This document shows, one piece after another, positions 1-64,000 of a DNA stretch of 64,000 bases (positions within the stretch are counted from its first letter, which is position 1; each line of letters begins with the position of its first letter). The notes below the pieces were generated by a model, which saw nothing but the letters and a program-made list of their open reading frames with translations, ran no database searches and was not told where the DNA came from. This DNA is from an uncultured Bacilli bacterium (GTDB lineage: Bacteria; Bacillota_I; Bacilli_A; RF39; UBA660), in the NCBI GenBank assembly GCA_934102055.1, contig CAKOSE010000003.1:10641-74640 (forward strand), given 5' to 3'. Position numbers and translations under genes: made by a program.

Positions 1-1253
1 AAGATAACGTTTTTGAAGAAATAGTTAAAATTGATAAAGATGAATTTGAAAAAGCTATTGATAAAGCTTTCGACAAGAAAAAATCTGAAATTAAGATGGA
101 CGGTTTCAGAAAAGGAAAAGTTCCAAAAGATATATATTTTAAAAAAGTAGGAAAAGAAAGCCTATACATGGATGCTTTAGATATTTTATTACCTGATGCT
201 TATGACAAGGTTATGGCAAATTATAAACCTATTATTGATCCAAGTGTAGAAATTAATTCTGTTGGAGAAGATGGTGTTGAATTCAAGTTTACTATTACTA
301 CTATGCCTTCTGTTGAAATTAAAAAATATAAAGGATTTAATCTAAAAAAGCCTGTAGTAGAAGTTACTGACGAAGAAGTAGAACACGAAATGGGCCATTT
401 AGTTGAAAGATTTACTGAACTTGTTATTAAAGAAGATGGTGAAGTAGAACTTGGTGATGTTGCAGTAATAGATTTCGAAGGATTCAAAGATGGAGAACCA
501 TTCGAAGGAGGAAAAGGAGAAAACTATTCATTAGAAATAGGTTCTGGTACTTTTATTCCTGGATTTGAAGATCAAGTTATTAAAATGAAAAAAGGTGAAG
601 AAAAAGATATTAATGTAACTTTCCCAGAAGATTATCATCAAGAAGACTTAAAAGGTAAACCAGTTACATTCAAAGTTAAAGTTCATGAAATTAAAACAAA
701 ACAAGCTAGAGACTTTGATGAAGAATTCTTTGAAGATCTAGGCCTAGAAGGAATTGATTCCGAAGAAAAACTAAAAGAAGAAATAAAAGAAAATATAAAA
801 GTTTCTAAAGAAAGAGAAGCTGAAAATAATTTTGTTGAAGAAGTACTTGCAAAAGTGGCAGAAAACACTACTGTAGATATTCCAGAAGAACTTGTAGAAG
901 ATGAAATCAATCATATGATGAAAAACTTTGAAGAACAAGTTAGAATGCAAGGTATGTCTCTTGAAGTTCTTTATGAAATGACTAAATCAAACGAAGAAAA
1001 ACTTCGTGAACAAATGAAAGAAGAAGCTAATAAACATGTTTTATATAGAATTATTCTTGAAAAGGTAAAAGAACTTGAAAAGATTAACGTTTCTGATAAA
1101 GAAGTTACCGAAGAACTTGAAAAACTTGCTAAACAATACAACGTCACAACTGATGAATTCTTAGAAATGTATGGTGAAAAAGAAATGTTAAAATATGAAC
1201 TTGAAGTTAAAAAAGTATTAGAACTTCTTGTTAAAGAAAACGAAAAGAAATAG
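1..1253 (+). CDS. tig: trigger factor, 5'-truncated by the window edge
   Basis: The reading frame is open from nt 3, so the track Met at 96 is internal. Contains FRKGKVP, an FKBP-type PPIase core (GDVAVIDFEGF..GGKGENYSLEIGSGTFIPGFEDQ) and an acidic helical C-terminal arm. Confidence 0.9.
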   Translation, partial: DNVFEEIVKIDKDEFEKAIDKAFDKKKSEIKMDGFRKGKVPKDIYFKKVGKESLYMDALDILLPDAYDKVMANYKPIIDPSVEINSVGEDGVEFKFTITTMPSVEIKKYKGFNLKKPVVEVTDEEVEHEMGHLVERFTELVIKEDGEVELGDVAVIDFEGFKDGEPFEGGKGENYSLEIGSGTFIPGFEDQVIKMKKGEEKDINVTFPEDYHQEDLKGKPVTFKVKVHEIKTKQARDFDEEFFEDLGLEGIDSEEKLKEEIKENIKVSKEREAENNFVEEVLAKVAENTTVDIPEELVEDEINHMMKNFEEQVRMQGMSLEVLYEMTKSNEEKLREQMKEEANKHVLYRIILEKVKELEKINVSDKEVTEELEKLAKQYNVTTDEFLEMYGEKEMLKYELEVKKVLELLVKENEKK

Positions 1254-1272
1254 ACTTTAAGCTTATACTAAA

Positions 1273-1303
1273 TCTGCACGATGAGCTTGCGTGTGGATTT
1301 TTT
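1273..1303 (+). terminator. intrinsic terminator after tig
   Basis: TCTGCACG (1273-1280) pairs with CGTGTGGA (1290-1297), including two G-U pairs, and is followed by TTTTTT. Confidence 0.5.
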
Positions 1304-1331
1304 CTTTAAGTTTATTTAGAAAGGTGTTTGT

Positions 1332-2513
1332 ATGGAAAGTATTATTTTAATAAAATATGGTGAACTTACTACCAAAAAAGATAATAGAAAAGAATTCATT
1401 AATATCTTATCAAAAAATATTAATGAGAAAATAAGTAAATATGATGCTAAAATTGTAAAAGATCGTTCTAGAATGTATATTGTATTTGATGATAAATATA
1501 AAAATCAAATTATTGATGTTCTTAGTAATACATTTGGTATTCATGCGTTTAATATTGTTTATAAAGCTAATACTAATAATGATGCTATTTGTAATGAAGT
1601 TTTAAATCGTTTATCAAACATTACTTTTAAAACTTTTAAAATTGTTACAAAACGTAGGGATAAATCATTTCCTATACCAAGTATGGATTTTAATAGAGTA
1701 GTAGCAGGCTTTATTTTAAAAAATATGAAAGATATTTCAGTAGATGTCCATAACCCAGATGTTTATGTTAATATTGAAATAAATAAAGATGACACTTATA
1801 TTTACTTCAATGAAATAAAAGGTCTAGGAGGATATCCCGTTGGCGTAGCAGGAAAAGGTCTCTTAATGCTTTCTGGAGGAATTGATTCTCCTGTAGCAGG
1901 ATACTTATCACTAAAACGGGGAGTTAAACTAGAAGCCATTTACTTCGAAGCACTTCCTCATACCAGTTTAAGTGCTAGAGAAAAAGTTATAAATCTTGCA
2001 AAAGAACTACGTAAATACTCTTCAAGTTTTAATTTATATGTTGCATCTATTACTGATTTACAAGAAGCCATTTATGAAAAGATTGACTCTACTTATATGA
2101 TAACTATCTTAAGGAGAATGATGTATCGTATAAGTGAAAAAGTAGCGCGTTCTAACAATGATCTTATTTTAATAAATGGTGAATCTATCGGACAAGTTGC
2201 CAGTCAAACTCTTACTAGTATGAATGCTATAAATAGTGTTGTCTCTATTCCGGTCATTAGACCAGTAGCATGTTTTGATAAACTAGAAATTATTGATATT
2301 GCTAAAAAGATTAATACCTACGAAACAAGTATTCTTCCCTTTGAAGATTGTTGTACTATTTTTGTACCTCGTCATCCAGTTATTAATCCAAGAATTGACA
2401 AATGCTTATTATATGAAAAAGCTATTGATTATGAATCTATGATCAATGATGTAATTGCTAATATAAAAATTATAAAAATTGATGATAAAAGTGATTTTGA
2501 CGATTTACTCTAA
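1332..2513 (+). CDS. thiI: tRNA 4-thiouridine(8) synthase ThiI (no rhodanese domain)
   Basis: N-terminal IKYGELTTK ferredoxin-like/THUMP region, PP-loop SGGIDSPVA, 393 aa. SD AAAGGTG precedes the ATG. Confidence 0.85.
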   Translation: MESIILIKYGELTTKKDNRKEFINILSKNINEKISKYDAKIVKDRSRMYIVFDDKYKNQIIDVLSNTFGIHAFNIVYKANTNNDAICNEVLNRLSNITFKTFKIVTKRRDKSFPIPSMDFNRVVAGFILKNMKDISVDVHNPDVYVNIEINKDDTYIYFNEIKGLGGYPVGVAGKGLLMLSGGIDSPVAGYLSLKRGVKLEAIYFEALPHTSLSAREKVINLAKELRKYSSSFNLYVASITDLQEAIYEKIDSTYMITILRRMMYRISEKVARSNNDLILINGESIGQVASQTLTSMNAINSVVSIPVIRPVACFDKLEIIDIAKKINTYETSILPFEDCCTIFVPRHPVINPRIDKCLLYEKAIDYESMINDVIANIKIIKIDDKSDFDDLL

Positions 2514-2555
2514 AACTTAAAAAATATACAGGTATAAATTACCAGTAAAATTGAC

Positions 2556-2584
2556 GTATGAAAAGCTGATATTTTCACATTCTA
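2556..2584 (+). promoter_or_regulatory. forespore sigma-G/sigma-F type promoter candidate for the SASP gene
   Basis: GTATG (2556-2560), 17-nt spacer, CATTCTA (2578-2584). This fits the remembered consensus GHATR-N17/18-CATXHTA. The same architecture occurs upstream of gpr at 35579. Confidence 0.5.
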
Positions 2585-2607
2585 TAAATGTATAGGAGGT
2601 GAGAATA

Positions 2608-2817
2608 ATGAATCAAGCAAGCAACAATAGCAATAAACTAGTTGTTCCAGGAGCTAAACAAGCTATCGATGGTATGAAATACGAAATAGCTAGAGAATTT
2701 GGTGTTAATTTAGGACCAGATGCTACTTCAAGAGCTAACGGATCAGTTGGTGGAGAAATCACAAAACGTTTAGTTGAAAGAGGAATGTCACAATTAAGTG
2801 GTTATTCTAATAAATAA
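2608..2817 (+). CDS. alpha/beta-type small acid-soluble spore protein
   Basis: [10 protein letters not shown] and [12 protein letters not shown] signatures. SD AGGAGGTG lies 6 nt before the ATG at 2608; the track start at 2599 is a GTG inside the SD. Confidence 0.9.
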
Positions 2818-2835
2818 TTGATATAAATTTTTATT

Positions 2836-2869
2836 AAAAGTGCTTCAAATTCGAAGTGCTTTTATTTTT
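2836..2869 (+). terminator. intrinsic terminator after the SASP gene
   Basis: AAAAGTGCTTC (2836-2846) pairs with GAAGTGCTTTT (2853-2863), two G-U pairs, followed by a T-rich tail. Confidence 0.55.
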
Positions 2870-2962
2870 AAACTTTAACAAACAAATGTTTGATTTAGTA
2901 TTGATTTTCTTTTCTTTTCTTGTTATACTTATACTAACTTATATCGTATTAGGGAGGTATTT

Positions 2963-5353
2963 ATGGATATATTAAATTTACTTGAAGAAAATACTAGTAC
3001 TATTGTTGTTACTAGCTATAGTAATAAACTTAACATTTTAAAAAAACTAAACAATATAGACAAGTTATTTGATGTTAATTTTATTACCTTAGATGAACTT
3101 ACAAAAAGATATTATTTTTCCTATGATGAAAATGCTATTTATTATTTAATGGATAAATATGGTTTTAATAGAGATATTGCAGGCATTTATCTTTCTAACA
3201 TGTACTATGTTTTAGATAAAGATTATAATAATGATAAACTTAATACTCTAGTTAAATTAAAAAAAGAACTTGATAGTAAAGGGTTACTTATAAAAGATAA
3301 TCTTTTTGAGGACTTTATTAAAGATAAAGAGATTATTTTTTATGATTATCGTTCTTTTTCTTGTCTTGAAAAAAATATGATCTCTCATCTTAAAAAATCT
3401 AACAAGTGTATTATTACATCTTCTAAGTCACCAAGTTATAAACATGTTGTTTATGAATTTGATACTATTTTTGAAGAAGTTGAATATGTCGCGAAAGAAA
3501 TTTCTAGACTGATATCTTCCTCAGTTAGTCTATCTAATATTAAACTTACCAATGTTAATAGTGATTATTATGATATAATTACTAGAGTTTTTTCTATGTA
3601 TAATTTAAGAGTTAATTTTGATAATAACAAGTTAATTTCTACAAAAGTTGCAAAAGATTTTTTGGTTATGGAAGGCTCTATAAGTGAGAGAATTAATGTC
3701 CTTTCAGAAAAGTATAAAAATTCTAAAGTTTTAGATAAAATCATTTCTATTTGTAACAAGTGCATATCCTTTGAAAATATCTCTATAGTTAATGAGATGA
3801 TTAGTTATGATTTTAAAAACACTTATCTTGAAGAGGATATATACAAAAACACCATCGAAGTTATCGATTACTTAAATGATTATATTAGTGATGAAATGTA
3901 TGTATTTATGCTATCTTTTCAAAATGATGTTCCAGTTATATATAAAGATGAAGATTTTATAACTGATAATATCAAAAATGATGTTCTTTTAGATTCTACT
4001 TTTGAGAGAAACAAAATATCTAAAAAAGTATGTAAAGAAGCAATCTCTAGTATTCGCAATCTTACTATTACTTATAAAAACAGTTCCCCAGCTGGAGTAT
4101 TTTATCCTTCTAATCTAATTGGAGATATGGATATGTCTGTTATTAAACCTGATAATCTTTATAATGAAAGTTATAGTAAATTATCAGATATGGTTAACCT
4201 TTCTAAAGGACTTGATAGCTACTTAAAAACCGGAGAAGTTACCAGTTCATTAAAGCTGCTATATAATAGTTATGATGATATTAGCTATAACAGTTATGAC
4301 AATAGTTTTACTGGAGTTTCCAAAAACTTACTTATGGATTATTTTTCAAAAGGTTATAATTTATCTTATTCTAGCATGGATTCATTTTATAAATGTCCAT
4401 TTAGATATTACTTATCTCATGTTCTTAAACTTGATATATACGAAGAAAGATTTGAAGCCTACATAGGAAGTTTGTTTCATTACGTCCTTGAAAAAGCTTT
4501 AAAATGTGGAGGAGAAGTTTCATTTTACATTGATGAATTTATCAGTAATAGTGATAAATCATTAACTAAAAAAGAAGAATTTTTTATAAAAAAACTATCT
4601 AAATCTCTTGAGTTTATTCATAAGACAATTTTAGATCATTTAGATAATTCTAATCTTAAAAACATGCTTTTTGAAGAAAGAGTAGTAGTAACAAAAGATA
4701 AAGATGTCTCTGTAACCTTTAAAGGATTTATAGATAAAATTATGTATGAAGAAAAAGAAGGCTCTACTATCGTTGCTATTATTGATTATAAGACAGGTTC
4801 AGCAGATATTAATCTTGGTTATGTTCCTTATGGTCTTTCTATGCAGCTTCCTGTTTATTTGTACCTTGCTAAAAATAGTAACAAACTTAAAAACATCAAG
4901 TTTGCAGGTTTCTATTTGCAAAGAATACTTTCGGGACCTTATAATATTTCCTCTAAAATGAGTCTAGAAGATCAAAAAAGAGATAGCCTCCTTTTAAATG
5001 GTTACTCTAATATAGATCAAGACACCCTTTATGAATTTGATAAAACCTATAAAATGAGTAAGTATATTAAGTCTATGAAAGTTTTAAATAATGGTAACTT
5101 CTTCAAGTATTCCAAAGTACTTACTGATGAAGAAATAGAAGTTTTAATTAACATGGTTGATGATAAAATTGATAATTCTATTACTCTTATTAACAATGGT
5201 TGTTTCAACATAAGCCCTAAAAGAACAGAAAAAGAAATGCTTGGATGTAAGTTCTGTAAATATAATGATATTTGTTTTAAAGAATCAAAAGATGACGTTT
5301 ATATAACAATAGATAAAGATTTATCATATTTAGGAGGTGATGATAATGCCTAA
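2963..5353 (+). CDS. addB: helicase-nuclease AddAB subunit B, short form
   Basis: The stop overlaps the addA start. C-terminal PD-(D/E)XK nuclease motif GFIDKIM..IIDYKTG. Four Cys typical of the AddB Fe-S cluster (FYKCPFRY and C-x2-C-x5-C, CKFCKYNDIC). No Walker A visible at the N-terminus. Confidence 0.75.
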   Translation: MDILNLLEENTSTIVVTSYSNKLNILKKLNNIDKLFDVNFITLDELTKRYYFSYDENAIYYLMDKYGFNRDIAGIYLSNMYYVLDKDYNNDKLNTLVKLKKELDSKGLLIKDNLFEDFIKDKEIIFYDYRSFSCLEKNMISHLKKSNKCIITSSKSPSYKHVVYEFDTIFEEVEYVAKEISRLISSSVSLSNIKLTNVNSDYYDIITRVFSMYNLRVNFDNNKLISTKVAKDFLVMEGSISERINVLSEKYKNSKVLDKIISICNKCISFENISIVNEMISYDFKNTYLEEDIYKNTIEVIDYLNDYISDEMYVFMLSFQNDVPVIYKDEDFITDNIKNDVLLDSTFERNKISKKVCKEAISSIRNLTITYKNSSPAGVFYPSNLIGDMDMSVIKPDNLYNESYSKLSDMVNLSKGLDSYLKTGEVTSSLKLLYNSYDDISYNSYDNSFTGVSKNLLMDYFSKGYNLSYSSMDSFYKCPFRYYLSHVLKLDIYEERFEAYIGSLFHYVLEKALKCGGEVSFYIDEFISNSDKSLTKKEEFFIKKLSKSLEFIHKTILDHLDNSNLKNMLFEERVVVTKDKDVSVTFKGFIDKIMYEEKEGSTIVAIIDYKTGSADINLGYVPYGLSMQLPVYLYLAKNSNKLKNIKFAGFYLQRILSGPYNISSKMSLEDQKRDSLLLNGYSNIDQDTLYEFDKTYKMSKYIKSMKVLNNGNFFKYSKVLTDEEIEVLINMVDDKIDNSITLINNGCFNISPKRTEKEMLGCKFCKYNDICFKESKDDVYITIDKDLSYLGGDDNA

Positions 5354-8300
5354 GTGGACTTTAGAGCAACAAGAAGCAATAGATAAAGAAGGTAAAAATA
5401 TAATAGTTTCTGCAGGAGCAGGATCAGGTAAAACAGCAGTACTTACTGCAAGAGTAATTAGAAAATTAAAAGACGGTATTGATGTTAATAAATTACTTGT
5501 TCTAACCTTTACAAATGAAGCAGCAGGAGAAATGAAAGACAGAATAAGAAAAGCAATAAAAAAAGAAGAATCATTAAAAAATCAACTTGATTTTCTTGAT
5601 AGTGCTTATATCACTACTTTTGATAGTTATGCTTTATCCATTGTAAAAAAATATCATTATTTACTTAATATCTCCAAAAACATAGGAATAGTTAGTTCTT
5701 CTATTATTAATATAAAAAAAGAAGAATTCATAGATATTATTTTTGAAGACTTATACAACAAAGAAGATAAAGATTTCTTATCTTTAATCGATTGTTTCTG
5801 TCTAAAAGATGATAAAGAAATAAAAAAACAAATTCTTAAAATCAATAATAATCTAGAAGGAAGATATGATAAAAAAGAATATCTTAATAATTACATTAAT
5901 AGTTTTTATGATAGGAGCTATGTCAAATCACTAGTAGAGAATTATGTTTCTGTTATATTAGAAAAACAACAGGAAATAAAGTCTATATATGAAGAAATTT
6001 TAACCTTAGAAGATTCAAAAAAAGTTCTTGAATATGAAGAAAAACTATCTTCCTTTATAGCATCAACTACCTATGATGATATTAGAAAAAATGTTTGTTT
6101 TTATCTGCCTAGAATTGTAAAAAATTCAAAGTGTGAAAAAGAAAAGATTAAAGCCCTAAGAGAAGAACTAAAAGAATTAACTATATACGAAGACATTAAT
6201 AGCTTATATGATACTTATATGAGTACTAAATGTTATGTTAAAGTCATTATTAACATAATAAATAAACTTGATGAAATGATTAGTAATTATAAAAGGAAAA
6301 ATGATTCTTATGAATTCATTGATATCTCAAAAATGGCTATAGATGTAGTTAAAAATAACAGTGATGTTTGTAGTGAAATCAAAAACTATTATAATGAAAT
6401 CATGGTAGATGAATATCAAGATACCAATGATTTACAAGAAACATTTATCAATCTAATAGAAAACAATAATGTATATATGGTAGGGGATATAAAACAGTCC
6501 ATATATAGATTTAGAAATGCCAATCCAATGATTTTTAAAAACAAGTATAGTGCTTATAGTGATGGAAATACTGGTATAAAAATTGATTTACTTAAGAATT
6601 TCAGATCTAGAAGTGAAGTTCTTGCAGATATTAATAAGATTTTCAATAAAATTATGGATAGTTTTCTAGGAGGAGCAGATTATACTTTATCTCATCAAAT
6701 GGTCTTTGGCAATAGCATGTATGATGAACAAAATAGTGACAAAATAAATAATAATCTTGAAATATATAACTACGATAGCAAAGAATTTAAAGATTATGAC
6801 AAGAGTGAAGTAGAAGCATTTATTATTGCAAATGATATAAAAAATAAAGTAAATAATGGATATATGGTCGTAGATAAAGAAACCAGCACCTTAAGAAAAG
6901 CGAAATATAGTGATTTCTGTATTATTATGGATAGGGGATCCGATTTTGATTTATACAAGAAAATTTTTGAATACGAAGATATCCCTTTAGTAGCATATCA
7001 AGATGAAAAACTTACCACTTCCTACGATGTATTTATTATTAAAAATTTAGCAAAATTTATCATAAAAATTAAAAATAATGAATTCGATAAAGAATTCAAG
7101 TATTATTTTATATCCCTTTCTAGAAGCTACTTATATAGAAAGAGTGACGAAGAAATATTTAAGATTTTTAAAGATGGATCATTTAAACAAACTTCTTTAT
7201 ACGAAAAAGCAAAGAAAATAGCATATACTCTCGATGATATATCTTGTCATCAGTTTTTAGAAAGTATTTTAAGTGAGTTTTCCTTTTATGAAAAATGCCT
7301 TACATACCATGATATAGATAAAACCCTAATCAGAGTACTTAACTTAAAACAAATTGCATCATCCCTAGAAGATCTCATATACACACCTTACGATTTTGCC
7401 TCTTACCTAGAAGAAATGATTAATAGTGATGAAGAAATTAAATATAAAGTAAACACCAAAGATAACGTCTCTGTTAAAATTATGAACATTCATAAATCAA
7501 AAGGTCTTGAATTTCCTGTATGTTATTTTTCAGGACTTTATAAAAAATTTAATATAAGCGATGTAAGTGAAAAATTTAGATACGATAACAAATATGGAAT
7601 TATTACCCCATATTATAAAGATGGAGTCGGAGACTTATTTACTAAATATATGATCAAAAGCGATTATATAAAAGAAGAAGTCTCAGAAAAAATCAGACTT
7701 CTTTATGTCGCAGTTACCCGTGCTAAAGAAAAAATGATCTTTGTAGGACCTCTAAATGAAGATATATATAATGATGAAAAAATAGTAAATAATGACACAA
7801 GATTAAAATATAGATCCTTCCTAGATATAATAAACACAGTAAAAGACGAATTCGAAGTCAATATACAAAGTATTAACAAAGAAGATATATCCATGTCTAA
7901 AGACTATAATATGTTTAAAATAAAAGATTTAAAAGTACTAAAAGAGAATATAACACCTATAAACAAACATAATATCAAAATAGAAAACAATATAATATCA
8001 ATGAATAAATTCTCTAAAACAAATACAAAACTTAAAACACAAGAAGAAATAACCAACATGAAAAAAGGAACACATATACATTATGTTTTTGAAACAAGTG
8101 ATTTTATGAATCCTACTAATGAATATGTTTTAAAACTTCTAAAACACAATCTATTCAAAAATATAAAAGATTCAAAAATATATAAAGAATATGAATTCTA
8201 TTATGAAGAAAACAACAATTCATATCATGGAATCATAGATTTAATGCTAGTATATAAAGATCATATAGACATAATAGATTACAAACTATATGATGTATCT

Positions 8301-8417
8301 GACGATAACTATAAAAAACAATTAAACGGTTATAAAAAATATATAGAAAACAAAAGTAGTAAACCAGTTAATGTTTATTTATACTCTATATACCAAGATA
8401 TAATCAAAGAATTATAA
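5346..8417 (+). CDS. addA: helicase-nuclease AddAB subunit A (UvrD/PcrA-like helicase plus C-terminal nuclease)
   Basis: Walker A GAGSGKT, VDEYQDTN (motif II), VGDIKQSIYRFR, KGLEFPV, LLYVAVTRAK, C-terminal IIDLM..IIDYK nuclease motif. SD AGGAGGTG at 5332-5339 favours the ATG at 5346 over the track start at 5337. Confidence 0.9.
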   Translation: MPKWTLEQQEAIDKEGKNIIVSAGAGSGKTAVLTARVIRKLKDGIDVNKLLVLTFTNEAAGEMKDRIRKAIKKEESLKNQLDFLDSAYITTFDSYALSIVKKYHYLLNISKNIGIVSSSIINIKKEEFIDIIFEDLYNKEDKDFLSLIDCFCLKDDKEIKKQILKINNNLEGRYDKKEYLNNYINSFYDRSYVKSLVENYVSVILEKQQEIKSIYEEILTLEDSKKVLEYEEKLSSFIASTTYDDIRKNVCFYLPRIVKNSKCEKEKIKALREELKELTIYEDINSLYDTYMSTKCYVKVIINIINKLDEMISNYKRKNDSYEFIDISKMAIDVVKNNSDVCSEIKNYYNEIMVDEYQDTNDLQETFINLIENNNVYMVGDIKQSIYRFRNANPMIFKNKYSAYSDGNTGIKIDLLKNFRSRSEVLADINKIFNKIMDSFLGGADYTLSHQMVFGNSMYDEQNSDKINNNLEIYNYDSKEFKDYDKSEVEAFIIANDIKNKVNNGYMVVDKETSTLRKAKYSDFCIIMDRGSDFDLYKKIFEYEDIPLVAYQDEKLTTSYDVFIIKNLAKFIIKIKNNEFDKEFKYYFISLSRSYLYRKSDEEIFKIFKDGSFKQTSLYEKAKKIAYTLDDISCHQFLESILSEFSFYEKCLTYHDIDKTLIRVLNLKQIASSLEDLIYTPYDFASYLEEMINSDEEIKYKVNTKDNVSVKIMNIHKSKGLEFPVCYFSGLYKKFNISDVSEKFRYDNKYGIITPYYKDGVGDLFTKYMIKSDYIKEEVSEKIRLLYVAVTRAKEKMIFVGPLNEDIYNDEKIVNNDTRLKYRSFLDIINTVKDEFEVNIQSINKEDISMSKDYNMFKIKDLKVLKENITPINKHNIKIENNIISMNKFSKTNTKLKTQEEITNMKKGTHIHYVFETSDFMNPTNEYVLKLLKHNLFKNIKDSKIYKEYEFYYEENNNSYHGIIDLMLVYKDHIDIIDYKLYDVSDDNYKKQLNGYKKYIENKSSKPVNVYLYSIYQDIIKEL

Positions 8418-8476
8418 CAAGATCTAAATATAAATTAATTATTATTTTTGTAAAATTTACGTAAAAGTTACAGTTC

Positions 8477-8518
8477 AGACTAGATAATAAGTAAAAAATT
8501 ATTTATCTAGTCTTTTTA
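8477..8518 (+). terminator. intrinsic terminator after addA
   Basis: AGACTAGATAA (8477-8487) pairs perfectly with TTATCTAGTCT (8503-8513), followed by TTTTT. Confidence 0.7.
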
Positions 8519-8540
8519 TTATTAACTATACTATAGTAAT

Positions 8541-8687
8541 AGTTCAGACGCTGGGGTGTTTTTCTCAAACGATCATAATGGCGTTTCCAATGGCAGTAGT
8601 TCCTCTCGCCTCATAATAACCCCATAAATACCTATAACTAAATAACAGTCCTATAAAACTACAAAAGTAATTTTATAAGACTTTTTC
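8541..8687 (+). ncRNA. candidate small structured RNA or orphan leader (unclassified)
   Basis: A G+C-richer island in an AT-rich 364-nt spacer. Possible helices are TGGGGT 8552-8557 with ACCCCA 8619-8624, and GGCG 8580-8583 with CGCC 8607-8610. It ends in its own hairpin, AGTCCTATAAAA 8647-8658 with TTTTATAAGACT 8671-8682 (one mismatch), plus TTTTT. No credible ORF on either strand. Confidence 0.2.
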
Positions 8688-8781
8688 TATGCAAACATAT
8701 TTTCTCTTTTTTATGAAAACTTTCTTTTATTATTTATTTTTTATCTGTTATAGGATATAATTAATACATGATAGGAGGAAT

Positions 8782-11094
8782 ATGATGGGAAGAGTTCTAA
8801 GTGATACTGAGCTTAATGCTTTAAATTGTTATTGGATGGCTACAAATTATTTATCCTTATGTCAGCTTTATTTATGGGATAATGTACTGCTTAAAAGACC
8901 TTTAACTATTTCTGATATAAAACCTAAAGTTATTGGTCATTGGGGTACTGCTCCAGGACAAAACTTTATTTATGCCCACTTAAACAGAATAGTAAAAAAA
9001 TATGATTATGATGTCATGTATATATCTGGTCCTGGTCACGGAGGAGAGGCCATGATCGCTAATTCTTATTTAGAAGAAGTTTATTCTAAATTTTATCCAG
9101 AAATTACTTTAGATGAATCTGGTCTTACAAAACTATGTAAAAGATTTAGCTTTCCAGGAGGAGTATCTTCTCATGTTGCCCCAGATGTTCCTGGTTCTAT
9201 AAACGAGGGTGGGGAACTTGGATATAGTTTATCTCATGCGTATGGTGCAGTTTTAGACAACAAAGATTTATACGCAGTATGTGTTATAGGAGATGGCGAA
9301 GCAGAAACAGGACCCCTTGCAGCATCTTGGAATATTAACAAAATAATCAATCCAAAAAATGATGGTATGGTTTTACCAATTCTTCATTTAAACGGTTATA
9401 AAATTGCCAATCCTACCATCATGGGAAGAATGACAGATAAAGAACTAACCAATTTATTTACAGGATATGGCTATAAACCTTATATAGTCTCAGGCAGTGA
9501 TCCACGTTACATGCACGAAGAAATGGCAAATGTTCTTGAAAAAGTATTTAACGATTTTTCTTTTATAAAACGTGGCTCTTCCATTAAATATCCTATGATT
9601 ATACTAAGAAGTCCTAAAGGCTGGGGATGTCCTAAAGAATTTAATGGAAAACCCATCGAAGGAACCTTTCGTTCCCACCAAATACCTATTACAGTTACTG
9701 ACGATGAATCCCTAAAGATCCTTGAAAAATGGCTTTTATCTTACAAACCAAGTATGCTCTTTAATCCAGATGGTTCGCTTAAATCATTTATAAAAGATAC
9801 ATTACCTAGATTCAACAAGAGAATTAGTTTTAATAAAAGTGCAAACGGAGGCCTTTTAAGAGAAAAACTAAATTGTCCTGATTTCAAAGAATATGCCATT
9901 TCTGTAAAACCTTTTGAAACCAAATGTAGTGATATGATGGTTCTAGGTTCCTATGTTAGAGACCTAATTAGACTTAACTCTGATAAATTCAAAGTATTTG
10001 GTCCAGATGAAGCCTTGTCAAACAGACTTAACCACGTCTTTGAAGTCACAGATAGAAAATGGAACAGTAAAACTTATCCCTATGATGAATTCCTATCCGT
10101 TAATGGTTCTGTTATAGATTCAATTTTATCAGAACATGTTTGCGAAGGATTACTTGAAGGATATCTCCTAACAGGAAGACATGGTTTCATGCATTCTTAT
10201 GAAGCCTTTATTAGAATTATAGATTCCATGACAAGTCAACATGCAAAATGGCTTAAAGTAACAAAAGACTTATCTTGGAGAGAACCTATATCTTCCTTAA
10301 ATTACGTTTTATCCTCTCATATATGGCAACAAGATCATAATGGATTTACCCATCAAGATCCAGGATTCCTAAACCATGTTGCAACAAAAAAAGCATCCAT
10401 CAGCAGAATTTATCTACCAATAGATGCCAATACATTACTATCAGTATTTGATCACGTTGTTAAGACAAAAGATTATATCAATGTAGTGGTAGCATCTAAA
10501 CATATTAGCAACCAATGGCTTTCTATGAAAGATGCCATTAAACATTGTAAAGAAGGACTTGGCGAACTAAACTTTATAAGTGATAAATGTGATGATCCAG
10601 ATCTAGTTCTTGTATCATGTGGGGATACCCCAAATATTGAAATTATCGCCGCAAAAAGAATCATTGATAAGTTTTTAGACATAAAAACAAGAGTTATCAA
10701 TGTTGTTGACTTAATGAGACTTCAATCATCAACTGATCATCCCCATGGAATAAGTGATTCAGCATATGACAAATTATTTACTAAAGATAAACCTATCATA
10801 TTTGCTTTTCACGGTTATCCTAACTTAATCCATTTACTTACTTATAAAAGAACTAACAGAAATATTCACGTTCACGGCTATAAAGAAGAGGGGACTATAA
10901 CCACTCCATTTGATATGCGTGTCCAAAATGAAATAGATAGATATCATCTCGTACTTAGTGCCATTAAATATCTTAATATCCCGTCATCAGAAAAGAAAAA
11001 CATCACAAATTATTGTAATGATAAACTAAAAGAACATCACGATTACATAAGAGAGCATGGTGTTGATATGCCAAGCGTTAATGAACTTACATAA
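8782..11094 (+). CDS. xfp: xylulose-5-phosphate/fructose-6-phosphate phosphoketolase
   Basis: GHWGTAPGQNF, EGGELGYSLSHA, GDGEAETGPLA (TPP binding), HQDPGF; 770 aa. The second ATG at 8785 has the better SD spacing. Confidence 0.9.
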   Translation: MMGRVLSDTELNALNCYWMATNYLSLCQLYLWDNVLLKRPLTISDIKPKVIGHWGTAPGQNFIYAHLNRIVKKYDYDVMYISGPGHGGEAMIANSYLEEVYSKFYPEITLDESGLTKLCKRFSFPGGVSSHVAPDVPGSINEGGELGYSLSHAYGAVLDNKDLYAVCVIGDGEAETGPLAASWNINKIINPKNDGMVLPILHLNGYKIANPTIMGRMTDKELTNLFTGYGYKPYIVSGSDPRYMHEEMANVLEKVFNDFSFIKRGSSIKYPMIILRSPKGWGCPKEFNGKPIEGTFRSHQIPITVTDDESLKILEKWLLSYKPSMLFNPDGSLKSFIKDTLPRFNKRISFNKSANGGLLREKLNCPDFKEYAISVKPFETKCSDMMVLGSYVRDLIRLNSDKFKVFGPDEALSNRLNHVFEVTDRKWNSKTYPYDEFLSVNGSVIDSILSEHVCEGLLEGYLLTGRHGFMHSYEAFIRIIDSMTSQHAKWLKVTKDLSWREPISSLNYVLSSHIWQQDHNGFTHQDPGFLNHVATKKASISRIYLPIDANTLLSVFDHVVKTKDYINVVVASKHISNQWLSMKDAIKHCKEGLGELNFISDKCDDPDLVLVSCGDTPNIEIIAAKRIIDKFLDIKTRVINVVDLMRLQSSTDHPHGISDSAYDKLFTKDKPIIFAFHGYPNLIHLLTYKRTNRNIHVHGYKEEGTITTPFDMRVQNEIDRYHLVLSAIKYLNIPSSEKKNITNYCNDKLKEHHDYIREHGVDMPSVNELT

Positions 11095-11104
11095 AAATAT
11101 AAAA

Positions 11105-11130
11105 AACTAAAGGGCTTCATCTCTTTAGTT
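11105..11130. terminator. bidirectional hairpin between convergent xfp and the LytTR gene
   Basis: AACTAAAG (11105-11112) pairs perfectly with CTTTAGTT (11123-11130). A-run upstream and T-run downstream. Overlaps the stop of the minus-strand gene. Confidence 0.5.
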
Positions 11131-11835
11131 TATCATTTTTTCCTTATATAATCGCATCTTTAAAATTGGTCTTTTATCTCTTGCTATCATATCAGTTTCC
11201 AAATTCTCAAAATAAACAATACTATTAGTGGTATCATATTTCTTAATTGTTGCAAGATTTATTATACAACTTCTATGAGTTTTCATAAAAAGTGATAAAT
11301 CAAGTTTTTCTTCTAATCCATTTATAGTTTCTTTAATCGTAAATGTATCATTTTTTGTATGAATTATACAATAATTTTGATTATTTCCCTTTTCTATATA
11401 ATAAATACTACTATATGGTATTTTAAAAAGTTCTCCATTTAGATGAAAATTTAATGTTTGATCATAATTTAATATATTATATGCCTTATATAGTGCCTCT
11501 TTTAAAGTATTATTTATTTGACTAGTTTCCTCAATATAATTTAGTATCAACAAATCATTATTAAGTAGATTCATCTTTATATTTTCAGTATCACTAACTA
11601 TTATTATTTGACTAGTCCAGTCATTATTTTCTCTTATCTTTTGTGCTACTTCTAAAGCCTTTTCTATAGAAGATTCTCCTAGTATATAAATATTCCTATT
11701 ATAATTCTCTTGTCTATAATTATCATAATCATATATCTTAAACTTTTCTTCTCTACTTCCTAAAAAATTTAATATTGCTATTTCATACTTTTCTCTTAAC
11801 TCGTATCTTTCTTCTTTTATTATAAAATTAACCAT
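11125..11835 (-). CDS. LytTR-family DNA-binding protein with a degenerate receiver-like N-terminal domain
   Basis: C-terminal LytTR motif (IYYIEKGNNQNY..HRSCIINLATIKKYD). SD GGGGGA precedes the ATG at 11835; the track start at 11925 has none. No acidic pocket or phospho-acceptor Asp is recognisable in the N-domain. Confidence 0.65.
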   Translation of the reverse strand: MVNFIIKEERYELREKYEIAILNFLGSREEKFKIYDYDNYRQENYNRNIYILGESSIEKALEVAQKIRENNDWTSQIIIVSDTENIKMNLLNNDLLILNYIEETSQINNTLKEALYKAYNILNYDQTLNFHLNGELFKIPYSSIYYIEKGNNQNYCIIHTKNDTFTIKETINGLEEKLDLSLFMKTHRSCIINLATIKKYDTTNSIVYFENLETDMIARDKRPILKMRLYKEKMIN

Positions 11836-12016
11836 AATATCCCCCTTAAGTGCAATTTTGGGCACTTGTTTATAAGTATAACTCACTTTTAAACTTTTGT
11901 ATGCTAAAATGTTAAAGTTGCACATAAATTGCGTTTAAATGTTTTGTACCATAGTATTTACTTTTGATTTTTTTCCTATTTTTTGTTAAAATAATTTATA
12001 GTGGGGAGGAGATATT

Positions 12017-12691
12017 ATGCCAACACATAAAATGCATATGGCTATTGCTAACAGAGTTAATGAATATTTAAAACTAGATGATGATATGGTAATGATAGGT
12101 AGTGTTCTTCCGGACTTAACTATGGATAAAAGACATAGAGAAAGTCATTTCAAAAACGGAAAAGAAGGTGTCGAAGGTACTGCTAATCCTTATAAATTTT
12201 TACTAGAATGTAAAAAAGATTTAAGAAACCCTGTTATGGTTGGTTATTTAATCCATTTACTTACTGACAGATATTTTAACAGTTACGTTTTTCAAAACTA
12301 TTATATTTATGACGAGAACACTCACTTAATTGGAATTAGATTTCATGACGAAAAAGTTCTCATGCCAATTGAAAAAATAAGATATGAAAAACATAGAGAT
12401 TTTTTTGTCTATGATAAATACCTAGTAGAACATAGCTTAGTCAAGAAGTTTAAAAATATCTCTTGCGTTTCTAATATAAAAAACTATTCATTTGCAAAAT
12501 ATGATAAAGATCTAATAAAAAAATACATAGAAAATGCCAATCTTGACATTGACAAGGCTCTTAAAGGTGAATTCTATAAACAACTTACAAATGATTATAA
12601 AGTTATGTCCTTAGAAGAACTTAATAAACAAATGACATTATGTGTTAACCAAATAGTTAAGTTTATGATAGGCTTAAGAAATGATTGGTAG
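12017..12691 (+). CDS. zinc-dependent phospholipase C-like family protein (function unknown)
   Basis: N-terminal MPTHKMH..A, GSVLPDL and YLIHLLTDRYFN resemble the His/Asp metal motifs of the Zn_dep_PLPC superfamily, recalled from memory. Strong SD GGGGAGGAG. Confidence 0.4.
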   Translation: MPTHKMHMAIANRVNEYLKLDDDMVMIGSVLPDLTMDKRHRESHFKNGKEGVEGTANPYKFLLECKKDLRNPVMVGYLIHLLTDRYFNSYVFQNYYIYDENTHLIGIRFHDEKVLMPIEKIRYEKHRDFFVYDKYLVEHSLVKKFKNISCVSNIKNYSFAKYDKDLIKKYIENANLDIDKALKGEFYKQLTNDYKVMSLEELNKQMTLCVNQIVKFMIGLRNDW

Positions 12692-12768
12692 GGTTTTGTA
12701 TTTTTTAGGAAAGTGTGGTATAATTGATACGTTGCTTACTATGTTGTAAAATTTAGAAAGGAGATAAT

Positions 12769-14415
12769 ATGAGTAAAATTAAAATTTTTGCCCTTGGAGG
12801 GCTTAATGAAAATGGAAAGAACATGTATGTTGTTAATGTAGATGAGAACATATTTGTTTTTGATGCTGGGCTTAAATATCCTAGTGCTAATATGCTTGGA
12901 GTTGATTATATAATTCCTAAGTATGATTATTTAATTAAGAATAAAAAGAAAATAAGGGGTATTTTTCTAACACATGCCCATGATGGCAATATGGGAGCCA
13001 TGCCTGATATTATGAAAGAAATGCCAGAAGTACCTGTTTATGCAACAAAATTTACTATGACTGTTTTAAGAATGGAACTTGAAAAATATAATATAGAAGC
13101 AACTAATTTAAAAGAAATAAGACCCCATTCTAAACTAGATGTAGCAGGTTTTTCTATATTTCCAATAACTGTAACACATTCTATTCCGGAAACTGTAGCA
13201 TTCGTTCTCTATACAAATGATGGTGCTATTGTATATGCAACTGATTTCGTGTTTGACTCTGCTATGCTCGGAGCATACAAAACTGATATTGGTAAACTAG
13301 CATACGTTGGTAAACAAGGTGTTTTATGCCTTATGGCTGAATCAAGCTATGCCTATAGAGAAGGACATACCAGTCCAAAACATAGAATATCCAAAGAAGT
13401 TTGGGACTTACTAAATCAAACAGATGAAAGAGTTATAATAAGTATTTTTCCAGAACACGTATATCGCATTCAAGAAATATTTGATCAAGTAGCAAAAACA
13501 AAAAGAAAAATAGTCCTTATGGGAAGAAAACTTCAAAGACTTGTAAACTATGCAAAAGAATTTAAATATCTACATTACGAAGATGAAATGATCGGAGATT
13601 TATCTAATATTAACGATAAAGATTCTGTTATTCTAATCGCGGACGATAAAGAAAAATCATTCGCATCACTAGAAAAAATCATAAGTAGGTACGATAAATA
13701 CATTACTTTAAAAGAAGGAGATACAGTTCTAATTGCAGAACCTATTTATCCTGGTAATGAAAAGAAAGTTGCAAAAATAATGGATGATTTATCTAGAATT
13801 GATGTTGAAGTAGTAACTTTACCTTTTAAAACACATGCACTTCATCACCCATCAAGCGAAGACTTAATGCAAATGATTAACTTAATGAATCCAAAATACT
13901 ACTTTCCAATAAAAGGAGAGTATAGATACCAATACATGAACGCATCAGTCGCAGAACAAGCTGGTATGGACTCTGATAGAATTCTTCTTAAACAAAATGG
14001 TGACGTTATCAATTTCGTTAACGGTAAACTAATTCAAAAACCAGAACATATTGAAGCAGATGATATCCTTATCGATGGAAATAGTTCAGACGATATAGGA
14101 GATCTTGTCCTAAAAGATAGAGAACTTCTATCAAAAAATGGTATCGTTATAGTAAGTGCAACACTAGATAAAAAAACAAAAAAAATAATCGCAGATCCAC
14201 AAATACTAACAAGAGGATTCATCTATGTAAAAGATAATCTTGATATAGTTGAAAAAACCGAAGCCATTTCTAAAGAAGTAATCGAAGAATGTATTAAAGG
14301 GAAAAAAGTAGATTTCACAGGTATAAAAGTAAAAATAAGAGAAAGACTAAGTGCTTATTTTAATGAAGAAACAGGGTCTGTCCCTATGATTATTACAGTT
14401 ATACTTGAAATATAA
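12769..14415 (+). CDS. RNase J family protein with degenerate metal-binding motifs (J2-like paralog)
   Basis: Collinear with RNase J1 (metallo-beta-lactamase, beta-CASP, C-terminal domain): FALGGLNENGKN, VTHSIPET, ATDFVFD. However, motif HxHxDH reads HAHDGN (12973-12990) and PIHGE reads PIKGE (Lys codon 13911-13913). Confidence 0.8.
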   Translation: MSKIKIFALGGLNENGKNMYVVNVDENIFVFDAGLKYPSANMLGVDYIIPKYDYLIKNKKKIRGIFLTHAHDGNMGAMPDIMKEMPEVPVYATKFTMTVLRMELEKYNIEATNLKEIRPHSKLDVAGFSIFPITVTHSIPETVAFVLYTNDGAIVYATDFVFDSAMLGAYKTDIGKLAYVGKQGVLCLMAESSYAYREGHTSPKHRISKEVWDLLNQTDERVIISIFPEHVYRIQEIFDQVAKTKRKIVLMGRKLQRLVNYAKEFKYLHYEDEMIGDLSNINDKDSVILIADDKEKSFASLEKIISRYDKYITLKEGDTVLIAEPIYPGNEKKVAKIMDDLSRIDVEVVTLPFKTHALHHPSSEDLMQMINLMNPKYYFPIKGEYRYQYMNASVAEQAGMDSDRILLKQNGDVINFVNGKLIQKPEHIEADDILIDGNSSDDIGDLVLKDRELLSKNGIVIVSATLDKKTKKIIADPQILTRGFIYVKDNLDIVEKTEAISKEVIEECIKGKKVDFTGIKVKIRERLSAYFNEETGSVPMIITVILEI

Positions 14416-14421
14416 CCACAC

Positions 14422-14447
14422 AAAAAGAGCTTTTTATAGCTCTTTTT
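14422..14447. terminator. bidirectional terminator between convergent RNase J and LCP genes
   Basis: AAAAAGAGC (14422-14430) pairs perfectly with GCTCTTTTT (14439-14447). Confidence 0.7.
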
Positions 14448-16437
14448 ATTGTTCAGGATTATCATCATTAAGGTCATCTTTATCAGGTGTAGGTTCCTTT
14501 TCTTCCTCTTGTTTTTTATCCTCATCAATTATTACTTGTTCTTTTTTTCCTTCTTTTTTAGTATTATTATCTTCTTTAGGCACCACTACTTGTGTTTTAA
14601 CCTTTGCAACAGTAAGAGTAACACTTCCACTTATTAAATCTGTTCTTTTTCCCTCTGGATAACCTTGTGATATAATTTGACCATCATAGTAACCACTTGA
14701 AACTACCTTTGTAGTAACACTTGCACTTAATCCATTATTAGCAAGCCATCCTCTTGCATAGCTTTCACTTTTACCAACAAAATTTGGTAGTAGGGTATAA
14801 GTTTTAGCGCCTGTTACAACATCATTTCCTATTGTAGTTTGTTTATATTCTTTTTCTATACTAAAATTCATTTTCTTAATTAACTTTACTTGTTCTAATC
14901 CTAAGTTTTGTTTCATTACTGAAACTATTTGTTTTAAACTCTCTTCATTAGGAATATAATCATATAATACTAATCCCATTCCTTCATCATATATCATTTG
15001 ACCAGCACCTTGTAAGTATAATTGTTGCATATTTATTAAATTTCCTTCAGTACTAGTTTTAAACAAATTCTTTGCAATGTCATAAAATGATAATATTTGT
15101 TTAGTAGTAAAGTTTGTATCCATATTCTTACTTATTGTATCTAATATCGTTAACATCTGATTAGCACTTTTTACACTCTTTAATTTATTCAATATTCCTT
15201 GAACCACTAATTGTTGATTTACTCCACGTTGTAAATCCCCAGTCGTTAATGTTTTTCTATGTCTTGCAAGTGCTAAAGCCTGTTCTCCATTTAATGTTTG
15301 TTCTCCTTTTTTAAGACATATTAAATTATTTTGTTTAGTTGATCTTTTAGAGTTAGATTCGCAAAAGTCCAAAGGAACATCCACAGTTATTCCATTTAAT
15401 GCTTCAACCAGTTTTACTACACCTTGAAAGTTTATCTTTACATAATAATCTATATTTATTCCCGTAAAGTTTTCAATTGTTTTAATCATACAACTTTCAC
15501 CATTCCATGCAGCATGTGTTATCTTATTTTCCTTTTGATTAGCAAAACATGAAATAGGTACATATGTATCTCTTGGAATACTAAGGATAGTAGCATTTAA
15601 AGTCTTTGGATTAAATGTTACCATCATTAAAGCATCACCATTTCCTGTTGCATTCTTAGATAAAGTATCAGCAGTAGAATCTATACCCATGACTAACATA
15701 GTAAAAGGTTTATCTATCTTATCAGTGGTATTAAGATTTAACATATCATCCCCAGTATATTTAGCAATCTCTTCCTTAGATAATGTCTTTTCCTTCTCAT
15801 AAATTATCTTAGTATCAGTTTCTATATTCTTATATGTTGATTTAAACATACTAGGATAATTCTTTCCTATTATCATTGCATCTATTTTTTTATTATATAA
15901 ATCCTTTACTAAAGTTGATAGATCCTCGTATTCTACAACAGTATTAGTTTCTTTTAAATTTTGTTCCTTTATTATTTCAAGTCCTATTATATAACCATCT
16001 ATAGAAGTTTCATCTGTAACTATACCTATTTTTTTATCTTTTAAATCCTTTTCAGAAGTTAATTTTGATTCCTTTTTAGTAGCAATAACAGAAGTATAAG
16101 TTATTTTATTTTTATTCATACTATCTAAAGAGTTATATGTCTTTGTAATAAGAAATCCTGCTAGAACTTGTGAAAATATTAGTATTATATTTATTATTAT
16201 ACCTATAGTTTTTTGTGATTTCTTTCCGCCCCTCCATAACTTTCTTGATACTAGAATAAGTAAAAGATTTATTAATATTAATATAAATATTCCAAAGTAT
16301 CTAATTGTATTTTCTATTCCACTTATTCTATATATTGAAAAACATAAGAATAGGGAAGAGAGCATAGTTATTATGCTTACTATGTTTATTACTATTTTTT
16401 TTGGACTTATTTTTCTTGTTTGATTCGCCTCATTCAC
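14446..16437 (-). CDS. LytR-CpsA-Psr (LCP) family phosphotransferase with N-terminal multi-TM region and C-terminal PASTA domain
   Basis: LCP core (FTMLVMGIDS..GDALMMVTFNP..LSIPRDTYVPI..INIDYYVKINFQGVVKLVEALNGITVDVP). The C-terminal segment LPNFVGKSESYARGWLANNGL..DGQIISQGYPEGKRTDLISGSVTLTVAK (about 14602-14802) fits a PASTA domain. GTG start with SD AAGGAGG. Confidence 0.8.
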   Translation of the reverse strand: MNEANQTRKISPKKIVINIVSIITMLSSLFLCFSIYRISGIENTIRYFGIFILILINLLLILVSRKLWRGGKKSQKTIGIIINIILIFSQVLAGFLITKTYNSLDSMNKNKITYTSVIATKKESKLTSEKDLKDKKIGIVTDETSIDGYIIGLEIIKEQNLKETNTVVEYEDLSTLVKDLYNKKIDAMIIGKNYPSMFKSTYKNIETDTKIIYEKEKTLSKEEIAKYTGDDMLNLNTTDKIDKPFTMLVMGIDSTADTLSKNATGNGDALMMVTFNPKTLNATILSIPRDTYVPISCFANQKENKITHAAWNGESCMIKTIENFTGINIDYYVKINFQGVVKLVEALNGITVDVPLDFCESNSKRSTKQNNLICLKKGEQTLNGEQALALARHRKTLTTGDLQRGVNQQLVVQGILNKLKSVKSANQMLTILDTISKNMDTNFTTKQILSFYDIAKNLFKTSTEGNLINMQQLYLQGAGQMIYDEGMGLVLYDYIPNEESLKQIVSVMKQNLGLEQVKLIKKMNFSIEKEYKQTTIGNDVVTGAKTYTLLPNFVGKSESYARGWLANNGLSASVTTKVVSSGYYDGQIISQGYPEGKRTDLISGSVTLTVAKVKTQVVVPKEDNNTKKEGKKEQVIIDEDKKQEEEKEPTPDKDDLNDDNPEQ

Positions 16438-16516
16438 ATTTATAGCCTCCTTATGATAGTAATATTATATAATATATATTATAAGATATCAAGAAAAAAG
16501 ATGGTGTTTTCCATCT

Positions 16517-19330
16517 TTAATCATCGTCGGGTATTACAGGATTATTATCTATTATTTTAACAGTTGTTTGAGCTTTACTAGTTTCTCCGTCATATTTTAT
16601 TGTATATGTTATTATATATGTATTTGCAGAAGATGTATCTATAGATGAAACTACACTTCCGCTTTTATCTGTTATTGTCGTTGTTACAGTAGCAGAAGAT
16701 GTCACATCCACACCATTTTCTGTTACTCTAAATGGTTTTGATGATGGAGAGTAGGAATCTCCAACATTTAAATTTACTTGTGAATCTACTAATGTATCTA
16801 TATCTATTTTTTGACTTAAACTCTTACTTACTCCAGAACTTTGATTTGCAGAACTCTTCTTATATGTTGTTTTAACTGTATATGTTCCAAATGGATTTGC
16901 ACCAGAGTAAGTATATGAAGTACTAGTTGTAAATCCTAGTAATTGTCCATTTAGATAAACATTGTATCCAAATTCTCCTAAAGAATCATCACCATCACTT
17001 GGTTTCTTAACAGCTCCCCAAGAAATTTCAACAACTCCTCCAGAATATTCAACTGATAATCCTGATGGATTAGGTAATACATTATATTTAGTTGATGTCT
17101 TCTTTGGAGCATGCCCTCGTTTAAATAACTCAGTAGTAGTCATACTACTTGGAGTATAAGCACTAGCAAGTTCTTCCGTTCCTTTTACTACTTTTGCTCT
17201 TACTACAGTAGATGGTTTTGTCCATTTTGCACCAGTACTATCAAATACAGCTTTAGCACATGCAACATATAAATTATTCTTATGATAATACATTTGTGAC
17301 ATCGTTAAATAAACACCTTTTTTATTTTCAACATATCCTGTCCACATAGCTAAACTTATATTCGGAGTATATCCTACTAACCAACCATCTGGTGCTGCAT
17401 CTGATGAATAACCAAACTTTCTTGCAGTTGCATCATCATAGTTTGTTGTTCCAGTTTTCATTGCAAATTGATCAGATGTTAGAGTAGGGATACTATTTCT
17501 TCCAGGCACATCTCTTAATACATCTGTAACCATATATGCAGTAGCCTCACTCATAACTCTTTCACCCTCAGATTTAAAAGTTATTTTCTCATCAGAATCT
17601 CTAAGTATTATCTTATTTACTGAATATGGTTCATAATATGTTCCACCATTTGAGAATGCTGCATAAGCACCAGCCATTTGAAGAGGAGAAGCACCATTAA
17701 ATGCACCAAGAGCATGAGCCTCATGAATATAACCAGTTGAATCAACTTCAGGTTTTATTCCTAAATTTGTTACAAATTTTTTTATTTTTTCATTATCTAC
17801 TGCTTGAAATGCTTCAACAGCTGGAACATTTCTTGAATCAGATAAAGCATACCTAAGTGATATATTTCCTCTATAAGCACCATCATAGTTTACTATTCTC
17901 TGATTAGTACCAGTATATGTTATAGGCTTATCATTAAAAATATGTGCAGTCGAATAATTTTCATATTCAATAGCAGGACCATAATCAAATAACGGTTTCG
18001 CAGTAGAACCAATCTGTCTTGATATATCAGTAGCATAACTAAATGTTCTTTCACCAGTTCTATTTCTGCCAGCTCCAACAGCAATTATCTTTCCAGTATT
18101 ACTATCGACTGCAACAGCACCACCTTGAATAGTCTTATTAATCCATCTATATGATTTTCCAGAAAACACTTTATTTAATTGTTCTTGTTTCTTAGTATCC
18201 ATATTTGTATAAATTTGCATTGGTACAACATATGGATCCATTCCAGTCTTATTGACTATCTCATTTACCACTAAATCAATATATCCCTGATAAATACTAT
18301 TATTAGTAGTCTTTGTACTTACAAGTAAATCTTTTACTTTCATACTTTCTGCAACTTCTTTTTCTTGTTCAGTTATATAACCATGTCTAACCATAAGCGA
18401 AAGAACAGTAGACCTTCTTTGTGTCGCAGCATCTGGATCTGCAAAAGGATCATAAGCACCTGGTGCTTGGAAAAGCCCAGCTATCAAAGAAGCTTCCGCT
18501 AAATTTAGTTGTTTAGCATGTTTACCAAAATATGTTTGTGCAGCTTGCTCAACACCATACGAATTACTTCCCAAGAAAGGTTCATTAACATAATATTCAA
18601 TTATCTCTTGTTTAGTAAAAGCTCTTTCTATCTTAAACACAGATAAATAAATATCAGTAAACTTTCTAATTATACCTTGAAGACCACTCGCTTCCCTAGA
18701 AGTAAAGTTATTCTTCGCAACTTGCATTGTTAAAGTAGAACCACCACCAGCATCACTAGCCCCAGCAAGCTGTCCTAAAACAGCCTTAGTAAATCTTGGA
18801 GCATCAAGTCCATTATGTTGAAAGAATCTAGAATCTTCAGTAGCAACTATTGCATCAACCAAAACATTAGGAAGTTCATCATATTCAAGTTTTTCCCTCT
18901 TCTCATTACCTAGTGTTGCAATAGTTTCATTCTTATTATCATAGATTATTGTAGTTTCATTCCTATCAAGTTTCTCAACATCAAATGATGGCGAAGAAAT
19001 TATTATCACTATAAAGAAAACAATAAAAGCAAGAATTCCAATTATACCAATCAAAAGAATTATTAAAAATATATTCTTAGCCCTTTTCCTCTTCTTAGTC
19101 CCTATAGGATACCTATCTATTGTCCTTACAAGCCATATCATCAAAAGATAAAGCACAGTAAATGCTAAAGCAACTAATAGACCAAATATCATATATCCCA
19201 GTACAAAGAAAAACAATGTAGTTATAATTATAAAACCAATCATTATTTTAGACGTTTTCTTAGGTCTTGCCTCTGCCTTGCTCATATTACTAGGTTGCTT
19301 CTTCTTAAGTTTAATTTTCTTTAATTTCAT
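16517..19330 (-). CDS. ponA: class A penicillin-binding protein (glycosyltransferase plus transpeptidase) with C-terminal FN3/Ig-like extension
   Basis: GT51 motifs ATEDSRFFQHNGLD and GGSTLTMQVAKN. Transpeptidase motifs STAKP, SRN, KTGTT. The start overlaps the recU stop (ATGA), matching the recU-ponA arrangement in Bacillus. Confidence 0.9.
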   Translation of the reverse strand: MKLKKIKLKKKQPSNMSKAEARPKKTSKIMIGFIIITTLFFFVLGYMIFGLLVALAFTVLYLLMIWLVRTIDRYPIGTKKRKRAKNIFLIILLIGIIGILAFIVFFIVIIISSPSFDVEKLDRNETTIIYDNKNETIATLGNEKREKLEYDELPNVLVDAIVATEDSRFFQHNGLDAPRFTKAVLGQLAGASDAGGGSTLTMQVAKNNFTSREASGLQGIIRKFTDIYLSVFKIERAFTKQEIIEYYVNEPFLGSNSYGVEQAAQTYFGKHAKQLNLAEASLIAGLFQAPGAYDPFADPDAATQRRSTVLSLMVRHGYITEQEKEVAESMKVKDLLVSTKTTNNSIYQGYIDLVVNEIVNKTGMDPYVVPMQIYTNMDTKKQEQLNKVFSGKSYRWINKTIQGGAVAVDSNTGKIIAVGAGRNRTGERTFSYATDISRQIGSTAKPLFDYGPAIEYENYSTAHIFNDKPITYTGTNQRIVNYDGAYRGNISLRYALSDSRNVPAVEAFQAVDNEKIKKFVTNLGIKPEVDSTGYIHEAHALGAFNGASPLQMAGAYAAFSNGGTYYEPYSVNKIILRDSDEKITFKSEGERVMSEATAYMVTDVLRDVPGRNSIPTLTSDQFAMKTGTTNYDDATARKFGYSSDAAPDGWLVGYTPNISLAMWTGYVENKKGVYLTMSQMYYHKNNLYVACAKAVFDSTGAKWTKPSTVVRAKVVKGTEELASAYTPSSMTTTELFKRGHAPKKTSTKYNVLPNPSGLSVEYSGGVVEISWGAVKKPSDGDDSLGEFGYNVYLNGQLLGFTTSTSYTYSGANPFGTYTVKTTYKKSSANQSSGVSKSLSQKIDIDTLVDSQVNLNVGDSYSPSSKPFRVTENGVDVTSSATVTTTITDKSGSVVSSIDTSSANTYIITYTIKYDGETSKAQTTVKIIDNNPVIPDDD

Positions 19331-19875
19331 AAGATACCTCCATATTTATCAATTATTTCTATATAATCTACTCTTGGTGATAATTTATCTTTTATTAAAT
19401 AACCATACTTTTTAAAATACTCAAGTGGCACTGATTTTCTATCTTCATTTTCTATAAAATCAATAAAATCCTTTCCAAATAAAAGATAAGTTTCATTTTT
19501 TAAAGCAAATCTTACTATTAAAAAACATATTCCATGATGTTTTATCACTCTTTTTAAATGTTCAATCTGGTGATTATGAATATTTCTTAAAGGAAAAGAA
19601 GTATTTTTCGTCTCTTTAGCCTCAAAATCAATATATTTACCCTTATATAAACCATTATAATCAGTAGTAGAAGGCTTCTCAAAAAAAGCATTCACTATCT
19701 TTTCATTAACCTGTTTTACAACCTTAACAGGAGTAGGTTTCTTATATATTACTGCAATATCATGATCTAAGTAATACCTATTAGAATCATTTATCTCACT
19801 CTCTAAAGTCATTCCCCTGTTTCCATAGTTAATGAAACTTTTACTTTTGGTTATATTATTAGGATATTTTATCAA
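19327..19875 (-). CDS. recU: Holliday junction resolvase RecU
   Basis: GMTLESEIN..YY, DFEAKETKN, FPLRNIHNHQIEHL. Sits upstream of ponA. Apparent TTG start after GGTGAT. Confidence 0.85.
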   Translation of the reverse strand: MIKYPNNITKSKSFINYGNRGMTLESEINDSNRYYLDHDIAVIYKKPTPVKVVKQVNEKIVNAFFEKPSTTDYNGLYKGKYIDFEAKETKNTSFPLRNIHNHQIEHLKRVIKHHGICFLIVRFALKNETYLLFGKDFIDFIENEDRKSVPLEYFKKYGYLIKDKLSPRVDYIEIIDKYGGIL

Positions 19876-20002
19876 ATTGCATCACCATATTAAAATTATA
19901 CTATATTTGTTATGTTTTTTCTATCTTTTTTTATATATTTTTGTCGAATATAAGACAAGATTTACAGTTTATATTATAATTATAATGAAAGGTGTGATTT
20001 TC

Positions 20003-20104
20003 ATGAACAGAGATGACTTAACTTATATTTTAAATAATATGTTAGGAGAATGTAGATATGTTAAATTTAAAACAAGTACCTGTTTTATCCTAAATAAACA
20101 ATAA
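20003..20104 (+). CDS. possible 33-aa small protein (hypothetical)
   Basis: The ATG at 20003 is preceded by AAAGGTGTG at good spacing. The upstream part of the track ORF (19832-20002) is antisense to recU and looks spurious. No recognisable family. Confidence 0.2.
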   Translation: MNRDDLTYILNNMLGECRYVKFKTSTCFILNKQ

Positions 20105-20160
20105 TTATTGTCTTTTCAACATTTTTTGTTTATAATTGTTTTAATCCAAGGAGGGATAAT

Positions 20161-21981
20161 ATGTGTGGAATAGTAGGCTATGCAGGATATAGAAACTCTA
20201 TAGACGTCTTACTAAAAGGACTTAGCAACCTAGAATATAGAGGATATGATTCCGCAGGAATAGCATATTTCAAAAACAATAATATAGAAATAGTAAAAAA
20301 AGAAGGAAAACTAAAAAATCTAAAAGAAGAACTAAAAAACAAAGAAATACATTCAATTGGAATAGGACATACCAGATGGGCAACTCATGGTGCTGCAACA
20401 AGTACAAATGCTCATCCCCATAGAGTAGGGAAAGTAACACTAGTTCATAATGGAATAATAGAAAACTACGTAAAACTAAGAGAAGAACTAACAAAACAAG
20501 GATACAGTTTTAAAACCTCAACAGATACAGAAGTAGCATGTTGTCTATTTGATAGTATCTATAAAGAATGTAAAGATAAACTCTTATGTATGAAAAAAGT
20601 AAGCGAAAAAGTAAAAGGTTCTTACGCATTTGCAGCTTTATTTGATGATGATATAGATAATATCTATGTCATGAGATGTGATAGTCCTCTTATAGTAGCA
20701 CTAGGAAATAATGAAAACTTCATAGCATCAGATGTACCAGCAATACTAGAATTCACTAAAAAATATATCCTAATAGATAAAGACGAGTATGGTATCGTAA
20801 ACAAAGACAAAGTAACCATCTATAATAAAGATCTAAAAGAAATAACAAAAGAAATTCTTACCTACGATGGTACCATAGAAAGTGCCAAAAAAAATGGATT
20901 TGAACACTTCATGATCAAAGAAATAAATGACGAACCAAGCACCCTTACTTACACCTATGAACAATTCTTCAAAAATAATATAAAAGAACTCATGAAAAAC
21001 ATGCCAGACTTTTCTAAATACAAAAACATAGACATAATAGGATGTGGAAGTGCTTATCACGCGGGACTAATTGGTAAAAGCTTCCTAGAAGAATATGCAG
21101 AAATACCAACAAGTGTCTATCTAGCAAGCGAATATCGTTATTCAAAGACCTTTAGTGATAACAAAACCCTTACAATTCTAATTTCTCAATCAGGGGAAAC
21201 CGCAGACACTCTAGCAGCACTAAGAAAAGCAAAACAAAACAATATAGATACATTAGGAATTATTAATACAGTAGGATCATCAATCGCAAGAGAAGCCCTA
21301 AATGTATTTTATATAAAAGTAGGCTGTGAAGTATCAGTAGCAACAACAAAAGCTTATTCAGCACAAGTATTAATCCTTATGTTAATAGCACTCTCTATTG
21401 CAAGCAAAAAAGGTATCATAAACGAAGAAATCGCTAATAAATACCTAAATGATATAAAAAAAATTCCAAGTCTAATAACAAAAGAAATAAATAACAAAGA
21501 CACATACTATAAAATAGCAAATCTAATCTATAACAAAAACGACGTATTCTTCCTAGGAAGAGGAATAGATTACTATCTATGTATGGAAGCATCATTAAAA
21601 CTAAAAGAAATATCATATATCCATAGCGAAAGCTATGCAGCGGGAGAACTAAAACACGGAACAATTTCATTAATTAGCGAAGGAACCCCAGTAATAGGAC
21701 TAGTCACAAACCACGATCTTGCAATGAAAAGCATAAGCAACATAAAAGAAGTAAAAGCAAGAGGAGCATTCGTCATATTTGTTACCCTAGATAGTATCTA
21801 TGAAGAATACAAAAACGACGACTTTTATGACGAAGTTATCACAGTAGAAGACATCTCATCCTTTACTTCACCACTTCTTGTTATGACAATTTTCCAACTA
21901 TTTGCCTATAAAGTAGCATATCTAAGGGGAGAAGCCATAGATAAACCAAGAAACTTAGCTAAGTCAGTAACTGTAGAATAG
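20161..21981 (+). CDS. glmS: glutamine-fructose-6-phosphate aminotransferase
   Basis: N-terminal MCGIVGY nucleophile, GHTRWATHG, two SIS domains, C-terminal KSVTVE. SD AAGGAGGG. Confidence 0.95.
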   Translation: MCGIVGYAGYRNSIDVLLKGLSNLEYRGYDSAGIAYFKNNNIEIVKKEGKLKNLKEELKNKEIHSIGIGHTRWATHGAATSTNAHPHRVGKVTLVHNGIIENYVKLREELTKQGYSFKTSTDTEVACCLFDSIYKECKDKLLCMKKVSEKVKGSYAFAALFDDDIDNIYVMRCDSPLIVALGNNENFIASDVPAILEFTKKYILIDKDEYGIVNKDKVTIYNKDLKEITKEILTYDGTIESAKKNGFEHFMIKEINDEPSTLTYTYEQFFKNNIKELMKNMPDFSKYKNIDIIGCGSAYHAGLIGKSFLEEYAEIPTSVYLASEYRYSKTFSDNKTLTILISQSGETADTLAALRKAKQNNIDTLGIINTVGSSIAREALNVFYIKVGCEVSVATTKAYSAQVLILMLIALSIASKKGIINEEIANKYLNDIKKIPSLITKEINNKDTYYKIANLIYNKNDVFFLGRGIDYYLCMEASLKLKEISYIHSESYAAGELKHGTISLISEGTPVIGLVTNHDLAMKSISNIKEVKARGAFVIFVTLDSIYEEYKNDDFYDEVITVEDISSFTSPLLVMTIFQLFAYKVAYLRGEAIDKPRNLAKSVTVE

Positions 21982-22035
21982 TTATTGACTTTTTTCATTT
22001 GCTGTTATATATTTGTTGTAACAGAGGTGAAACAA

Positions 22036-22419
22036 ATGAATATAAAACTAAATAACAACAGTGGCATTCCCATCTATGAACAAATAAAAGATCAAATAAA
22101 AGAATATGTCGCAAGTGGTACATTAAACAGTAAAGATCCACTTCCATCCATAAGAGCCTTATCAAATCAAATTGGTATAAGTGTAATGACAGTAAAAAAA
22201 GCCTATGACGAACTCCTAGACGAAGGAGTAATCATAACAATACCAGGAAAAGGTAGTTACATTAACCTAGATAGTGTTAAAATTATTAGAGAAAGCATGA
22301 TAGACAAAATAGAACTCCTTCTAGGAGAAGCCATAGACATAGCAAAAAGTCTTAATATAACAAAAGAAGAACTACTAAAACACTACTTAAAACTAGAACA
22401 AACAAAAAGAGGAAATTAA
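22036..22419 (+). CDS. small GntR-family (YhcF-like) transcriptional regulator
   Basis: PIYEQIKDQIKEYV..LPSIRALSNQIGISVMTVKKAYDELLDEG winged-helix signature. SD GAGGTG before the ATG at 22036; the track start at 21985 is non-ATG with no SD. Confidence 0.8.
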   Translation: MNIKLNNNSGIPIYEQIKDQIKEYVASGTLNSKDPLPSIRALSNQIGISVMTVKKAYDELLDEGVIITIPGKGSYINLDSVKIIRESMIDKIELLLGEAIDIAKSLNITKEELLKHYLKLEQTKRGN

Positions 22420-22431
22420 TAAGGAGAAAAT

Positions 22432-22932
22432 ATGTCAAAAAAAAGAAACGATTACCTAAACTGGGATGAATACTTTATGGCCATTGCCAAACTATCCTCA
22501 ATGAGAAGTAAAGACCCATCAACACAAGTCGGAGCATGTATAGTAAGCGATAACAACAGAATCCTATCAATAGGATATAACGGTGCACCAAATGGTTTTC
22601 ATGACGATATATTCCCATGGGGAAAAGAAGGAAAAAATCTAGAAACAAAATATATGTACGTTGTACACGCAGAAAGAAATGCCATTCTAAACTACAGAGG
22701 TTCCCGAAAAGACCTAGAAGAAGCAAGAATATACGTAGATCTATTCCCATGCAATGAATGTGCAAAAGAAATAATCCAATCAGGTATAAAAGAAGTAGTA
22801 TACCTAAGTGATAAATATCATGATCAAGAAAACACAGTAGCATCAAGAAAACTATTCGATGCATGCGGTGTTAAATATAGAAAACTAGAAATAAGTACCA
22901 TAAAAGAAATAAATATTAGTTTAAAAGACTAA
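22432..22932 (+). CDS. comEB: dCMP deaminase (ComEB family)
   Basis: Cytidine/deoxycytidylate deaminase zinc motifs HAERNAI and PCNECAK; 166 aa. Confidence 0.9.
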
Positions 22933-22948
22933 TTTTTTTCATACAAAC

Positions 22949-23032
22949 AGGAAAAATGTGTAAAAGCACATGAAAAAATGTCGGAAAAATGTGATAATCA
23001 GTACTTGAAATAGCAGGAATTTTGTGATAATA
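22949..23032 (+). promoter_or_regulatory. reiterated GGAAAAATGTG(ATAAT) motif upstream of the ATPase gene
   Basis: GGAAAAATGTG at 22950, GAAAAAATGTC at 22972, GGAAAAATGTGATAAT at 22983-22998 and GGAATTTTGTGATAAT at 23016-23031. The last two contain extended -10-like TGTGATAAT. Confidence 0.3.
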
Positions 23033-23050
23033 TTAATCTAGGTGATAGAA

Positions 23051-24388
23051 ATGAAAAGATTAAAAAGAAAAATAGATGATTTTTTAATAGAATGGAAAAA
23101 TAGTGAAAATAGACTTCCACTAATTGTAAAAGGAGCTAGACAAATTGGAAAAACAAATGCCATTAGAAATTTCGGAGAAAATTATTATGAAACATTTATA
23201 GAAATTAATTTTGCTCTAGAACCAGAATTTAAATCAATATTCAAAAGAACATTTAATGTCGATGAAATAATAAAAGAAATAACAATGAGAAGACCTGAAA
23301 TTAATTTAAAGCCAAATAGTACTTTAATTTTCTTTGATGAAATGCAAGAATGCGTAAGTACTGCTACTTCTTTAAAATCATTTAGAGAAGATGGGAGATA
23401 TGATGTTATATGTTCAGGTTCACTTATGGGAATAAACTATAAAAAAATTGAATCTAATAGTGTTGGGAACAAACAAGACTATGTAATGCGTTCAATGGAT
23501 TTTGAAGAATTCTTATGGGCTAAAGGCTATAAAGAAAATCAAATTGATGATTTATATGAGTGTATGAAAGAATGCAAACCTTTAACAGAAACTACATATG
23601 ATGTTATGATGACTAATTTTAGAGATTATATGGTAATAGGAGGAATGCCTGCAATTGTATCTAATTATATTGAGAACAAAAACTTTAGTGGTGTTCTAAG
23701 TATGCAAAAACAAATACTTCTTGATTATGAAGAAGATATAACAAAGTATGCAAGCGGATTAGATCAAAGTAAAATACTAGCATTTTATAAAACAATCCCA
23801 GTATTTCTTGGAAACGAAAACAAAAAATTTCAAATATCAAAGATTACAGATGGTGCTAGAAATAGAGAATATGTAGGAGTAATGGACTGGTTAGAAAGAG
23901 CAGGAATAATAAATGCAAGCTATTGTCTTGATGAATTAAGTCTTCCATTAAAAGGCAATTATAATCCAACTAATTATAGAATATATTTTGGAGACACAGG
24001 ATTATTAATCGCATCACTAGATGAAGAAGCTCAAGATGATCTTAGAAAAAATCAAAACTTTAACACCTATAAAGGAGCAATATATGAAAATATTGTCGGA
24101 GATATGTTAGTTAAAGCAGGGTATGACTTATACTTTTATAAAAACGAAAAAGGAACACTAGAAATGGATTTCTTTATAAGAGACAAAAACTCCCTTATCC
24201 CAGTAGAAGTTAAAGCAAGCAATAACTCTACTACCTCACTTAATAATTTAATTGATAGTGATAGTTATAAAGATATTAAATATGGAATTAAACTATGTAA
24301 TAAAAATATAGGATTTAATGGTAAATTTTATACATTTCCATACTTTATGACATTCTTATTAAAAAGATATATAAAAGAAACAAAATAA
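23051..24388 (+). CDS. AAA_14/DUF4143-type ATPase (function unknown)
   Basis: Walker A-like GARQIGKT, Walker B IFFDEMQ, and the C-terminal region typical of DUF4143 ATP-binding proteins (EMDFFI..IPVEVK restriction-endonuclease-like tail). SD AGGTGA before the ATG at 23051. Confidence 0.7.
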   Translation: MKRLKRKIDDFLIEWKNSENRLPLIVKGARQIGKTNAIRNFGENYYETFIEINFALEPEFKSIFKRTFNVDEIIKEITMRRPEINLKPNSTLIFFDEMQECVSTATSLKSFREDGRYDVICSGSLMGINYKKIESNSVGNKQDYVMRSMDFEEFLWAKGYKENQIDDLYECMKECKPLTETTYDVMMTNFRDYMVIGGMPAIVSNYIENKNFSGVLSMQKQILLDYEEDITKYASGLDQSKILAFYKTIPVFLGNENKKFQISKITDGARNREYVGVMDWLERAGIINASYCLDELSLPLKGNYNPTNYRIYFGDTGLLIASLDEEAQDDLRKNQNFNTYKGAIYENIVGDMLVKAGYDLYFYKNEKGTLEMDFFIRDKNSLIPVEVKASNNSTTSLNNLIDSDSYKDIKYGIKLCNKNIGFNGKFYTFPYFMTFLLKRYIKETK

Positions 24389-24509
24389 ATAATATATTTG
24401 TAAACACCTATAATTTTAAACTCCTAAATTATATTTTTTTCTTGTGTTTTAATCCAAATAATAGTATTATTTATACTAGAGATAGTAAAAATATATAAAG
24501 GAGTAGGTT

Positions 24510-27500
24510 ATGAATAATGAGAAGAAAAGTAATAAATTAAAGATAGTTACTTTTATATTAATGATTTTACTTGTTTTAACAGGAACAAGTTATGCAATTA
24601 TTACATGGAGTTATGAAGGAAAAACAGATAATTTACTAAGTACCCCAGATATTTCATTTAGATTTCTAGAATCCAATAAAGAAGTAATAGGAATAGAAAA
24701 CGGAGTACCTATGACAGATGAACAAGGTATGAATCAAACTGGAACAGGTAACGTATTTGACTTTGAAGTAAAGTCAAAATTCAATGCTAATACCGACGTA
24801 AAATATACAGTTAGTCTAGAAAAACTAACCATCGATAGTGGTAAAACCCAAATCCCAGAAGATGAAATAAAAATATATGTCGAAGACTTCGAAGGAAAAA
24901 CAGTCCTAAAACCAACAAAAATAAGTGATCTAGATAATTATAATTTATTTATCAAAACAGATAGACACAGTAAAGATAACGAAGAAATAAGTTCAAAATA
25001 TAGACTAAAAGTATGGTTAGACGAAAGTGTAGACGTTTTTACAAACCAAAACAGACAATATAAATTCAAAATAAACGTAGGAACAACAGAACAAGAACAA
25101 AACCCAAATCAAACATATAACCTAGTTTATAATCTAAACGGAGGAACAGGTAACATAAGTAGTACTTCATTCAAAGTAGGAAACAAAGTAACAATAACAA
25201 GCACAGTTCCCACAAAAGATGGTTATAAATTCCTAGGATGGAGTACTAATAAAAATAATAGTAATGCAGAATATACAAGCGGAGAACAAGTTTCATTAAC
25301 AAACGCTTATAACAACAACGTAACACTTTATGCAATATGGCAATCAAATGCATATACAGTAAAATACGATAGCAATAGTGGTGCAGGAACAATGACAGAT
25401 AGTTCATTTAAATATGGAGAATCTAAAAAACTAACAAAAAATACATTCACAAAAGAAGGATATACATTCCTAGGATGGAATACAGATAAAACAAAACAAG
25501 AAGCACTATATACAGATGAACAAGTAGTTAGTAATCTAATTAAATCTGGTAATTCAGTAACACTTTACGCAATATGGAAAGCAAATACATATACAGTAAA
25601 ATATGACAATAACGGTGGAAACGGTAGCATAGAAAATACCACATTCACTTATGGAGAATCAAAAAAATTAACAAAAAATACATTCACAAAAACAGGATAT
25701 ACATTCCTAGGATGGAATACAGATAAAGAAGCAACAACAGTACTTTACACAGACGAAAAACAAGTAAGCAACCTAACAAAAGAAAATAACAAAATAATCA
25801 CTCTATATGCAATATGGAAAGCTAACACATATACAGTAAAATACGATAACAATGGCGGAGTAGGAACAATAAGTAACAGTACATTTACCTATAATCAAAC
25901 CAAAAGCTTAACAAAAAACACATTCACAAAAGATGGTTATAAGTTCCTAGGATGGAACACAGATAAGTATTCAACAAAAGCCCTATACACAGATGAGCAA
26001 CAAGTAAGTAACCTAACCATAAAAAATAATGATACCATCACCTTATACGCAATATGGGAAGAAATAACTTATACAGTCAAATATAATGCAAATGGTGGAG
26101 CAATTAAAGATGTACAAAGTATAGAACCTGATGTTGATTATTACCCAGGAGGTGGTAGTTTAATTGAAAAGGGAGAAAACTGGACAAAAGAAGGAGATGT
26201 ATATAAAAGTAGAGATTTTACGACTGATCTAGATTCACTTTTATTTTCTCCTATAACGGTAGAAAAAGCTAGTGTATTATCTCTAGATGTAGTAGTTTCA
26301 CAAAAAGAAGAAAATATGATTATGGTTGGTCTTCTGTCATCAGACTTTGAAAATATTCTAGAAAGAAAAATGATCCCTGGTACTCCTGGTTTAACTGATG
26401 AATCTAACCTGCCATATCAAACTATTGAGTTTTCTTTAGAACCTGGTTCTTACATTCTAGGATTTGAGACTGCTAATTATAATCCTTCAGAAGGATTGAA
26501 CAGAGCTTATGTAAAAAATATAAAAATAACAAGTTCATCTGATAAAACAATGGAAGATTCTGTATTTAAAGGTTCTAGTAAATTATCTAAAAACTTATAT
26601 CAAAGAGATCATTATATCTTTAAAGGATGGAGTTTAGATCAAAACGCAACAAGTGCAACATATCAAGATGAACAACAAGTAAGCGGTTTAGCAGCAAAAG
26701 AAAATGATACAGTTAATTTATATGCAATATGGGAAAAAGAAAAATACAATGTCAATGTAGTAGTACAAAATGGAACAGTAGATACTGCAAGTAAACAAAT
26801 TCCTTATAATGAAAATGGAACATTTAATTTAACTTCTAATTCAGAAGGTGCAGTAGGAATAGTAACATGTACAAATAATCAAATAGGACAAATAGAAAAC
26901 AATGTACTTACAGTATCAAACGTGAGTGCAAGTACTACGTGTACAGTAATGTTTATAAAAGAATCTACAACATTATATGAAGATGGAACTCTTATAATAA
27001 ATGAAAATGCCAAAAATAGAATTACTAATCTATCAACACATGGAAATATAACAAAAGAGTATGAGCCAATGAGTGATAGCAATTCATATGTCATGAATTT
27101 TAGTAGTCAACCATGGAAAAATGAAAGAAGTTCAATAAAAAGTGTGGAAATAGGACAAAAAACAGGACCTATATCAACAGCATGGTGGTTTTATTATTTA
27201 ACTAATATGGAAGAAGGAGATTTTACAAATTTAGATACCTCAAGTGTAACAAATATGCAATCTATGTTTGAATCTGCAGGTGAAAGTTCTACTACATTTG
27301 AATTAACAGGATTAAACAATTTTGATACATCAAAAGTAACAGATATGGGCAGAACATTTAGTAATACAGGTAAAGCTGCCACAAATTTTGATATAGGAGA
27401 TTTATCAAACTGGAATACCTCAAGTGTAACAAGTATGGGTTCAATGTTTAATGAAGCAGGTTCAAGTGCTACAACATGGTCAATAGGAGACCTATCAAAT

Positions 27501-28151
27501 TGGGATGTATCAAAAGTAACATATATGGTTGCAATGTTTTCTTCTGCGGGCAAAAGTGCTACAGCATGGTCGATAGGGAACCTATCAACTTGGAACACAT
27601 CAAAAGTAACTAATATGCGTTACATGTTTGCCTTTTCAGGTAAAAGCTCCACAACATGGACTATAGGAGATATATCAAGCTGGGATACATCAAATGTAAC
27701 AGATATGGGTTTTATGTTCTCCGAAGTAGGTTATAGTGCTACAACATTTAATTTGGATTTGTCAAACTGGGATACGTCAAAGGTAACAACAATGAATAAT
27801 ATGTTTAAATCTGCAGGTTATAGCACTACAGGTGCGGCTTCGGTTAATGTATACAATTGGAATGTTTCTAACGTAACAGATATGGGTAGTATGTTTTCTA
27901 GTGCTTTTTCTAAAGCAAACTCCATTCGTATTGATTTTTCTGAATGGGATACATCAAATGTGACAAATATGTACAAAATGTTTGATAACATGGGTAAAAC
28001 TGGCACTCAATGGCGGGTTTATATTCCAACAAAAACGGGTAGTTTAACTAACACAAGTTCTATATGGTATGGTTCTTCTCTAGACGTATATGCAACTGGG
28101 CAATTTCTTAAGAAAAATTCATCCGGAGGTGGAGGAGGCTCTTCTAGTTAA
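24510..28151 (+). CDS. large mosaic surface protein: TasA-like N-module, Listeria-Bacteroides (Flg_new) repeats, inserted beta-rich domain, Ig-like region, DUF285/BspA-type leucine-rich repeats
   Basis: One N-terminal TM/signal. aa 1-195 are paralogous to 33388 and 47318. aa 201-745 carry five YxVxYxxNGG...GYxFLGW...LYAIW repeats. aa ~885-1165 carry about ten xWDTSxVTxMxxMF repeats. Ends in GGGGGSSS with no LPXTG. Confidence 0.85.
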   Translation: MNNEKKSNKLKIVTFILMILLVLTGTSYAIITWSYEGKTDNLLSTPDISFRFLESNKEVIGIENGVPMTDEQGMNQTGTGNVFDFEVKSKFNANTDVKYTVSLEKLTIDSGKTQIPEDEIKIYVEDFEGKTVLKPTKISDLDNYNLFIKTDRHSKDNEEISSKYRLKVWLDESVDVFTNQNRQYKFKINVGTTEQEQNPNQTYNLVYNLNGGTGNISSTSFKVGNKVTITSTVPTKDGYKFLGWSTNKNNSNAEYTSGEQVSLTNAYNNNVTLYAIWQSNAYTVKYDSNSGAGTMTDSSFKYGESKKLTKNTFTKEGYTFLGWNTDKTKQEALYTDEQVVSNLIKSGNSVTLYAIWKANTYTVKYDNNGGNGSIENTTFTYGESKKLTKNTFTKTGYTFLGWNTDKEATTVLYTDEKQVSNLTKENNKIITLYAIWKANTYTVKYDNNGGVGTISNSTFTYNQTKSLTKNTFTKDGYKFLGWNTDKYSTKALYTDEQQVSNLTIKNNDTITLYAIWEEITYTVKYNANGGAIKDVQSIEPDVDYYPGGGSLIEKGENWTKEGDVYKSRDFTTDLDSLLFSPITVEKASVLSLDVVVSQKEENMIMVGLLSSDFENILERKMIPGTPGLTDESNLPYQTIEFSLEPGSYILGFETANYNPSEGLNRAYVKNIKITSSSDKTMEDSVFKGSSKLSKNLYQRDHYIFKGWSLDQNATSATYQDEQQVSGLAAKENDTVNLYAIWEKEKYNVNVVVQNGTVDTASKQIPYNENGTFNLTSNSEGAVGIVTCTNNQIGQIENNVLTVSNVSASTTCTVMFIKESTTLYEDGTLIINENAKNRITNLSTHGNITKEYEPMSDSNSYVMNFSSQPWKNERSSIKSVEIGQKTGPISTAWWFYYLTNMEEGDFTNLDTSSVTNMQSMFESAGESSTTFELTGLNNFDTSKVTDMGRTFSNTGKAATNFDIGDLSNWNTSSVTSMGSMFNEAGSSATTWSIGDLSNWDVSKVTYMVAMFSSAGKSATAWSIGNLSTWNTSKVTNMRYMFAFSGKSSTTWTIGDISSWDTSNVTDMGFMFSEVGYSATTFNLDLSNWDTSKVTTMNNMFKSAGYSTTGAASVNVYNWNVSNVTDMGSMFSSAFSKANSIRIDFSEWDTSNVTNMYKMFDNMGKTGTQWRVYIPTKTGSLTNTSSIWYGSSLDVYATGQFLKKNSSGGGGGSSS
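25110..26069 (+). repeat. four tandem ~234-240 nt coding repeats (Flg_new units)
   Basis: Units start near 25110, 25344, 25581 and 25821. The middle units share identical runs of up to about 30 nt, e.g. ggatatacattcctaggatggaatacagataaa. Confidence 0.85.
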
Positions 28152-28186
28152 ACCCTCTAATAATATAAAAAAACACCATTTTCAAG

Positions 28187-28215
28187 TTGACAATTACATA
28201 AAAAGGCTTTAAACT
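28187..28215 (+). promoter_or_regulatory. sigma-A promoter for the T-box leader
   Basis: TTGACA (28187-28192), 17-nt spacer, TAAACT (28210-28215). Confidence 0.6.
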
Positions 28216-28221
28216 ATGTTT

Positions 28222-28420
28222 AAAGGCAAAGAAGAGGACATGGTAAATAAACTATTATTATAGAGAGTTAGTGTTTGGTGTAAACTAATATAATATTTAT
28301 TTATTACTACCTATGAGCTGATCTAGAAATAGATATCCGGTTTATTTCCGTTACTGATGAAAGTTATAAGGTAGGATGGTACCGCGTCTTAACGCTCCTT
28401 TTTAGGAGCTTTTTATTTTG
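28222..28420 (+). promoter_or_regulatory. T-box riboswitch leader, Thr specifier
   Basis: Stem I elements AGAGAGT and GGTGTAA (28262-28282). Candidate specifier ACU/ACC at 28305-28310. T-box core AAGGTAGGATGGTACCGCG (28368-28386). Terminator GCTCCT (28394-28399) with AGGAGC (28404-28409), then TTTTTATTTT. Confidence 0.85.
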
Positions 28421-28435
28421 TAGGAGGTTTTTATA

Positions 28436-28960
28436 ATGGCTGAAGTAAAAAATTTTAAAGAGTATATATCTTATTATATTTCTATTGATGATTATTTTCA
28501 TATGTTTTATAATTTCAAAAAAGGAACATTTATAAATATGACACATGGTAATATAAAAAGAATGTTTCCATTTATTGAAACAATATCAAGTGATAGAGTT
28601 ACTCGTGAAGATATCCTAAGAGGCTTTGTTCTTCTAGTAAGAGATGAATCCCATAATATTATGGCTTATTCAAATCCCTTTGTTCTAGAAGATATAAACT
28701 CTTGTATGGATAAAATCTTAGAAAACGATCAAGTATCTTGCGAAAGTCCTTTACCACAAGAAGAAGACTTCGATGAGTCCACGATCTGTGATATGAATAG
28801 ATATGAACTTGCATCTTTTAAAAAGAAACTACTTAGTAACCATGATTATAAAACTGCAAGAGAAGTTTCAAAAGAACTATATTTTAAAAGTAGACAAGAA
28901 CATGGAACCAAAAAAAGTAAAATTAGAAAATTATTAAAAAAAGAAAATAGAGAGGAATGA
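28436..28960 (+). CDS. hypothetical protein located between the T-box leader and thrS
   Basis: Strong SD GTAGGAGG. Its stop lies 4 nt before the thrS ATG. Aromatic-rich N-half, acidic middle, Lys-rich tail. No family recognised. Confidence 0.6.
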   Translation: MAEVKNFKEYISYYISIDDYFHMFYNFKKGTFINMTHGNIKRMFPFIETISSDRVTREDILRGFVLLVRDESHNIMAYSNPFVLEDINSCMDKILENDQVSCESPLPQEEDFDESTICDMNRYELASFKKKLLSNHDYKTAREVSKELYFKSRQEHGTKKSKIRKLLKKENREE

Positions 28961-28964
28961 TTAT

Positions 28965-30722
28965 ATGATAAATATTAAAAATGATGAAAAACTAAACGTA
29001 CTTAACCATAGCTGTGCCCATTTACTTGCACATGCAATTAAACATTTATATCCAGATGCTAAGTTTTGGGTAGGCCCTGTTATTGATACAGGATTCTATT
29101 ATGATATGGATTTAGGAGAAGCTGTAATAAGTGAATTTGACTTTCCTGCTATTGAAGCAGAAATGAAAAAAATCGTAAAAAGCGGAAAAAGAATATATCG
29201 TGAAGAAATCTCAAGAGAAGAAGCCCTTGAAAGATTTAAAGACGATCCCTATAAAATAGATCTAATAAACGAAATGGATAAAGACGCAGTAATATCTTGT
29301 TACACTCAAGGAGACTTTACAGATCTTTGCCGTGGCCCTCACGTAGATAACGTAAAACTTCTTAAAAACTTTAGTCTACTTAAAGTAAGCGGAGCATATT
29401 ACAAAGGAGACTCTAAAAAACAAGTACTTCAAAGAATATATGGAGTATGTCTTGATACAAAACCACATCTAGAAAAATATCTAAAAGAACTAGAAGAAGC
29501 AAAAGAAAGAGATCATCGTAAAATCGGTAAAAATCTAGGAATCTTCATGACAGACGATCTAGTAGGACGTGGTCTTCCTATGTTCTTACCTAACGGTTAT
29601 ATTATCTGGGAAGAACTAGAAAACTACATCAAAGGAAAAGAAAGAAAACTAGGTTACCAACATGTACTTACTCCATGCGTAGGAAATGTAGAACTTTACA
29701 AAACAAGTGGTCACTGGGATCACTATAAAGAAAACATGTTTCCAGCCATGGAAGTAGATGGAGAAAGTTTTGTCCTTCGTCCTATGAACTGTCCTCATCA
29801 CATGATGATCTATGACAATGGACTTCATTCTTACAAAGATTTACCTATCAGAATCGGAGAAATAGCACATGACTTTAGATACGAAGCAAGCGGAGCAGTC
29901 AAAGGTATAGAAAGAGGAAGACACTTCTGTCAAAACGATGCCCATCTTTTCGTAACACCAGAACAAATCAAATCAGAATTCGAAAATGTCGTTAATTTAA
30001 TATTTGACGTTTACAAAGACTTTAACATAACTGATTATCGTTGTGTCCTATCTCTAAGAGATCCAGAAGACAAAGAAAAATACTATCCAGATGATGAAAT
30101 GTGGAACAAAGCCGAAAACGAACTTCGCCTCGTTATGAACGAACTAGGCATTAGTTATACAGAAGAAATAGGAGAAGCAGCATTCTACGGACCAAAACTT
30201 GACGTTAACGTAAAACCCGCAGTAGGAAACGAAATAACACTATCAACTTGTCAACTAGATTTCTGTTTACCAAAAAAATTCGAACTTCAATACGTAGACA
30301 AAGACGGAACCCGTAAAACTCCAGTTGTCCTTCATAGAGCAATCCTAGGTTCCCTAGATAGATTTATAGCATACATCCTAGAAGAAACAAAAGGACACCT
30401 TCCACTATGGCTATCCCCAGTTCAAATAAACATTCTCCCAGTTAGAAACGAATATCACCTAGAATATGCCAAATCCTTATACGAAAAATTCAGTAATGAA
30501 GGCTTCAGAGTAAATCTAGACGATAGAGAAGAAAAACTAGGTTACAGAATGAGAGAAGCCCAAATGAAAAAATATTGTTATAACCTAATAATAGGACAAA
30601 GCGAAGTAGATAGTAATACTGTAAGCTATAGAACTCACGGAGTAGAAGAAACAGTAACAATAGATGTTGATAGCTTTATTAAACTAATAAGAGAGGAAAT
30701 AATTAAAAGAGGAAGGGCCTAG
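28965..30722 (+). CDS. thrS: threonine-tRNA ligase lacking the N-terminal TGS domain
   Basis: Begins directly at the editing-domain motif HSCAHLLAHAIKHLYP. Also GPVIDTGFYYD, RDHRKIG, class II core (RPMNCPHHM, FRYEASG, GFTQ-equivalent RHFCQNDAH, GPKLD, HRAILGS) and an anticodon-binding domain; 585 aa. Confidence 0.95.
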   Translation: MINIKNDEKLNVLNHSCAHLLAHAIKHLYPDAKFWVGPVIDTGFYYDMDLGEAVISEFDFPAIEAEMKKIVKSGKRIYREEISREEALERFKDDPYKIDLINEMDKDAVISCYTQGDFTDLCRGPHVDNVKLLKNFSLLKVSGAYYKGDSKKQVLQRIYGVCLDTKPHLEKYLKELEEAKERDHRKIGKNLGIFMTDDLVGRGLPMFLPNGYIIWEELENYIKGKERKLGYQHVLTPCVGNVELYKTSGHWDHYKENMFPAMEVDGESFVLRPMNCPHHMMIYDNGLHSYKDLPIRIGEIAHDFRYEASGAVKGIERGRHFCQNDAHLFVTPEQIKSEFENVVNLIFDVYKDFNITDYRCVLSLRDPEDKEKYYPDDEMWNKAENELRLVMNELGISYTEEIGEAAFYGPKLDVNVKPAVGNEITLSTCQLDFCLPKKFELQYVDKDGTRKTPVVLHRAILGSLDRFIAYILEETKGHLPLWLSPVQINILPVRNEYHLEYAKSLYEKFSNEGFRVNLDDREEKLGYRMREAQMKKYCYNLIIGQSEVDSNTVSYRTHGVEETVTIDVDSFIKLIREEIIKRGRA

Positions 30723-30749
30723 TCTCTTTTTCTTACTTTAGGTGGTACT

Positions 30750-31295
30750 ATGAATAGAAAAATAAAATCAGAAAATATAGATAAACTATTAATAAAAAAA
30801 TATAAAGAAAACAACACCTTCAAAAAAGGAGTTTTCACTCTATATGAAGACCCAATGGAACTTATAAACGATACCCCTCTACTAGTAAAAAGATTCTGTC
30901 TAATGTACGATTTTGATCTATCAAACGTATCAGACACAAGAAAAGCCTATAAATACGCTAACGATTACACAATGTTTTATCTATTAGACAAACTAAAAAC
31001 AATAATTCTATCAGGAAAAGGGTTCAATACAAAAGACGCCTATCAACTAGCAGAATCACTAATTAAAGTATACAACGACTCAAAAACAGTCTTTAACGAT
31101 GAAATAGTAATAGGAAGAACAAATGAAGAAATACTTATGCACGATTATAAAATAAGAAACAAAGAACTCTTCAAAGTATATGCAAAAAACAGAGAAGAAA
31201 ACATCGAATATGAAGTTCCATCATATATTGAATCCTGTAAAGGAAAACAATACACATATGAAGACGTATTCAGTGCCAAAGGAATGAGACCTTGA
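30750..31295 (+). CDS. hypothetical protein, translationally coupled to the downstream kinase-like gene
   Basis: SD AGGTGG. Starts 27 nt after the thrS stop. Its stop TGA overlaps the next start. No family recognised. Confidence 0.55.
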   Translation: MNRKIKSENIDKLLIKKYKENNTFKKGVFTLYEDPMELINDTPLLVKRFCLMYDFDLSNVSDTRKAYKYANDYTMFYLLDKLKTIILSGKGFNTKDAYQLAESLIKVYNDSKTVFNDEIVIGRTNEEILMHDYKIRNKELFKVYAKNREENIEYEVPSYIESCKGKQYTYEDVFSAKGMRP

Positions 31296-32209
31296 GAATA
31301 AAAAACATTTCAAGTGCTAAGTTTTCAAGATTAAAAAAATTACCAGTTCCAGCTAATGTATTTAATACCGAATCATCAATATTTGTTGTTGAAAGTAAAG
31401 ATAAATGGAAAAAAGACAAAAAAGTATTCAAAAGACTATACATAACCGAAGGAGAAGTCTTCAGTAATAAACTATATACCATAAATGAAGAAATAGATAA
31501 AAGAGACATCATAGGTCTAAAAGAACTAATCTTACCAAAAGAACTAATCTCTGTAGGAGGAGATATAGTAGGCTTTTCAATGCCATATGTAAACGGAATT
31601 AATCTAAGAACAGCATTCTCATCATTTGAATTCTCAACCTCAGATAAAATAAAATTTCTAAAAGAAATCGGCTACATTCTAGAAAAAATGAAATACATTA
31701 GAAAATACAATAAAGACAAAGGCCTAGGAGGTTTTTACATAAATGATCTTCATGCTAGTAACTTTATTCTAAATCTAGATACAAAAACAATTAATGTAGT
31801 AGATATGGATAGTGCCAAAATAGGAAACAATCTAGCAATGCCCTCTAGATATTTAAACAACAAATCAAATATTAATCATATAAATAAATATAAAAAGTGT
31901 CCAAATAATGTCGGAGGACTATTCGAACCATCATATGACACAGAAATCTATTGCTATATCATGGTTATTTTCGAATATATCTTTGGAAGAGGTATGCAAA
32001 ATCTTGATATGAAAGAGTTCTATTCATATTTACAGTATCTATGCGATATAAAAGTTCCAAAAGAACTAATAGATAAATTTGCTCTAATATATATGGAGCC
32101 CCATAACGAAAATCCCTGTCACTTACTAGAATCCCTAGAAGAATTTTATGGAAAAACATCCAAACAAGCTTTTTACCACGTTCGTGAGAAGAAAGGAATT
32201 AATTTTTAG
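31292..32209 (+). CDS. protein kinase-like fold protein (APH/CotS/ePK-like, atypical)
   Basis: Catalytic-loop-like INDLHASNFIL (D152, N157), DFG-equivalent VVDMDS (D171), candidate beta-3 Lys in KKVFKRLY, helical C-lobe TEIYCYIMVIFEYIFG. No Gly-rich loop. TTG start overlaps the upstream stop. Confidence 0.5.
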   Translation: MRIKNISSAKFSRLKKLPVPANVFNTESSIFVVESKDKWKKDKKVFKRLYITEGEVFSNKLYTINEEIDKRDIIGLKELILPKELISVGGDIVGFSMPYVNGINLRTAFSSFEFSTSDKIKFLKEIGYILEKMKYIRKYNKDKGLGGFYINDLHASNFILNLDTKTINVVDMDSAKIGNNLAMPSRYLNNKSNINHINKYKKCPNNVGGLFEPSYDTEIYCYIMVIFEYIFGRGMQNLDMKEFYSYLQYLCDIKVPKELIDKFALIYMEPHNENPCHLLESLEEFYGKTSKQAFYHVREKKGINF

Positions 32210-32270
32210 TTTTTTGTTTCCAATATAAATTTTATATGTTAGAATATATTTATAATGAGGTGATACTTTT

Positions 32271-32795
32271 ATGAAATTAAACACTAATAAAAGGGATATT
32301 CCCTTTAAAAATTATATAACACTTGGAATTATTATTATATGTACCTTACTTATTTCTATGTATGTATTCTCTTGGTATAGACAATATAGTAGTCACAAAA
32401 TAAATAAACCAATAATTACAGAAGCATTAAGAGAAGTAGAATATGATAACCTAGATGACGTTCTTCAAGAAAGAGATATTCTCATCATGTATCTTTGTAC
32501 AACAGATGAAGATATCTGTAGAAGTTTTGAAAAAAAATTCAAAGACTACGTAAAGAAAAACAATCTAACAGACGAAATTATTTATCTTAACCTTGGTTAC
32601 TCAAGAGACGAAACAGATCTTTTAAACAAAGTTTACCTAAAATATAAAAGTGATAACCTAGTAAAAAAAGTATTCGGTTATCCAACACTACTAATCTTTA
32701 ATCAAGGAAAAATAGTAGATGTTTTAAGCTCAAATAACAAAAACAAAGTAGACATAGAAGAAGTGAATGAATTCCTAGAGGGTTATGAATTATGA
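32271..32795 (+). CDS. membrane-anchored thioredoxin-fold-like protein without CxxC
   Basis: One N-terminal TM. The topology ILIMYLCTTDEDIC...YPTLLIFNQGKIVD resembles a thioredoxin fold, but the Cys residues are spaced C-x7-C. Confidence 0.4.
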   Translation: MKLNTNKRDIPFKNYITLGIIIICTLLISMYVFSWYRQYSSHKINKPIITEALREVEYDNLDDVLQERDILIMYLCTTDEDICRSFEKKFKDYVKKNNLTDEIIYLNLGYSRDETDLLNKVYLKYKSDNLVKKVFGYPTLLIFNQGKIVDVLSSNNKNKVDIEEVNEFLEGYEL

Positions 32796-33307
32796 TAAAT
32801 ATAGTTTTATTCGAACCAGAAATACCACAAAACACTGGTAATATAATGAGAAGCTGTGTCGCAACAGGAAGCAAACTTCATTTAATAAAACCACTAGGTT
32901 TCTCCCTAGACGAAAAAAGCATCAAAAGAAGTGGAGCCAATTATATAGATAAACTAGATTACAAAGTATATGAAAACTTCGATGAGTTTCAAAAAGAAAA
33001 CAAAGGTTCTTACTATTATTTCACTAGATATGGAAAAAAAGCCCATAGCAACTTCGATTACAGTAACAAAGAAGAAAACATTTACCTAATATTCGGAAGA
33101 GAATCAACAGGTATAGATAAAAAAATACTAAAAGGAAACCTAGATAAATGTATTAGAATCCCTATGCTCAGTGACGTAAGAAGTCTTAATCTTTCCAACT
33201 GCGTTGCAATAGTCCTATATGAAGTACTTAGACAACAAGATTATAACAATTTACTTAAGTATGAACCCCATAAAGGAAAAAATTTTCTAGAAGACTTAGA
33301 TCTATAA
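32792..33307 (+). CDS. trmL: tRNA (cytidine/uridine(34)-2'-O)-methyltransferase TrmL (SpoU/TrmH family)
   Basis: IVLFEPEIPQNTGNIMRSC, LIFGRESTG, RSLNLSNCVAIVLYE. The ATG overlaps the upstream stop (ATGA). Confidence 0.85.
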   Translation: MINIVLFEPEIPQNTGNIMRSCVATGSKLHLIKPLGFSLDEKSIKRSGANYIDKLDYKVYENFDEFQKENKGSYYYFTRYGKKAHSNFDYSNKEENIYLIFGRESTGIDKKILKGNLDKCIRIPMLSDVRSLNLSNCVAIVLYEVLRQQDYNNLLKYEPHKGKNFLEDLDL

Positions 33308-33325
33308 GTTTTCTTTTTTTTATGC

Positions 33326-33354
33326 TTGATTATAAAAAAAAAATAGTGTAAAAT
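33326..33354 (+). promoter_or_regulatory. sigma-A promoter with an A10 homopolymer in the spacer
   Basis: TTGATT (33326-33331), 17-nt spacer containing A10 (33334-33343), TAAAAT (33349-33354). Confidence 0.5.
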
Positions 33355-33387
33355 AATTTATAGAATAATACTAGGATAGTGATAATA

Positions 33388-33957
33388 ATGAATAGATTTA
33401 GAAATGTTTTCAGTGTTTTTATTGTTATATTTGGACTTGTATTAATGTTTGTCGGAGTAAGCTATGCCATTCTAAGTGGTAACGTCTCATCAGGAAATGA
33501 ACACATTATAAAAACAGGAAGCGTTTGGCTTAAACTAACCGAAGATTACGATAGCATTTCCAAAAAACTTTCCATTCAAGAAGATTCCGAAGGACTCCTG
33601 CAAGAAGACTATTACACATTTAATATCAGTAACATAGGAAGTAGTCCTGCACAGTTCAGCATAAGTCTTGTAAATGATGTCCCAGAAGACTATACAGGAA
33701 ACGTACTTGATACAAAATACATAAAAGTAGGACTAGAAATAAATGGAAAAGAACACGGACCATTCACCCTAGAAAAAGTAAATAACATAATAGATAGTGA
33801 TATCATATATAAAAAAGAACTAGTAAATTATAAACTAAGACTATGGTTAGATAAAAGTAAAGAAGAAGAAATAAATAACTTCGAAGATTATAAACTCTTC
33901 TTAAAACTTAAAGTAAATGCAGAACAAAGATCTAATAACTTAGATAACGGATCTTAA
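33388..33957 (+). CDS. stand-alone TasA/camelysin-like module protein (paralog of the N-termini of 24510 and 47318)
   Basis: Signal/TM ending GVSYAIL, then TGSVWLKLTE, YTFNISN, NYKLRLWLDK and a terminal YKLFLKLKVNAEQ. ATG at 33388 after GTGATAATA; the track start at 33379 is a GTG in the SD. Confidence 0.6.
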   Translation: MNRFRNVFSVFIVIFGLVLMFVGVSYAILSGNVSSGNEHIIKTGSVWLKLTEDYDSISKKLSIQEDSEGLLQEDYYTFNISNIGSSPAQFSISLVNDVPEDYTGNVLDTKYIKVGLEINGKEHGPFTLEKVNNIIDSDIIYKKELVNYKLRLWLDKSKEEEINNFEDYKLFLKLKVNAEQRSNNLDNGS

Positions 33958-34001
33958 AATAATAAATATAACTTTCAATTTAAAAATCAATAAATCTTTT
34001 G

Positions 34002-34070
34002 AAACAGTATACTGAATCTTGATCAAAACTAAAAGTCATTTCAAGATCTGTATACTGTTTATTTTATAAG
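34002..34070 (+). terminator. long hairpin terminator
   Basis: AAACAGTATACTGAATCTTGA pairs with TCAAGATCTGTATACTGTTT (about 19 bp with a small bulge), followed by ATTTTAT. Confidence 0.6.
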
Positions 34071-34245
34071 AAAACTCTTACTTAGTTATAAAAAGACAAG
34101 TAAAGTTACAAAAACTTAAATGGGTTAAAATAAAAAGATATAGAAATAAAACAAAGATATAAAGAAAACAACTATATCACAAGATGTTAATGGTAAATAT
34201 TATGTATCACTTCTTATTTGAAAAGCTTTAGTATATAAAAAAAGC

Positions 34246-35181
34246 TTAATTCAAAGCCTCTTTATATACATTATCATTAAATTTATGTTGGGATACTTTA
34301 AGTTCTTTCAACTCATCATTATCTATTAATAAGAATATTTTTTCAAGTTTTTGAACACCAGTTTTGGTAATAGGATCATCCCAAGTAAGATCAAGATGTA
34401 ACCATTTCTTATTAACCTTAACTAAGTTCCAAACATGATTAGTACTAGCAATTTTATAATTATCTATACCAAATTCATATAAGAATATAGCCATTGCATC
34501 AGCATATGCACTACAAAGACCAACATGATCAATTAAAATATCATTCGCTTTATTATAACTCTTATCAGGATTTTTCTTTCTTATTTTATCAGTAGCATAT
34601 TTTCCATTATTTATAATATAATCGTGAATGACTTCAATTCTTTTCTTATCAGACATTTTTTTATTAATTTTTGATTTTATCACTTTATCAACTTTATCAT
34701 TTAAAACCTTTATATCCTCATCAGAATAAACTTTTTTAATATCTAAGTCAACTTGACCATAATTATCATAAGAAGCATTAATAACTTCAAAGGAATTATA
34801 AGGATGAACAAAATTATTTATATCTGATAGAACTTCCTTATCACTAGTAATACTAACAACATCCGAAGTACAATTCTTATAATTTTCATCACAATAAAAA
34901 GTAAACTTATTCATACCACTATTGATAACCGTATAAAATATATTTAAAAGATGTTTCTTATCTTTTGCAACAAAATCATTAGTGTTTTGAACATAGTAAT
35001 AATCCTTATCCTTATAATAATTATTTCTCGTAAGTTTTATATCATCTTTAACTTTTAATATATTCTCACGATAAAACATATAAATTTCATCTTTATAATT
35101 CGTTCCTATATAATAAAAACCACTTGCTATTAAAAAAGTAATAGCTAAAAATATAATCAATTTTTTCAAAATAATCACCAT
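34246..35181 (-). CDS. membrane-anchored transglutaminase-like cysteine protease-fold protein
   Basis: N-terminal TM. Cys-His-Asp core: GLCSAYADAMAIFL .. NHVWNLV .. HLDLTWDD. Confidence 0.7.
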   Translation of the reverse strand: MVIILKKLIIFLAITFLIASGFYYIGTNYKDEIYMFYRENILKVKDDIKLTRNNYYKDKDYYYVQNTNDFVAKDKKHLLNIFYTVINSGMNKFTFYCDENYKNCTSDVVSITSDKEVLSDINNFVHPYNSFEVINASYDNYGQVDLDIKKVYSDEDIKVLNDKVDKVIKSKINKKMSDKKRIEVIHDYIINNGKYATDKIRKKNPDKSYNKANDILIDHVGLCSAYADAMAIFLYEFGIDNYKIASTNHVWNLVKVNKKWLHLDLTWDDPITKTGVQKLEKIFLLIDNDELKELKVSQHKFNDNVYKEALN

Positions 35182-35219
35182 CTATATTCTAACAAAAAAA
35201 AATAAAGTAATCAATATTA

Positions 35220-35483
35220 TTACTTTATATTATTAACAGCTTTTGCAAGCTTAGATTTCTCTCTGGCAGCTTTATTCTTATGAACTAAACCACTTTTAAC
35301 AGCTTTATCAATTTTTTTGTTAGCAACATCTAAATTTTCTTTAGCAATCTTTGCATCACCTTGTTTAGAAGATAATTTAACCTTCTTAATAGCAGTTCTC
35401 ATGCTAGCTATTTTATCTTTATTTCTTTCTTTTTTTACTAAATCTGTTTTTACTCTTTTTTTAGCACTTTTAATATTTGGCAT
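35220..35483 (-). CDS. rpsT: 30S ribosomal protein S20
   Basis: MPNIKSAKKRVK start, 87 aa, basic helical. SD GTGAGGTG. Confidence 0.95.
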   Translation of the reverse strand: MPNIKSAKKRVKTDLVKKERNKDKIASMRTAIKKVKLSSKQGDAKIAKENLDVANKKIDKAVKSGLVHKNKAAREKSKLAKAVNNIK

Positions 35484-35578
35484 CTTTTCACCTCACTTTT
35501 TTTAACACTTTAAATTTTAACAAAAAATAGATCAAAAATCAAATAAAATCGCTAATTTTCTTTATTTTTTTAGAAATA

Positions 35579-35607
35579 GTATGTTTTTTATACAAAGTAA
35601 CATAATA
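35579..35607 (+). promoter_or_regulatory. forespore sigma-F/sigma-G type promoter candidate for gpr
   Basis: GTATG (35579-35583), 17-nt spacer, CATAATA (35601-35607), 15 nt before the gpr ATG region. Confidence 0.5.
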
Positions 35608-35621
35608 AAAATGGTGATATT

Positions 35622-36656
35622 ATGAGAGAAGTGGATTTATCAAAATACCAAGTAAGAACAGATTTAGTTGCAGATTTAATAAAAGAAGATTATGAATTTG
35701 AGACAAAAAAACAATATAAGAATATAACAATAAGTAATATAACTTTAACAAAAGAGATGGAAGAGGAACTTGAAAGAAAAGAAGGACTTTATACTACTAT
35801 CTCTTATAATGATATAACTGATAAAACAAATTATAAAAATTTATTAGATGTCTTAACACAAGAACTAAAAAAAGTCATAGAAGAAACAGGTATAAAAGAT
35901 GACTATTCATGTATGATAATAGGTTTAGGAAATGAAAAGAGTACTGCAGATGAACTAGGAGTAACAACTGCAAAAAAAGTAACAGTAACAAAGCATATTT
36001 ACGATTTAGTTGGTACTTTAGAAGAACACTTTAGAGTAACAACGTGTTTAACCCCAGGTGTTATGGGACAAACTGGGATAGAAACAGTAGAAATTATATC
36101 TTCAGTAGTAAAACAAGTAAAACCAGATTTTATAATAGCAATAGATGCCTTAGCTAGTGATTCAATAGATAGATTATTAAAAACAATACAAATAACAAAT
36201 ACAGGCATCAATCCTGGAAGTGGAATAGGTAATAATAGAAAAGAAATTTCAAATGAAACACTAGGTATTCCAGTAATAGCAATAGGAGTTCCAACAGTAG
36301 TAGAAGCAAGTACAATTGTAAATGATACTCTTAATTTTATGAAGAAACATTTTAGTTATACAATAAAAAATAAAAATAATAGACAAAATAAATTAATTGA
36401 AACATCAAAAATTAATTATTTAAAAGATAATAATTATACACTTTCTAAAGAAGAAACTTCTTATTTTTTAGGAGCTTTAGGAAGTTTATCAAATAAAGAA
36501 AAAAAACTTTTAATAAACGATGTTTTAACTCCAATTGGATATAATTTAATAGTAACTCCCAAGGAAATAGATTTTATAGTAACAAAACTAACTGACTTAC
36601 TAGGAGAAGCAATAAATAAAAGTATTCATAATATATCGACAAAAAAGGAATCATAA
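35622..36656 (+). CDS. gpr: spore germination protease (GPR endopeptidase)
   Basis: VRTDLV, MIIGLGNEKSTADELG, IIAIDALAS, GVPTVV. Conserved position after a divergent rpsT. Confidence 0.9.
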   Translation: MREVDLSKYQVRTDLVADLIKEDYEFETKKQYKNITISNITLTKEMEEELERKEGLYTTISYNDITDKTNYKNLLDVLTQELKKVIEETGIKDDYSCMIIGLGNEKSTADELGVTTAKKVTVTKHIYDLVGTLEEHFRVTTCLTPGVMGQTGIETVEIISSVVKQVKPDFIIAIDALASDSIDRLLKTIQITNTGINPGSGIGNNRKEISNETLGIPVIAIGVPTVVEASTIVNDTLNFMKKHFSYTIKNKNNRQNKLIETSKINYLKDNNYTLSKEETSYFLGALGSLSNKEKKLLINDVLTPIGYNLIVTPKEIDFIVTKLTDLLGEAINKSIHNISTKKES

Positions 36657-36686
36657 ATAGAATATACTAAAGACGGTGATTTGTAT

Positions 36687-37532
36687 ATGAACAAAATAAA
36701 ATACCTTTTTTGTCTTTTTTTAATGTTATTATCCTTTTTATACATAGGCAATCTTTTTAATAATATAAATATATTAGACTTTATATTAAGTGATAATAAA
36801 AAGAAAATAGTAATAGATACTTTAAGTTTAGGGACAATAAATAATAATATAGCCTTATCAAATATCGAAGAACCAAAAGAAAAAAATATTGTAAAGAAAG
36901 ATTCTACTAAAACAACTAAACATTTAACAACAGATCCTATAATATATATCTATAATACTCATCAAACAGAAGAATATAAGACAAATACTTATAATATAAC
37001 CCCAACGGTAGAGACAGTAAGTAGTATTTTGAAAGAAGAGTTAAAAGATTTAGGGATCTCTTCGCTAGTAGAACAAAGATCAATAACAAAAGAAGTAAAT
37101 AAAAGAGGACTTGATTATACAGGGACATATGAAGTAAGTTTTGAATACCTGAAAGAGATGCAAACAAAACATAAAACTCTAAAATACTATTTTGATATGC
37201 ATAGGGATTCTGTTACTGGTACTCCTGCAAGGACAACAATAAATAATAAAAAATATGCAACTATGATGTTTTTGGTTGGAACAAAGAATAAAAACTATCA
37301 GAAGAATGTAAAAAATTTAAAATATATGGAAAATTATCTTAAAAAACATTATAAAGGTTTAGTAAGAGAAACCTATTATCAAAGTCATAGTGCTTTTAAT
37401 CAGTTTCATGATGAGAATATGTTTTTAGTAGAATTAGGTGGTCCTGATAATACTTTAGAGGAAATCTATAATACTACAAAGGCCTTATCAGAGGCAATAA
37501 AATACTATGTGGAGGTAAAAAATGAAAAATAA
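36687..37532 (+). CDS. spoIIP: stage II sporulation protein P
   Basis: IYIYNTHQTEEY, YFDMHRD, MFLVG, VELGGPDNTLEE. ATG at 36687 after GACGGTGAT. Confidence 0.85.
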   Translation: MNKIKYLFCLFLMLLSFLYIGNLFNNINILDFILSDNKKKIVIDTLSLGTINNNIALSNIEEPKEKNIVKKDSTKTTKHLTTDPIIYIYNTHQTEEYKTNTYNITPTVETVSSILKEELKDLGISSLVEQRSITKEVNKRGLDYTGTYEVSFEYLKEMQTKHKTLKYYFDMHRDSVTGTPARTTINNKKYATMMFLVGTKNKNYQKNVKNLKYMENYLKKHYKGLVRETYYQSHSAFNQFHDENMFLVELGGPDNTLEEIYNTTKALSEAIKYYVEVKNEK

Positions 37533-37842
37533 AATATTTATAATTATATTAGCATCATTATTTATATTTTTTGTAATACTTTTAATAGCACAACAACAAG
37601 GATATTATAAAAATAGAAACGAAAAAGCAAAAATCCTAACAGAAGAACAAATTAAAAACTTTGAAACAGATATTAGTAATGGTAAAAAGATAGATATAAA
37701 AAAATATGTTTTATATGAAAATAAAAACTATTCAAATAAAATAAGCAAAAATGTATATAAAGCATCTTTAACATTAGAAACAGTGATAGATAAAACAATA
37801 AAATTAATTTTTTCAGGACTAGGCAAAGCTGTAAGTGATTAA
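37522..37842 (+). CDS. small membrane protein, YqxA (DUF3679)-like by position
   Basis: One TM followed by LLIAQQQG, recalled as similar to Bacillus YqxA. Overlaps the spoIIP stop, as yqxA follows spoIIP in Bacillus. Confidence 0.4.
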   Translation: MKNKIFIIILASLFIFFVILLIAQQQGYYKNRNEKAKILTEEQIKNFETDISNGKKIDIKKYVLYENKNYSNKISKNVYKASLTLETVIDKTIKLIFSGLGKAVSD

Positions 37843-37890
37843 TACTTGAAAAAATAAGGCTCATATAGTATTATTTAAGTGGTGATAATA

Positions 37891-38973
37891 ATGAAAAATA
37901 AGAAACTAATAGAAATATTAAGTATCACACTAATAATAATAGTATTAATAGGAATAGGATATCTTATTTATAATAGTTATCGAATAAAAAAAGAACAACA
38001 TAAACAAGAAACAGTAATAGATAATTATTATAACGCAGAATATTTATTTAATAATAGTTATATAAAAGAACCATCAAAAGTAATAGACTTGAATAATGAA
38101 GAAAAAGACTTGTATATGAACATAGATAAATTTAATAATCTTTATATAAAGTATAAAGAAGAAAACAATGTATATGAAAAGCATATAAAAAGTCCAGCAA
38201 ATGAAACATTAACAATGTATTATAATAATCTAAATGATGATATATATGAATTTTTAGCACTCACTAAAAAAGGAAATATATTTTATGTAAAAATTAATTT
38301 AAAAGATGATCAAGAATATGAATTTACTGAAGTATCATCAAATATAAAAGATATATACGTCCCAGCATATGATAAGAAATATGTTTATATAAACGAAGAA
38401 AAAGATATAAAAACAAACTTTATAATTCAAACAAAAGATAATAAATTAATGTATATATCAAAAAATGAGAACTATATTTTAAAAGATAATCTAAAAGAAA
38501 AAAAACCATATTTTGATTATATATGTGTAGACATGTCAAAACTTTGTAATAAAACAATAATGTATAAAACATTCAAGGATAATTTAATATATAATAATAA
38601 AATAATAACAAATGAAAAAGATCAAGAAATAATAGTAAAAAATATATTTGCTTCCATAGAACTAAAAGATGAATCTAAAGAAAAGTTACAGAGTATTACT
38701 ATAAAGAAATTTAGAAAAAAAGATTTTATTTACACAATATACATAATAGATAAAAATGATTTAGCATATAAAGTAGAAATAACAAATAAGACAAAAATTC
38801 CAAAAGCACAGTTAATATCTCAAAAACTAGTAAAGGAATTAAAATATGAAAAAGAAGTAGAAATAGATATTATATATGATGATGGAACATATGAGATGGT
38901 AAAGGAGACTCAAAATAAAAAACTGTTATATTCAACTATCTATGACAAGGAAAAGAAACTTATTATGAAATAG
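37891..38973 (+). CDS. membrane-anchored hypothetical protein
   Basis: ATG at 37891 after GGTGATAATA. One N-terminal TM, then about 330 aa of K/N/Y/I-rich predicted beta-rich sequence. No family recognised. Confidence 0.5.
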   Translation: MKNKKLIEILSITLIIIVLIGIGYLIYNSYRIKKEQHKQETVIDNYYNAEYLFNNSYIKEPSKVIDLNNEEKDLYMNIDKFNNLYIKYKEENNVYEKHIKSPANETLTMYYNNLNDDIYEFLALTKKGNIFYVKINLKDDQEYEFTEVSSNIKDIYVPAYDKKYVYINEEKDIKTNFIIQTKDNKLMYISKNENYILKDNLKEKKPYFDYICVDMSKLCNKTIMYKTFKDNLIYNNKIITNEKDQEIIVKNIFASIELKDESKEKLQSITIKKFRKKDFIYTIYIIDKNDLAYKVEITNKTKIPKAQLISQKLVKELKYEKEVEIDIIYDDGTYEMVKETQNKKLLYSTIYDKEKKLIMK

Positions 38974-39011
38974 GTTTCTTTTGTTGTTTTGTTTGTTTTG
39001 ATTAAACTCTA

Positions 39012-39047
39012 TTGACTTTTTTTAGGAAAAAGGTTATAATTTTCCTA
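39012..39047 (+). promoter_or_regulatory. abiE promoter with overlapping palindromic operator candidate
   Basis: TTGACT (39012-39017), 17-nt spacer, TATAAT (39035-39040). Perfect inverted repeat TAGGAAAA (39023-39030) / TTTTCCTA (39040-39047) brackets the -10. Confidence 0.6.
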
Positions 39048-39057
39048 GAAAAGGGAA

Positions 39058-39660
39058 ATGATTGATATGAGTAATTATGATAAAATTTTAGACTATGCAA
39101 AAAAAAATAATGGTTATATTACTGCTAAAGAAGTAGATGATTCAGGTATTAATAGTACATTTTTAAGTAATTTGGTTAGTGATAAAAAACTAGAAAGGGT
39201 TGGGCCGGGCATTTATAAATTGCCTGAATATCCAATTGATAATTTTTATATCTTATCAAAAATTAGTAAAAATATGTGTTACTCTCATGCAACTGCTTTA
39301 TATCTACACGATATGTCTGATAGAATTCCGTTAGTTTATGATGTTACTGTTCCGTATAATTATAGTGGTAATTTAATAAATAATAAAAATGTTGCATTAA
39401 GATATGTTAAAAATGATATTTTAAATCTTGGTATGATTGATGTTAAAACTATTAATGGTTTAAATGTTAAGTGCTATGATTTAGAGAGAACAATATGTGA
39501 TATGATTAGAGATAAAAACTGTGTCGATAAGGAAATTTATTCTAAAGCATTAAAGGAGTATGCCAAAAGTAAAAATAAAAATATTTTGAATTTAGTAAAG
39601 TATGCTAAAAAGTTAAATATAGAGAATGAAGTTGTTGAAATAATGGAAGTGTTGTTATAG
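39058..39660 (+). CDS. abiEi: type IV toxin-antitoxin antitoxin, AbiEi family
   Basis: N-terminal winged HTH (GYITAKEV..LSNLVSDKKLERVGPGIYKL) and a C-terminal AbiEi_4-like domain (SHATALYLHD..RTICDM). An alternative ATG at 39067 has the better SD spacing. Confidence 0.8.
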   Translation: MIDMSNYDKILDYAKKNNGYITAKEVDDSGINSTFLSNLVSDKKLERVGPGIYKLPEYPIDNFYILSKISKNMCYSHATALYLHDMSDRIPLVYDVTVPYNYSGNLINNKNVALRYVKNDILNLGMIDVKTINGLNVKCYDLERTICDMIRDKNCVDKEIYSKALKEYAKSKNKNILNLVKYAKKLNIENEVVEIMEVLL

Positions 39661-40512
39661 GTGAATTCTGATAAATTAAATAGTATAATCAAAAATAAGT
39701 CTAAAGGAAATAGTAATTTGGCACATCATTTTCATCAAATGTTTTTCTTTGAACATGTCTTAATGCGACTTGAGAAAAGTAAATATAGGGATAATATCAT
39801 TTTAAAAGGTGGTGTTTTGTTATCATCTATTATAGGGGAAGATTTAAGGACTACTAAAGATATGGATGCCTCTTTAAAAAGTTTGCCATTAGATATAAAT
39901 TCTATTATGAATATTTTTGATGAAATACTTTCTATACCTATTAATGATGGTGTTTATTTTAAAATAGAGGATATTAAAGATATAAGATTAGAGGATGAAT
40001 ATGGTGGATTTAGGATAAATGTAAGAGCTTCTTTTTATAGAATTAGAACTAATTTTTTTATCGAAATAACAACTGGAGATATTGTTACTCCAAGAGAGAT
40101 AAGATATAAATATAATTCTATTTTTGAGAATAAAAAAATAAATATTATGGCTTATACTATAGAAACTGTTATTGCGGAAAAGTTTGAAAGTATTATTAGT
40201 AAAAACATTACTACGACTAGAGCAAAGGATTTTTATGATTTATATATGTTGATGAATAAGAACGAAAAGGATATAAGAAGCAAGAATTTGGCTCAAGCTA
40301 TTGTAAATACTTTTTCTAAAAGAAATACTGAGTTTAGCATAAATAATTTTAGGGAGATAGTTGAAATCATGAAAAATAGTAATACTTTAAGAAGAATATA
40401 TTTATCTTATCAAAAAAAATTGGAATATACTAAAAAAGTAGATATTGATAGTACTATAGAGACAATGAATAAAATTATAAGAATATTGAAGGTTGAATTG
40501 GTTTTAGTATAA
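39661..40512 (+). CDS. abiEii: nucleotidyltransferase toxin, AbiEii/AbiGii (DUF1814) family
   Basis: ILKGGVLLSS..TTKDMDA (hGG..DxD nucleotidyltransferase motif), ETVIAEKFESI, AKDFYDLY. GTG start immediately after the abiEi stop. Confidence 0.8.
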   Translation: MNSDKLNSIIKNKSKGNSNLAHHFHQMFFFEHVLMRLEKSKYRDNIILKGGVLLSSIIGEDLRTTKDMDASLKSLPLDINSIMNIFDEILSIPINDGVYFKIEDIKDIRLEDEYGGFRINVRASFYRIRTNFFIEITTGDIVTPREIRYKYNSIFENKKINIMAYTIETVIAEKFESIISKNITTTRAKDFYDLYMLMNKNEKDIRSKNLAQAIVNTFSKRNTEFSINNFREIVEIMKNSNTLRRIYLSYQKKLEYTKKVDIDSTIETMNKIIRILKVELVLV

Positions 40513-40696
40513 TAATTTAAATCATATGAATTATATTTATGATTAATAAAAGTTGATTATTTGTTTATTAATTTTTCATTATATATTTGTGGTTATATAT
40601 CCTGTTACATATTTATTGTAAAAACTAAAAATTTCAAACTTCATATGGTTGTAGTTTTTCTAAAATAAAGTTATAATTATATAGACGAGGTGCATT

Positions 40697-41344
40697 ATGG
40701 ATAGTGGTGGATTAAATAATAGACAATTTGTTACAGTAGCAATAATCATAATCATATGTGGAATAGCAATAGTAGGGCATGACTATTTTTTAGCAAAAAA
40801 GGCTGGTGTATATGAAGATATGAGTATCTTATTATCGCAAGAACCAGAATATGTTGAAAATATTCCAAGTCAAAATAACACTAACCAAACTGGAGACACA
40901 TCTGGAAGAGTTCCAAAGAAGAATATAAATTATAAATATATAGGAAGACTAAAAATACCAAAAATAAATTTTAATAGAGGATTTGTAAAGTATGGAACAT
41001 CTGGTAATAATGTAGATCAGAATATAGCTATTTTAAAAGGTTCAACGTATCCAGATGATGCATATAGTAACTTTATAATAGCAGGTCATAATGGTTCAAG
41101 GTGGAATGCATTCTTCTCAAGATTAGATAATCTAAGGCTTGGAGATACTGCAACAGTAACTTATAAAGGAAGAGAGTATAACTATAAATTAGTAAAAACA
41201 TATAAAGATAGACAGTATGATGGTGTAACATTGTATAGACACTCATCAAAAAAACAATTAACGTTAATAACATGTGCAAGACCAGACTATAGAACTTATT
41301 ACTTAGTTTCAGTCTTTGAACTAACAGATGAAAAAAAGATATAA
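40697..41344 (+). CDS. sortase (class undetermined)
   Basis: N-terminal TM, catalytic His in IIAGHNG, TLxTC motif LTLITC, downstream Arg (RPDYRTYYLV). Confidence 0.8.
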   Translation: MDSGGLNNRQFVTVAIIIIICGIAIVGHDYFLAKKAGVYEDMSILLSQEPEYVENIPSQNNTNQTGDTSGRVPKKNINYKYIGRLKIPKINFNRGFVKYGTSGNNVDQNIAILKGSTYPDDAYSNFIIAGHNGSRWNAFFSRLDNLRLGDTATVTYKGREYNYKLVKTYKDRQYDGVTLYRHSSKKQLTLITCARPDYRTYYLVSVFELTDEKKI

Positions 41345-41359
41345 AAGGAGGAGATGAAA

Positions 41360-42484
41360 ATGACAGATTTTTCAACAACACAAAGATTGCAAACAATATT
41401 TGATACAATTTTTTCATCATCATTTTTTATCTCACTTTCAGTAATATTAGTACTTACACTTGTAATGTTTATAGTAAATACAAAAATAAAAAGTAAAGCT
41501 CCAAGAATTATTTCTGTAATATCATATATATTATTAATGATTTTGGTTTTAGCAAGGTATGGAAACTACGTGTTATCAATAAATGATAGTATAGTAGAAA
41601 AGTTTTTTAAAGCAATGTATTTTCCAAATTTAGTAGTATACGTTGCAATGCTTATAATAACAATATTATTAATAATAATAAATTTTTTAACAACAAAATA
41701 TAGTCAAATAACCAAGATATGTAATATTTTTTGTTTTAGCATTATTTGGTTTTTATTCGTTTTAGTACTTGATGTTGCTAAGAAAGAAAGTATCAATATT
41801 TATGAAATAGAAGAAATATATAACAATAGTACTTTGATGATTTTACTTCAAGCAAGTATGGCAATTTTTTGTATTTGGCTTGGACTTTTAATAACAAACT
41901 TTGTAATAAGAAAATTATCAGATAAATTAGACGAAGGGCAAAGAAAGAATCAACTAAAAAACAGCAATCTACAAATGAACGATTATACAAATTATTATAA
42001 TGGACAACAAAATACTTATAATGATAACAATAACTATAACAGTAACAATCAATATAATCAGTATTCAAATGCTAATCAAAACTATAATAATTTCAATCAA
42101 GGTAATTATAATAATAGTTATGTAGATTATAATAGTTTTGATGGAAACAATTATAATAATAGTTATATGCATTATGATAGTTTTAATCAAAATAACTATA
42201 ACAATGATTATAATTCGAATAATTATGACAGTTATAATAATGTACAAAACAGTTTTAATAACGAGTACAATAACTATAATTATAACAATGAATATAATAA
42301 CAATTATGGTTATAATAGTGAATATAACTATAATAATCAAAATGTTGTTCAAAAACATAAAGAAAAAAAACAGGAAGATGAAATAAGAGAACTAAGCGAT
42401 GAAGAATTTTGGAATGTTTATAGACACAATCCTGATCAAAATCAAAATAATAATACCACTAATAACTCTAATAATTACTGGTGA
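41360..42484 (+). CDS. polytopic membrane protein with a ~170-aa Asn/Tyr/Gln-rich low-complexity C-terminal region
   Basis: About five hydrophobic helices in aa 20-190, then NYNSNNQYNQYSNANQNYNNF... up to the acidic/basic tail. SD AAGGAGGAG favours the ATG at 41360. Starts 16 nt after the sortase stop. Confidence 0.6.
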   Translation: MTDFSTTQRLQTIFDTIFSSSFFISLSVILVLTLVMFIVNTKIKSKAPRIISVISYILLMILVLARYGNYVLSINDSIVEKFFKAMYFPNLVVYVAMLIITILLIIINFLTTKYSQITKICNIFCFSIIWFLFVLVLDVAKKESINIYEIEEIYNNSTLMILLQASMAIFCIWLGLLITNFVIRKLSDKLDEGQRKNQLKNSNLQMNDYTNYYNGQQNTYNDNNNYNSNNQYNQYSNANQNYNNFNQGNYNNSYVDYNSFDGNNYNNSYMHYDSFNQNNYNNDYNSNNYDSYNNVQNSFNNEYNNYNYNNEYNNNYGYNSEYNYNNQNVVQKHKEKKQEDEIRELSDEEFWNVYRHNPDQNQNNNTTNNSNNYW

Positions 42485-42564
42485 TCCTGTAAAATAGTTT
42501 ACAGGTTTTCTTTTGTTTTGATGTATGTTTTGTTATAATGATAATATGATAGGAGGAAATAGAA

Positions 42565-44574
42565 ATGGCTTTTAAGAATAAAATACTAAAAGATAATACA
42601 CCAGATTTAAAAGTAGTAAATAATATTAAAGCATTAGGAATAGATATGATAAATGATGCTGCATCAGGTCATCCTGGAATAGTTTTGGGAGCAGCCCCTA
42701 TTATGTATAGGTTATATAGCAAGCATTTAATATTTAATCCAGAAAATCCAAATTGGATAAATAGGGATAGATTTGTAATGTCATGTGGTCACGGATCTGC
42801 TTTGTTATATGCTACATTATTTATGAGTGGTTTTGATTTAACAATTCAAGATTTGAAAAATTTTAGGAAATACGGTTCAAAAACACCTGGTCATCCAGAA
42901 GTAGGGCAAACCCCAGGGGTAGATGCTTCAACTGGCCCACTTGGACAAGGTCTTGGAGTAGCAGTTGGAATGGCTATTGGAGAGGCATATTTAAATCAAA
43001 AGTTTAAAAACTTAAAAAGCAGTTTGATAAATCATTATACTTATGCACTAGTCAGCGATGGGGATTTAATGGAGGGTATATCATATGAGGCTTCTTCTCT
43101 TGCAGGTTCTTTAGGCTTAGGAAAGTTAATTGTGTTATATGATTCAAATGGTATAAGTCTAGATGGAAAAACTGATGGAGTATTTGATGAAGATATTTTA
43201 GAAAGATTCAAGTCAATGGGATGGGATACACATCTTCTAGAAGATCCTTATAACTTTGAAGAATTTGATTCACTTATAGAAAAGAGTAAGAGTGAAACAA
43301 CAAAACCATCGTTAATTCAAATAAAAACAGTATTAGGAAAGGACTCAAAACATCAAAATACAAACCAAGTGCATGGGAAACCTCTATCAAAAGATGATAT
43401 AAAACATATAAAGAAAAAGCTAGGCATAAGAGACGTTTCATATACAGTTTTATCTGATGCTTGTAATTATATGAAGTCTTCTATAGATGAGAGAATAAAG
43501 CCAGAAATTAAGAAATGGCAAAAGACTTATGAAAGATTACAAACAAAGCTAGACAAGAGTCTCTTGAAGGACTTTGAAAGAATTAACAATCATGATCTGG
43601 ATATAGATATTAAAAAGAGTATTTTTAAACTTAATCCAGAAAAATCATATTCTGGAAGAGATCTTGCTGGTCATATAATAAATAAATTAAAAACAAAAGA
43701 TATAATGTGTTTAACTACTGATACGGGTACTTCAACGAAAGCTATGTTTAAGGAAAAAGAGCATTTTACAAGAAAAAATAGAGCTTTAAAAAATATATCA
43801 TGTGGTGTAAGAGAATTAGGAACATCTGCTATTGCGAATGGTTTATCTTTAATGGGAATAAGAACAATAACATCAACTTTTTTATCATTTTCTAATTATA
43901 TGATACCTAGTATAAGAATGGCTAGTTTAATGAATTTAAATAATATATATATATTTACACACGATAGTGTTCTAGTAGGAGAAGACGGTCCAACACATCA
44001 ACCAATAGAGCAAATAGATATGCTAAGATTAATACCAAATGTAACAGTTTTTAGACCTTGTGATAGAAATGAAATAATAGGATGTTTAGGTAGTGCATTA
44101 AAAAGAAAAGGTCCAACTGTAATTGCTTTAAGTAAGGATATATTACCAACTTGCAAATATACTAATATAAATAAGACAAAAGATGGAGGATATATTTTAA
44201 AAGATAAAGAAGAAGCAAATGAACAAGTTTCAATAATAGCAAGTGGTTCAGAAGTTCAGCTTGCACTTGATGTATCTAGTTCACTTGAAAAACATATGAT
44301 TACTTCTAGGGTAATAAGTATGCCTTCTTTAGAAGAATTTGAAAAACTAAAAAAAGAAGAACAAGAAAAAATACTACTAAAAGATAATCTAAAAGTAGTA
44401 ATTGAATTATCATCATGTAGTAAATATTATAAATATGTAACAGATAAAGATTTAGTATTTAATGTAAACAACTATATGAAAAGTGGAAATAAGTATTCAA
44501 TAATACATAGATTATCTTATGATGTTGATAGTATCACAAAGGAAATACTAGAAAATCTTAAGCAAAGAATGTAG
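42565..44574 (+). CDS. tkt: transketolase
   Basis: SGHPG, SCGHGSALLY, SDGDLMEGISYEA (TPP motif), THDSVLVGEDGPTHQPIEQ; 669 aa. Confidence 0.9.
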   Translation: MAFKNKILKDNTPDLKVVNNIKALGIDMINDAASGHPGIVLGAAPIMYRLYSKHLIFNPENPNWINRDRFVMSCGHGSALLYATLFMSGFDLTIQDLKNFRKYGSKTPGHPEVGQTPGVDASTGPLGQGLGVAVGMAIGEAYLNQKFKNLKSSLINHYTYALVSDGDLMEGISYEASSLAGSLGLGKLIVLYDSNGISLDGKTDGVFDEDILERFKSMGWDTHLLEDPYNFEEFDSLIEKSKSETTKPSLIQIKTVLGKDSKHQNTNQVHGKPLSKDDIKHIKKKLGIRDVSYTVLSDACNYMKSSIDERIKPEIKKWQKTYERLQTKLDKSLLKDFERINNHDLDIDIKKSIFKLNPEKSYSGRDLAGHIINKLKTKDIMCLTTDTGTSTKAMFKEKEHFTRKNRALKNISCGVRELGTSAIANGLSLMGIRTITSTFLSFSNYMIPSIRMASLMNLNNIYIFTHDSVLVGEDGPTHQPIEQIDMLRLIPNVTVFRPCDRNEIIGCLGSALKRKGPTVIALSKDILPTCKYTNINKTKDGGYILKDKEEANEQVSIIASGSEVQLALDVSSSLEKHMITSRVISMPSLEEFEKLKKEEQEKILLKDNLKVVIELSSCSKYYKYVTDKDLVFNVNNYMKSGNKYSIIHRLSYDVDSITKEILENLKQRM

Positions 44575-44974
44575 GAGAGTTATCTCCTTTTTCTTTTGAA
44601 CTTAAATCACTTTTTATATTTGCATTATTAGTAGTATTGTTTGATGATTTATCTGAAGAATTGATTTCTTTAACTACACGGAACATAGTTCTAGCATTAT
44701 TCCAAATAGGCTTAACTTGATAAAAGACTGGGATTGCTTGATTGATAACTCCAAGTGTTTTGCTAGCACCATTAAGTATTCCAGAAAAGGTAATTTTAGA
44801 GGCACCACTTGTTGCAGCACTTGCTGCTCCAACACTAGCAGCTTTAGAACCCAATAAAGAACTAAATCTTGGTAAAGGTGCAGGACTCATTCTAACTGGA
44901 TTTATGGGGAATGAGCTAGGAACAGATCTCATAAAAGAGGGATTTGGATTAAAATAGGTATAATTATTATTCAT
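44558..44974 (-). CDS. small Ser/Ala/Asn/Pro-rich protein, possibly VrrA/YqfQ-like
   Basis: Strong SD AGGAGG. The C-proximal segment LNGASKTLGVINQAIPVFYQVKPIWNNARTMF resembles the conserved YqfQ box as I remember it. Otherwise low complexity. Confidence 0.35.
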   Translation of the reverse strand: MNNNYTYFNPNPSFMRSVPSSFPINPVRMSPAPLPRFSSLLGSKAASVGAASAATSGASKITFSGILNGASKTLGVINQAIPVFYQVKPIWNNARTMFRVVKEINSSDKSSNNTTNNANIKSDLSSKEKGDNSPTFFA

Positions 44975-45106
44975 AGTTTAACCTCCTAATATAATCTATG
45001 TATTAAACACAGAAAATGCGACAAATAATAAAAATTTTATGCTTCATAAGTTGACTATATTAAGTAAGTAAGGTAAAATTAATATGAAAATAGACGGAGG
45101 TGTAAC

Positions 45107-46465
45107 ATGAATAATCAGAACCAAAATAATATCCCAAATCAAAATGTAAATAACATGCAAAATCAGAATAACAATCAACCAAATAGTAATAGGCAACCTG
45201 AGGAAAAAGTATTAACCCAAACCAAAGAAGGTTTAAAAGCTGATACACTTAAGAGTAAAAAAGTAAAATATAAATATAGAGTAGAAAACCAAAAGGGAAA
45301 AAAGTTTTATGGTTATTTAGATGCTTATAATCAAGCCGAAGTAATAGCATATCTTGAAAATGAAGGATATAAAATAATTAAAATAGAAGCTCAAAATTCG
45401 ATATTAGATATAAATATAGGCAGTAATAAATTAAACTATTCAGAGTTAGCATTTTTATTGACGCAACTTTCAACATATTTAAAAGCTGGTATACCTTTGA
45501 TTGATTCAGTAAGAATTTTAGAAAAACAATCTGTAAAAAAAGAAAAGAAAAGAATATATTCAAATATAATATATGAATTATCTAAGGGTGAAAGTTTTTC
45601 TAGTGCTTTAGCATCACAAGGAAATGTATTTCCTCCACTTTTAATTAATATGGTAAGAACGGCAGAGCTTACTGGAGACTTACCAGAAATTCTAGATGAT
45701 ATGAGAGACTATTATGAGTCAATAGATAAAACAAGAAAAGCTGCAATTAGTTCTATGATTTATCCATCCATATTATTTGTATTTGCAATATGTGTACTTG
45801 TTTTTATCCTAGCATACGTAATTCCATCTTTTGTGTCATTATTTAATCAACAAAATATAGCTCTTCCATTAATAACTAGAGTTGTTTTAGCAGCTAGTGG
45901 TTTCTTAACAGGGCATAAGTTTATTATAATTGGAGTGTTACTTGGTCTTGTGATAGGATATATCTTATTATATAAATATGTAAAAGGTTTTAGAAAAACA
46001 ATGCAAACAATAGCGATGAAATTGCCTGGGTTTGGTAAAATAATAATTTATAGAGAAGTTGCAATGTTTACAAAGACATTTGCATCATTATTAAATCATA
46101 ATGTATTTATAACAGATTCAATGACGATACTTAGTTCAGTATCAAATAATGAAGTATTTAAAGATATAATAAATGAATCATTAGAATACTTGGCAAAAGG
46201 TGCGAAGATAAGTGATGCATTTGAAGATAAATGGGCATTTCCAGTAGTAGCATATGAAATGTTAGTAACAGGAGAAAATACAGGAAGGCTCCCAATGATG
46301 ATGAGTTATGTTGCTGATTATTATCAAAACCTACATGCAACTTTAGTAAAGAGAATAAATACATTTATAGAACCATTACTAATAATATTTATAGCAATAA
46401 TAGTAGGAATAATAGTAGTATCAGTAGTTATACCAATGTTTGGTATGTATGACGCTGTATTATAG
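45107..46465 (+). CDS. type II secretion/type IV pilus platform protein (PilC/GspF/ComGB family) with an N/Q-rich N-terminal extension
   Basis: Two T2SSF repeats (LTQLSTYLKAGIPL.. and FTKTFASLLNHNVFI..), three TM helices, C-terminal PMFGMY. The first ~35 aa are NNQNQNNIPNQNVNN... Confidence 0.8.
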   Translation: MNNQNQNNIPNQNVNNMQNQNNNQPNSNRQPEEKVLTQTKEGLKADTLKSKKVKYKYRVENQKGKKFYGYLDAYNQAEVIAYLENEGYKIIKIEAQNSILDINIGSNKLNYSELAFLLTQLSTYLKAGIPLIDSVRILEKQSVKKEKKRIYSNIIYELSKGESFSSALASQGNVFPPLLINMVRTAELTGDLPEILDDMRDYYESIDKTRKAAISSMIYPSILFVFAICVLVFILAYVIPSFVSLFNQQNIALPLITRVVLAASGFLTGHKFIIIGVLLGLVIGYILLYKYVKGFRKTMQTIAMKLPGFGKIIIYREVAMFTKTFASLLNHNVFITDSMTILSSVSNNEVFKDIINESLEYLAKGAKISDAFEDKWAFPVVAYEMLVTGENTGRLPMMMSYVADYYQNLHATLVKRINTFIEPLLIIFIAIIVGIIVVSVVIPMFGMYDAVL

Positions 46466-46473
46466 GAATTAAC

Positions 46474-47256
46474 ATGGAAATAAACACAATAAATATAATT
46501 TACTTAATACTATTTTTTATACTTGGTCTTGTTTTAGGGTCATTTTATAATGTTGTAGGACTAAGACTCTGTAAGGGAGAAAGTTTAATATATCCCCCTA
46601 GTCATTGTACTAAATGTAATCATAAACTCAAGTTTTACGAACTTGTTCCTGTTTTTTCTTATATATTCTTAAAAGGAAGATGTAAAAATTGTAAAGAAAA
46701 AATAAATATTATGTACCCAGTTATAGAATTCTTAACAGGGATACTTTTCGCATTAAGTTATTATGTATATGGACTTAGTCCAAGTTTAGTGTATTCTTTA
46801 TTATTATCATCTTTATTTATAATAATAACTGTAACAGATTTAAACTATTATATAATACCAGATAGCATTTTAATCTTTTTTGGATTATTAATCTTTATTT
46901 ATAACATAATAACAAAAGGGATACTTGATGCTTGTACATATGTAGTGTATGGTTTAATAATGTTTTTATTTATGTATGGTTTAATGAAACTAGGAAACCT
47001 TTTATTTAAAGAAGAGAGCTTAGGTGGCGGAGATATAAAGTTAATGGCTGTACTAGGTATGACAGTTAAACCTTTAGTATCAGTTTTATCTTTATCACTA
47101 GGAGCCTTTCTAGCACTTCCAGGTTCAATATATTTACTCTTAAAAAAGAAAGATAAGATAATACCATTTGGCCCATTCATAGTAGGAGCATTTATAATAG
47201 TAATGTTAATGGGAATAGATACGCAGGATATAATAAATTATTTAACAAATAAATAG
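46474..47256 (+). CDS. prepilin peptidase (A24 family, PilD/ComC-like)
   Basis: N-terminal Zn-finger CTKCNHKL..CKNCKEKI, catalytic Asp motifs (TVTDLNYYIIPD and GGGDIKLMA), multiple TM helices. Confidence 0.85.
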   Translation: MEINTINIIYLILFFILGLVLGSFYNVVGLRLCKGESLIYPPSHCTKCNHKLKFYELVPVFSYIFLKGRCKNCKEKINIMYPVIEFLTGILFALSYYVYGLSPSLVYSLLLSSLFIIITVTDLNYYIIPDSILIFFGLLIFIYNIITKGILDACTYVVYGLIMFLFMYGLMKLGNLLFKEESLGGGDIKLMAVLGMTVKPLVSVLSLSLGAFLALPGSIYLLLKKKDKIIPFGPFIVGAFIIVMLMGIDTQDIINYLTNK

Positions 47257-47317
47257 TACTTGAAAAAGTATTATTTTTATTATAAAATTTTATTTGTAAA
47301 ATAGTGAGGATGATCAT

Positions 47318-48787
47318 ATGAAGAGTGTTAATATAAATAAAAACAGAAAAACAACAATAATAGTTTTGTTATTAGTGTTACTTTCTTTAGCAGGTTCTAT
47401 TTCCTATTCCCTATGGAACTATTCCTTTAAAGGAAAAGAAAATAAAATAACAACCGGAGACGTTTCAATAAAGTTTTTAGAAAGTAATACCAATGTAATA
47501 AGTCTAAAAAATGCCCTTCCAGAAGATGATACTACAGGTAAAACTAATAGTTCATATGATTTTATTGTTACTACTAAAGCAAATTATAATATTAATTTAA
47601 AATATGATTTAAGTATAGAAAAGTTAAGTACAGACACAGGATACACAAGTTTAAATAATAATCAAATAAAAATTTATTTAACAGATTCTAGTAATAATGT
47701 TTTACTAGGACCAACTCTAATAAGTGATTTAAGTAATAATCTATTATATACAAAAACAAATACTCATAGTAGTACTAAAACTGAAATAAATGATAAGTAT
47801 AAACTAAGAGTATGGATAGATAAAGATGTAGATGTAAGTAGTTGGACTAAGGATACAAAGAATCAATATAAATTTAAGATAGGTATAAAGAGTGAAGAAG
47901 CAAACTCTCTAAACGGAGTAGATACTTTAATAAAAAAAGAAGGATCAGATGGCCTAGAAAAAATAGTTCATAGTGCAGATAGTAGCCTCCAAATAGGAGC
48001 AACTGAAGATATAACAGAATATAGATTTAGAGGAGCAAATCCCAATAACTATGCAATATTTAATAATGAATCCTGGAGAATAATAGGAATTTTTCCAACA
48101 GAAGGATCAGATGGTTCTATAAAAAATAGAATTAAGCTTATTAAAAGCGAAAGTCTAGGAAGTACTTCTTGGAATAACAGTAATGGTCTTACAAATATTT
48201 CTAGTAGTAATAGTGATTCTGGTGTTAGGTTTTTAGGAAGCGTGCCAGGGAAAGGTGATGGTTGTAGTGGAGACTCTAATAATTGGAGCACTTCTAATTT
48301 AAAAGAATATTTTGATTCTACTTATTATAACTCTATTTCTAACAATAGTATTATTGATAACGTTAAGTATTATTTAGGAGGTTTTACTATTGTTCATAAT
48401 ACTAAAAGTGATTGGTATAATTATGAAAGAAGTTCTTTGAATGATTATTATCATTCTTCTGACTCTAAAAATGTATATGGATATATTGCTTTAATGTATT
48501 TAAGTGATTATGGTTATGCTGCCTCAGATAGTTGTTCTGCAAATCTTGGAAATTATAATTCTAATTCATGCAAGAATAATAACTGGTTATTTTTAGGAAG
48601 TAAAGAGTACACTTTAAGTCATTCCTATAATACCGGAACTGTTACATCTATTGATAGTGATGGTTCTGCCACTGTGGGTACTTGTACTAGTGAAAAGTAC
48701 CCAGTAAGACCTGTACTTTACTTAAAACCAAATGTCAAAATAAGTGGAACAGGTACAACCTCTGATCCATATAAGTTTGCTATTTAA
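47318..48787 (+). CDS. secreted or anchored protein: TasA-like N-module plus C-terminal DUF6273-like domain
   Basis: aa 1-195 are paralogous to 24510 and 33388. The C-terminal region has WRIIG, NNWLFLG and YPVRPVLYLK, which resemble the W-LRS...VRPAL pattern of a widespread Firmicute extracellular domain (recalled from memory). Confidence 0.6.
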   Translation: MKSVNINKNRKTTIIVLLLVLLSLAGSISYSLWNYSFKGKENKITTGDVSIKFLESNTNVISLKNALPEDDTTGKTNSSYDFIVTTKANYNINLKYDLSIEKLSTDTGYTSLNNNQIKIYLTDSSNNVLLGPTLISDLSNNLLYTKTNTHSSTKTEINDKYKLRVWIDKDVDVSSWTKDTKNQYKFKIGIKSEEANSLNGVDTLIKKEGSDGLEKIVHSADSSLQIGATEDITEYRFRGANPNNYAIFNNESWRIIGIFPTEGSDGSIKNRIKLIKSESLGSTSWNNSNGLTNISSSNSDSGVRFLGSVPGKGDGCSGDSNNWSTSNLKEYFDSTYYNSISNNSIIDNVKYYLGGFTIVHNTKSDWYNYERSSLNDYYHSSDSKNVYGYIALMYLSDYGYAASDSCSANLGNYNSNSCKNNNWLFLGSKEYTLSHSYNTGTVTSIDSDGSATVGTCTSEKYPVRPVLYLKPNVKISGTGTTSDPYKFAI

Positions 48788-48893
48788 AATTTATACTTAA
48801 GAAAAAATCAATTCTTGATAAAAGTTTTGGTTTTTCTTTTTTTTTCGACATTTTCCTTCTTCTTCTTATTTTATACTTGTTTTGGTGATAATA

Positions 48894-49352
48894 ATGAAAT
48901 ATAAATTTTTAGTACCCATTGCATTATCTATTGTAATAGGACTATTCTTTGGAAAAGTATTTTTCGACAATTACAAAGGTTCTTCTTTAACAGTTTTTGA
49001 TGAAAAAGATAAGGTTTATATGTTACAAGCCGGAGTCTATTCCTCAATTGATAAGATGTCAGCAAGCTTTAAAAACTATAAAAAGTTCTTATATATCGAA
49101 TCAGCAGACGGTTATCATCTCTATTTAGGAGTCACAAAAAGTAAAGAAATTGCCTCTAAAATTAAGGAATATTATGAAAAGAAGGGCTATAGTATATATG
49201 TAAAGGAAACAATTCTAGACAATAATCAGTTTTTATCAGTACTTGGAGAATATGACAAAATAATTAATATTACATCTTTAGATGACATCCCTGAAGTCGA
49301 AAAAATTGTTATTTCTAATTATAAGGAGATGGTTTTAAAAAATGAAGCTTAA
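48894..49352 (+). CDS. membrane-anchored SPOR-like domain protein
   Basis: N-terminal TM, then YMLQAGVYSS..ASKIKEYYEKKGYSIYV, a SPOR-like beta-alpha-beta pattern. ATG at 48894 after GGTGATAATA. Confidence 0.45.
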   Translation: MKYKFLVPIALSIVIGLFFGKVFFDNYKGSSLTVFDEKDKVYMLQAGVYSSIDKMSASFKNYKKFLYIESADGYHLYLGVTKSKEIASKIKEYYEKKGYSIYVKETILDNNQFLSVLGEYDKIINITSLDDIPEVEKIVISNYKEMVLKNEA

Positions 49353-50025
49353 AGAAATACCGAATAGTGAAAGACCTAGAGAAAAACTTCTTAGGTATGG
49401 AAAAGAAAACTTATCAGATAGTGAACTCCTTGCCCTTATCCTAAAAACAGGATCACGTGGTGAAAACGTATGTGATCTTAGCATTAACTTACTAAAACAA
49501 ATCGGAGGCTTATCTAACATAAAAGATATCAGTATGGAATCTTTAATAAGCATAAAAGGTATAGGAACAACTAAAGCAATAGAACTCCTTGCCCTTACAG
49601 AACTAGCAAAAAGAATTTATTACAAAAAAGAAAATCTTATCAAAGAAAAATACAACAAACCCAAAATTATCTATGAAAAAAACAAATATCTATTTGACAA
49701 CCTAAAACAAGAACACTTTTATTGCTTATATCTAAATACAAAAAAAGAACTTATAGAAAGGAAATTATTATTTATGGGTACTATTAATAAAAGCGTAGTT
49801 CATCCTCGTGAAATATTTAAAGAAGCTTATAGACTATCAGCATCTAGTATTATATGTATGCACAACCATCCAGGAGGAAGCCTATATCCAAGTGAAGAAG
49901 ACATTAGATTAACAAACTCATTAGTCAAAATAGGGCAAATAAACGGAATCCCTGTCGTAGATCACTTAATTTTTACTGACGAAGGTTACTATAGCTTCTA
50001 TGAAAGTAGTAAAAATAGAGTATGA
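49342..50025 (+). CDS. radC: RadC-family JAMM domain protein
   Basis: ERPREKL, helix-hairpin-helix IKGIGTTKAIELLA, JAMM motif HNHPGGSLYPSEEDIRLT. Confidence 0.9.
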   Translation: MKLKEIPNSERPREKLLRYGKENLSDSELLALILKTGSRGENVCDLSINLLKQIGGLSNIKDISMESLISIKGIGTTKAIELLALTELAKRIYYKKENLIKEKYNKPKIIYEKNKYLFDNLKQEHFYCLYLNTKKELIERKLLFMGTINKSVVHPREIFKEAYRLSASSIICMHNHPGGSLYPSEEDIRLTNSLVKIGQINGIPVVDHLIFTDEGYYSFYESSKNRV

Positions 50026-50819
50026 AAAAACTTCATTGGTATTATAAGTTCTTAATAGTTTTTATCCTATTTTTTAGTATGTTTTTCCTCATAAATAAAA
50101 ATATGTCTAAAATTGTTAATTCTAGTCCTTATAAAAGCTTTATAAGTTACATAAGTATTCCCTTTAATTTCATTGACAAATATAATATATTTAAATATAA
50201 ATCTGTACTAGAAGAAAACGATTACCTTCGAAAAAAAGTTCTAATAACTAATGTTGATATGGATATGTATAATAACCTGCAAGAAGAAGTAATGCGGCTA
50301 AAAGATAGCCTTTCCTTAAAAGACACCTATACAAACACAAACCAAGTTCTCTCAAAAGTAATTATTCGTAACAAAATGTACTTTTATAGCACTTTGACTA
50401 TCAACAAAGGAACAACATCAGGTATAAAAAAAGATTCCCTAGTAGTTACCTCATCTGGACTAATAGGAAGAATCTCTTCTGTAAACAAAAACACAAGCAC
50501 AGTAAAACTAATAACTAGTAATTCTCAAGATAACAAAATATCAGTCATGATAAAAAACAATAATAAAACTTATATTGGCAACATAATAGGATACAACGCA
50601 CCATATATAAAAGCAGAACTATCATCATCTTATGAAGGAATAAAAGAAGGAAATAAAGTATATACATCAGGACTAGGTAACACCTACAGAAACATCTATG
50701 TTGGAGAAATAACAAAACTAGAAAAAGATAGTTATGACGCCAGATATATCATATACATAAAACCAAAACAAGACATGAATGATATAACCTACGTCCTAGT
50801 ACTAGGAGACAAACAATGA
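50022..50819 (+). CDS. mreC: rod shape-determining protein MreC
   Basis: N-terminal TM, coiled coil (ENDYLRKK..LQEEVMRLKD), beta-barrel motif VVTSSGLIGRISSV..STVKLITS. The start overlaps the radC stop. Confidence 0.85.
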   Translation: MKKLHWYYKFLIVFILFFSMFFLINKNMSKIVNSSPYKSFISYISIPFNFIDKYNIFKYKSVLEENDYLRKKVLITNVDMDMYNNLQEEVMRLKDSLSLKDTYTNTNQVLSKVIIRNKMYFYSTLTINKGTTSGIKKDSLVVTSSGLIGRISSVNKNTSTVKLITSNSQDNKISVMIKNNNKTYIGNIIGYNAPYIKAELSSSYEGIKEGNKVYTSGLGNTYRNIYVGEITKLEKDSYDARYIIYIKPKQDMNDITYVLVLGDKQ

Positions 50820-51310
50820 TCTACACACTTATATCATTCTTTTTAGACACATTACTAAGCCTTTCCATAGATAGTGCTTATCAAAATATCAATATCTTCT
50901 TTCCCCTTATCTTTGTAAGCAGTATCCCTATATCATACGTCCTAATAAAAAGCAAGAAACTATTCTTCACAACATATATCATATTTGGTATATTACTTGA
51001 TCTCCTCTATAGTGATATTATCTTTATCAACCTATACTACTACCTATTAACAGGACTATTCTGTTATATTTTCTATTCAAACCACAAAACAACTTATCTT
51101 AACATAACACTAATAAGTATCTTATCCTTTATCCTATACGATATTTATATCTTTCTAATACTTATTCTTATAGGCTATTCAAATTTTAACATATCTTCAC
51201 TTTTCTATAAGATAAACCATTCTTTAATACTAAATATAAGTTACATAATTATATCCATTTTAATCCTAAAAAGTCGAATATTAGTATGTAAAAACTGTTT
51301 TAAGAAATAA
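50816..51310 (+). CDS. mreD: rod shape-determining protein MreD
   Basis: 164-aa polytopic membrane protein whose ATGA start overlaps the mreC stop. The call is mostly positional. Confidence 0.7.
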   Translation: MIYTLISFFLDTLLSLSIDSAYQNINIFFPLIFVSSIPISYVLIKSKKLFFTTYIIFGILLDLLYSDIIFINLYYYLLTGLFCYIFYSNHKTTYLNITLISILSFILYDIYIFLILILIGYSNFNISSLFYKINHSLILNISYIIISILILKSRILVCKNCFKK

Positions 51311-51341
51311 TATTTCCTCATATGATATTCTAGGTGATCAT

Positions 51342-51935
51342 ATGGAATATAAATGTATCTCAAAACTCTCTTCTAAAAACAAAAAAAGAAAAGAAAAAAA
51401 ACCATTCAGTAAATTCATCATAAGAGTATTCATATGTATTTTACTAGTACTTCTATTTTTAATATTCTTAAAATATGATAAAAACAACAAACAAATAGTA
51501 TATAAGTACTTATATGAAAACAATATCAGCTTCGCTTCCCTAAATAAATGGTACCAAGAACACTTCGGCGACATAACCCCATTCCAAAAAGTAGTAAAAG
51601 ATAAAACAAAACTAGTCTTTAACGAAAACCTAGTCTATGACGATGCATCAATATACAAAGATGGAGTAAAACTAAACGTCGATGAAAACTACCTAGTCCC
51701 CATACTAGAAAGTGGAATAGTAGTCTTCATAGGAAACAAAGATAATTACGGAAAAACAGTCATCATAGAACAAGTAGATGGTGTTAACGTCTGGTACGGA
51801 AATATCGATAATATCAACGTTAGCTTATATGATTACGTTACAAAGGGTGAACTCTTAGCAGAAGCAAACAAAAGCTTTTACATGGTATTCGAAAAAAACG
51901 GAAAGTTTCTAAAATATCAAGACTATCTTAAATAA
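51342..51935 (+). CDS. spoIVFA: SpoIVFA-like degenerate M23/LytM-domain membrane protein
   Basis: One TM, then a C-terminal LytM-like fold (GIVVFIGNKDNYGKTVIIEQVDGVNVWYGNI..GELLAE) without the HxxxD/HxH metal motifs. Lies directly upstream of spoIVFB. Confidence 0.6.
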   Translation: MEYKCISKLSSKNKKRKEKKPFSKFIIRVFICILLVLLFLIFLKYDKNNKQIVYKYLYENNISFASLNKWYQEHFGDITPFQKVVKDKTKLVFNENLVYDDASIYKDGVKLNVDENYLVPILESGIVVFIGNKDNYGKTVIIEQVDGVNVWYGNIDNINVSLYDYVTKGELLAEANKSFYMVFEKNGKFLKYQDYLK

Positions 51936-51990
51936 AATATACGTTCATCCCTTTACTTATATACTTATATTCATTTCACTAATTACAGGT

Positions 51991-52668
51991 ATGTTAAAAG
52001 AATTCCTAATGGTCTTTTTTATTATAATATTCCATGAACTAGGGCACCTCCTAATGGCAAAATACTTTAAATGGAACTTCGATAAAATATGCATATATCC
52101 CTTCGGAGGATGCACTAAGTTTGATGAAAAAATAAATAGACCCCTACACGAAGAATTCCTAATCCTCATAAATGGACCACTATTCCAAATAATCCTTTTC
52201 TTCATAGTAACCATCCTACTTGACCAAGGACTTATAACCTATAGAAACTATGTCATTTTTAATAACTATTCCTTAACACTCCTAGTATTCAATCTTCTTC
52301 CAATATATCCCCTAGACGGAGGAAGAATATTAAACATTATTATGAATTACTTCCTACCATTCAAAAAAGGAAACCTATACATTATATTTATCTCTTCACT
52401 AACATTAATTATAATCCTATTCTGTTATAAAAACTTAAACTTTCTCCTAATGAGTTTGCTATTGTTTTTTGAAATATTCCTATACTTTAAAAGACAAAAC
52501 TTTCTCTATAACAAAATGCTTCTAGAAAGATATATGTATTCCTTTCCATTTAAAAAATTCAAAGTAGTAAAAAACAAAGACTCACTTTACAAAGATAGAA
52601 ATCACGTAATTTACTATGAAAACAAATACATAACAGAAAAAGAATATCTAAAAAAAAGGTTCAGGTGA
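51991..52668 (+). CDS. spoIVFB: site-2 metalloprotease SpoIVFB (pro-sigma-K processing type); the true start is probably upstream of the first ATG
   Basis: HELGH in a TM helix; NLLPIYPLDGGRI (NxxPxxxLDG). The frame is open from 51913 and encodes KIYVHPFTYILIFISLITG, the expected first TM, before the ATG at 51991. Confidence 0.8.
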   Translation: MLKEFLMVFFIIIFHELGHLLMAKYFKWNFDKICIYPFGGCTKFDEKINRPLHEEFLILINGPLFQIILFFIVTILLDQGLITYRNYVIFNNYSLTLLVFNLLPIYPLDGGRILNIIMNYFLPFKKGNLYIIFISSLTLIIILFCYKNLNFLLMSLLLFFEIFLYFKRQNFLYNKMLLERYMYSFPFKKFKVVKNKDSLYKDRNHVIYYENKYITEKEYLKKRFR

Positions 52669-52672
52669 TAAA

Positions 52673-53842
52673 ATGAGAAAATTCATTATACTAGTTTTTA
52701 TCTGTATGCTAGGATTCATATGTTTTAATCTATCAAACAAAGAAGAAGAAAAAAAAGAACCAGAAAAAAGTCCTTACGAAGAAAAAGGAGTTTTTATTTC
52801 TTACATTGACTATGCTAGCCTAAAAGGAAAAACAAAAGAAGAACAAGAAAAACAAATAACAGAAATGGTTAATAATATTAGTTACTTCGGCCTAAACAGT
52901 ATCATTCTCCAAGTTAGTCCCTTTAATGATGCAATATATCCATCAAAAATATACCAGTCTTCCCACGTAGTCTCAAATAAAGAAGGAGACAAGCTTCCAC
53001 TAGACATCCTCGGATACTTTATTGAATGCTCAAAAAAGAAAGATATTAGTATTTACGCATGGTTTAATCCATTTAGAATAAGAAACGATAATAACACCGG
53101 AGATATAAGTAAAAACACTTACTATTACAAATGGTTTAACACAGACAATATCCAAATAACAGATAAAGGTATATATCTTAACCCAGCATCCAAAGAAGTA
53201 CTTTCATATATAGGAGAAGGACTTAAAGAGATAGCAAGTAACTATGATTTAAAAGGAATCTTATTTGATGATTATTACTATCCAAATGACACAATAGATC
53301 TAAATACCTATGAAAACACAGACAAATCCCTATCACTAAAAAAGTACAGAATAAACAACATAAACAAACTAATAGAAACATCATATAATTCCATAAAAAG
53401 CATAAACAAAAACATAAAATTCGGACTAAGTCCCTCAGGAAATATAGAAAACAACCTAGATAAAGAATATCTAGACGTAGAACAAATCCTAAAAACAAAT
53501 AAAATCGACTTCATAATGCCCCAGCTATATTACGGTTTTAAAAACAAAAATAAGCCTTACCTAAACACCTTAAAAACATGGTCCAGTATAAACACCTTAA
53601 ACAAAGACTTTTACGTAGCACTTTCAATATATAAATCAGGAAAAACAGATAAATACGCCTTAACCGGAGAAAACGAATGGATAGAAAACACAGACATAAT
53701 AAAAAAACAAATTATATCATCAAGAAATATATCAAACTACAAAGGATTTTATATCTATAGATACGAATACTTATTTAATATCCATAGCAATAACACCCTA
53801 AATGAAGAAGTTAACAATGTCAGAAATTTAATTGTTAAATGA
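52673..53842 (+). CDS. glycoside-hydrolase-like family 10 (YngK/GHL10) protein
   Basis: Signal/anchor, then GVFISY..., NSIILQV, WFNPFR, FDDYYYP and PQLYY, typical of the TIM-barrel GHL10 family (recalled from memory). Confidence 0.55.
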   Translation: MRKFIILVFICMLGFICFNLSNKEEEKKEPEKSPYEEKGVFISYIDYASLKGKTKEEQEKQITEMVNNISYFGLNSIILQVSPFNDAIYPSKIYQSSHVVSNKEGDKLPLDILGYFIECSKKKDISIYAWFNPFRIRNDNNTGDISKNTYYYKWFNTDNIQITDKGIYLNPASKEVLSYIGEGLKEIASNYDLKGILFDDYYYPNDTIDLNTYENTDKSLSLKKYRINNINKLIETSYNSIKSINKNIKFGLSPSGNIENNLDKEYLDVEQILKTNKIDFIMPQLYYGFKNKNKPYLNTLKTWSSINTLNKDFYVALSIYKSGKTDKYALTGENEWIENTDIIKKQIISSRNISNYKGFYIYRYEYLFNIHSNNTLNEEVNNVRNLIVK

Positions 53843-53898
53843 TATTTACATCTAATATGTTTTTTTGATATACTACTTATATAATAGGAGAGTGAATT

Positions 53899-55734
53899 AT
53901 GAAAAAAAATATATTATTTGTAATAGGAATCTTTCTTTGTATGTTCTTTTTAACCTCAGTAAATGCAAGTGAAAATAAAGTTGCACTTTCTCTATCTTGT
54001 CCAAAAGAAGTAGAACCATTAAATGAAAATATAATATGCAAAATAAACGCCAAAATAACCGATGGACCAATCACCCTAAGTTCAGTTAAAGTCTATTATG
54101 ATAAACCATTAATATATGGAAAACCAACTTTAAAAGATGGAAATACATTTGGAAACGGAAATAGAGAAATAGGAACAATAAGATTAAAATCATCATCTGC
54201 AAGTGGAACAGCATCAGTAAATCTTATCTTTAACGTAAAATATGGAGATGGAAGTTTTAATGCAGAAACCGCAAATGCAAATATAAAAGTAGTCAGTAAA
54301 GTAAATACATTAAAACTTATCAAAGTAGATGGAAAAGCAGTATCAGGCTTTAATAAAGATACTACAAGCTATAAAATGAACATAAACAGAGAAAAAGTTT
54401 ATATCACCGCAGTTAAACAAGATGGAAGAGAAAAAGTAACAGGAACCGGAGAAAAAAACTTAAAATGTGGATCAAACAAAATACAAGTAACAGCAACATC
54501 TGAAGCAGGTAACAGTAAAAAATACACATTAAATATAAACAGAACCTGTAGTAGCAATACTTCCCTAAAAGGAATAGCCTTATCAAGTGGAACATTGTCC
54601 CCAGAATTTAAAGAAAATATTTACGAATATAGTGTAAATCTAGGTAAAGACGACAAAACAATAAGTATCAACGGAATAAAAAGCGAAGCAAGTCAAAAAA
54701 TAAGCGGAGAAGTCACAAACAAAGAAATAGGTTATGGAAAAACAATAATTCCACTTACTGTAACAAGTCAAAACGGAAAAAAAACAACATATAAAATAAC
54801 TATCAATAAAGACGATACCAGAAGCGATAGCACTCAGCTTTCATCAATCTCTCTAAGCAGTGGTAACATAAACTTCTCACAAGACAAATACACATATGAA
54901 ACAAAAGTTCTGTATGACATAACAAAAATAGATATAACAGCAACCCCAAAAGATCAAAATTCAAAAGTATCTATTAAAGGGAATGACAATCTAAAAGTCG
55001 GAGAAAACATAGTAACAATAACAGTTACCTCAGAAAAAGGAAAAAAACAAGATTATAAAATAACCGTAACAAGATTAAAAGAAGGAGAAACCCTAGGAGA
55101 TAACCCCAATATAAAAAACATTACCGTAAACGGATATGACCTTCCATTCAAATACGATAGAAGTGATTACAGACTTGCTATTAAAAACGAAGAACAACTA
55201 GACATAAAAGTAACCATGGACGATCCAACAGCAAGTTATACAATCACAGGAAACAAAAACCTAAAAGATGGAAGCATCATAAAAATAATAACAAAAACAA
55301 GTGATAATAAATCAAAAACATATACAATCGAAATAACAAAATCAAGTCAAGCAATCTATTATATAATTGCAATATCACTAGTACTTACAGTTATCCTAGT
55401 CCCAACACTAGTATATTTTAAATCAGTTAGAAAGAAAAAAGAAAACGTAAACATAAATGGTTATAAAATAGATAATAAAGATAATAGTCATAACATAAAC
55501 AAAAACATAATTATAAACAGAAAACCAGTTCAAAAAAATGATCAAGTCATTCCAAACATAATAAAAGAACAACCAAAACCAAAAAAAGAAACACCTTCAA
55601 ACCAACAAGAAGACTTTGATGCAGGACTTCAAGATTATAATCCAAGTAGCAATAAATGCCCTTATTGCAACCGAGAACTTATGGGAAACCCAGTACAATG
55701 TCCTTACTGCAAAAGAAAACTTAATAGAAAATAA
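53899..55734 (+). CDS. cadherin-like beta-sandwich repeat surface protein with a TM anchor and cytoplasmic zinc-ribbon tail
   Basis: Cleavable signal (VNA-SE). At least four repeats of the pattern LxxIxLSSGxLxPxFxxxxYxYxV...TYKITIN. TM AIYYIIAISLVLTVILVPTLVYF. C-terminal CPYC-x11-CPYC. Confidence 0.7.
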   Translation: MKKNILFVIGIFLCMFFLTSVNASENKVALSLSCPKEVEPLNENIICKINAKITDGPITLSSVKVYYDKPLIYGKPTLKDGNTFGNGNREIGTIRLKSSSASGTASVNLIFNVKYGDGSFNAETANANIKVVSKVNTLKLIKVDGKAVSGFNKDTTSYKMNINREKVYITAVKQDGREKVTGTGEKNLKCGSNKIQVTATSEAGNSKKYTLNINRTCSSNTSLKGIALSSGTLSPEFKENIYEYSVNLGKDDKTISINGIKSEASQKISGEVTNKEIGYGKTIIPLTVTSQNGKKTTYKITINKDDTRSDSTQLSSISLSSGNINFSQDKYTYETKVLYDITKIDITATPKDQNSKVSIKGNDNLKVGENIVTITVTSEKGKKQDYKITVTRLKEGETLGDNPNIKNITVNGYDLPFKYDRSDYRLAIKNEEQLDIKVTMDDPTASYTITGNKNLKDGSIIKIITKTSDNKSKTYTIEITKSSQAIYYIIAISLVLTVILVPTLVYFKSVRKKKENVNINGYKIDNKDNSHNINKNIIINRKPVQKNDQVIPNIIKEQPKPKKETPSNQQEDFDAGLQDYNPSSNKCPYCNRELMGNPVQCPYCKRKLNRK

Positions 55735-55762
55735 TATAAATAAAAATAGTAATAAGACACTT

Positions 55763-56542
55763 CTAATCTATTACTATTTTTTTATTTCTCAAAAATTCTA
55801 CTGATTTAACTAGCTCATCCTTTTCCTTTACCTCAATAACAGCATATACCCCAAGTTTTCTAATTAATTTCATCTTTTTAAAAGCATCCAAAAAGCCACT
55901 TCCTAAAGCAATATGATCACTTTTTCCATCAAAATCATGAATATGAACATGTTTTATTTTCTTACTATTATAATCTAAGAAAAACTCCTCAGCACCACTA
56001 TTATTTTTTAAATCATGACCCATATCAAGTGTAAAAAAAAGTCTTTCAAAACTTCCAACTATCATAAAACCTTCTTTTAAATAATTTGGTAGTTTTAAAT
56101 TTTCAAACATAATCTCAACATCAAATTTTTTAGCCAAACCATTCAAGAAAACACACGATTCATATAACGATCTCTTATATTTATCAAGATACTTCTCATA
56201 TATAAAAATCTTTCTATCAGGAAGAGAAAAATGTATCCCAGGATCTAAATGTAAATTATACTTTCTTATATTTAATTTCGCTCCCTTTTGTATAACAGTC
56301 TCTATTTTTTTAAGATAAGCTCTTCTTAAATCATTATCAAGTTCTCCAACATCTAACTTTTCTGATAAGTGTACTGTAAATTCAATATTGTTCTCTAAAG
56401 ATAGTTGCTTTAACTCATCATTTAACTTGCAATATGGTAAATCTAAATTAAGTTCAACAAAAGAAAGACCCAGTTCCTTAGCAAGTTTTACATTATCTAA
56501 AACAGTATTATATTCTATTAAAGTAGGCATTCCAAGTCTCAT
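55763..56542 (-). CDS. sugar phosphate isomerase/epimerase (xylose isomerase-like TIM barrel) family protein
   Basis: LGLSFVELNLD, NLHLDPG, MFENL, HVHIHD metal-ligand pattern. SD AAAGGAGG. Confidence 0.6.
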   Translation of the reverse strand: MRLGMPTLIEYNTVLDNVKLAKELGLSFVELNLDLPYCKLNDELKQLSLENNIEFTVHLSEKLDVGELDNDLRRAYLKKIETVIQKGAKLNIRKYNLHLDPGIHFSLPDRKIFIYEKYLDKYKRSLYESCVFLNGLAKKFDVEIMFENLKLPNYLKEGFMIVGSFERLFFTLDMGHDLKNNSGAEEFFLDYNSKKIKHVHIHDFDGKSDHIALGSGFLDAFKKMKLIRKLGVYAVIEVKEKDELVKSVEFLRNKKIVID

Positions 56543-56645
56543 AATTATTCCTCCTTTATATAATTATATCACGTAAAGGTTTATATTTAACAATATATAT
56601 GATATCATAAAATAAAAAGAAAAATAAAATATAAAAGGAGTTCTT

Positions 56646-57584
56646 ATGGAAAAATTAATAGGTAAAAGATTAAAAAAAGGAGATTACATAGGAATAGTTT
56701 CTGTATCCGCACCAGAAGCTTATGAACAAAAAGAAAGATTTGAAAAAGGAATAAATTATTTAAAATCAAAAGGATATAATGTTATATTAAGTAGTCATGT
56801 GACTAAAAAAAGAGGTTATCTAACAGAAACTCCAAAAACTATGGCAAAAGATTTAATGGAGTTATTTGCAAATGAAAAAGTAAAATGTATCATATGTGCC
56901 GGAGGAGGCTCAAACTCAAATACACTTCTACAATATATTGATTTTAAGAAAATAAAAGATAACCCCAAAATATTTATAGGAGTAAGTAATCCAACAATAC
57001 TTCTTAACGCTATTAATACTATGACAGGATTAATAACTTTTCATGGACCATCTATAGTATGGGATTTTGGAGAAGAAAATGGTCTATGTAAGTTTACAGA
57101 TAACCACCTATGGTCAGAAATTTGTAACGGAAACAAAAAACATATTATAAAAGATGAAGATCATACCTGGATTTCCCTAAAAAAAGGAAAAGCAAGTGGC
57201 GAATTAGTAGGAGGTAATCTAATTTCAATCCAAACACTTTTAGGAACAAAATATGAACCAGATTGGAATGAAAAAATATTCTTTTTTGAAGACATAGGAA
57301 AGCAAATAGAAAGAATTGATCTAATGCTTACTCATTTCGAAGATGCTGGAGTATTCAATAAAATAAATGGAATGATTATAGGAAAATTAGTCTCTTGCAA
57401 ACCAAATGATAAAGAAATATATAAAATGCTCTTAGAAAAATTTTCAAAGTATGATTTTCCAATCATCGCAGATGTACCTTTCGGACATACACAAGACAAA
57501 TTAACACTTCCAATTGGATCTTATATTAGTTTTGATACAGCTGAACCAGAAATAATCAAAGTACAAGAACCTATAGTTGAATAA
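56646..57584 (+). CDS. LD-carboxypeptidase (peptidase S66, LdcA/MccF-like)
   Basis: GDYIGIVSVSAP, IICAGGGSNSN, GVSNPT (nucleophile Ser region), FFFEDIG, FGHT. Confidence 0.75.
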   Translation: MEKLIGKRLKKGDYIGIVSVSAPEAYEQKERFEKGINYLKSKGYNVILSSHVTKKRGYLTETPKTMAKDLMELFANEKVKCIICAGGGSNSNTLLQYIDFKKIKDNPKIFIGVSNPTILLNAINTMTGLITFHGPSIVWDFGEENGLCKFTDNHLWSEICNGNKKHIIKDEDHTWISLKKGKASGELVGGNLISIQTLLGTKYEPDWNEKIFFFEDIGKQIERIDLMLTHFEDAGVFNKINGMIIGKLVSCKPNDKEIYKMLLEKFSKYDFPIIADVPFGHTQDKLTLPIGSYISFDTAEPEIIKVQEPIVE

Positions 57585-57679
57585 AACTATATATAAAATA
57601 AAAATTTCCTAATACTTAACTCTTTTTAAGAGAATTACAAGATTTTTATAGACAAAACATAATTTATATGTTATTATTG

Positions 57680-57745
57680 AAAGCGTTAAACGAAGCAATC
57701 CGCTGGGAATTTCTTAAGATTGTGGGTAAGAATAGGAGGAATAAA
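57680..57745 (+). promoter_or_regulatory. possible rplS (L19) autoregulatory leader
   Basis: A G+C-richer segment directly upstream of rplS. Small helices AGCG 57682-57685 with CGCT 57701-57704, and CTTA 57713-57716 with TAAG 57727-57730, next to the SD. An L19 leader is known in Firmicutes, but I cannot confirm the consensus. Confidence 0.25.
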
Positions 57746-58096
57746 ATGAACTTAGTTGATAAGGTATCTGCTAAACAACTAAAAAGTGATATTCCAGAAT
57801 TTAGAGTCGGAGATACAGTCAGAGTAGATGTAAAAATCATCGAAGGTAAAAAAGAACGTATCCAAGCATTCGAAGGAATAGTCACAGCACGTAAAAGTGG
57901 TGGAGTAAATGAAACTTTTACTGTTAGAAAAGTATCTTATGGAGTTGGAGTAAACAGAATTTTCCCTGTGCATTCTCCAAAAATAGCAAACATTACTGTA
58001 ATTAAAAAAGGAAAAGTAAGACGTGCTAAGTTAAACTTCTTAAAAGATCGTGTTGGCGTTTACAGAATTAAGGAAAGAGGAAATAAGGCAGCATAA
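57746..58096 (+). CDS. rplS: 50S ribosomal protein L19
   Basis: [43 protein letters not shown] before the ATG at 57746; the track start at 57668 is an upstream in-frame Met with no SD. Confidence 0.95.
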
Positions 58097-58116
58097 TAAG
58101 TTGCCTTATTTTTGTT
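58083..58116 (+). terminator. hairpin plus T-tract spanning the rplS stop codon
   Basis: ATAAGGCA (58083-58090) pairs perfectly with TGCCTTAT (58102-58109), followed by TTTTTGTT. The loop contains the rplS TAA. Confidence 0.55.
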
Positions 58117-58119
58117 AAT

Positions 58120-58629
58120 ATGAAAAAAGAAACAAAAAAAGAATTAATTATATATGGAAGTATAATATTAGCCATAATTTTAATTAGAACGTTTGTTATA
58201 ACCCCAGTAAGAGTAAATGGAAGTAGTATGTATAGTACTTTAAAAGATGGAGAAATCATGATTCTAAATAAACTAGATTACAAATTACATGATATTGAAA
58301 GATTCGACATAGTAGTAATCAAAACAGATGAAAAAAAGATTATTAAAAGAGTAATTGGCCTTCCAGGAGAAACCCTAAAATACGAAGACAATACCCTTTA
58401 TATAAATGACAAAAAAATAGATGAACCATATCTAAAAGACGCTACTGAAGATTTCAACATCACATCTTTAGGATACGATAAAATACCTGATGATTGCTAT
58501 TTCGTACTAGGAGATAACAGAGATAATTCAAGCGATAGTAGAATCATAGGACCCGTAAAAAAAAGCCAAATAACAGGAAGTGCCTCACTAGTACTTTTCC
58601 CATTTAGTGAAGCTGGATATAGAAAATAA
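58120..58629 (+). CDS. lepB: signal peptidase I (P-type, Ser-Lys)
   Basis: TM, then VNGSSMYSTL (Ser box), IKRVIGLPGE (Lys box), GDNRDNSSDSR. Confidence 0.9.
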   Translation: MKKETKKELIIYGSIILAIILIRTFVITPVRVNGSSMYSTLKDGEIMILNKLDYKLHDIERFDIVVIKTDEKKIIKRVIGLPGETLKYEDNTLYINDKKIDEPYLKDATEDFNITSLGYDKIPDDCYFVLGDNRDNSSDSRIIGPVKKSQITGSASLVLFPFSEAGYRK

Positions 58630-58684
58630 AAAAGTTAAGAATTAAATGTATAAACATATAGTTAAACATTAATCTTAACTTTTT

Positions 58685-58936
58685 TTATCCCATGAACCCT
58701 TTATATTTATTATACAGTTCTAACATTAAATAATAGTTATCATCACTTATTTTACCCTTTAATAATTTTATGTAATAAACCGGATCATCAAGTAAATTAT
58801 TACAGTATTTTTTAATATGATTATATATTATCTCAACCTCTTCATTCGTCGCATCATAACCATTCTTATCTATAAAGTTATATATATCCTCTTTACTCAT
58901 ATTTTTTACATAACTTTTTATTATGCTCTTATTCAT
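58685..58936 (-). CDS. small helical hypothetical protein (possibly DUF2624-like)
   Basis: SD AGGTGG before the ATG at 58936; the track start at 58972 lacks one. 83 aa. The family assignment is uncertain. Confidence 0.4.
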   Translation of the reverse strand: MNKSIIKSYVKNMSKEDIYNFIDKNGYDATNEEVEIIYNHIKKYCNNLLDDPVYYIKLLKGKISDDNYYLMLELYNKYKGFMG

Positions 58937-58974
58937 TTTACCACCTATAAAATTATATGTAATATTTTTCAAAA

Positions 58975-61029
58975 ATGAAACAAAATAATAATATGAAAAA
59001 AATTAAAAAAAGAAAAACAAAAACTATTTATTTAAAACACGAATCAAGAAGAATGACTTTTGTACTCATCATAACCCTTGTTCTTTTTACATGCATTGTT
59101 CTTAGAATCCTATATCTTAATATTTATATGGGTAAATTCTATAACATGAAACTAAATAACACAAAAGACACCTATGTCTATGGAGAAAGCACCCCAAGAG
59201 GAAGAATCCTCGATAGAAATGGAAAAGTTTTAGTAGACAATAAATGGATCAAAGCCATATATTATAAAAAACCAAAAAATACCAGTAGCACCGATCTCGC
59301 AAAAACCGCTTATGATGTAAGCAAAATACTATCAATTGACTATAACAAACTCTCATCCAGAAACCTAAAAGAGTTTTATATAGTAACCCACGAAAAAGAA
59401 ACCTCAGAACTTATCACAAAATCCGAGTACAAAGATCTAGAAAACAGAAAACTAACCCCAGACGATATATATGAACTAAAAATAAAAAGAATACCAAAAT
59501 CCCTAATCAAATCCCTATCAAAAAAAGATAAAAAAGCCGCCTACATCTATTATCTTATGAACAAAGGCTATTCCTATGACGAAAAAATAATAAAAAACAA
59601 AAACGTAACAGACGAAGAATACGCTTATTTTCTAGTTAATAATAAATACAAAGGATTCTTCTCAAAACTAGAATGGGAAAGAACCTATCCATATAAAGAC
59701 ACCCTAGAAGTTATCCTAGGATCTGTATCAAACATACCAAAAGAAGATAGAGATTATTACTTAGAAAAAGGGTATGTCCTTACAGATAGAGTAGGAGTAT
59801 CAGGTCTTGAAAAACAATATGAAGAACTCTTGCGTGGAGAAAAAGATTTATATAAACTAGATTCCAATAATGAAAGAATACTAGTAAAAAAAGGCCATAA
59901 AGGAACAGATATAAAACTATCTATAGACATAAAACTTCAACAAAAAATTGACAATATGTTAAAATACGAAATGATCAAAACAAAAAGAGAAGCCAATACT
60001 GAATACTTTAACAGAAGCTATGTCGTTATAAGCGATCCTAATACCGGAGAAATCCTATCCATATCAGGAAAGAAAATCACTTTAAAAAACGGTTCCTATA
60101 AAGTATATGATAATAGCGAAGGAGCATTTCTCTCAACTATAACACCAGGATCCGTTGTAAAAGGAGCAAGTATAATGGTAGGATATAATACAGATGTCCT
60201 AAAAATAGGAGAACACATGACTGATTCCTGCATAGGACTTTACAACCTACCAGAAAAATGTTCCTGGCGAACCCTTGGTTACATAAACGATATAGATGCC
60301 CTAGCTCTATCATCAAATGTTTATCAATATAAAATTGCCATGAGAGTAGGAGGTTTTAATTATGCCTATGGGAAACGTCTAAAAATAGACCCTAAAGCAT
60401 TTGATATCTATCGAAACATGTTCTATAGATTCGGACTAGGTGTAAAAACAGGACTCGATTACCCCATAGAAGAAGACGGTTACAAAAGCAACAATCGTGC
60501 AGGAGATCTCCTAATTAACTTCGCAATAGGACAATACGACACCTATACAACATTACAACTATCTCAGTATATATCAACTCTTGCAAACGGTGGAACAAGA
60601 TATAAAACAAGATTCCTAAAAGAAGTACTAGATGACAATGGAAAAACCCTATACAAAATAAAACCAACAGTTCTAAACACATTAGACGTAAAAAAAGCAT
60701 ATATAAACAGAGTAAGAAAAGGACTTCATGCAGTAACCACTTACGGAACAGGAGCATCTTATATGACAAGTGCTCCCAATCCATCAGGCAAAACAGGTAC
60801 AAGTGAATCATTTATCGACTTAGACGGAGATGGCACTATTGACGCCCCAAGTATCTCAAATAACTTCGTAGGATATGCCCCATCAAAAAAACCAGTCATG
60901 TCCATAGCAGCCTCATTCCCAGATATCCAAAACCCAAAAACCAATTATAAAAGTGATGTTAATCAAAGAGTAGTATCCAAATCCACTAAAATTTTCTTCG
61001 ATTTATATAAAAAAAATAATAAAAGATAA
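58975..61029 (+). CDS. class B penicillin-binding protein (PBP2B/SpoVD-like transpeptidase)
   Basis: N-terminal TM, PBP dimerisation domain, SVVK (SxxK), SSN, KTGTS. The exact start (58975 or 58993) is uncertain because no clear SD is present. Confidence 0.85.
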   Translation: MKQNNNMKKIKKRKTKTIYLKHESRRMTFVLIITLVLFTCIVLRILYLNIYMGKFYNMKLNNTKDTYVYGESTPRGRILDRNGKVLVDNKWIKAIYYKKPKNTSSTDLAKTAYDVSKILSIDYNKLSSRNLKEFYIVTHEKETSELITKSEYKDLENRKLTPDDIYELKIKRIPKSLIKSLSKKDKKAAYIYYLMNKGYSYDEKIIKNKNVTDEEYAYFLVNNKYKGFFSKLEWERTYPYKDTLEVILGSVSNIPKEDRDYYLEKGYVLTDRVGVSGLEKQYEELLRGEKDLYKLDSNNERILVKKGHKGTDIKLSIDIKLQQKIDNMLKYEMIKTKREANTEYFNRSYVVISDPNTGEILSISGKKITLKNGSYKVYDNSEGAFLSTITPGSVVKGASIMVGYNTDVLKIGEHMTDSCIGLYNLPEKCSWRTLGYINDIDALALSSNVYQYKIAMRVGGFNYAYGKRLKIDPKAFDIYRNMFYRFGLGVKTGLDYPIEEDGYKSNNRAGDLLINFAIGQYDTYTTLQLSQYISTLANGGTRYKTRFLKEVLDDNGKTLYKIKPTVLNTLDVKKAYINRVRKGLHAVTTYGTGASYMTSAPNPSGKTGTSESFIDLDGDGTIDAPSISNNFVGYAPSKKPVMSIAASFPDIQNPKTNYKSDVNQRVVSKSTKIFFDLYKKNNKR

Positions 61030-61102
61030 AGAAATATTAAAAAAACTTTTGCTTTTTCCAAAAAGTTTGGTATAATACTTATGGAAATGAGGAGGGATCA
61101 AA

Positions 61103-61267
61103 GTGGCAAAAGTAGGAAATAGACAATATAAAACTTTAACTTGTACAGTTTGTAAAGCTTACAGTTACCGTACTGATAAAAACGTAAAAAATACTCCAGA
61201 ACGTTTAGAACTAAGTAAATACTGTCCTAAATGTAAAAAACATACAAGTTTCAAAGAAGAAAAATAG
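61103..61267 (+). CDS. rpmG: 50S ribosomal protein L33
   Basis: Not in the ORF track (54 aa, GTG start after GAGGAGGG). C-x2-C ... C-x2-C with [17 protein letters not shown]. Confidence 0.85.
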
Positions 61268-61282
61268 TAAGCAGGTGAATTT

Positions 61283-61840
61283 ATGATAAATGTTAATGAT
61301 TTTAAAAATGGAATGACTATCAAAGTTGAAGGAAATATTTATACTATTATAGAATTTCAACACGTAAAACCGGGTAAAGGTGCAGCATTCGTAAGAACAA
61401 AACTTAAAAATCTAAGAACAGGTTCTACAATAGAATATACTTTCAATTCAGGAGTAAAATGTGAAACAGCTAGAATAGAAAGAAAACCAATGCAATTCCT
61501 TTACGAAAGTGGAGATCTTTATACCTTTATGAATATGCAAGACTATTCTCAAGTTGAACTTTCTAAAGACGTTATCGGAGATGACGTTAAGTACTTAAAA
61601 GAAAACCAAGATTTAGATATTACCTTCTACGAAGGAGAAGTTCTAGGACTTTCTCTTCCAGATAAAATAGAACTTAAAGTTACCCAAACAGAACCTGGTG
61701 TAAAAGGAAATACCACTTCAAGTGCTCAAAAAGACGCAACACTTGAAACAGGGTATCAAATCAAAGTACCATTATTTATTAACGAAGGTGAATCTGTTAT
61801 AGTTTCTACTAAAGATGGTAAATACGTATCAAGAGCATAA
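61283..61840 (+). CDS. efp: elongation factor P
   Basis: FQHVKPGKGAAFVRTKLKNL and the three-domain length (185 aa). Confidence 0.95.
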   Translation: MINVNDFKNGMTIKVEGNIYTIIEFQHVKPGKGAAFVRTKLKNLRTGSTIEYTFNSGVKCETARIERKPMQFLYESGDLYTFMNMQDYSQVELSKDVIGDDVKYLKENQDLDITFYEGEVLGLSLPDKIELKVTQTEPGVKGNTTSSAQKDATLETGYQIKVPLFINEGESVIVSTKDGKYVSRA

Positions 61841-61896
61841 GCTCTTTTTTTCATATATTTTTATATTTATCATATAGTTTACTGGGAGGAATTCAT

Positions 61897-62439
61897 ATGA
61901 TAAATAAACAAGGATTATGGTTTTTAACTTTATTTACCTTAATATTAGTACTAGGAGTCTATTACGTTACAATGCCTAACGAAATGTTTAAAAGCTTTGA
62001 CGCATCATCAATAAAAGAAAATGATAATAACGATAATACTAGTAAAAATAGTGAAACCAATAAAGAAAAGAAAACATCAAGCGTAAGTAGTGATAATACA
62101 AGTTATATAGAAACATTAAAAATAGAACTAGATACCGAAAGGGCAGAAATACTAAACACCCTAGAAGACATACTAAACGATAAAAGCAAGAATTCTTCTG
62201 AGAAGAATAAAGCTTATGAACAAATGAAAGAAATAAATAACCTAAAAGCAAGTGAAGACATGCTTTCAAAAAAAATAAGTAATGAATATAAACTAAACTC
62301 TTATATAAAACAAGAAGATAATACAATCGAAGTGGTCATAGATAGTAAAAAACACGACGTAAAACTCGCTAATAAAATAATGAGAACCATTCAAAATGAA
62401 TTCTCTGATCCAATGAGTATATCCGTTAAATTCTCTTAA
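61897..62439 (+). CDS. spoIIIAH: stage III sporulation protein AH-like
   Basis: The N-terminus NKQGLWFLTLFTLILVLGVYYV closely mirrors Bacillus SpoIIIAH (KKQTVWLLTMLSLVVVLSVYYI). C-terminal YscJ/FliF-like region ..IEVVIDSKKHD..MSISVKF. Confidence 0.7.
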   Translation: MINKQGLWFLTLFTLILVLGVYYVTMPNEMFKSFDASSIKENDNNDNTSKNSETNKEKKTSSVSSDNTSYIETLKIELDTERAEILNTLEDILNDKSKNSSEKNKAYEQMKEINNLKASEDMLSKKISNEYKLNSYIKQEDNTIEVVIDSKKHDVKLANKIMRTIQNEFSDPMSISVKFS

Positions 62440-62456
62440 AATAGGCTAGTTCCCTC

Positions 62457-62484
62457 ACACTATAGTTATATAGCTCATAAAATA
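62457..62484 (+). promoter_or_regulatory. mother-cell sigma-K type promoter candidate for gerE
   Basis: AC (62457-62458), 17-nt spacer, CATAAAATA (62476-62484), fitting the remembered AC-N16/17-CATA---TA consensus. Confidence 0.4.
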
Positions 62485-62530
62485 ATATGAAATATAAAAC
62501 CACTCCAAAAGAAAGTAAAGTGAGGGAAAA

Positions 62531-62740
62531 ATGAGAGAAAAATCAATACTTACTAAGAGAGAAAGAGAAGTATTCTTGTTACTTGTTCAAAACAAAACAA
62601 CAAAGGATATTGCCTCAGATCTTAGTATAAGCGAAAAAACTGTCAGAAACCATATCTCCAATGTAATGCAAAAACTTGGTGTTAAAGGAAGGGCTTCCGC
62701 AGTAGTAGAACTTTTAAAATTAAATGAAATAAAGTTATAG
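62531..62740 (+). CDS. gerE: sporulation transcription regulator GerE (LuxR-type HTH)
   Basis: LTKREREVFLLLVQNKTTKDIASDLSISEKTVRNHISNVMQKLGVKGRASAVVELL is near-identical in pattern to Bacillus GerE; 69 aa. Confidence 0.9.
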   Translation: MREKSILTKREREVFLLLVQNKTTKDIASDLSISEKTVRNHISNVMQKLGVKGRASAVVELLKLNEIKL

Positions 62741-62791
62741 ACATGTTATAAAAAAACATGTCTTTTCATATTATATTTTAAGAGGGGTTAT

Positions 62792-63691
62792 ATGTTAAAG
62801 AAAAAAGCTTTTAATAGAATATTTTTTACCACTATTATCTTTTTTATCGTCTTTTCTATATATAGTCTAAAAGAAATAAATAACAACGATAAAAACTATA
62901 AAAAAGAATCAAACATAAAAGCAGAAACAATCTATACATTAAATAAAGATAATTACATATCAAAAACAAGTATCTACGTTAGTAAAATGCTATCCCTAGA
63001 AGATAAAATAAAATCTAAACTAGAAACAATGACAAAAGACAATAATAAAAACTCATTACTTCCTAGTTACTTTAAACCAATCTTACCTGCAAATACTAAA
63101 GTATTAGATGTAAAAAAAGAAGACTCTTTAATTAAAGTATACTTTTCAAAAGAACTCTTAAATATTAACAAAGAGCAATCAGAAAAAATGATAGAAGCTA
63201 TTGTTTATACAATTACAGATGATAGTATCCTAGGAATAGAAATATATGCCGAAGGGAATATGCTTAAATACATACCTCATACTACGAAAGAACTTCCTAC
63301 TATCTTAACTAAAAATATTGGTATTAACAAAAGTTATGAAATAGATAGAAATAGTGACATAAAAAAAGTTTTTATGACTTATTACACAAATAATGATAAT
63401 TCATACCACGAAGTACCAGTTACAAAATATGTTAATGATAATAGAGAAAAACTAGAAATAATATTTGACAAGTTAAATGAAGATTTTTGTGGAGTTAATC
63501 TAATAAGCTTACTAGAAAACGTTAAGTTAATTAACTATAAAATAGAAAGTGACAAAATAGTTATTAATATCAATAAAGAAATAACTGAAGATGAAAAAAA
63601 ACTTATCTTTGAAAGTATTTTTGCTAATTATAACGTTAAAAAGATAGAACTTTTAGTAAATGGAGAAAAAAAGTTTACAAAAACTACTTGA
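62792..63691 (+). CDS. gerM: GerM-like protein (GerMN domains)
   Basis: N-terminal TM/lipoprotein-like anchor and two repeated domains with VKVYFSKELL / IVININKEI patterns, ending in ..IELLVNGEK. The assignment is from pattern and sporulation context. Confidence 0.5.
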   Translation: MLKKKAFNRIFFTTIIFFIVFSIYSLKEINNNDKNYKKESNIKAETIYTLNKDNYISKTSIYVSKMLSLEDKIKSKLETMTKDNNKNSLLPSYFKPILPANTKVLDVKKEDSLIKVYFSKELLNINKEQSEKMIEAIVYTITDDSILGIEIYAEGNMLKYIPHTTKELPTILTKNIGINKSYEIDRNSDIKKVFMTYYTNNDNSYHEVPVTKYVNDNREKLEIIFDKLNEDFCGVNLISLLENVKLINYKIESDKIVININKEITEDEKKLIFESIFANYNVKKIELLVNGEKKFTKTT

Positions 63692-63715
63692 AATATAAAT
63701 ATATTTATTGTATAA
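63687..63715 (+). promoter_or_regulatory. strong sigma-A promoter for the tRNA pair
   Basis: TTGAAA (63687-63692), 17-nt spacer, TATAAT (63710-63715). Confidence 0.6.
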
Positions 63716-63746
63716 TCAAAGAGCATTGATTGATTAGTGCATAAGC

Positions 63747-63823
63747 GTCCTGGTAGCTCAGCAGGATAGAGCAATGGCCTTCTAAGCCATCGGTCAGGGG
63801 TTCGAATCCCTTCCAGGACGCCA
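63747..63823 (+). tRNA. tRNA-Arg (anticodon TCT)
   Basis: Cloverleaf read by hand: acceptor GTCCTGG/CCAGGAC, D-arm GCTC..GAGC, anticodon arm ATGGC-CTTCTAA-GCCAT, T-arm AGGGG-TTCGAAT-CCCTT, discriminator G, encoded CCA. Confidence 0.9.
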
Positions 63824-63827
63824 TAAC

Positions 63828-63904
63828 CGGGAAGTGGCTCAACTTGGTAGAGCACTTGGTTTGGGACCAAGGGGTTGCAGGTTCAAATCCTGTCTTCCCG
63901 ACCA
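63828..63904 (+). tRNA. tRNA-Pro (anticodon TGG)
   Basis: Acceptor CGGGAAG/CTTCCCG, D-arm GCTC..GAGC, anticodon arm CTTGG-TTTGGGA-CCAAG, T-arm GCAGG-TTCAAAT-CCTGT, discriminator A, encoded CCA. Confidence 0.9.
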
Positions 63905-63916
63905 TTTATAAAATCT

Positions 63917-63941
63917 AAGAGCTCGTCAAGAGTTCTTTTTT
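63917..63941 (+). terminator. intrinsic terminator after the tRNA pair
   Basis: AAGAGCTC (63917-63924) pairs with GAGTTCTT (63930-63937), one G-U pair, followed by a T-run to 63941. Confidence 0.6.
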
Positions 63942-63956
63942 AATTAAGGAGAGCTT

Positions 63957-64000
63957 ATGAAAATAAGAAAAGTAGGCATTGCTGAACAAGATGATTGCAT
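63957..64000 (+). CDS. start of an unidentified CDS, truncated by the window end
   Basis: SD AAGGAGAG, then ATG at 63957 (MKIRKVGIAEQDDC...). Too short to classify. Confidence 0.3.
   Translation, partial: MKIRKVGIAEQDDC

Follow-up and report, generated by a model that had tools for sequence, protein, structure and literature searches.

An unannotated N-terminal module family of uncultured gut Bacilli, with adhesin-type cargo and a possible role as a donor-strand fiber subunit

Three proteins of 1213, 489, and 189 aa, encoded in the window (the whole 64-kb stretch of DNA analyzed here), carry N-terminal regions that by sequence comparison are true paralogues of one module of ~165 residues. 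Judged from profile searches, this module defines a large, unannotated N-terminal domain family of uncultured gut Bacilli. We observed the family itself, its architecture, a cleavage-site motif, a conserved extension, a β-sandwich model, and linkage to SipW-type signal peptidases in relatives. With evenly balanced confidence, we propose that the module is a donor-strand fiber subunit of the TasA/BsaA/AbpA type that displays cargo. We would class it as a functional analogue of TasA, and perhaps a very distant homologue, but not as a Peptidase_M73 protein.

RESULTS

Three paralogous modules and their cargo

A sequence-only reading of the window had suggested that the N-terminal regions of the three proteins are paralogous, and pairwise and profile comparisons bore this out. 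The modules of the 1213- and 489-aa proteins are 42% identical across 172 aligned residues (BLASTP, E = 7e-42), and the 189-aa protein is far more remote (E = 4e-5 against the 489-aa and 0.002 against the 1213-aa module). With a family HMM from which all window sequences had been omitted (leave-out HMM), the 489-aa protein scored 216 bits, the 1213-aa protein 182 bits, and the 189-aa protein 54.6 bits (E = 1e-9 at 1.8 billion proteins); because of this last score, membership of the 189-aa protein in the family is solid. The motifs quoted in that reading, namely, GTSYAI, GSISYSL, and GVSYAIL; DISFRFLES, DVSIKFLES, and SVWLKLTE; and the KY(R/K)L(K/R)VW(L/I)D ending, were all found at the three ORFs. 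No further module copies occur among the remaining ORFs of the window. In a ~94%-identical relative (L004), a homologue of the 189-aa gene lies directly upstream of a 489-type gene. Table 1 lists the features of the window.

Table 1. Features of the window relevant to the module proteins
Feature	Positions	Strand	Remarks
1213-aa ORF	24510-28151	+	ORF confirmed in window
Signal-peptide-like segment, 1213-aa protein	24510-24596	+	aa 1-29, ends GTSYA; putative cleavage
N-terminal extension and β-sandwich module, 1213-aa protein	24597-25094	+	aa 30-195; BLASTP and leave-out HMM
Cargo of 1213-aa protein	25095-28151	+	Flg_new and DUF285/PARCEL repeats; Pfam, NCBIfam
Best Flg_new stretch	25116-25334	+	aa 203-275; Pfam
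Best DUF285/PARCEL stretch	27564-27899	+	aa 1019-1130; Pfam
189-aa ORF	33388-33957	+	From ATG; 192 aa from GTG at 33379
Signal-like segment, stand-alone 189-aa paralogue	33388-33468	+	aa 1-27, ends GVSYA
Module of 189-aa protein	33469-33954	+	Ends LKLKVNAEQ
Sortase gene	40697-41344		
T2SSF/PilC-like gene	45107-46465	+	Pfam; upstream of 489-aa gene
Prepilin peptidase A24 gene	46474-47256	+	Pfam; directly upstream of 489-aa gene
489-aa ORF	47318-48787	+	ORF confirmed in window
Signal-peptide-like segment, 489-aa protein	47318-47410	+	aa 1-31, ends GSISYS
N-terminal extension and β-sandwich module, 489-aa protein	47411-47908	+	Extension aa 32-47; module aa 48-195
Cargo of 489-aa protein	47909-48787	+	aa 198-489; sub-threshold resemblance to DUF6273
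Signal peptidase I, bacterial P-type, sole one in window	58120-58629	+	TIGR02227, Pfam Peptidase_S26; adjoins rplS

The Flg_new and DUF285 cargo attributed to the 1213-aa protein scored well above the curated cut-offs: Flg_new (PF09479) matched in five stretches with 172.4 bits (cut-off, 27; E = 2.1e-51), and DUF285/PARCEL (PF03382) matched with 160.7 bits (cut-off, 25; E = 1.5e-47). NCBIfam gave 123 bits for TIGR02167 (PARCEL repeat) and 95 bits for TIGR02543 (List_Bact_rpt) on the same cargo. The cargo of the 489-aa protein had been labeled DUF6273-like, and this label was not confirmed at the family level: the score for DUF6273 (PF19789) was 10.3 bits, below the curated cut-off of 23.5 (E = 0.63), with an alignment covering profile positions 29 to 171 of 172. 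A 60%-identical relative reached 13.3 bits (E = 0.074). No Pfam family matched the 489-aa cargo at E ≤ 0.001, and no match was found among the sequences of solved structures.

A large family dominated by C-terminal cargo

A profile search with the module returned 5,325 representative clusters (50% identity) at E ≤ 1e-3 and 2,602 at E ≤ 1e-10. In almost all of the best 150 matches, the module begins no later than about residue 25, and protein lengths range from 124 to 1710 aa. Of the 149 proteins returned first, 115 exceed 260 aa and 34 do not. Pfam cargo domains in 71 long members include DUF285 (20 members), Flg_new (13), and BspA-type LRR_5 (8). Thus, the fusion architecture is kept in relatives, where C-terminal adhesin-type cargo is the dominant feature of the family. 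One member is the target of a diversity-generating retroelement and carries a lectin-like cargo domain.

Pfam and NCBIfam scans of the module gave no family match, only chance-level matches of the transmembrane type (ETRAMP, FliL, and DUF4635), and module profiles of 3 and 38 members found nothing below E = 0.2 among the sequences of solved structures. "Hypothetical protein" was the sole source name found for any family member. The family is concentrated in uncultured Bacilli from the guts of humans and animals; its MAG labels are Bacilli, Tenericutes, "Mycoplasma sp.," and Erysipelotrichaceae, as well as Clostridium sp. CAG:451. Several paralogues were present in each genome examined, and several MAGs carry multiple module loci each. 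Stand-alone members also occur as tandem pairs of ~216 to 227 aa and 240 to 254 aa at related loci (L005, L018, L020, which has three pairs, and L021 to L024). Tandem paralogues together with multiple module loci are the layout of filament loci.

Conserved signal-peptide end and extension

The end of the signal-peptide-like segment is the best-conserved block of the family. In 297 non-redundant members, the G-x-[ST]-[YF]-A columns hold G in 85%, [ST] in 89%, [YF] in 87%, and A in 90%, with 2.69 bits per column compared to 1.67 for the core. The block agrees with the −3/−1 rule, and in a simple membrane anchor it would be superfluous. The 16 residues that follow are conserved like the core (1.54 bits per column) and show an i, i+2 pattern (aromatic, 83%; aromatic, 78%; G/S, 90%; N, 83%; I/L, 91%). 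The family consensus, with the putative cut marked by an arrow, reads G-x-[ST]-[YF]-A↓x-[FYW]-x-[YFW]...N-x-[IL]-x-[TS]-G-x-[IV]-[ST]-x-x-x-x-E, and its TasA counterpart is G-G-T-W-A↓A-F...N-x-F-A-x-G-T-L-D-L. This consensus upholds the earlier suggestion that the signal end and the residues after it follow a TasA/SipW-cognate-like pattern. Three residues stand out in the numbering of the 489-aa protein, N42 (83%), E55 (97%), and K118 (89%); loss of N42 is associated with loss of K118 (Fisher p = 2e-4, a value not corrected for phylogeny). We conjecture that these three residues are candidates for an intermolecular isopeptide bond.

SipW-type peptidases beside module genes of relatives

The only signal peptidase in the window had been read as P-type, and its scores agree (TIGR02227, 169.9 bits; TIGR02228, 22.9 bits). 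A search for a SipW-type peptidase was blank in the 64-kb window and positive in relatives, where such a peptidase adjoins module genes in six distinct loci, on the same strand, with TIGR02228 scores of 79.7 and 95.2 bits (cut-off, 51.85). Five of these lie within ~2 kb of module genes (L010/L122, L032/L111, L070, L104/L105, and L110) and one lies at ~4.4 kb (L108). At L104/L105, three tandem stand-alone modules are followed by sipW, and the organism of L010/L122 is ~94% identical in DNA to the window. The L010 and L122 loci are arranged as sipW-205aa-200aa-module. Most related loci have no SipW-type peptidase within 10 kb, and a metagenome scan with the SipW protein of L010 yielded no confirmed locus.

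A predicted β-sandwich with a disordered extension

AlphaFold modeled the 489-aa protein's module (positions 47411 to 47908) as ten strands with a mean pLDDT of 90.6 and a pTM of 0.82. The sandwich was predicted at pLDDT 96 to 98 and the 16-residue extension as disordered (pLDDT 44); residues 6 to 37 of the protein formed one continuous helix. An extension that is conserved with β-strand periodicity yet disordered in the modeled monomer is as expected of a donor strand. The monomer sandwich was also complete and confident without the extension, and therefore an open groove for a donated strand is putative.

Foldseek placed donor-strand pilins highest by probability (FimG, 1.00; CS20 pilin, 0.99; PapG pilin domain, 0.99 to 1.00). 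The TasA homologue AbpA (7ueg) was matched at probability 0.87 to 0.97 with a TM-score of 0.31 to 0.33. TM-scores stayed below 0.5 to every solved structure, and the pilins gave 0.31 to 0.46 with an rmsd of 8 to 10 Å. TasA itself (5of1 and 8aur) was absent from the top 50 for both models in this comparison, which the sequence-only reading had proposed.

Relation to TasA and camelysin

The module had been likened to TasA/CalY/camelysin, and membership in that family was not sustained. PF12389 (Peptidase_M73) gave no match in the three window proteins (E ≤ 1), in 13 members (E ≤ 10), or in 71 long members (E ≤ 0.001). When 38 module-family members were aligned with 30 TasA-family members by hhalign, 61 N-terminal columns lay in register with TasA if signal peptides were included (E = 8.5e-5; probability, 60%), whereas the mature domains alone gave E = 0.08 and a probability of 0.7%. 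Global and low-mact modes assigned zero confidence beyond the first 61 columns. A TasA HMM found nothing at E ≤ 10 in 1,510 ORFs of related loci. TIGR04088 (SipW-cognate signal) matched 3 of 38 members weakly (best E = 0.017, among weak transmembrane-type matches) and not the remaining 35. The 189-aa protein and one subfamily have the final xLxFxFxAxQ strand, yet just ~20% of stand-alone members do, which rules out A-x-Q as a general family signature. Bridging families were also tried and rejected: a GATQ-ending subfamily connected to TasA through 66 N-terminal columns only (E = 2.5e-4; probability, 43%), and five other small secreted families, taken from a conserved SipW locus and with signal ends such as GTSTYAWFTAN and NSFAWFIY, reached probabilities of ≤52% against both TasA and the module.

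Thus, it is quite improbable that the module is a true but divergent PF12389 member. The 61 columns in register, the weak TIGR04088 matches, an A-x-Q end resembling the FSFEATQ of TasA, and the presence of AbpA among the Foldseek matches speak for such membership. Against it stand the mature-domain alignment, the blank TasA HMM search, the failed bridging through neighboring SipW-substrate families, and the silence of PF12389 in 13 and 71 members, whereas AbpA matches that profile at 97% HHpred probability over its whole length (PMC9245690).

Type IV pilus and sortase context

The T2SSF and Peptidase_A24 genes share the strand of the 489-aa gene and stop 62 nt before it, and in Clostridium perfringens, secretion of BsaC and efficient secretion of BsaA oligomers need type IV pilus components (PMC11580942). 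A reading of the three proteins as substrates or components of a type IV pilus or a type II secretion-like system could draw on both points but is hardly credible to us. Neither the three proteins nor any frame of the window contains a G↓F-x-x-x-E prepilin motif (F or M after G), and no pilus ATPase or pilin gene adjoins these genes. The pilC and pilD neighbors of the 489-aa gene occur only on contigs of the same organism (L001 and L002); a 98%-identical contig (L035), the ~94%-identical L004, and ~110 other loci lack the adjacency. The missing motif and the unconserved adjacency rule out a type IV pilin identity. Likewise, none of the three module proteins has an LPXTG motif, which rules out a sortase-substrate reading.

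DISCUSSION

Our preferred reading, donor-strand fibers that display cargo, would work as follows. A module protein would be exported by Sec and briefly held in the membrane by its signal peptide until it is cut after G-x-[ST]-[YF]-A; the cut would be made by a SipW-type peptidase if one is encoded and by the general peptidase if not. The freed 16-residue extension would then become a β-strand in a neighbor's ~150-residue β-sandwich (donor-strand exchange). The fiber itself would be built from stand-alone members (the 189-aa protein, for example), and cargo members (the 1213-aa protein with Flg_new and DUF285, and the 489-aa protein) would enter the same polymer and display their adhesin-like domains. 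Cleavage, polymerization, and co-assembly are what we infer from the observed features. A stronger version, heteropolymeric modular fibers in which stand-alone and cargo subunits are co-assembled in one membrane-anchored filament, possibly locked by isopeptide bonds, is speculative, and we consider it unlikely; its cargo may include DUF285, Flg_new, BspA-type LRR, and retroelement-diversified lectin-like domains.

Alternatively, the module could be a membrane-proximal stalk on monomeric surface proteins, which we judge possible but on the doubtful side. The β-sandwich would then space the adhesin cargo and no polymer would form; the helix would either stay as an uncleaved signal-anchor or be cleaved, with the module binding the envelope. 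The cargo proteins have no LPXTG or other recognizable anchor, and an N-terminal anchor would explain their attachment. Moreover, the hydrophobic stretch and G-x-S-Y-A together span ~20 residues within the one modeled helix, the modeled sandwich needs no donated strand, and no dedicated peptidase lies close to most loci. On the other hand, a stalk leaves unexplained why the helix end is the best-conserved part of the family and why the "linker" after it is β-periodic. Nor does it account for the cargo-less members (34 of the 149 top representatives, some in tandem pairs and triplets) or for the adjacency of stand-alone members to SipW-type peptidases.

The module proteins were compared with known fiber systems. 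Like TasA/CalY, which is SipW-processed in Bacillus, the module proteins have a signal ending in [ST]-aromatic-A followed by x-aromatic, then a conserved extension and an N-x-[hydrophobic]-x-x-G-x-[hydrophobic]-x-[hydrophobic] first strand, and a β-rich domain of ~170 to 200 residues. Tandem paralogues beside a SipW-type peptidase in module relatives and an A-x-Q end in some members are further likenesses. However, the mature domains have no detectable sequence similarity, and Foldseek did not recover TasA; the module is smaller and lacks the TasA helices. Most module proteins carry large C-terminal cargo, whereas 120 listed TasA relatives are of 146 to 375 aa.

BsaA and BsaB of C. perfringens are remote TasA relatives encoded in a sipW-bsaA-bsaB-bsaC operon, and BsaA residues 28 to 38 are described as a disordered extension (PMC11580942). 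By that description, BsaA resembles the module in having a disordered extension of ~11 to 16 residues after a SipW-type signal, no LPXTG, and a sortase gene somewhere nearby. Its proposed base-growth model, in which the newest subunit is anchored by its signal peptide, would also suit the module. Three residues recur in both, an Asn conserved within the extension, a Glu that hardly varies, and a conserved Lys, but the spacing from Asn to Glu is 13 residues in the module and 21 in BsaA. An engineered C-terminal FAST fusion to BsaA was secreted and surface-exposed (PMC11580942), a precedent, by analogy, for C-terminal cargo on a fiber subunit; the natural cargo fusions of the module family are new relative to BsaA.

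AbpA, an archaeal bundling pilin (PDB 7UEG) and TasA homologue assembled by donor-strand exchange, can be processed by the general signal peptidase if no dedicated enzyme is encoded close by (PMC9245690), and such processing may apply in this window too. It is an all-β subunit of similar size that Foldseek matched with high probability; unlike the module family, it matches PF12389, and the TM-score is low. Automated structure comparison fails even for the accepted pair of AbpA and TasA (PMC9245690).

The top Foldseek matches were chaperone-usher pilins (FimG, the PapG pilin domain, and CS20; probability, 0.99 to 1.00), with TM-scores of 0.34 to 0.46 that fall below the 0.5 mark for the same fold. 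In these pilins, the β-sandwich is completed by the N-terminal strand of a neighbor, and the two-domain adhesins FimH and PapG each join a pilin domain to a binding domain. The order in the module proteins is reversed, with the module N-terminal and the cargo C-terminal. The chaperone-usher pathway consists of a Gram-negative periplasmic chaperone and an outer-membrane usher. Such a system is out of place here because the host is a spore-forming Gram-positive bacterium (Gpr, SpoIIP, SASP, PBP, and LytR are among its annotated genes), and no chaperone or usher genes were found among the annotated neighbors.

The family, which exceeds 5,000 clusters at 50% identity, has neither a Pfam nor an NCBIfam model. 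If the module polymerizes like TasA, BsaA, and AbpA, donor-strand fibers would extend to a new sequence family, and these proteins would be the first natural donor-strand subunits with large adhesin passengers, displayed independently of sortase. If the heteropolymer is real, it would give Gram-positive bacteria a new route to display interchangeable adhesins without sortase. Even as an anchor, the module would be a new N-terminal domain and a marker for a large set of candidate adhesins, including a target of a diversity-generating retroelement.

Three window paralogues and their family

The three open reading frames picked out in the sequence-only reading were recovered (see the table), and their first ~195 residues align along the whole length, with every quoted motif present. 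The shared ~165-residue N-terminal region (here, the module) of the 1213-aa and 489-aa proteins aligned by BLASTP at 42% identity (E = 7e-42), and by sequence the two are clear paralogues here. Their similarity to the 189-aa protein is much lower (E = 4e-5 for the 489-aa and 0.002 for the 1213-aa module). Nonetheless, with a family HMM built with the window sequences excluded, the 189-aa protein reached 54.6 bits (E = 1e-9, calculated for a database of 1.8 billion proteins), compared to 216 bits for the 489-aa and 182 bits for the 1213-aa protein. Thus, despite its distance, the 189-aa protein is a secure family member. Pfam and NCBIfam searches agreed that the 1213-aa protein carries Flg_new and DUF285/PARCEL cargo behind the module; the "DUF6273-like" label of the 489-aa cargo held as a resemblance but not as a family-level match (10.3 bits; cut-off, 23.5).

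Neither Pfam (2025) nor NCBIfam (2026) contains a model for the module, and the sequences of solved structures gave no match to it. An exhaustive profile search over 1.84 billion representatives returned 5,325 clusters with the module at E ≤ 1e-3 and 2,602 at E ≤ 1e-10; "hypothetical protein" was the sole source name met for any member. Among the best 150 of the 5,325 matches, the module starts within approximately the first 25 residues in nearly all, and protein lengths span 124 to 1710 aa; of the 149 matches listed, 34 stand alone at ≤260 aa and the other 115 exceed that length. The cargo of 71 long members included DUF285 (20/71), Flg_new (13/71), and BspA-type LRR_5 (8/71), with occasional FNIP, PT-HINT, and A2M. 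These length and cargo counts indicate that fusion to adhesin-type passengers is the family rule and not a peculiarity of the window.

The window lies on a 101-kb gut-metagenome contig (ENA ERZ28613854), and its organism is a spore-forming, walled member of the Bacillota with Gpr, SpoIIP, SASP, PBP, and LytR genes. Relatives comprise MAGs under the labels Bacilli, Tenericutes, "Mycoplasma sp.," or Erysipelotrichaceae, as well as Clostridium sp. CAG:451, and several MAGs hold multiple module loci. MAGs labelled "Bacteroidaceae bacterium" (L004, L010; CAVFIB01) and "Lachnospiraceae bacterium" (L007, L015; CAVGVM01) contain contigs up to ~94% identical to the Bacilli-type window, whose genes include radC-mreC synteny and sipW; both bins are probably contaminated or mislabelled.

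Module anatomy

Column conservation was evaluated in 297 non-redundant members aligned to the family HMM. A basic N terminus is followed by ~15 hydrophobic columns and then by G-x-[ST]-[YF]-A (G, 85%; [ST], 89%; [YF], 87%; A, 90%). No other part of the family is as conserved as this five-column block (2.69 bits per column versus 1.67 for the core), which meets the −3/−1 rule for signal peptidase I. The next 16 residues form an extension conserved like the core (1.54 bits per column), with a pattern at every second residue: aromatic (83%), aromatic (78%), G/S (90%), N (83%), I/L (91%), T/S (85%), and G (70%). Beyond the extension lie the first strand and a Glu that is 97% invariant.

AlphaFold predicted the mature module of the 489-aa protein to be a ten-strand beta-sandwich (mean pLDDT, 90.6; pTM, 0.82), with pLDDT of 96 to 98 across most of the domain and a disordered extension (pLDDT ~44); when the signal peptide was kept, residues 6 to 37 formed one helix. 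Beta-periodic conservation in an extension that has no place in the monomer would be expected if the strand were donated. Residues 28 to 38 of BsaA have been described as behaving likewise (PMC11580942).

In the numbering of the 489-aa protein, N42 (extension, 83%), E55 (after the first strand, 97%), and K118 (IKIYL strand, 89%) are conserved and, as read from alignment columns only, recall the N-E-K isopeptide triad of BsaA, with different spacing. Loss of the Asn goes with loss of the Lys (Fisher p = 2e-4; phylogeny not corrected for).

Relation to TasA

The sequence-only reading had likened the module to TasA/CalY/camelysin (Peptidase_M73, PF12389) fibre subunits and suggested a scaffold that displays cargo. 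The TasA query was confirmed against PDB 8AUR, and 276 PF12389 relatives were gathered. Alignment of 38 family members with 30 TasA-family members by hhalign yielded 61 columns (E = 8.5e-5; probability, 60%), which comprise the signal peptide, extension, and first strand only. With signal peptides removed, the best local match was the same 28-column stretch and was not significant (E = 0.08). Other alignment modes, a GATQ-ending subfamily, and five neighbouring secreted families provided no bridge to TasA. No test run here placed the module in Peptidase_M73, and we consider this identity unlikely; a very remote relationship may exist. The observation behind the display idea is confirmed, and the interpretation is supported in part, by the TasA-like signal end, by SipW-type genes beside module genes in relatives, and by the cargo fusions.

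Linkage to SipW-type peptidases

The sole signal peptidase of the window is indeed bacterial-type (TIGR02227) and adjoins rplS; no SipW homologue was found within the 64-kb window. Of 113 sequences searched (window included), 98 genome and metagenome loci (L numbers) bear the module; among these, same-strand SipW-type genes occur in six distinct arrangements, within ~2 kb of module genes in all but one (see the table). Both peptidases checked (n = 2) passed the TIGR02228 cut-off. Since L010 and L004 come from one MAG, and L004 DNA is ~94% identical to the window, SipW is encoded in a near relative of the window organism. Moreover, this gut Bacilli clade has a conserved locus in which as many as four SipW-like genes precede hrcA-grpE-dnaK.

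This SipW-rich locus also encodes a DUF2357 protein and several secreted proteins of 200 to 360 aa with TasA-like signal ends (GTSTYAWFTAN, NSFAWFIY, KTYALFES) and, in some, an A-x-Q final strand. These secreted proteins matched neither the module HMM nor TasA nor any Pfam family.

Paralogue pairs and neighbouring genes

Stand-alone genes recur as pairs, ~216 to 227 aa and then 240 to 254 aa, in L005, L018, L020, and L021 to L024, which suggests major and minor subunits. The second member is weaker-scoring, contains Cys, and ends FSFKLKIGATQVLS. In L004, the homologue of the 189-aa gene is followed immediately by the 489-type gene; because their window counterparts are 13 kb apart, a rearrangement has split a probable gene pair. 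The L004 489-type gene itself appears disrupted, with only a 151-aa ORF (P0006).

The transketolase and 489-aa genes flank a lone pair, one gene for a PilC-like T2SSF protein and one for a prepilin peptidase. This pair was seen only on this organism's own contigs, being missing from the 98%-identical L035, the ~94%-identical L004, and all other loci; the 64-kb window has no pilus ATPase and no prepilin-motif ORF. Elsewhere, an ORF located directly after a sortase gene codes for a 376-aa protein in which several hydrophobic segments precede a long low-complexity tail rich in Asn, Tyr, and Gln; the protein has no Pfam match. An AbiEi/AbiEii pair sits amid housekeeping and sporulation genes.

In L122, a diversity-generating retroelement (DGR) targets the 653-aa module-plus-cargo protein encoded just after sipW. 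The variable repeat (136 nt) occupies the 3' end of the gene for this protein, and the template repeat, 368 nt downstream and 85% identical, is followed by bAvd and reverse-transcriptase genes. As read from the alignment, the template has an adenine at ~19 of the 20 mismatched positions.

Coordinates and gene orders of module genes and neighbouring features
Feature	Locus	Coordinates
1213-aa protein	Window	24510-28151
189-aa protein	Window	33388-33957
489-aa protein	Window	47318-48787
AbiEi antitoxin, AbiEii nucleotidyltransferase toxin	Window	39058-40512
Sortase	Window	40697-41344
376-aa protein	Window	41354-42484
PilC-like T2SSF, prepilin peptidase	Window	45107-47256
189-type/489-type pair	L004	6189-7562
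Window regions matching that pair	Window	33383-33966; 47419-48151
Stand-alone pair	L005	11591-13008
Three tandem stand-alone pairs	L020	6976-11435
Three tandem stand-alone modules, sipW	L104/L105	
Module, module, sipW, module	L110	
Two modules, sipW	L032/L111	
Module, sipW	L070	
sipW, two small secreted proteins, 653-aa module-plus-cargo protein	L010/L122	
637-aa module-plus-cargo protein, SipW-like gene ~4.4 kb downstream	L108	
SipW-rich locus	L116	1-11300
SipW-rich locus	L119	1-11400
SipW-rich locus	L113	
SipW-rich locus	L010	2279-9329
DGR locus (partly present in L010, L124, L125)	L122 (GCA_963590285.1, CAVANY010000014.1)	12049-17783
Variable repeat	L122	13860-13995
Template repeat	L122	14228-14363

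Proposed mechanism

The nearest known systems are the donor-strand fibres of TasA, BsaA, and AbpA, which the family resembles in N-terminal signal architecture, extension, size, paralogy, and SipW linkage; unlike them, it routinely bears large adhesin cargo and fails their family's sequence tests. The main rival to a fibre holds that the module is a stalk, anchored at its N terminus, that carries monomeric adhesins and does not polymerise. Such a stalk accounts for the absent LPXTG motif; we consider it the less likely reading. It leaves unexplained why stand-alone genes occur in tandem, why SipW-type genes are linked to module genes, and why the cleavage block is conserved and the extension periodic.

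We give the fibre-type mechanism, taken as a whole, about an even chance. Module proteins would be exported by Sec and anchored transiently by the signal peptide; SipW or a general peptidase would cleave after [ST]-[YF]-A, and the freed extension would insert into the sandwich of the next subunit, leading to polymerisation. Work on BsaA offers a base-growth model in which the last subunit added keeps its signal uncleaved and stays anchored by it; it also shows that a C-terminal passenger on BsaA is tolerated and surface-exposed (PMC11580942). In the module family, stand-alone paralogues would form the fibre, and cargo-bearing paralogues may co-assemble to decorate or cap it.
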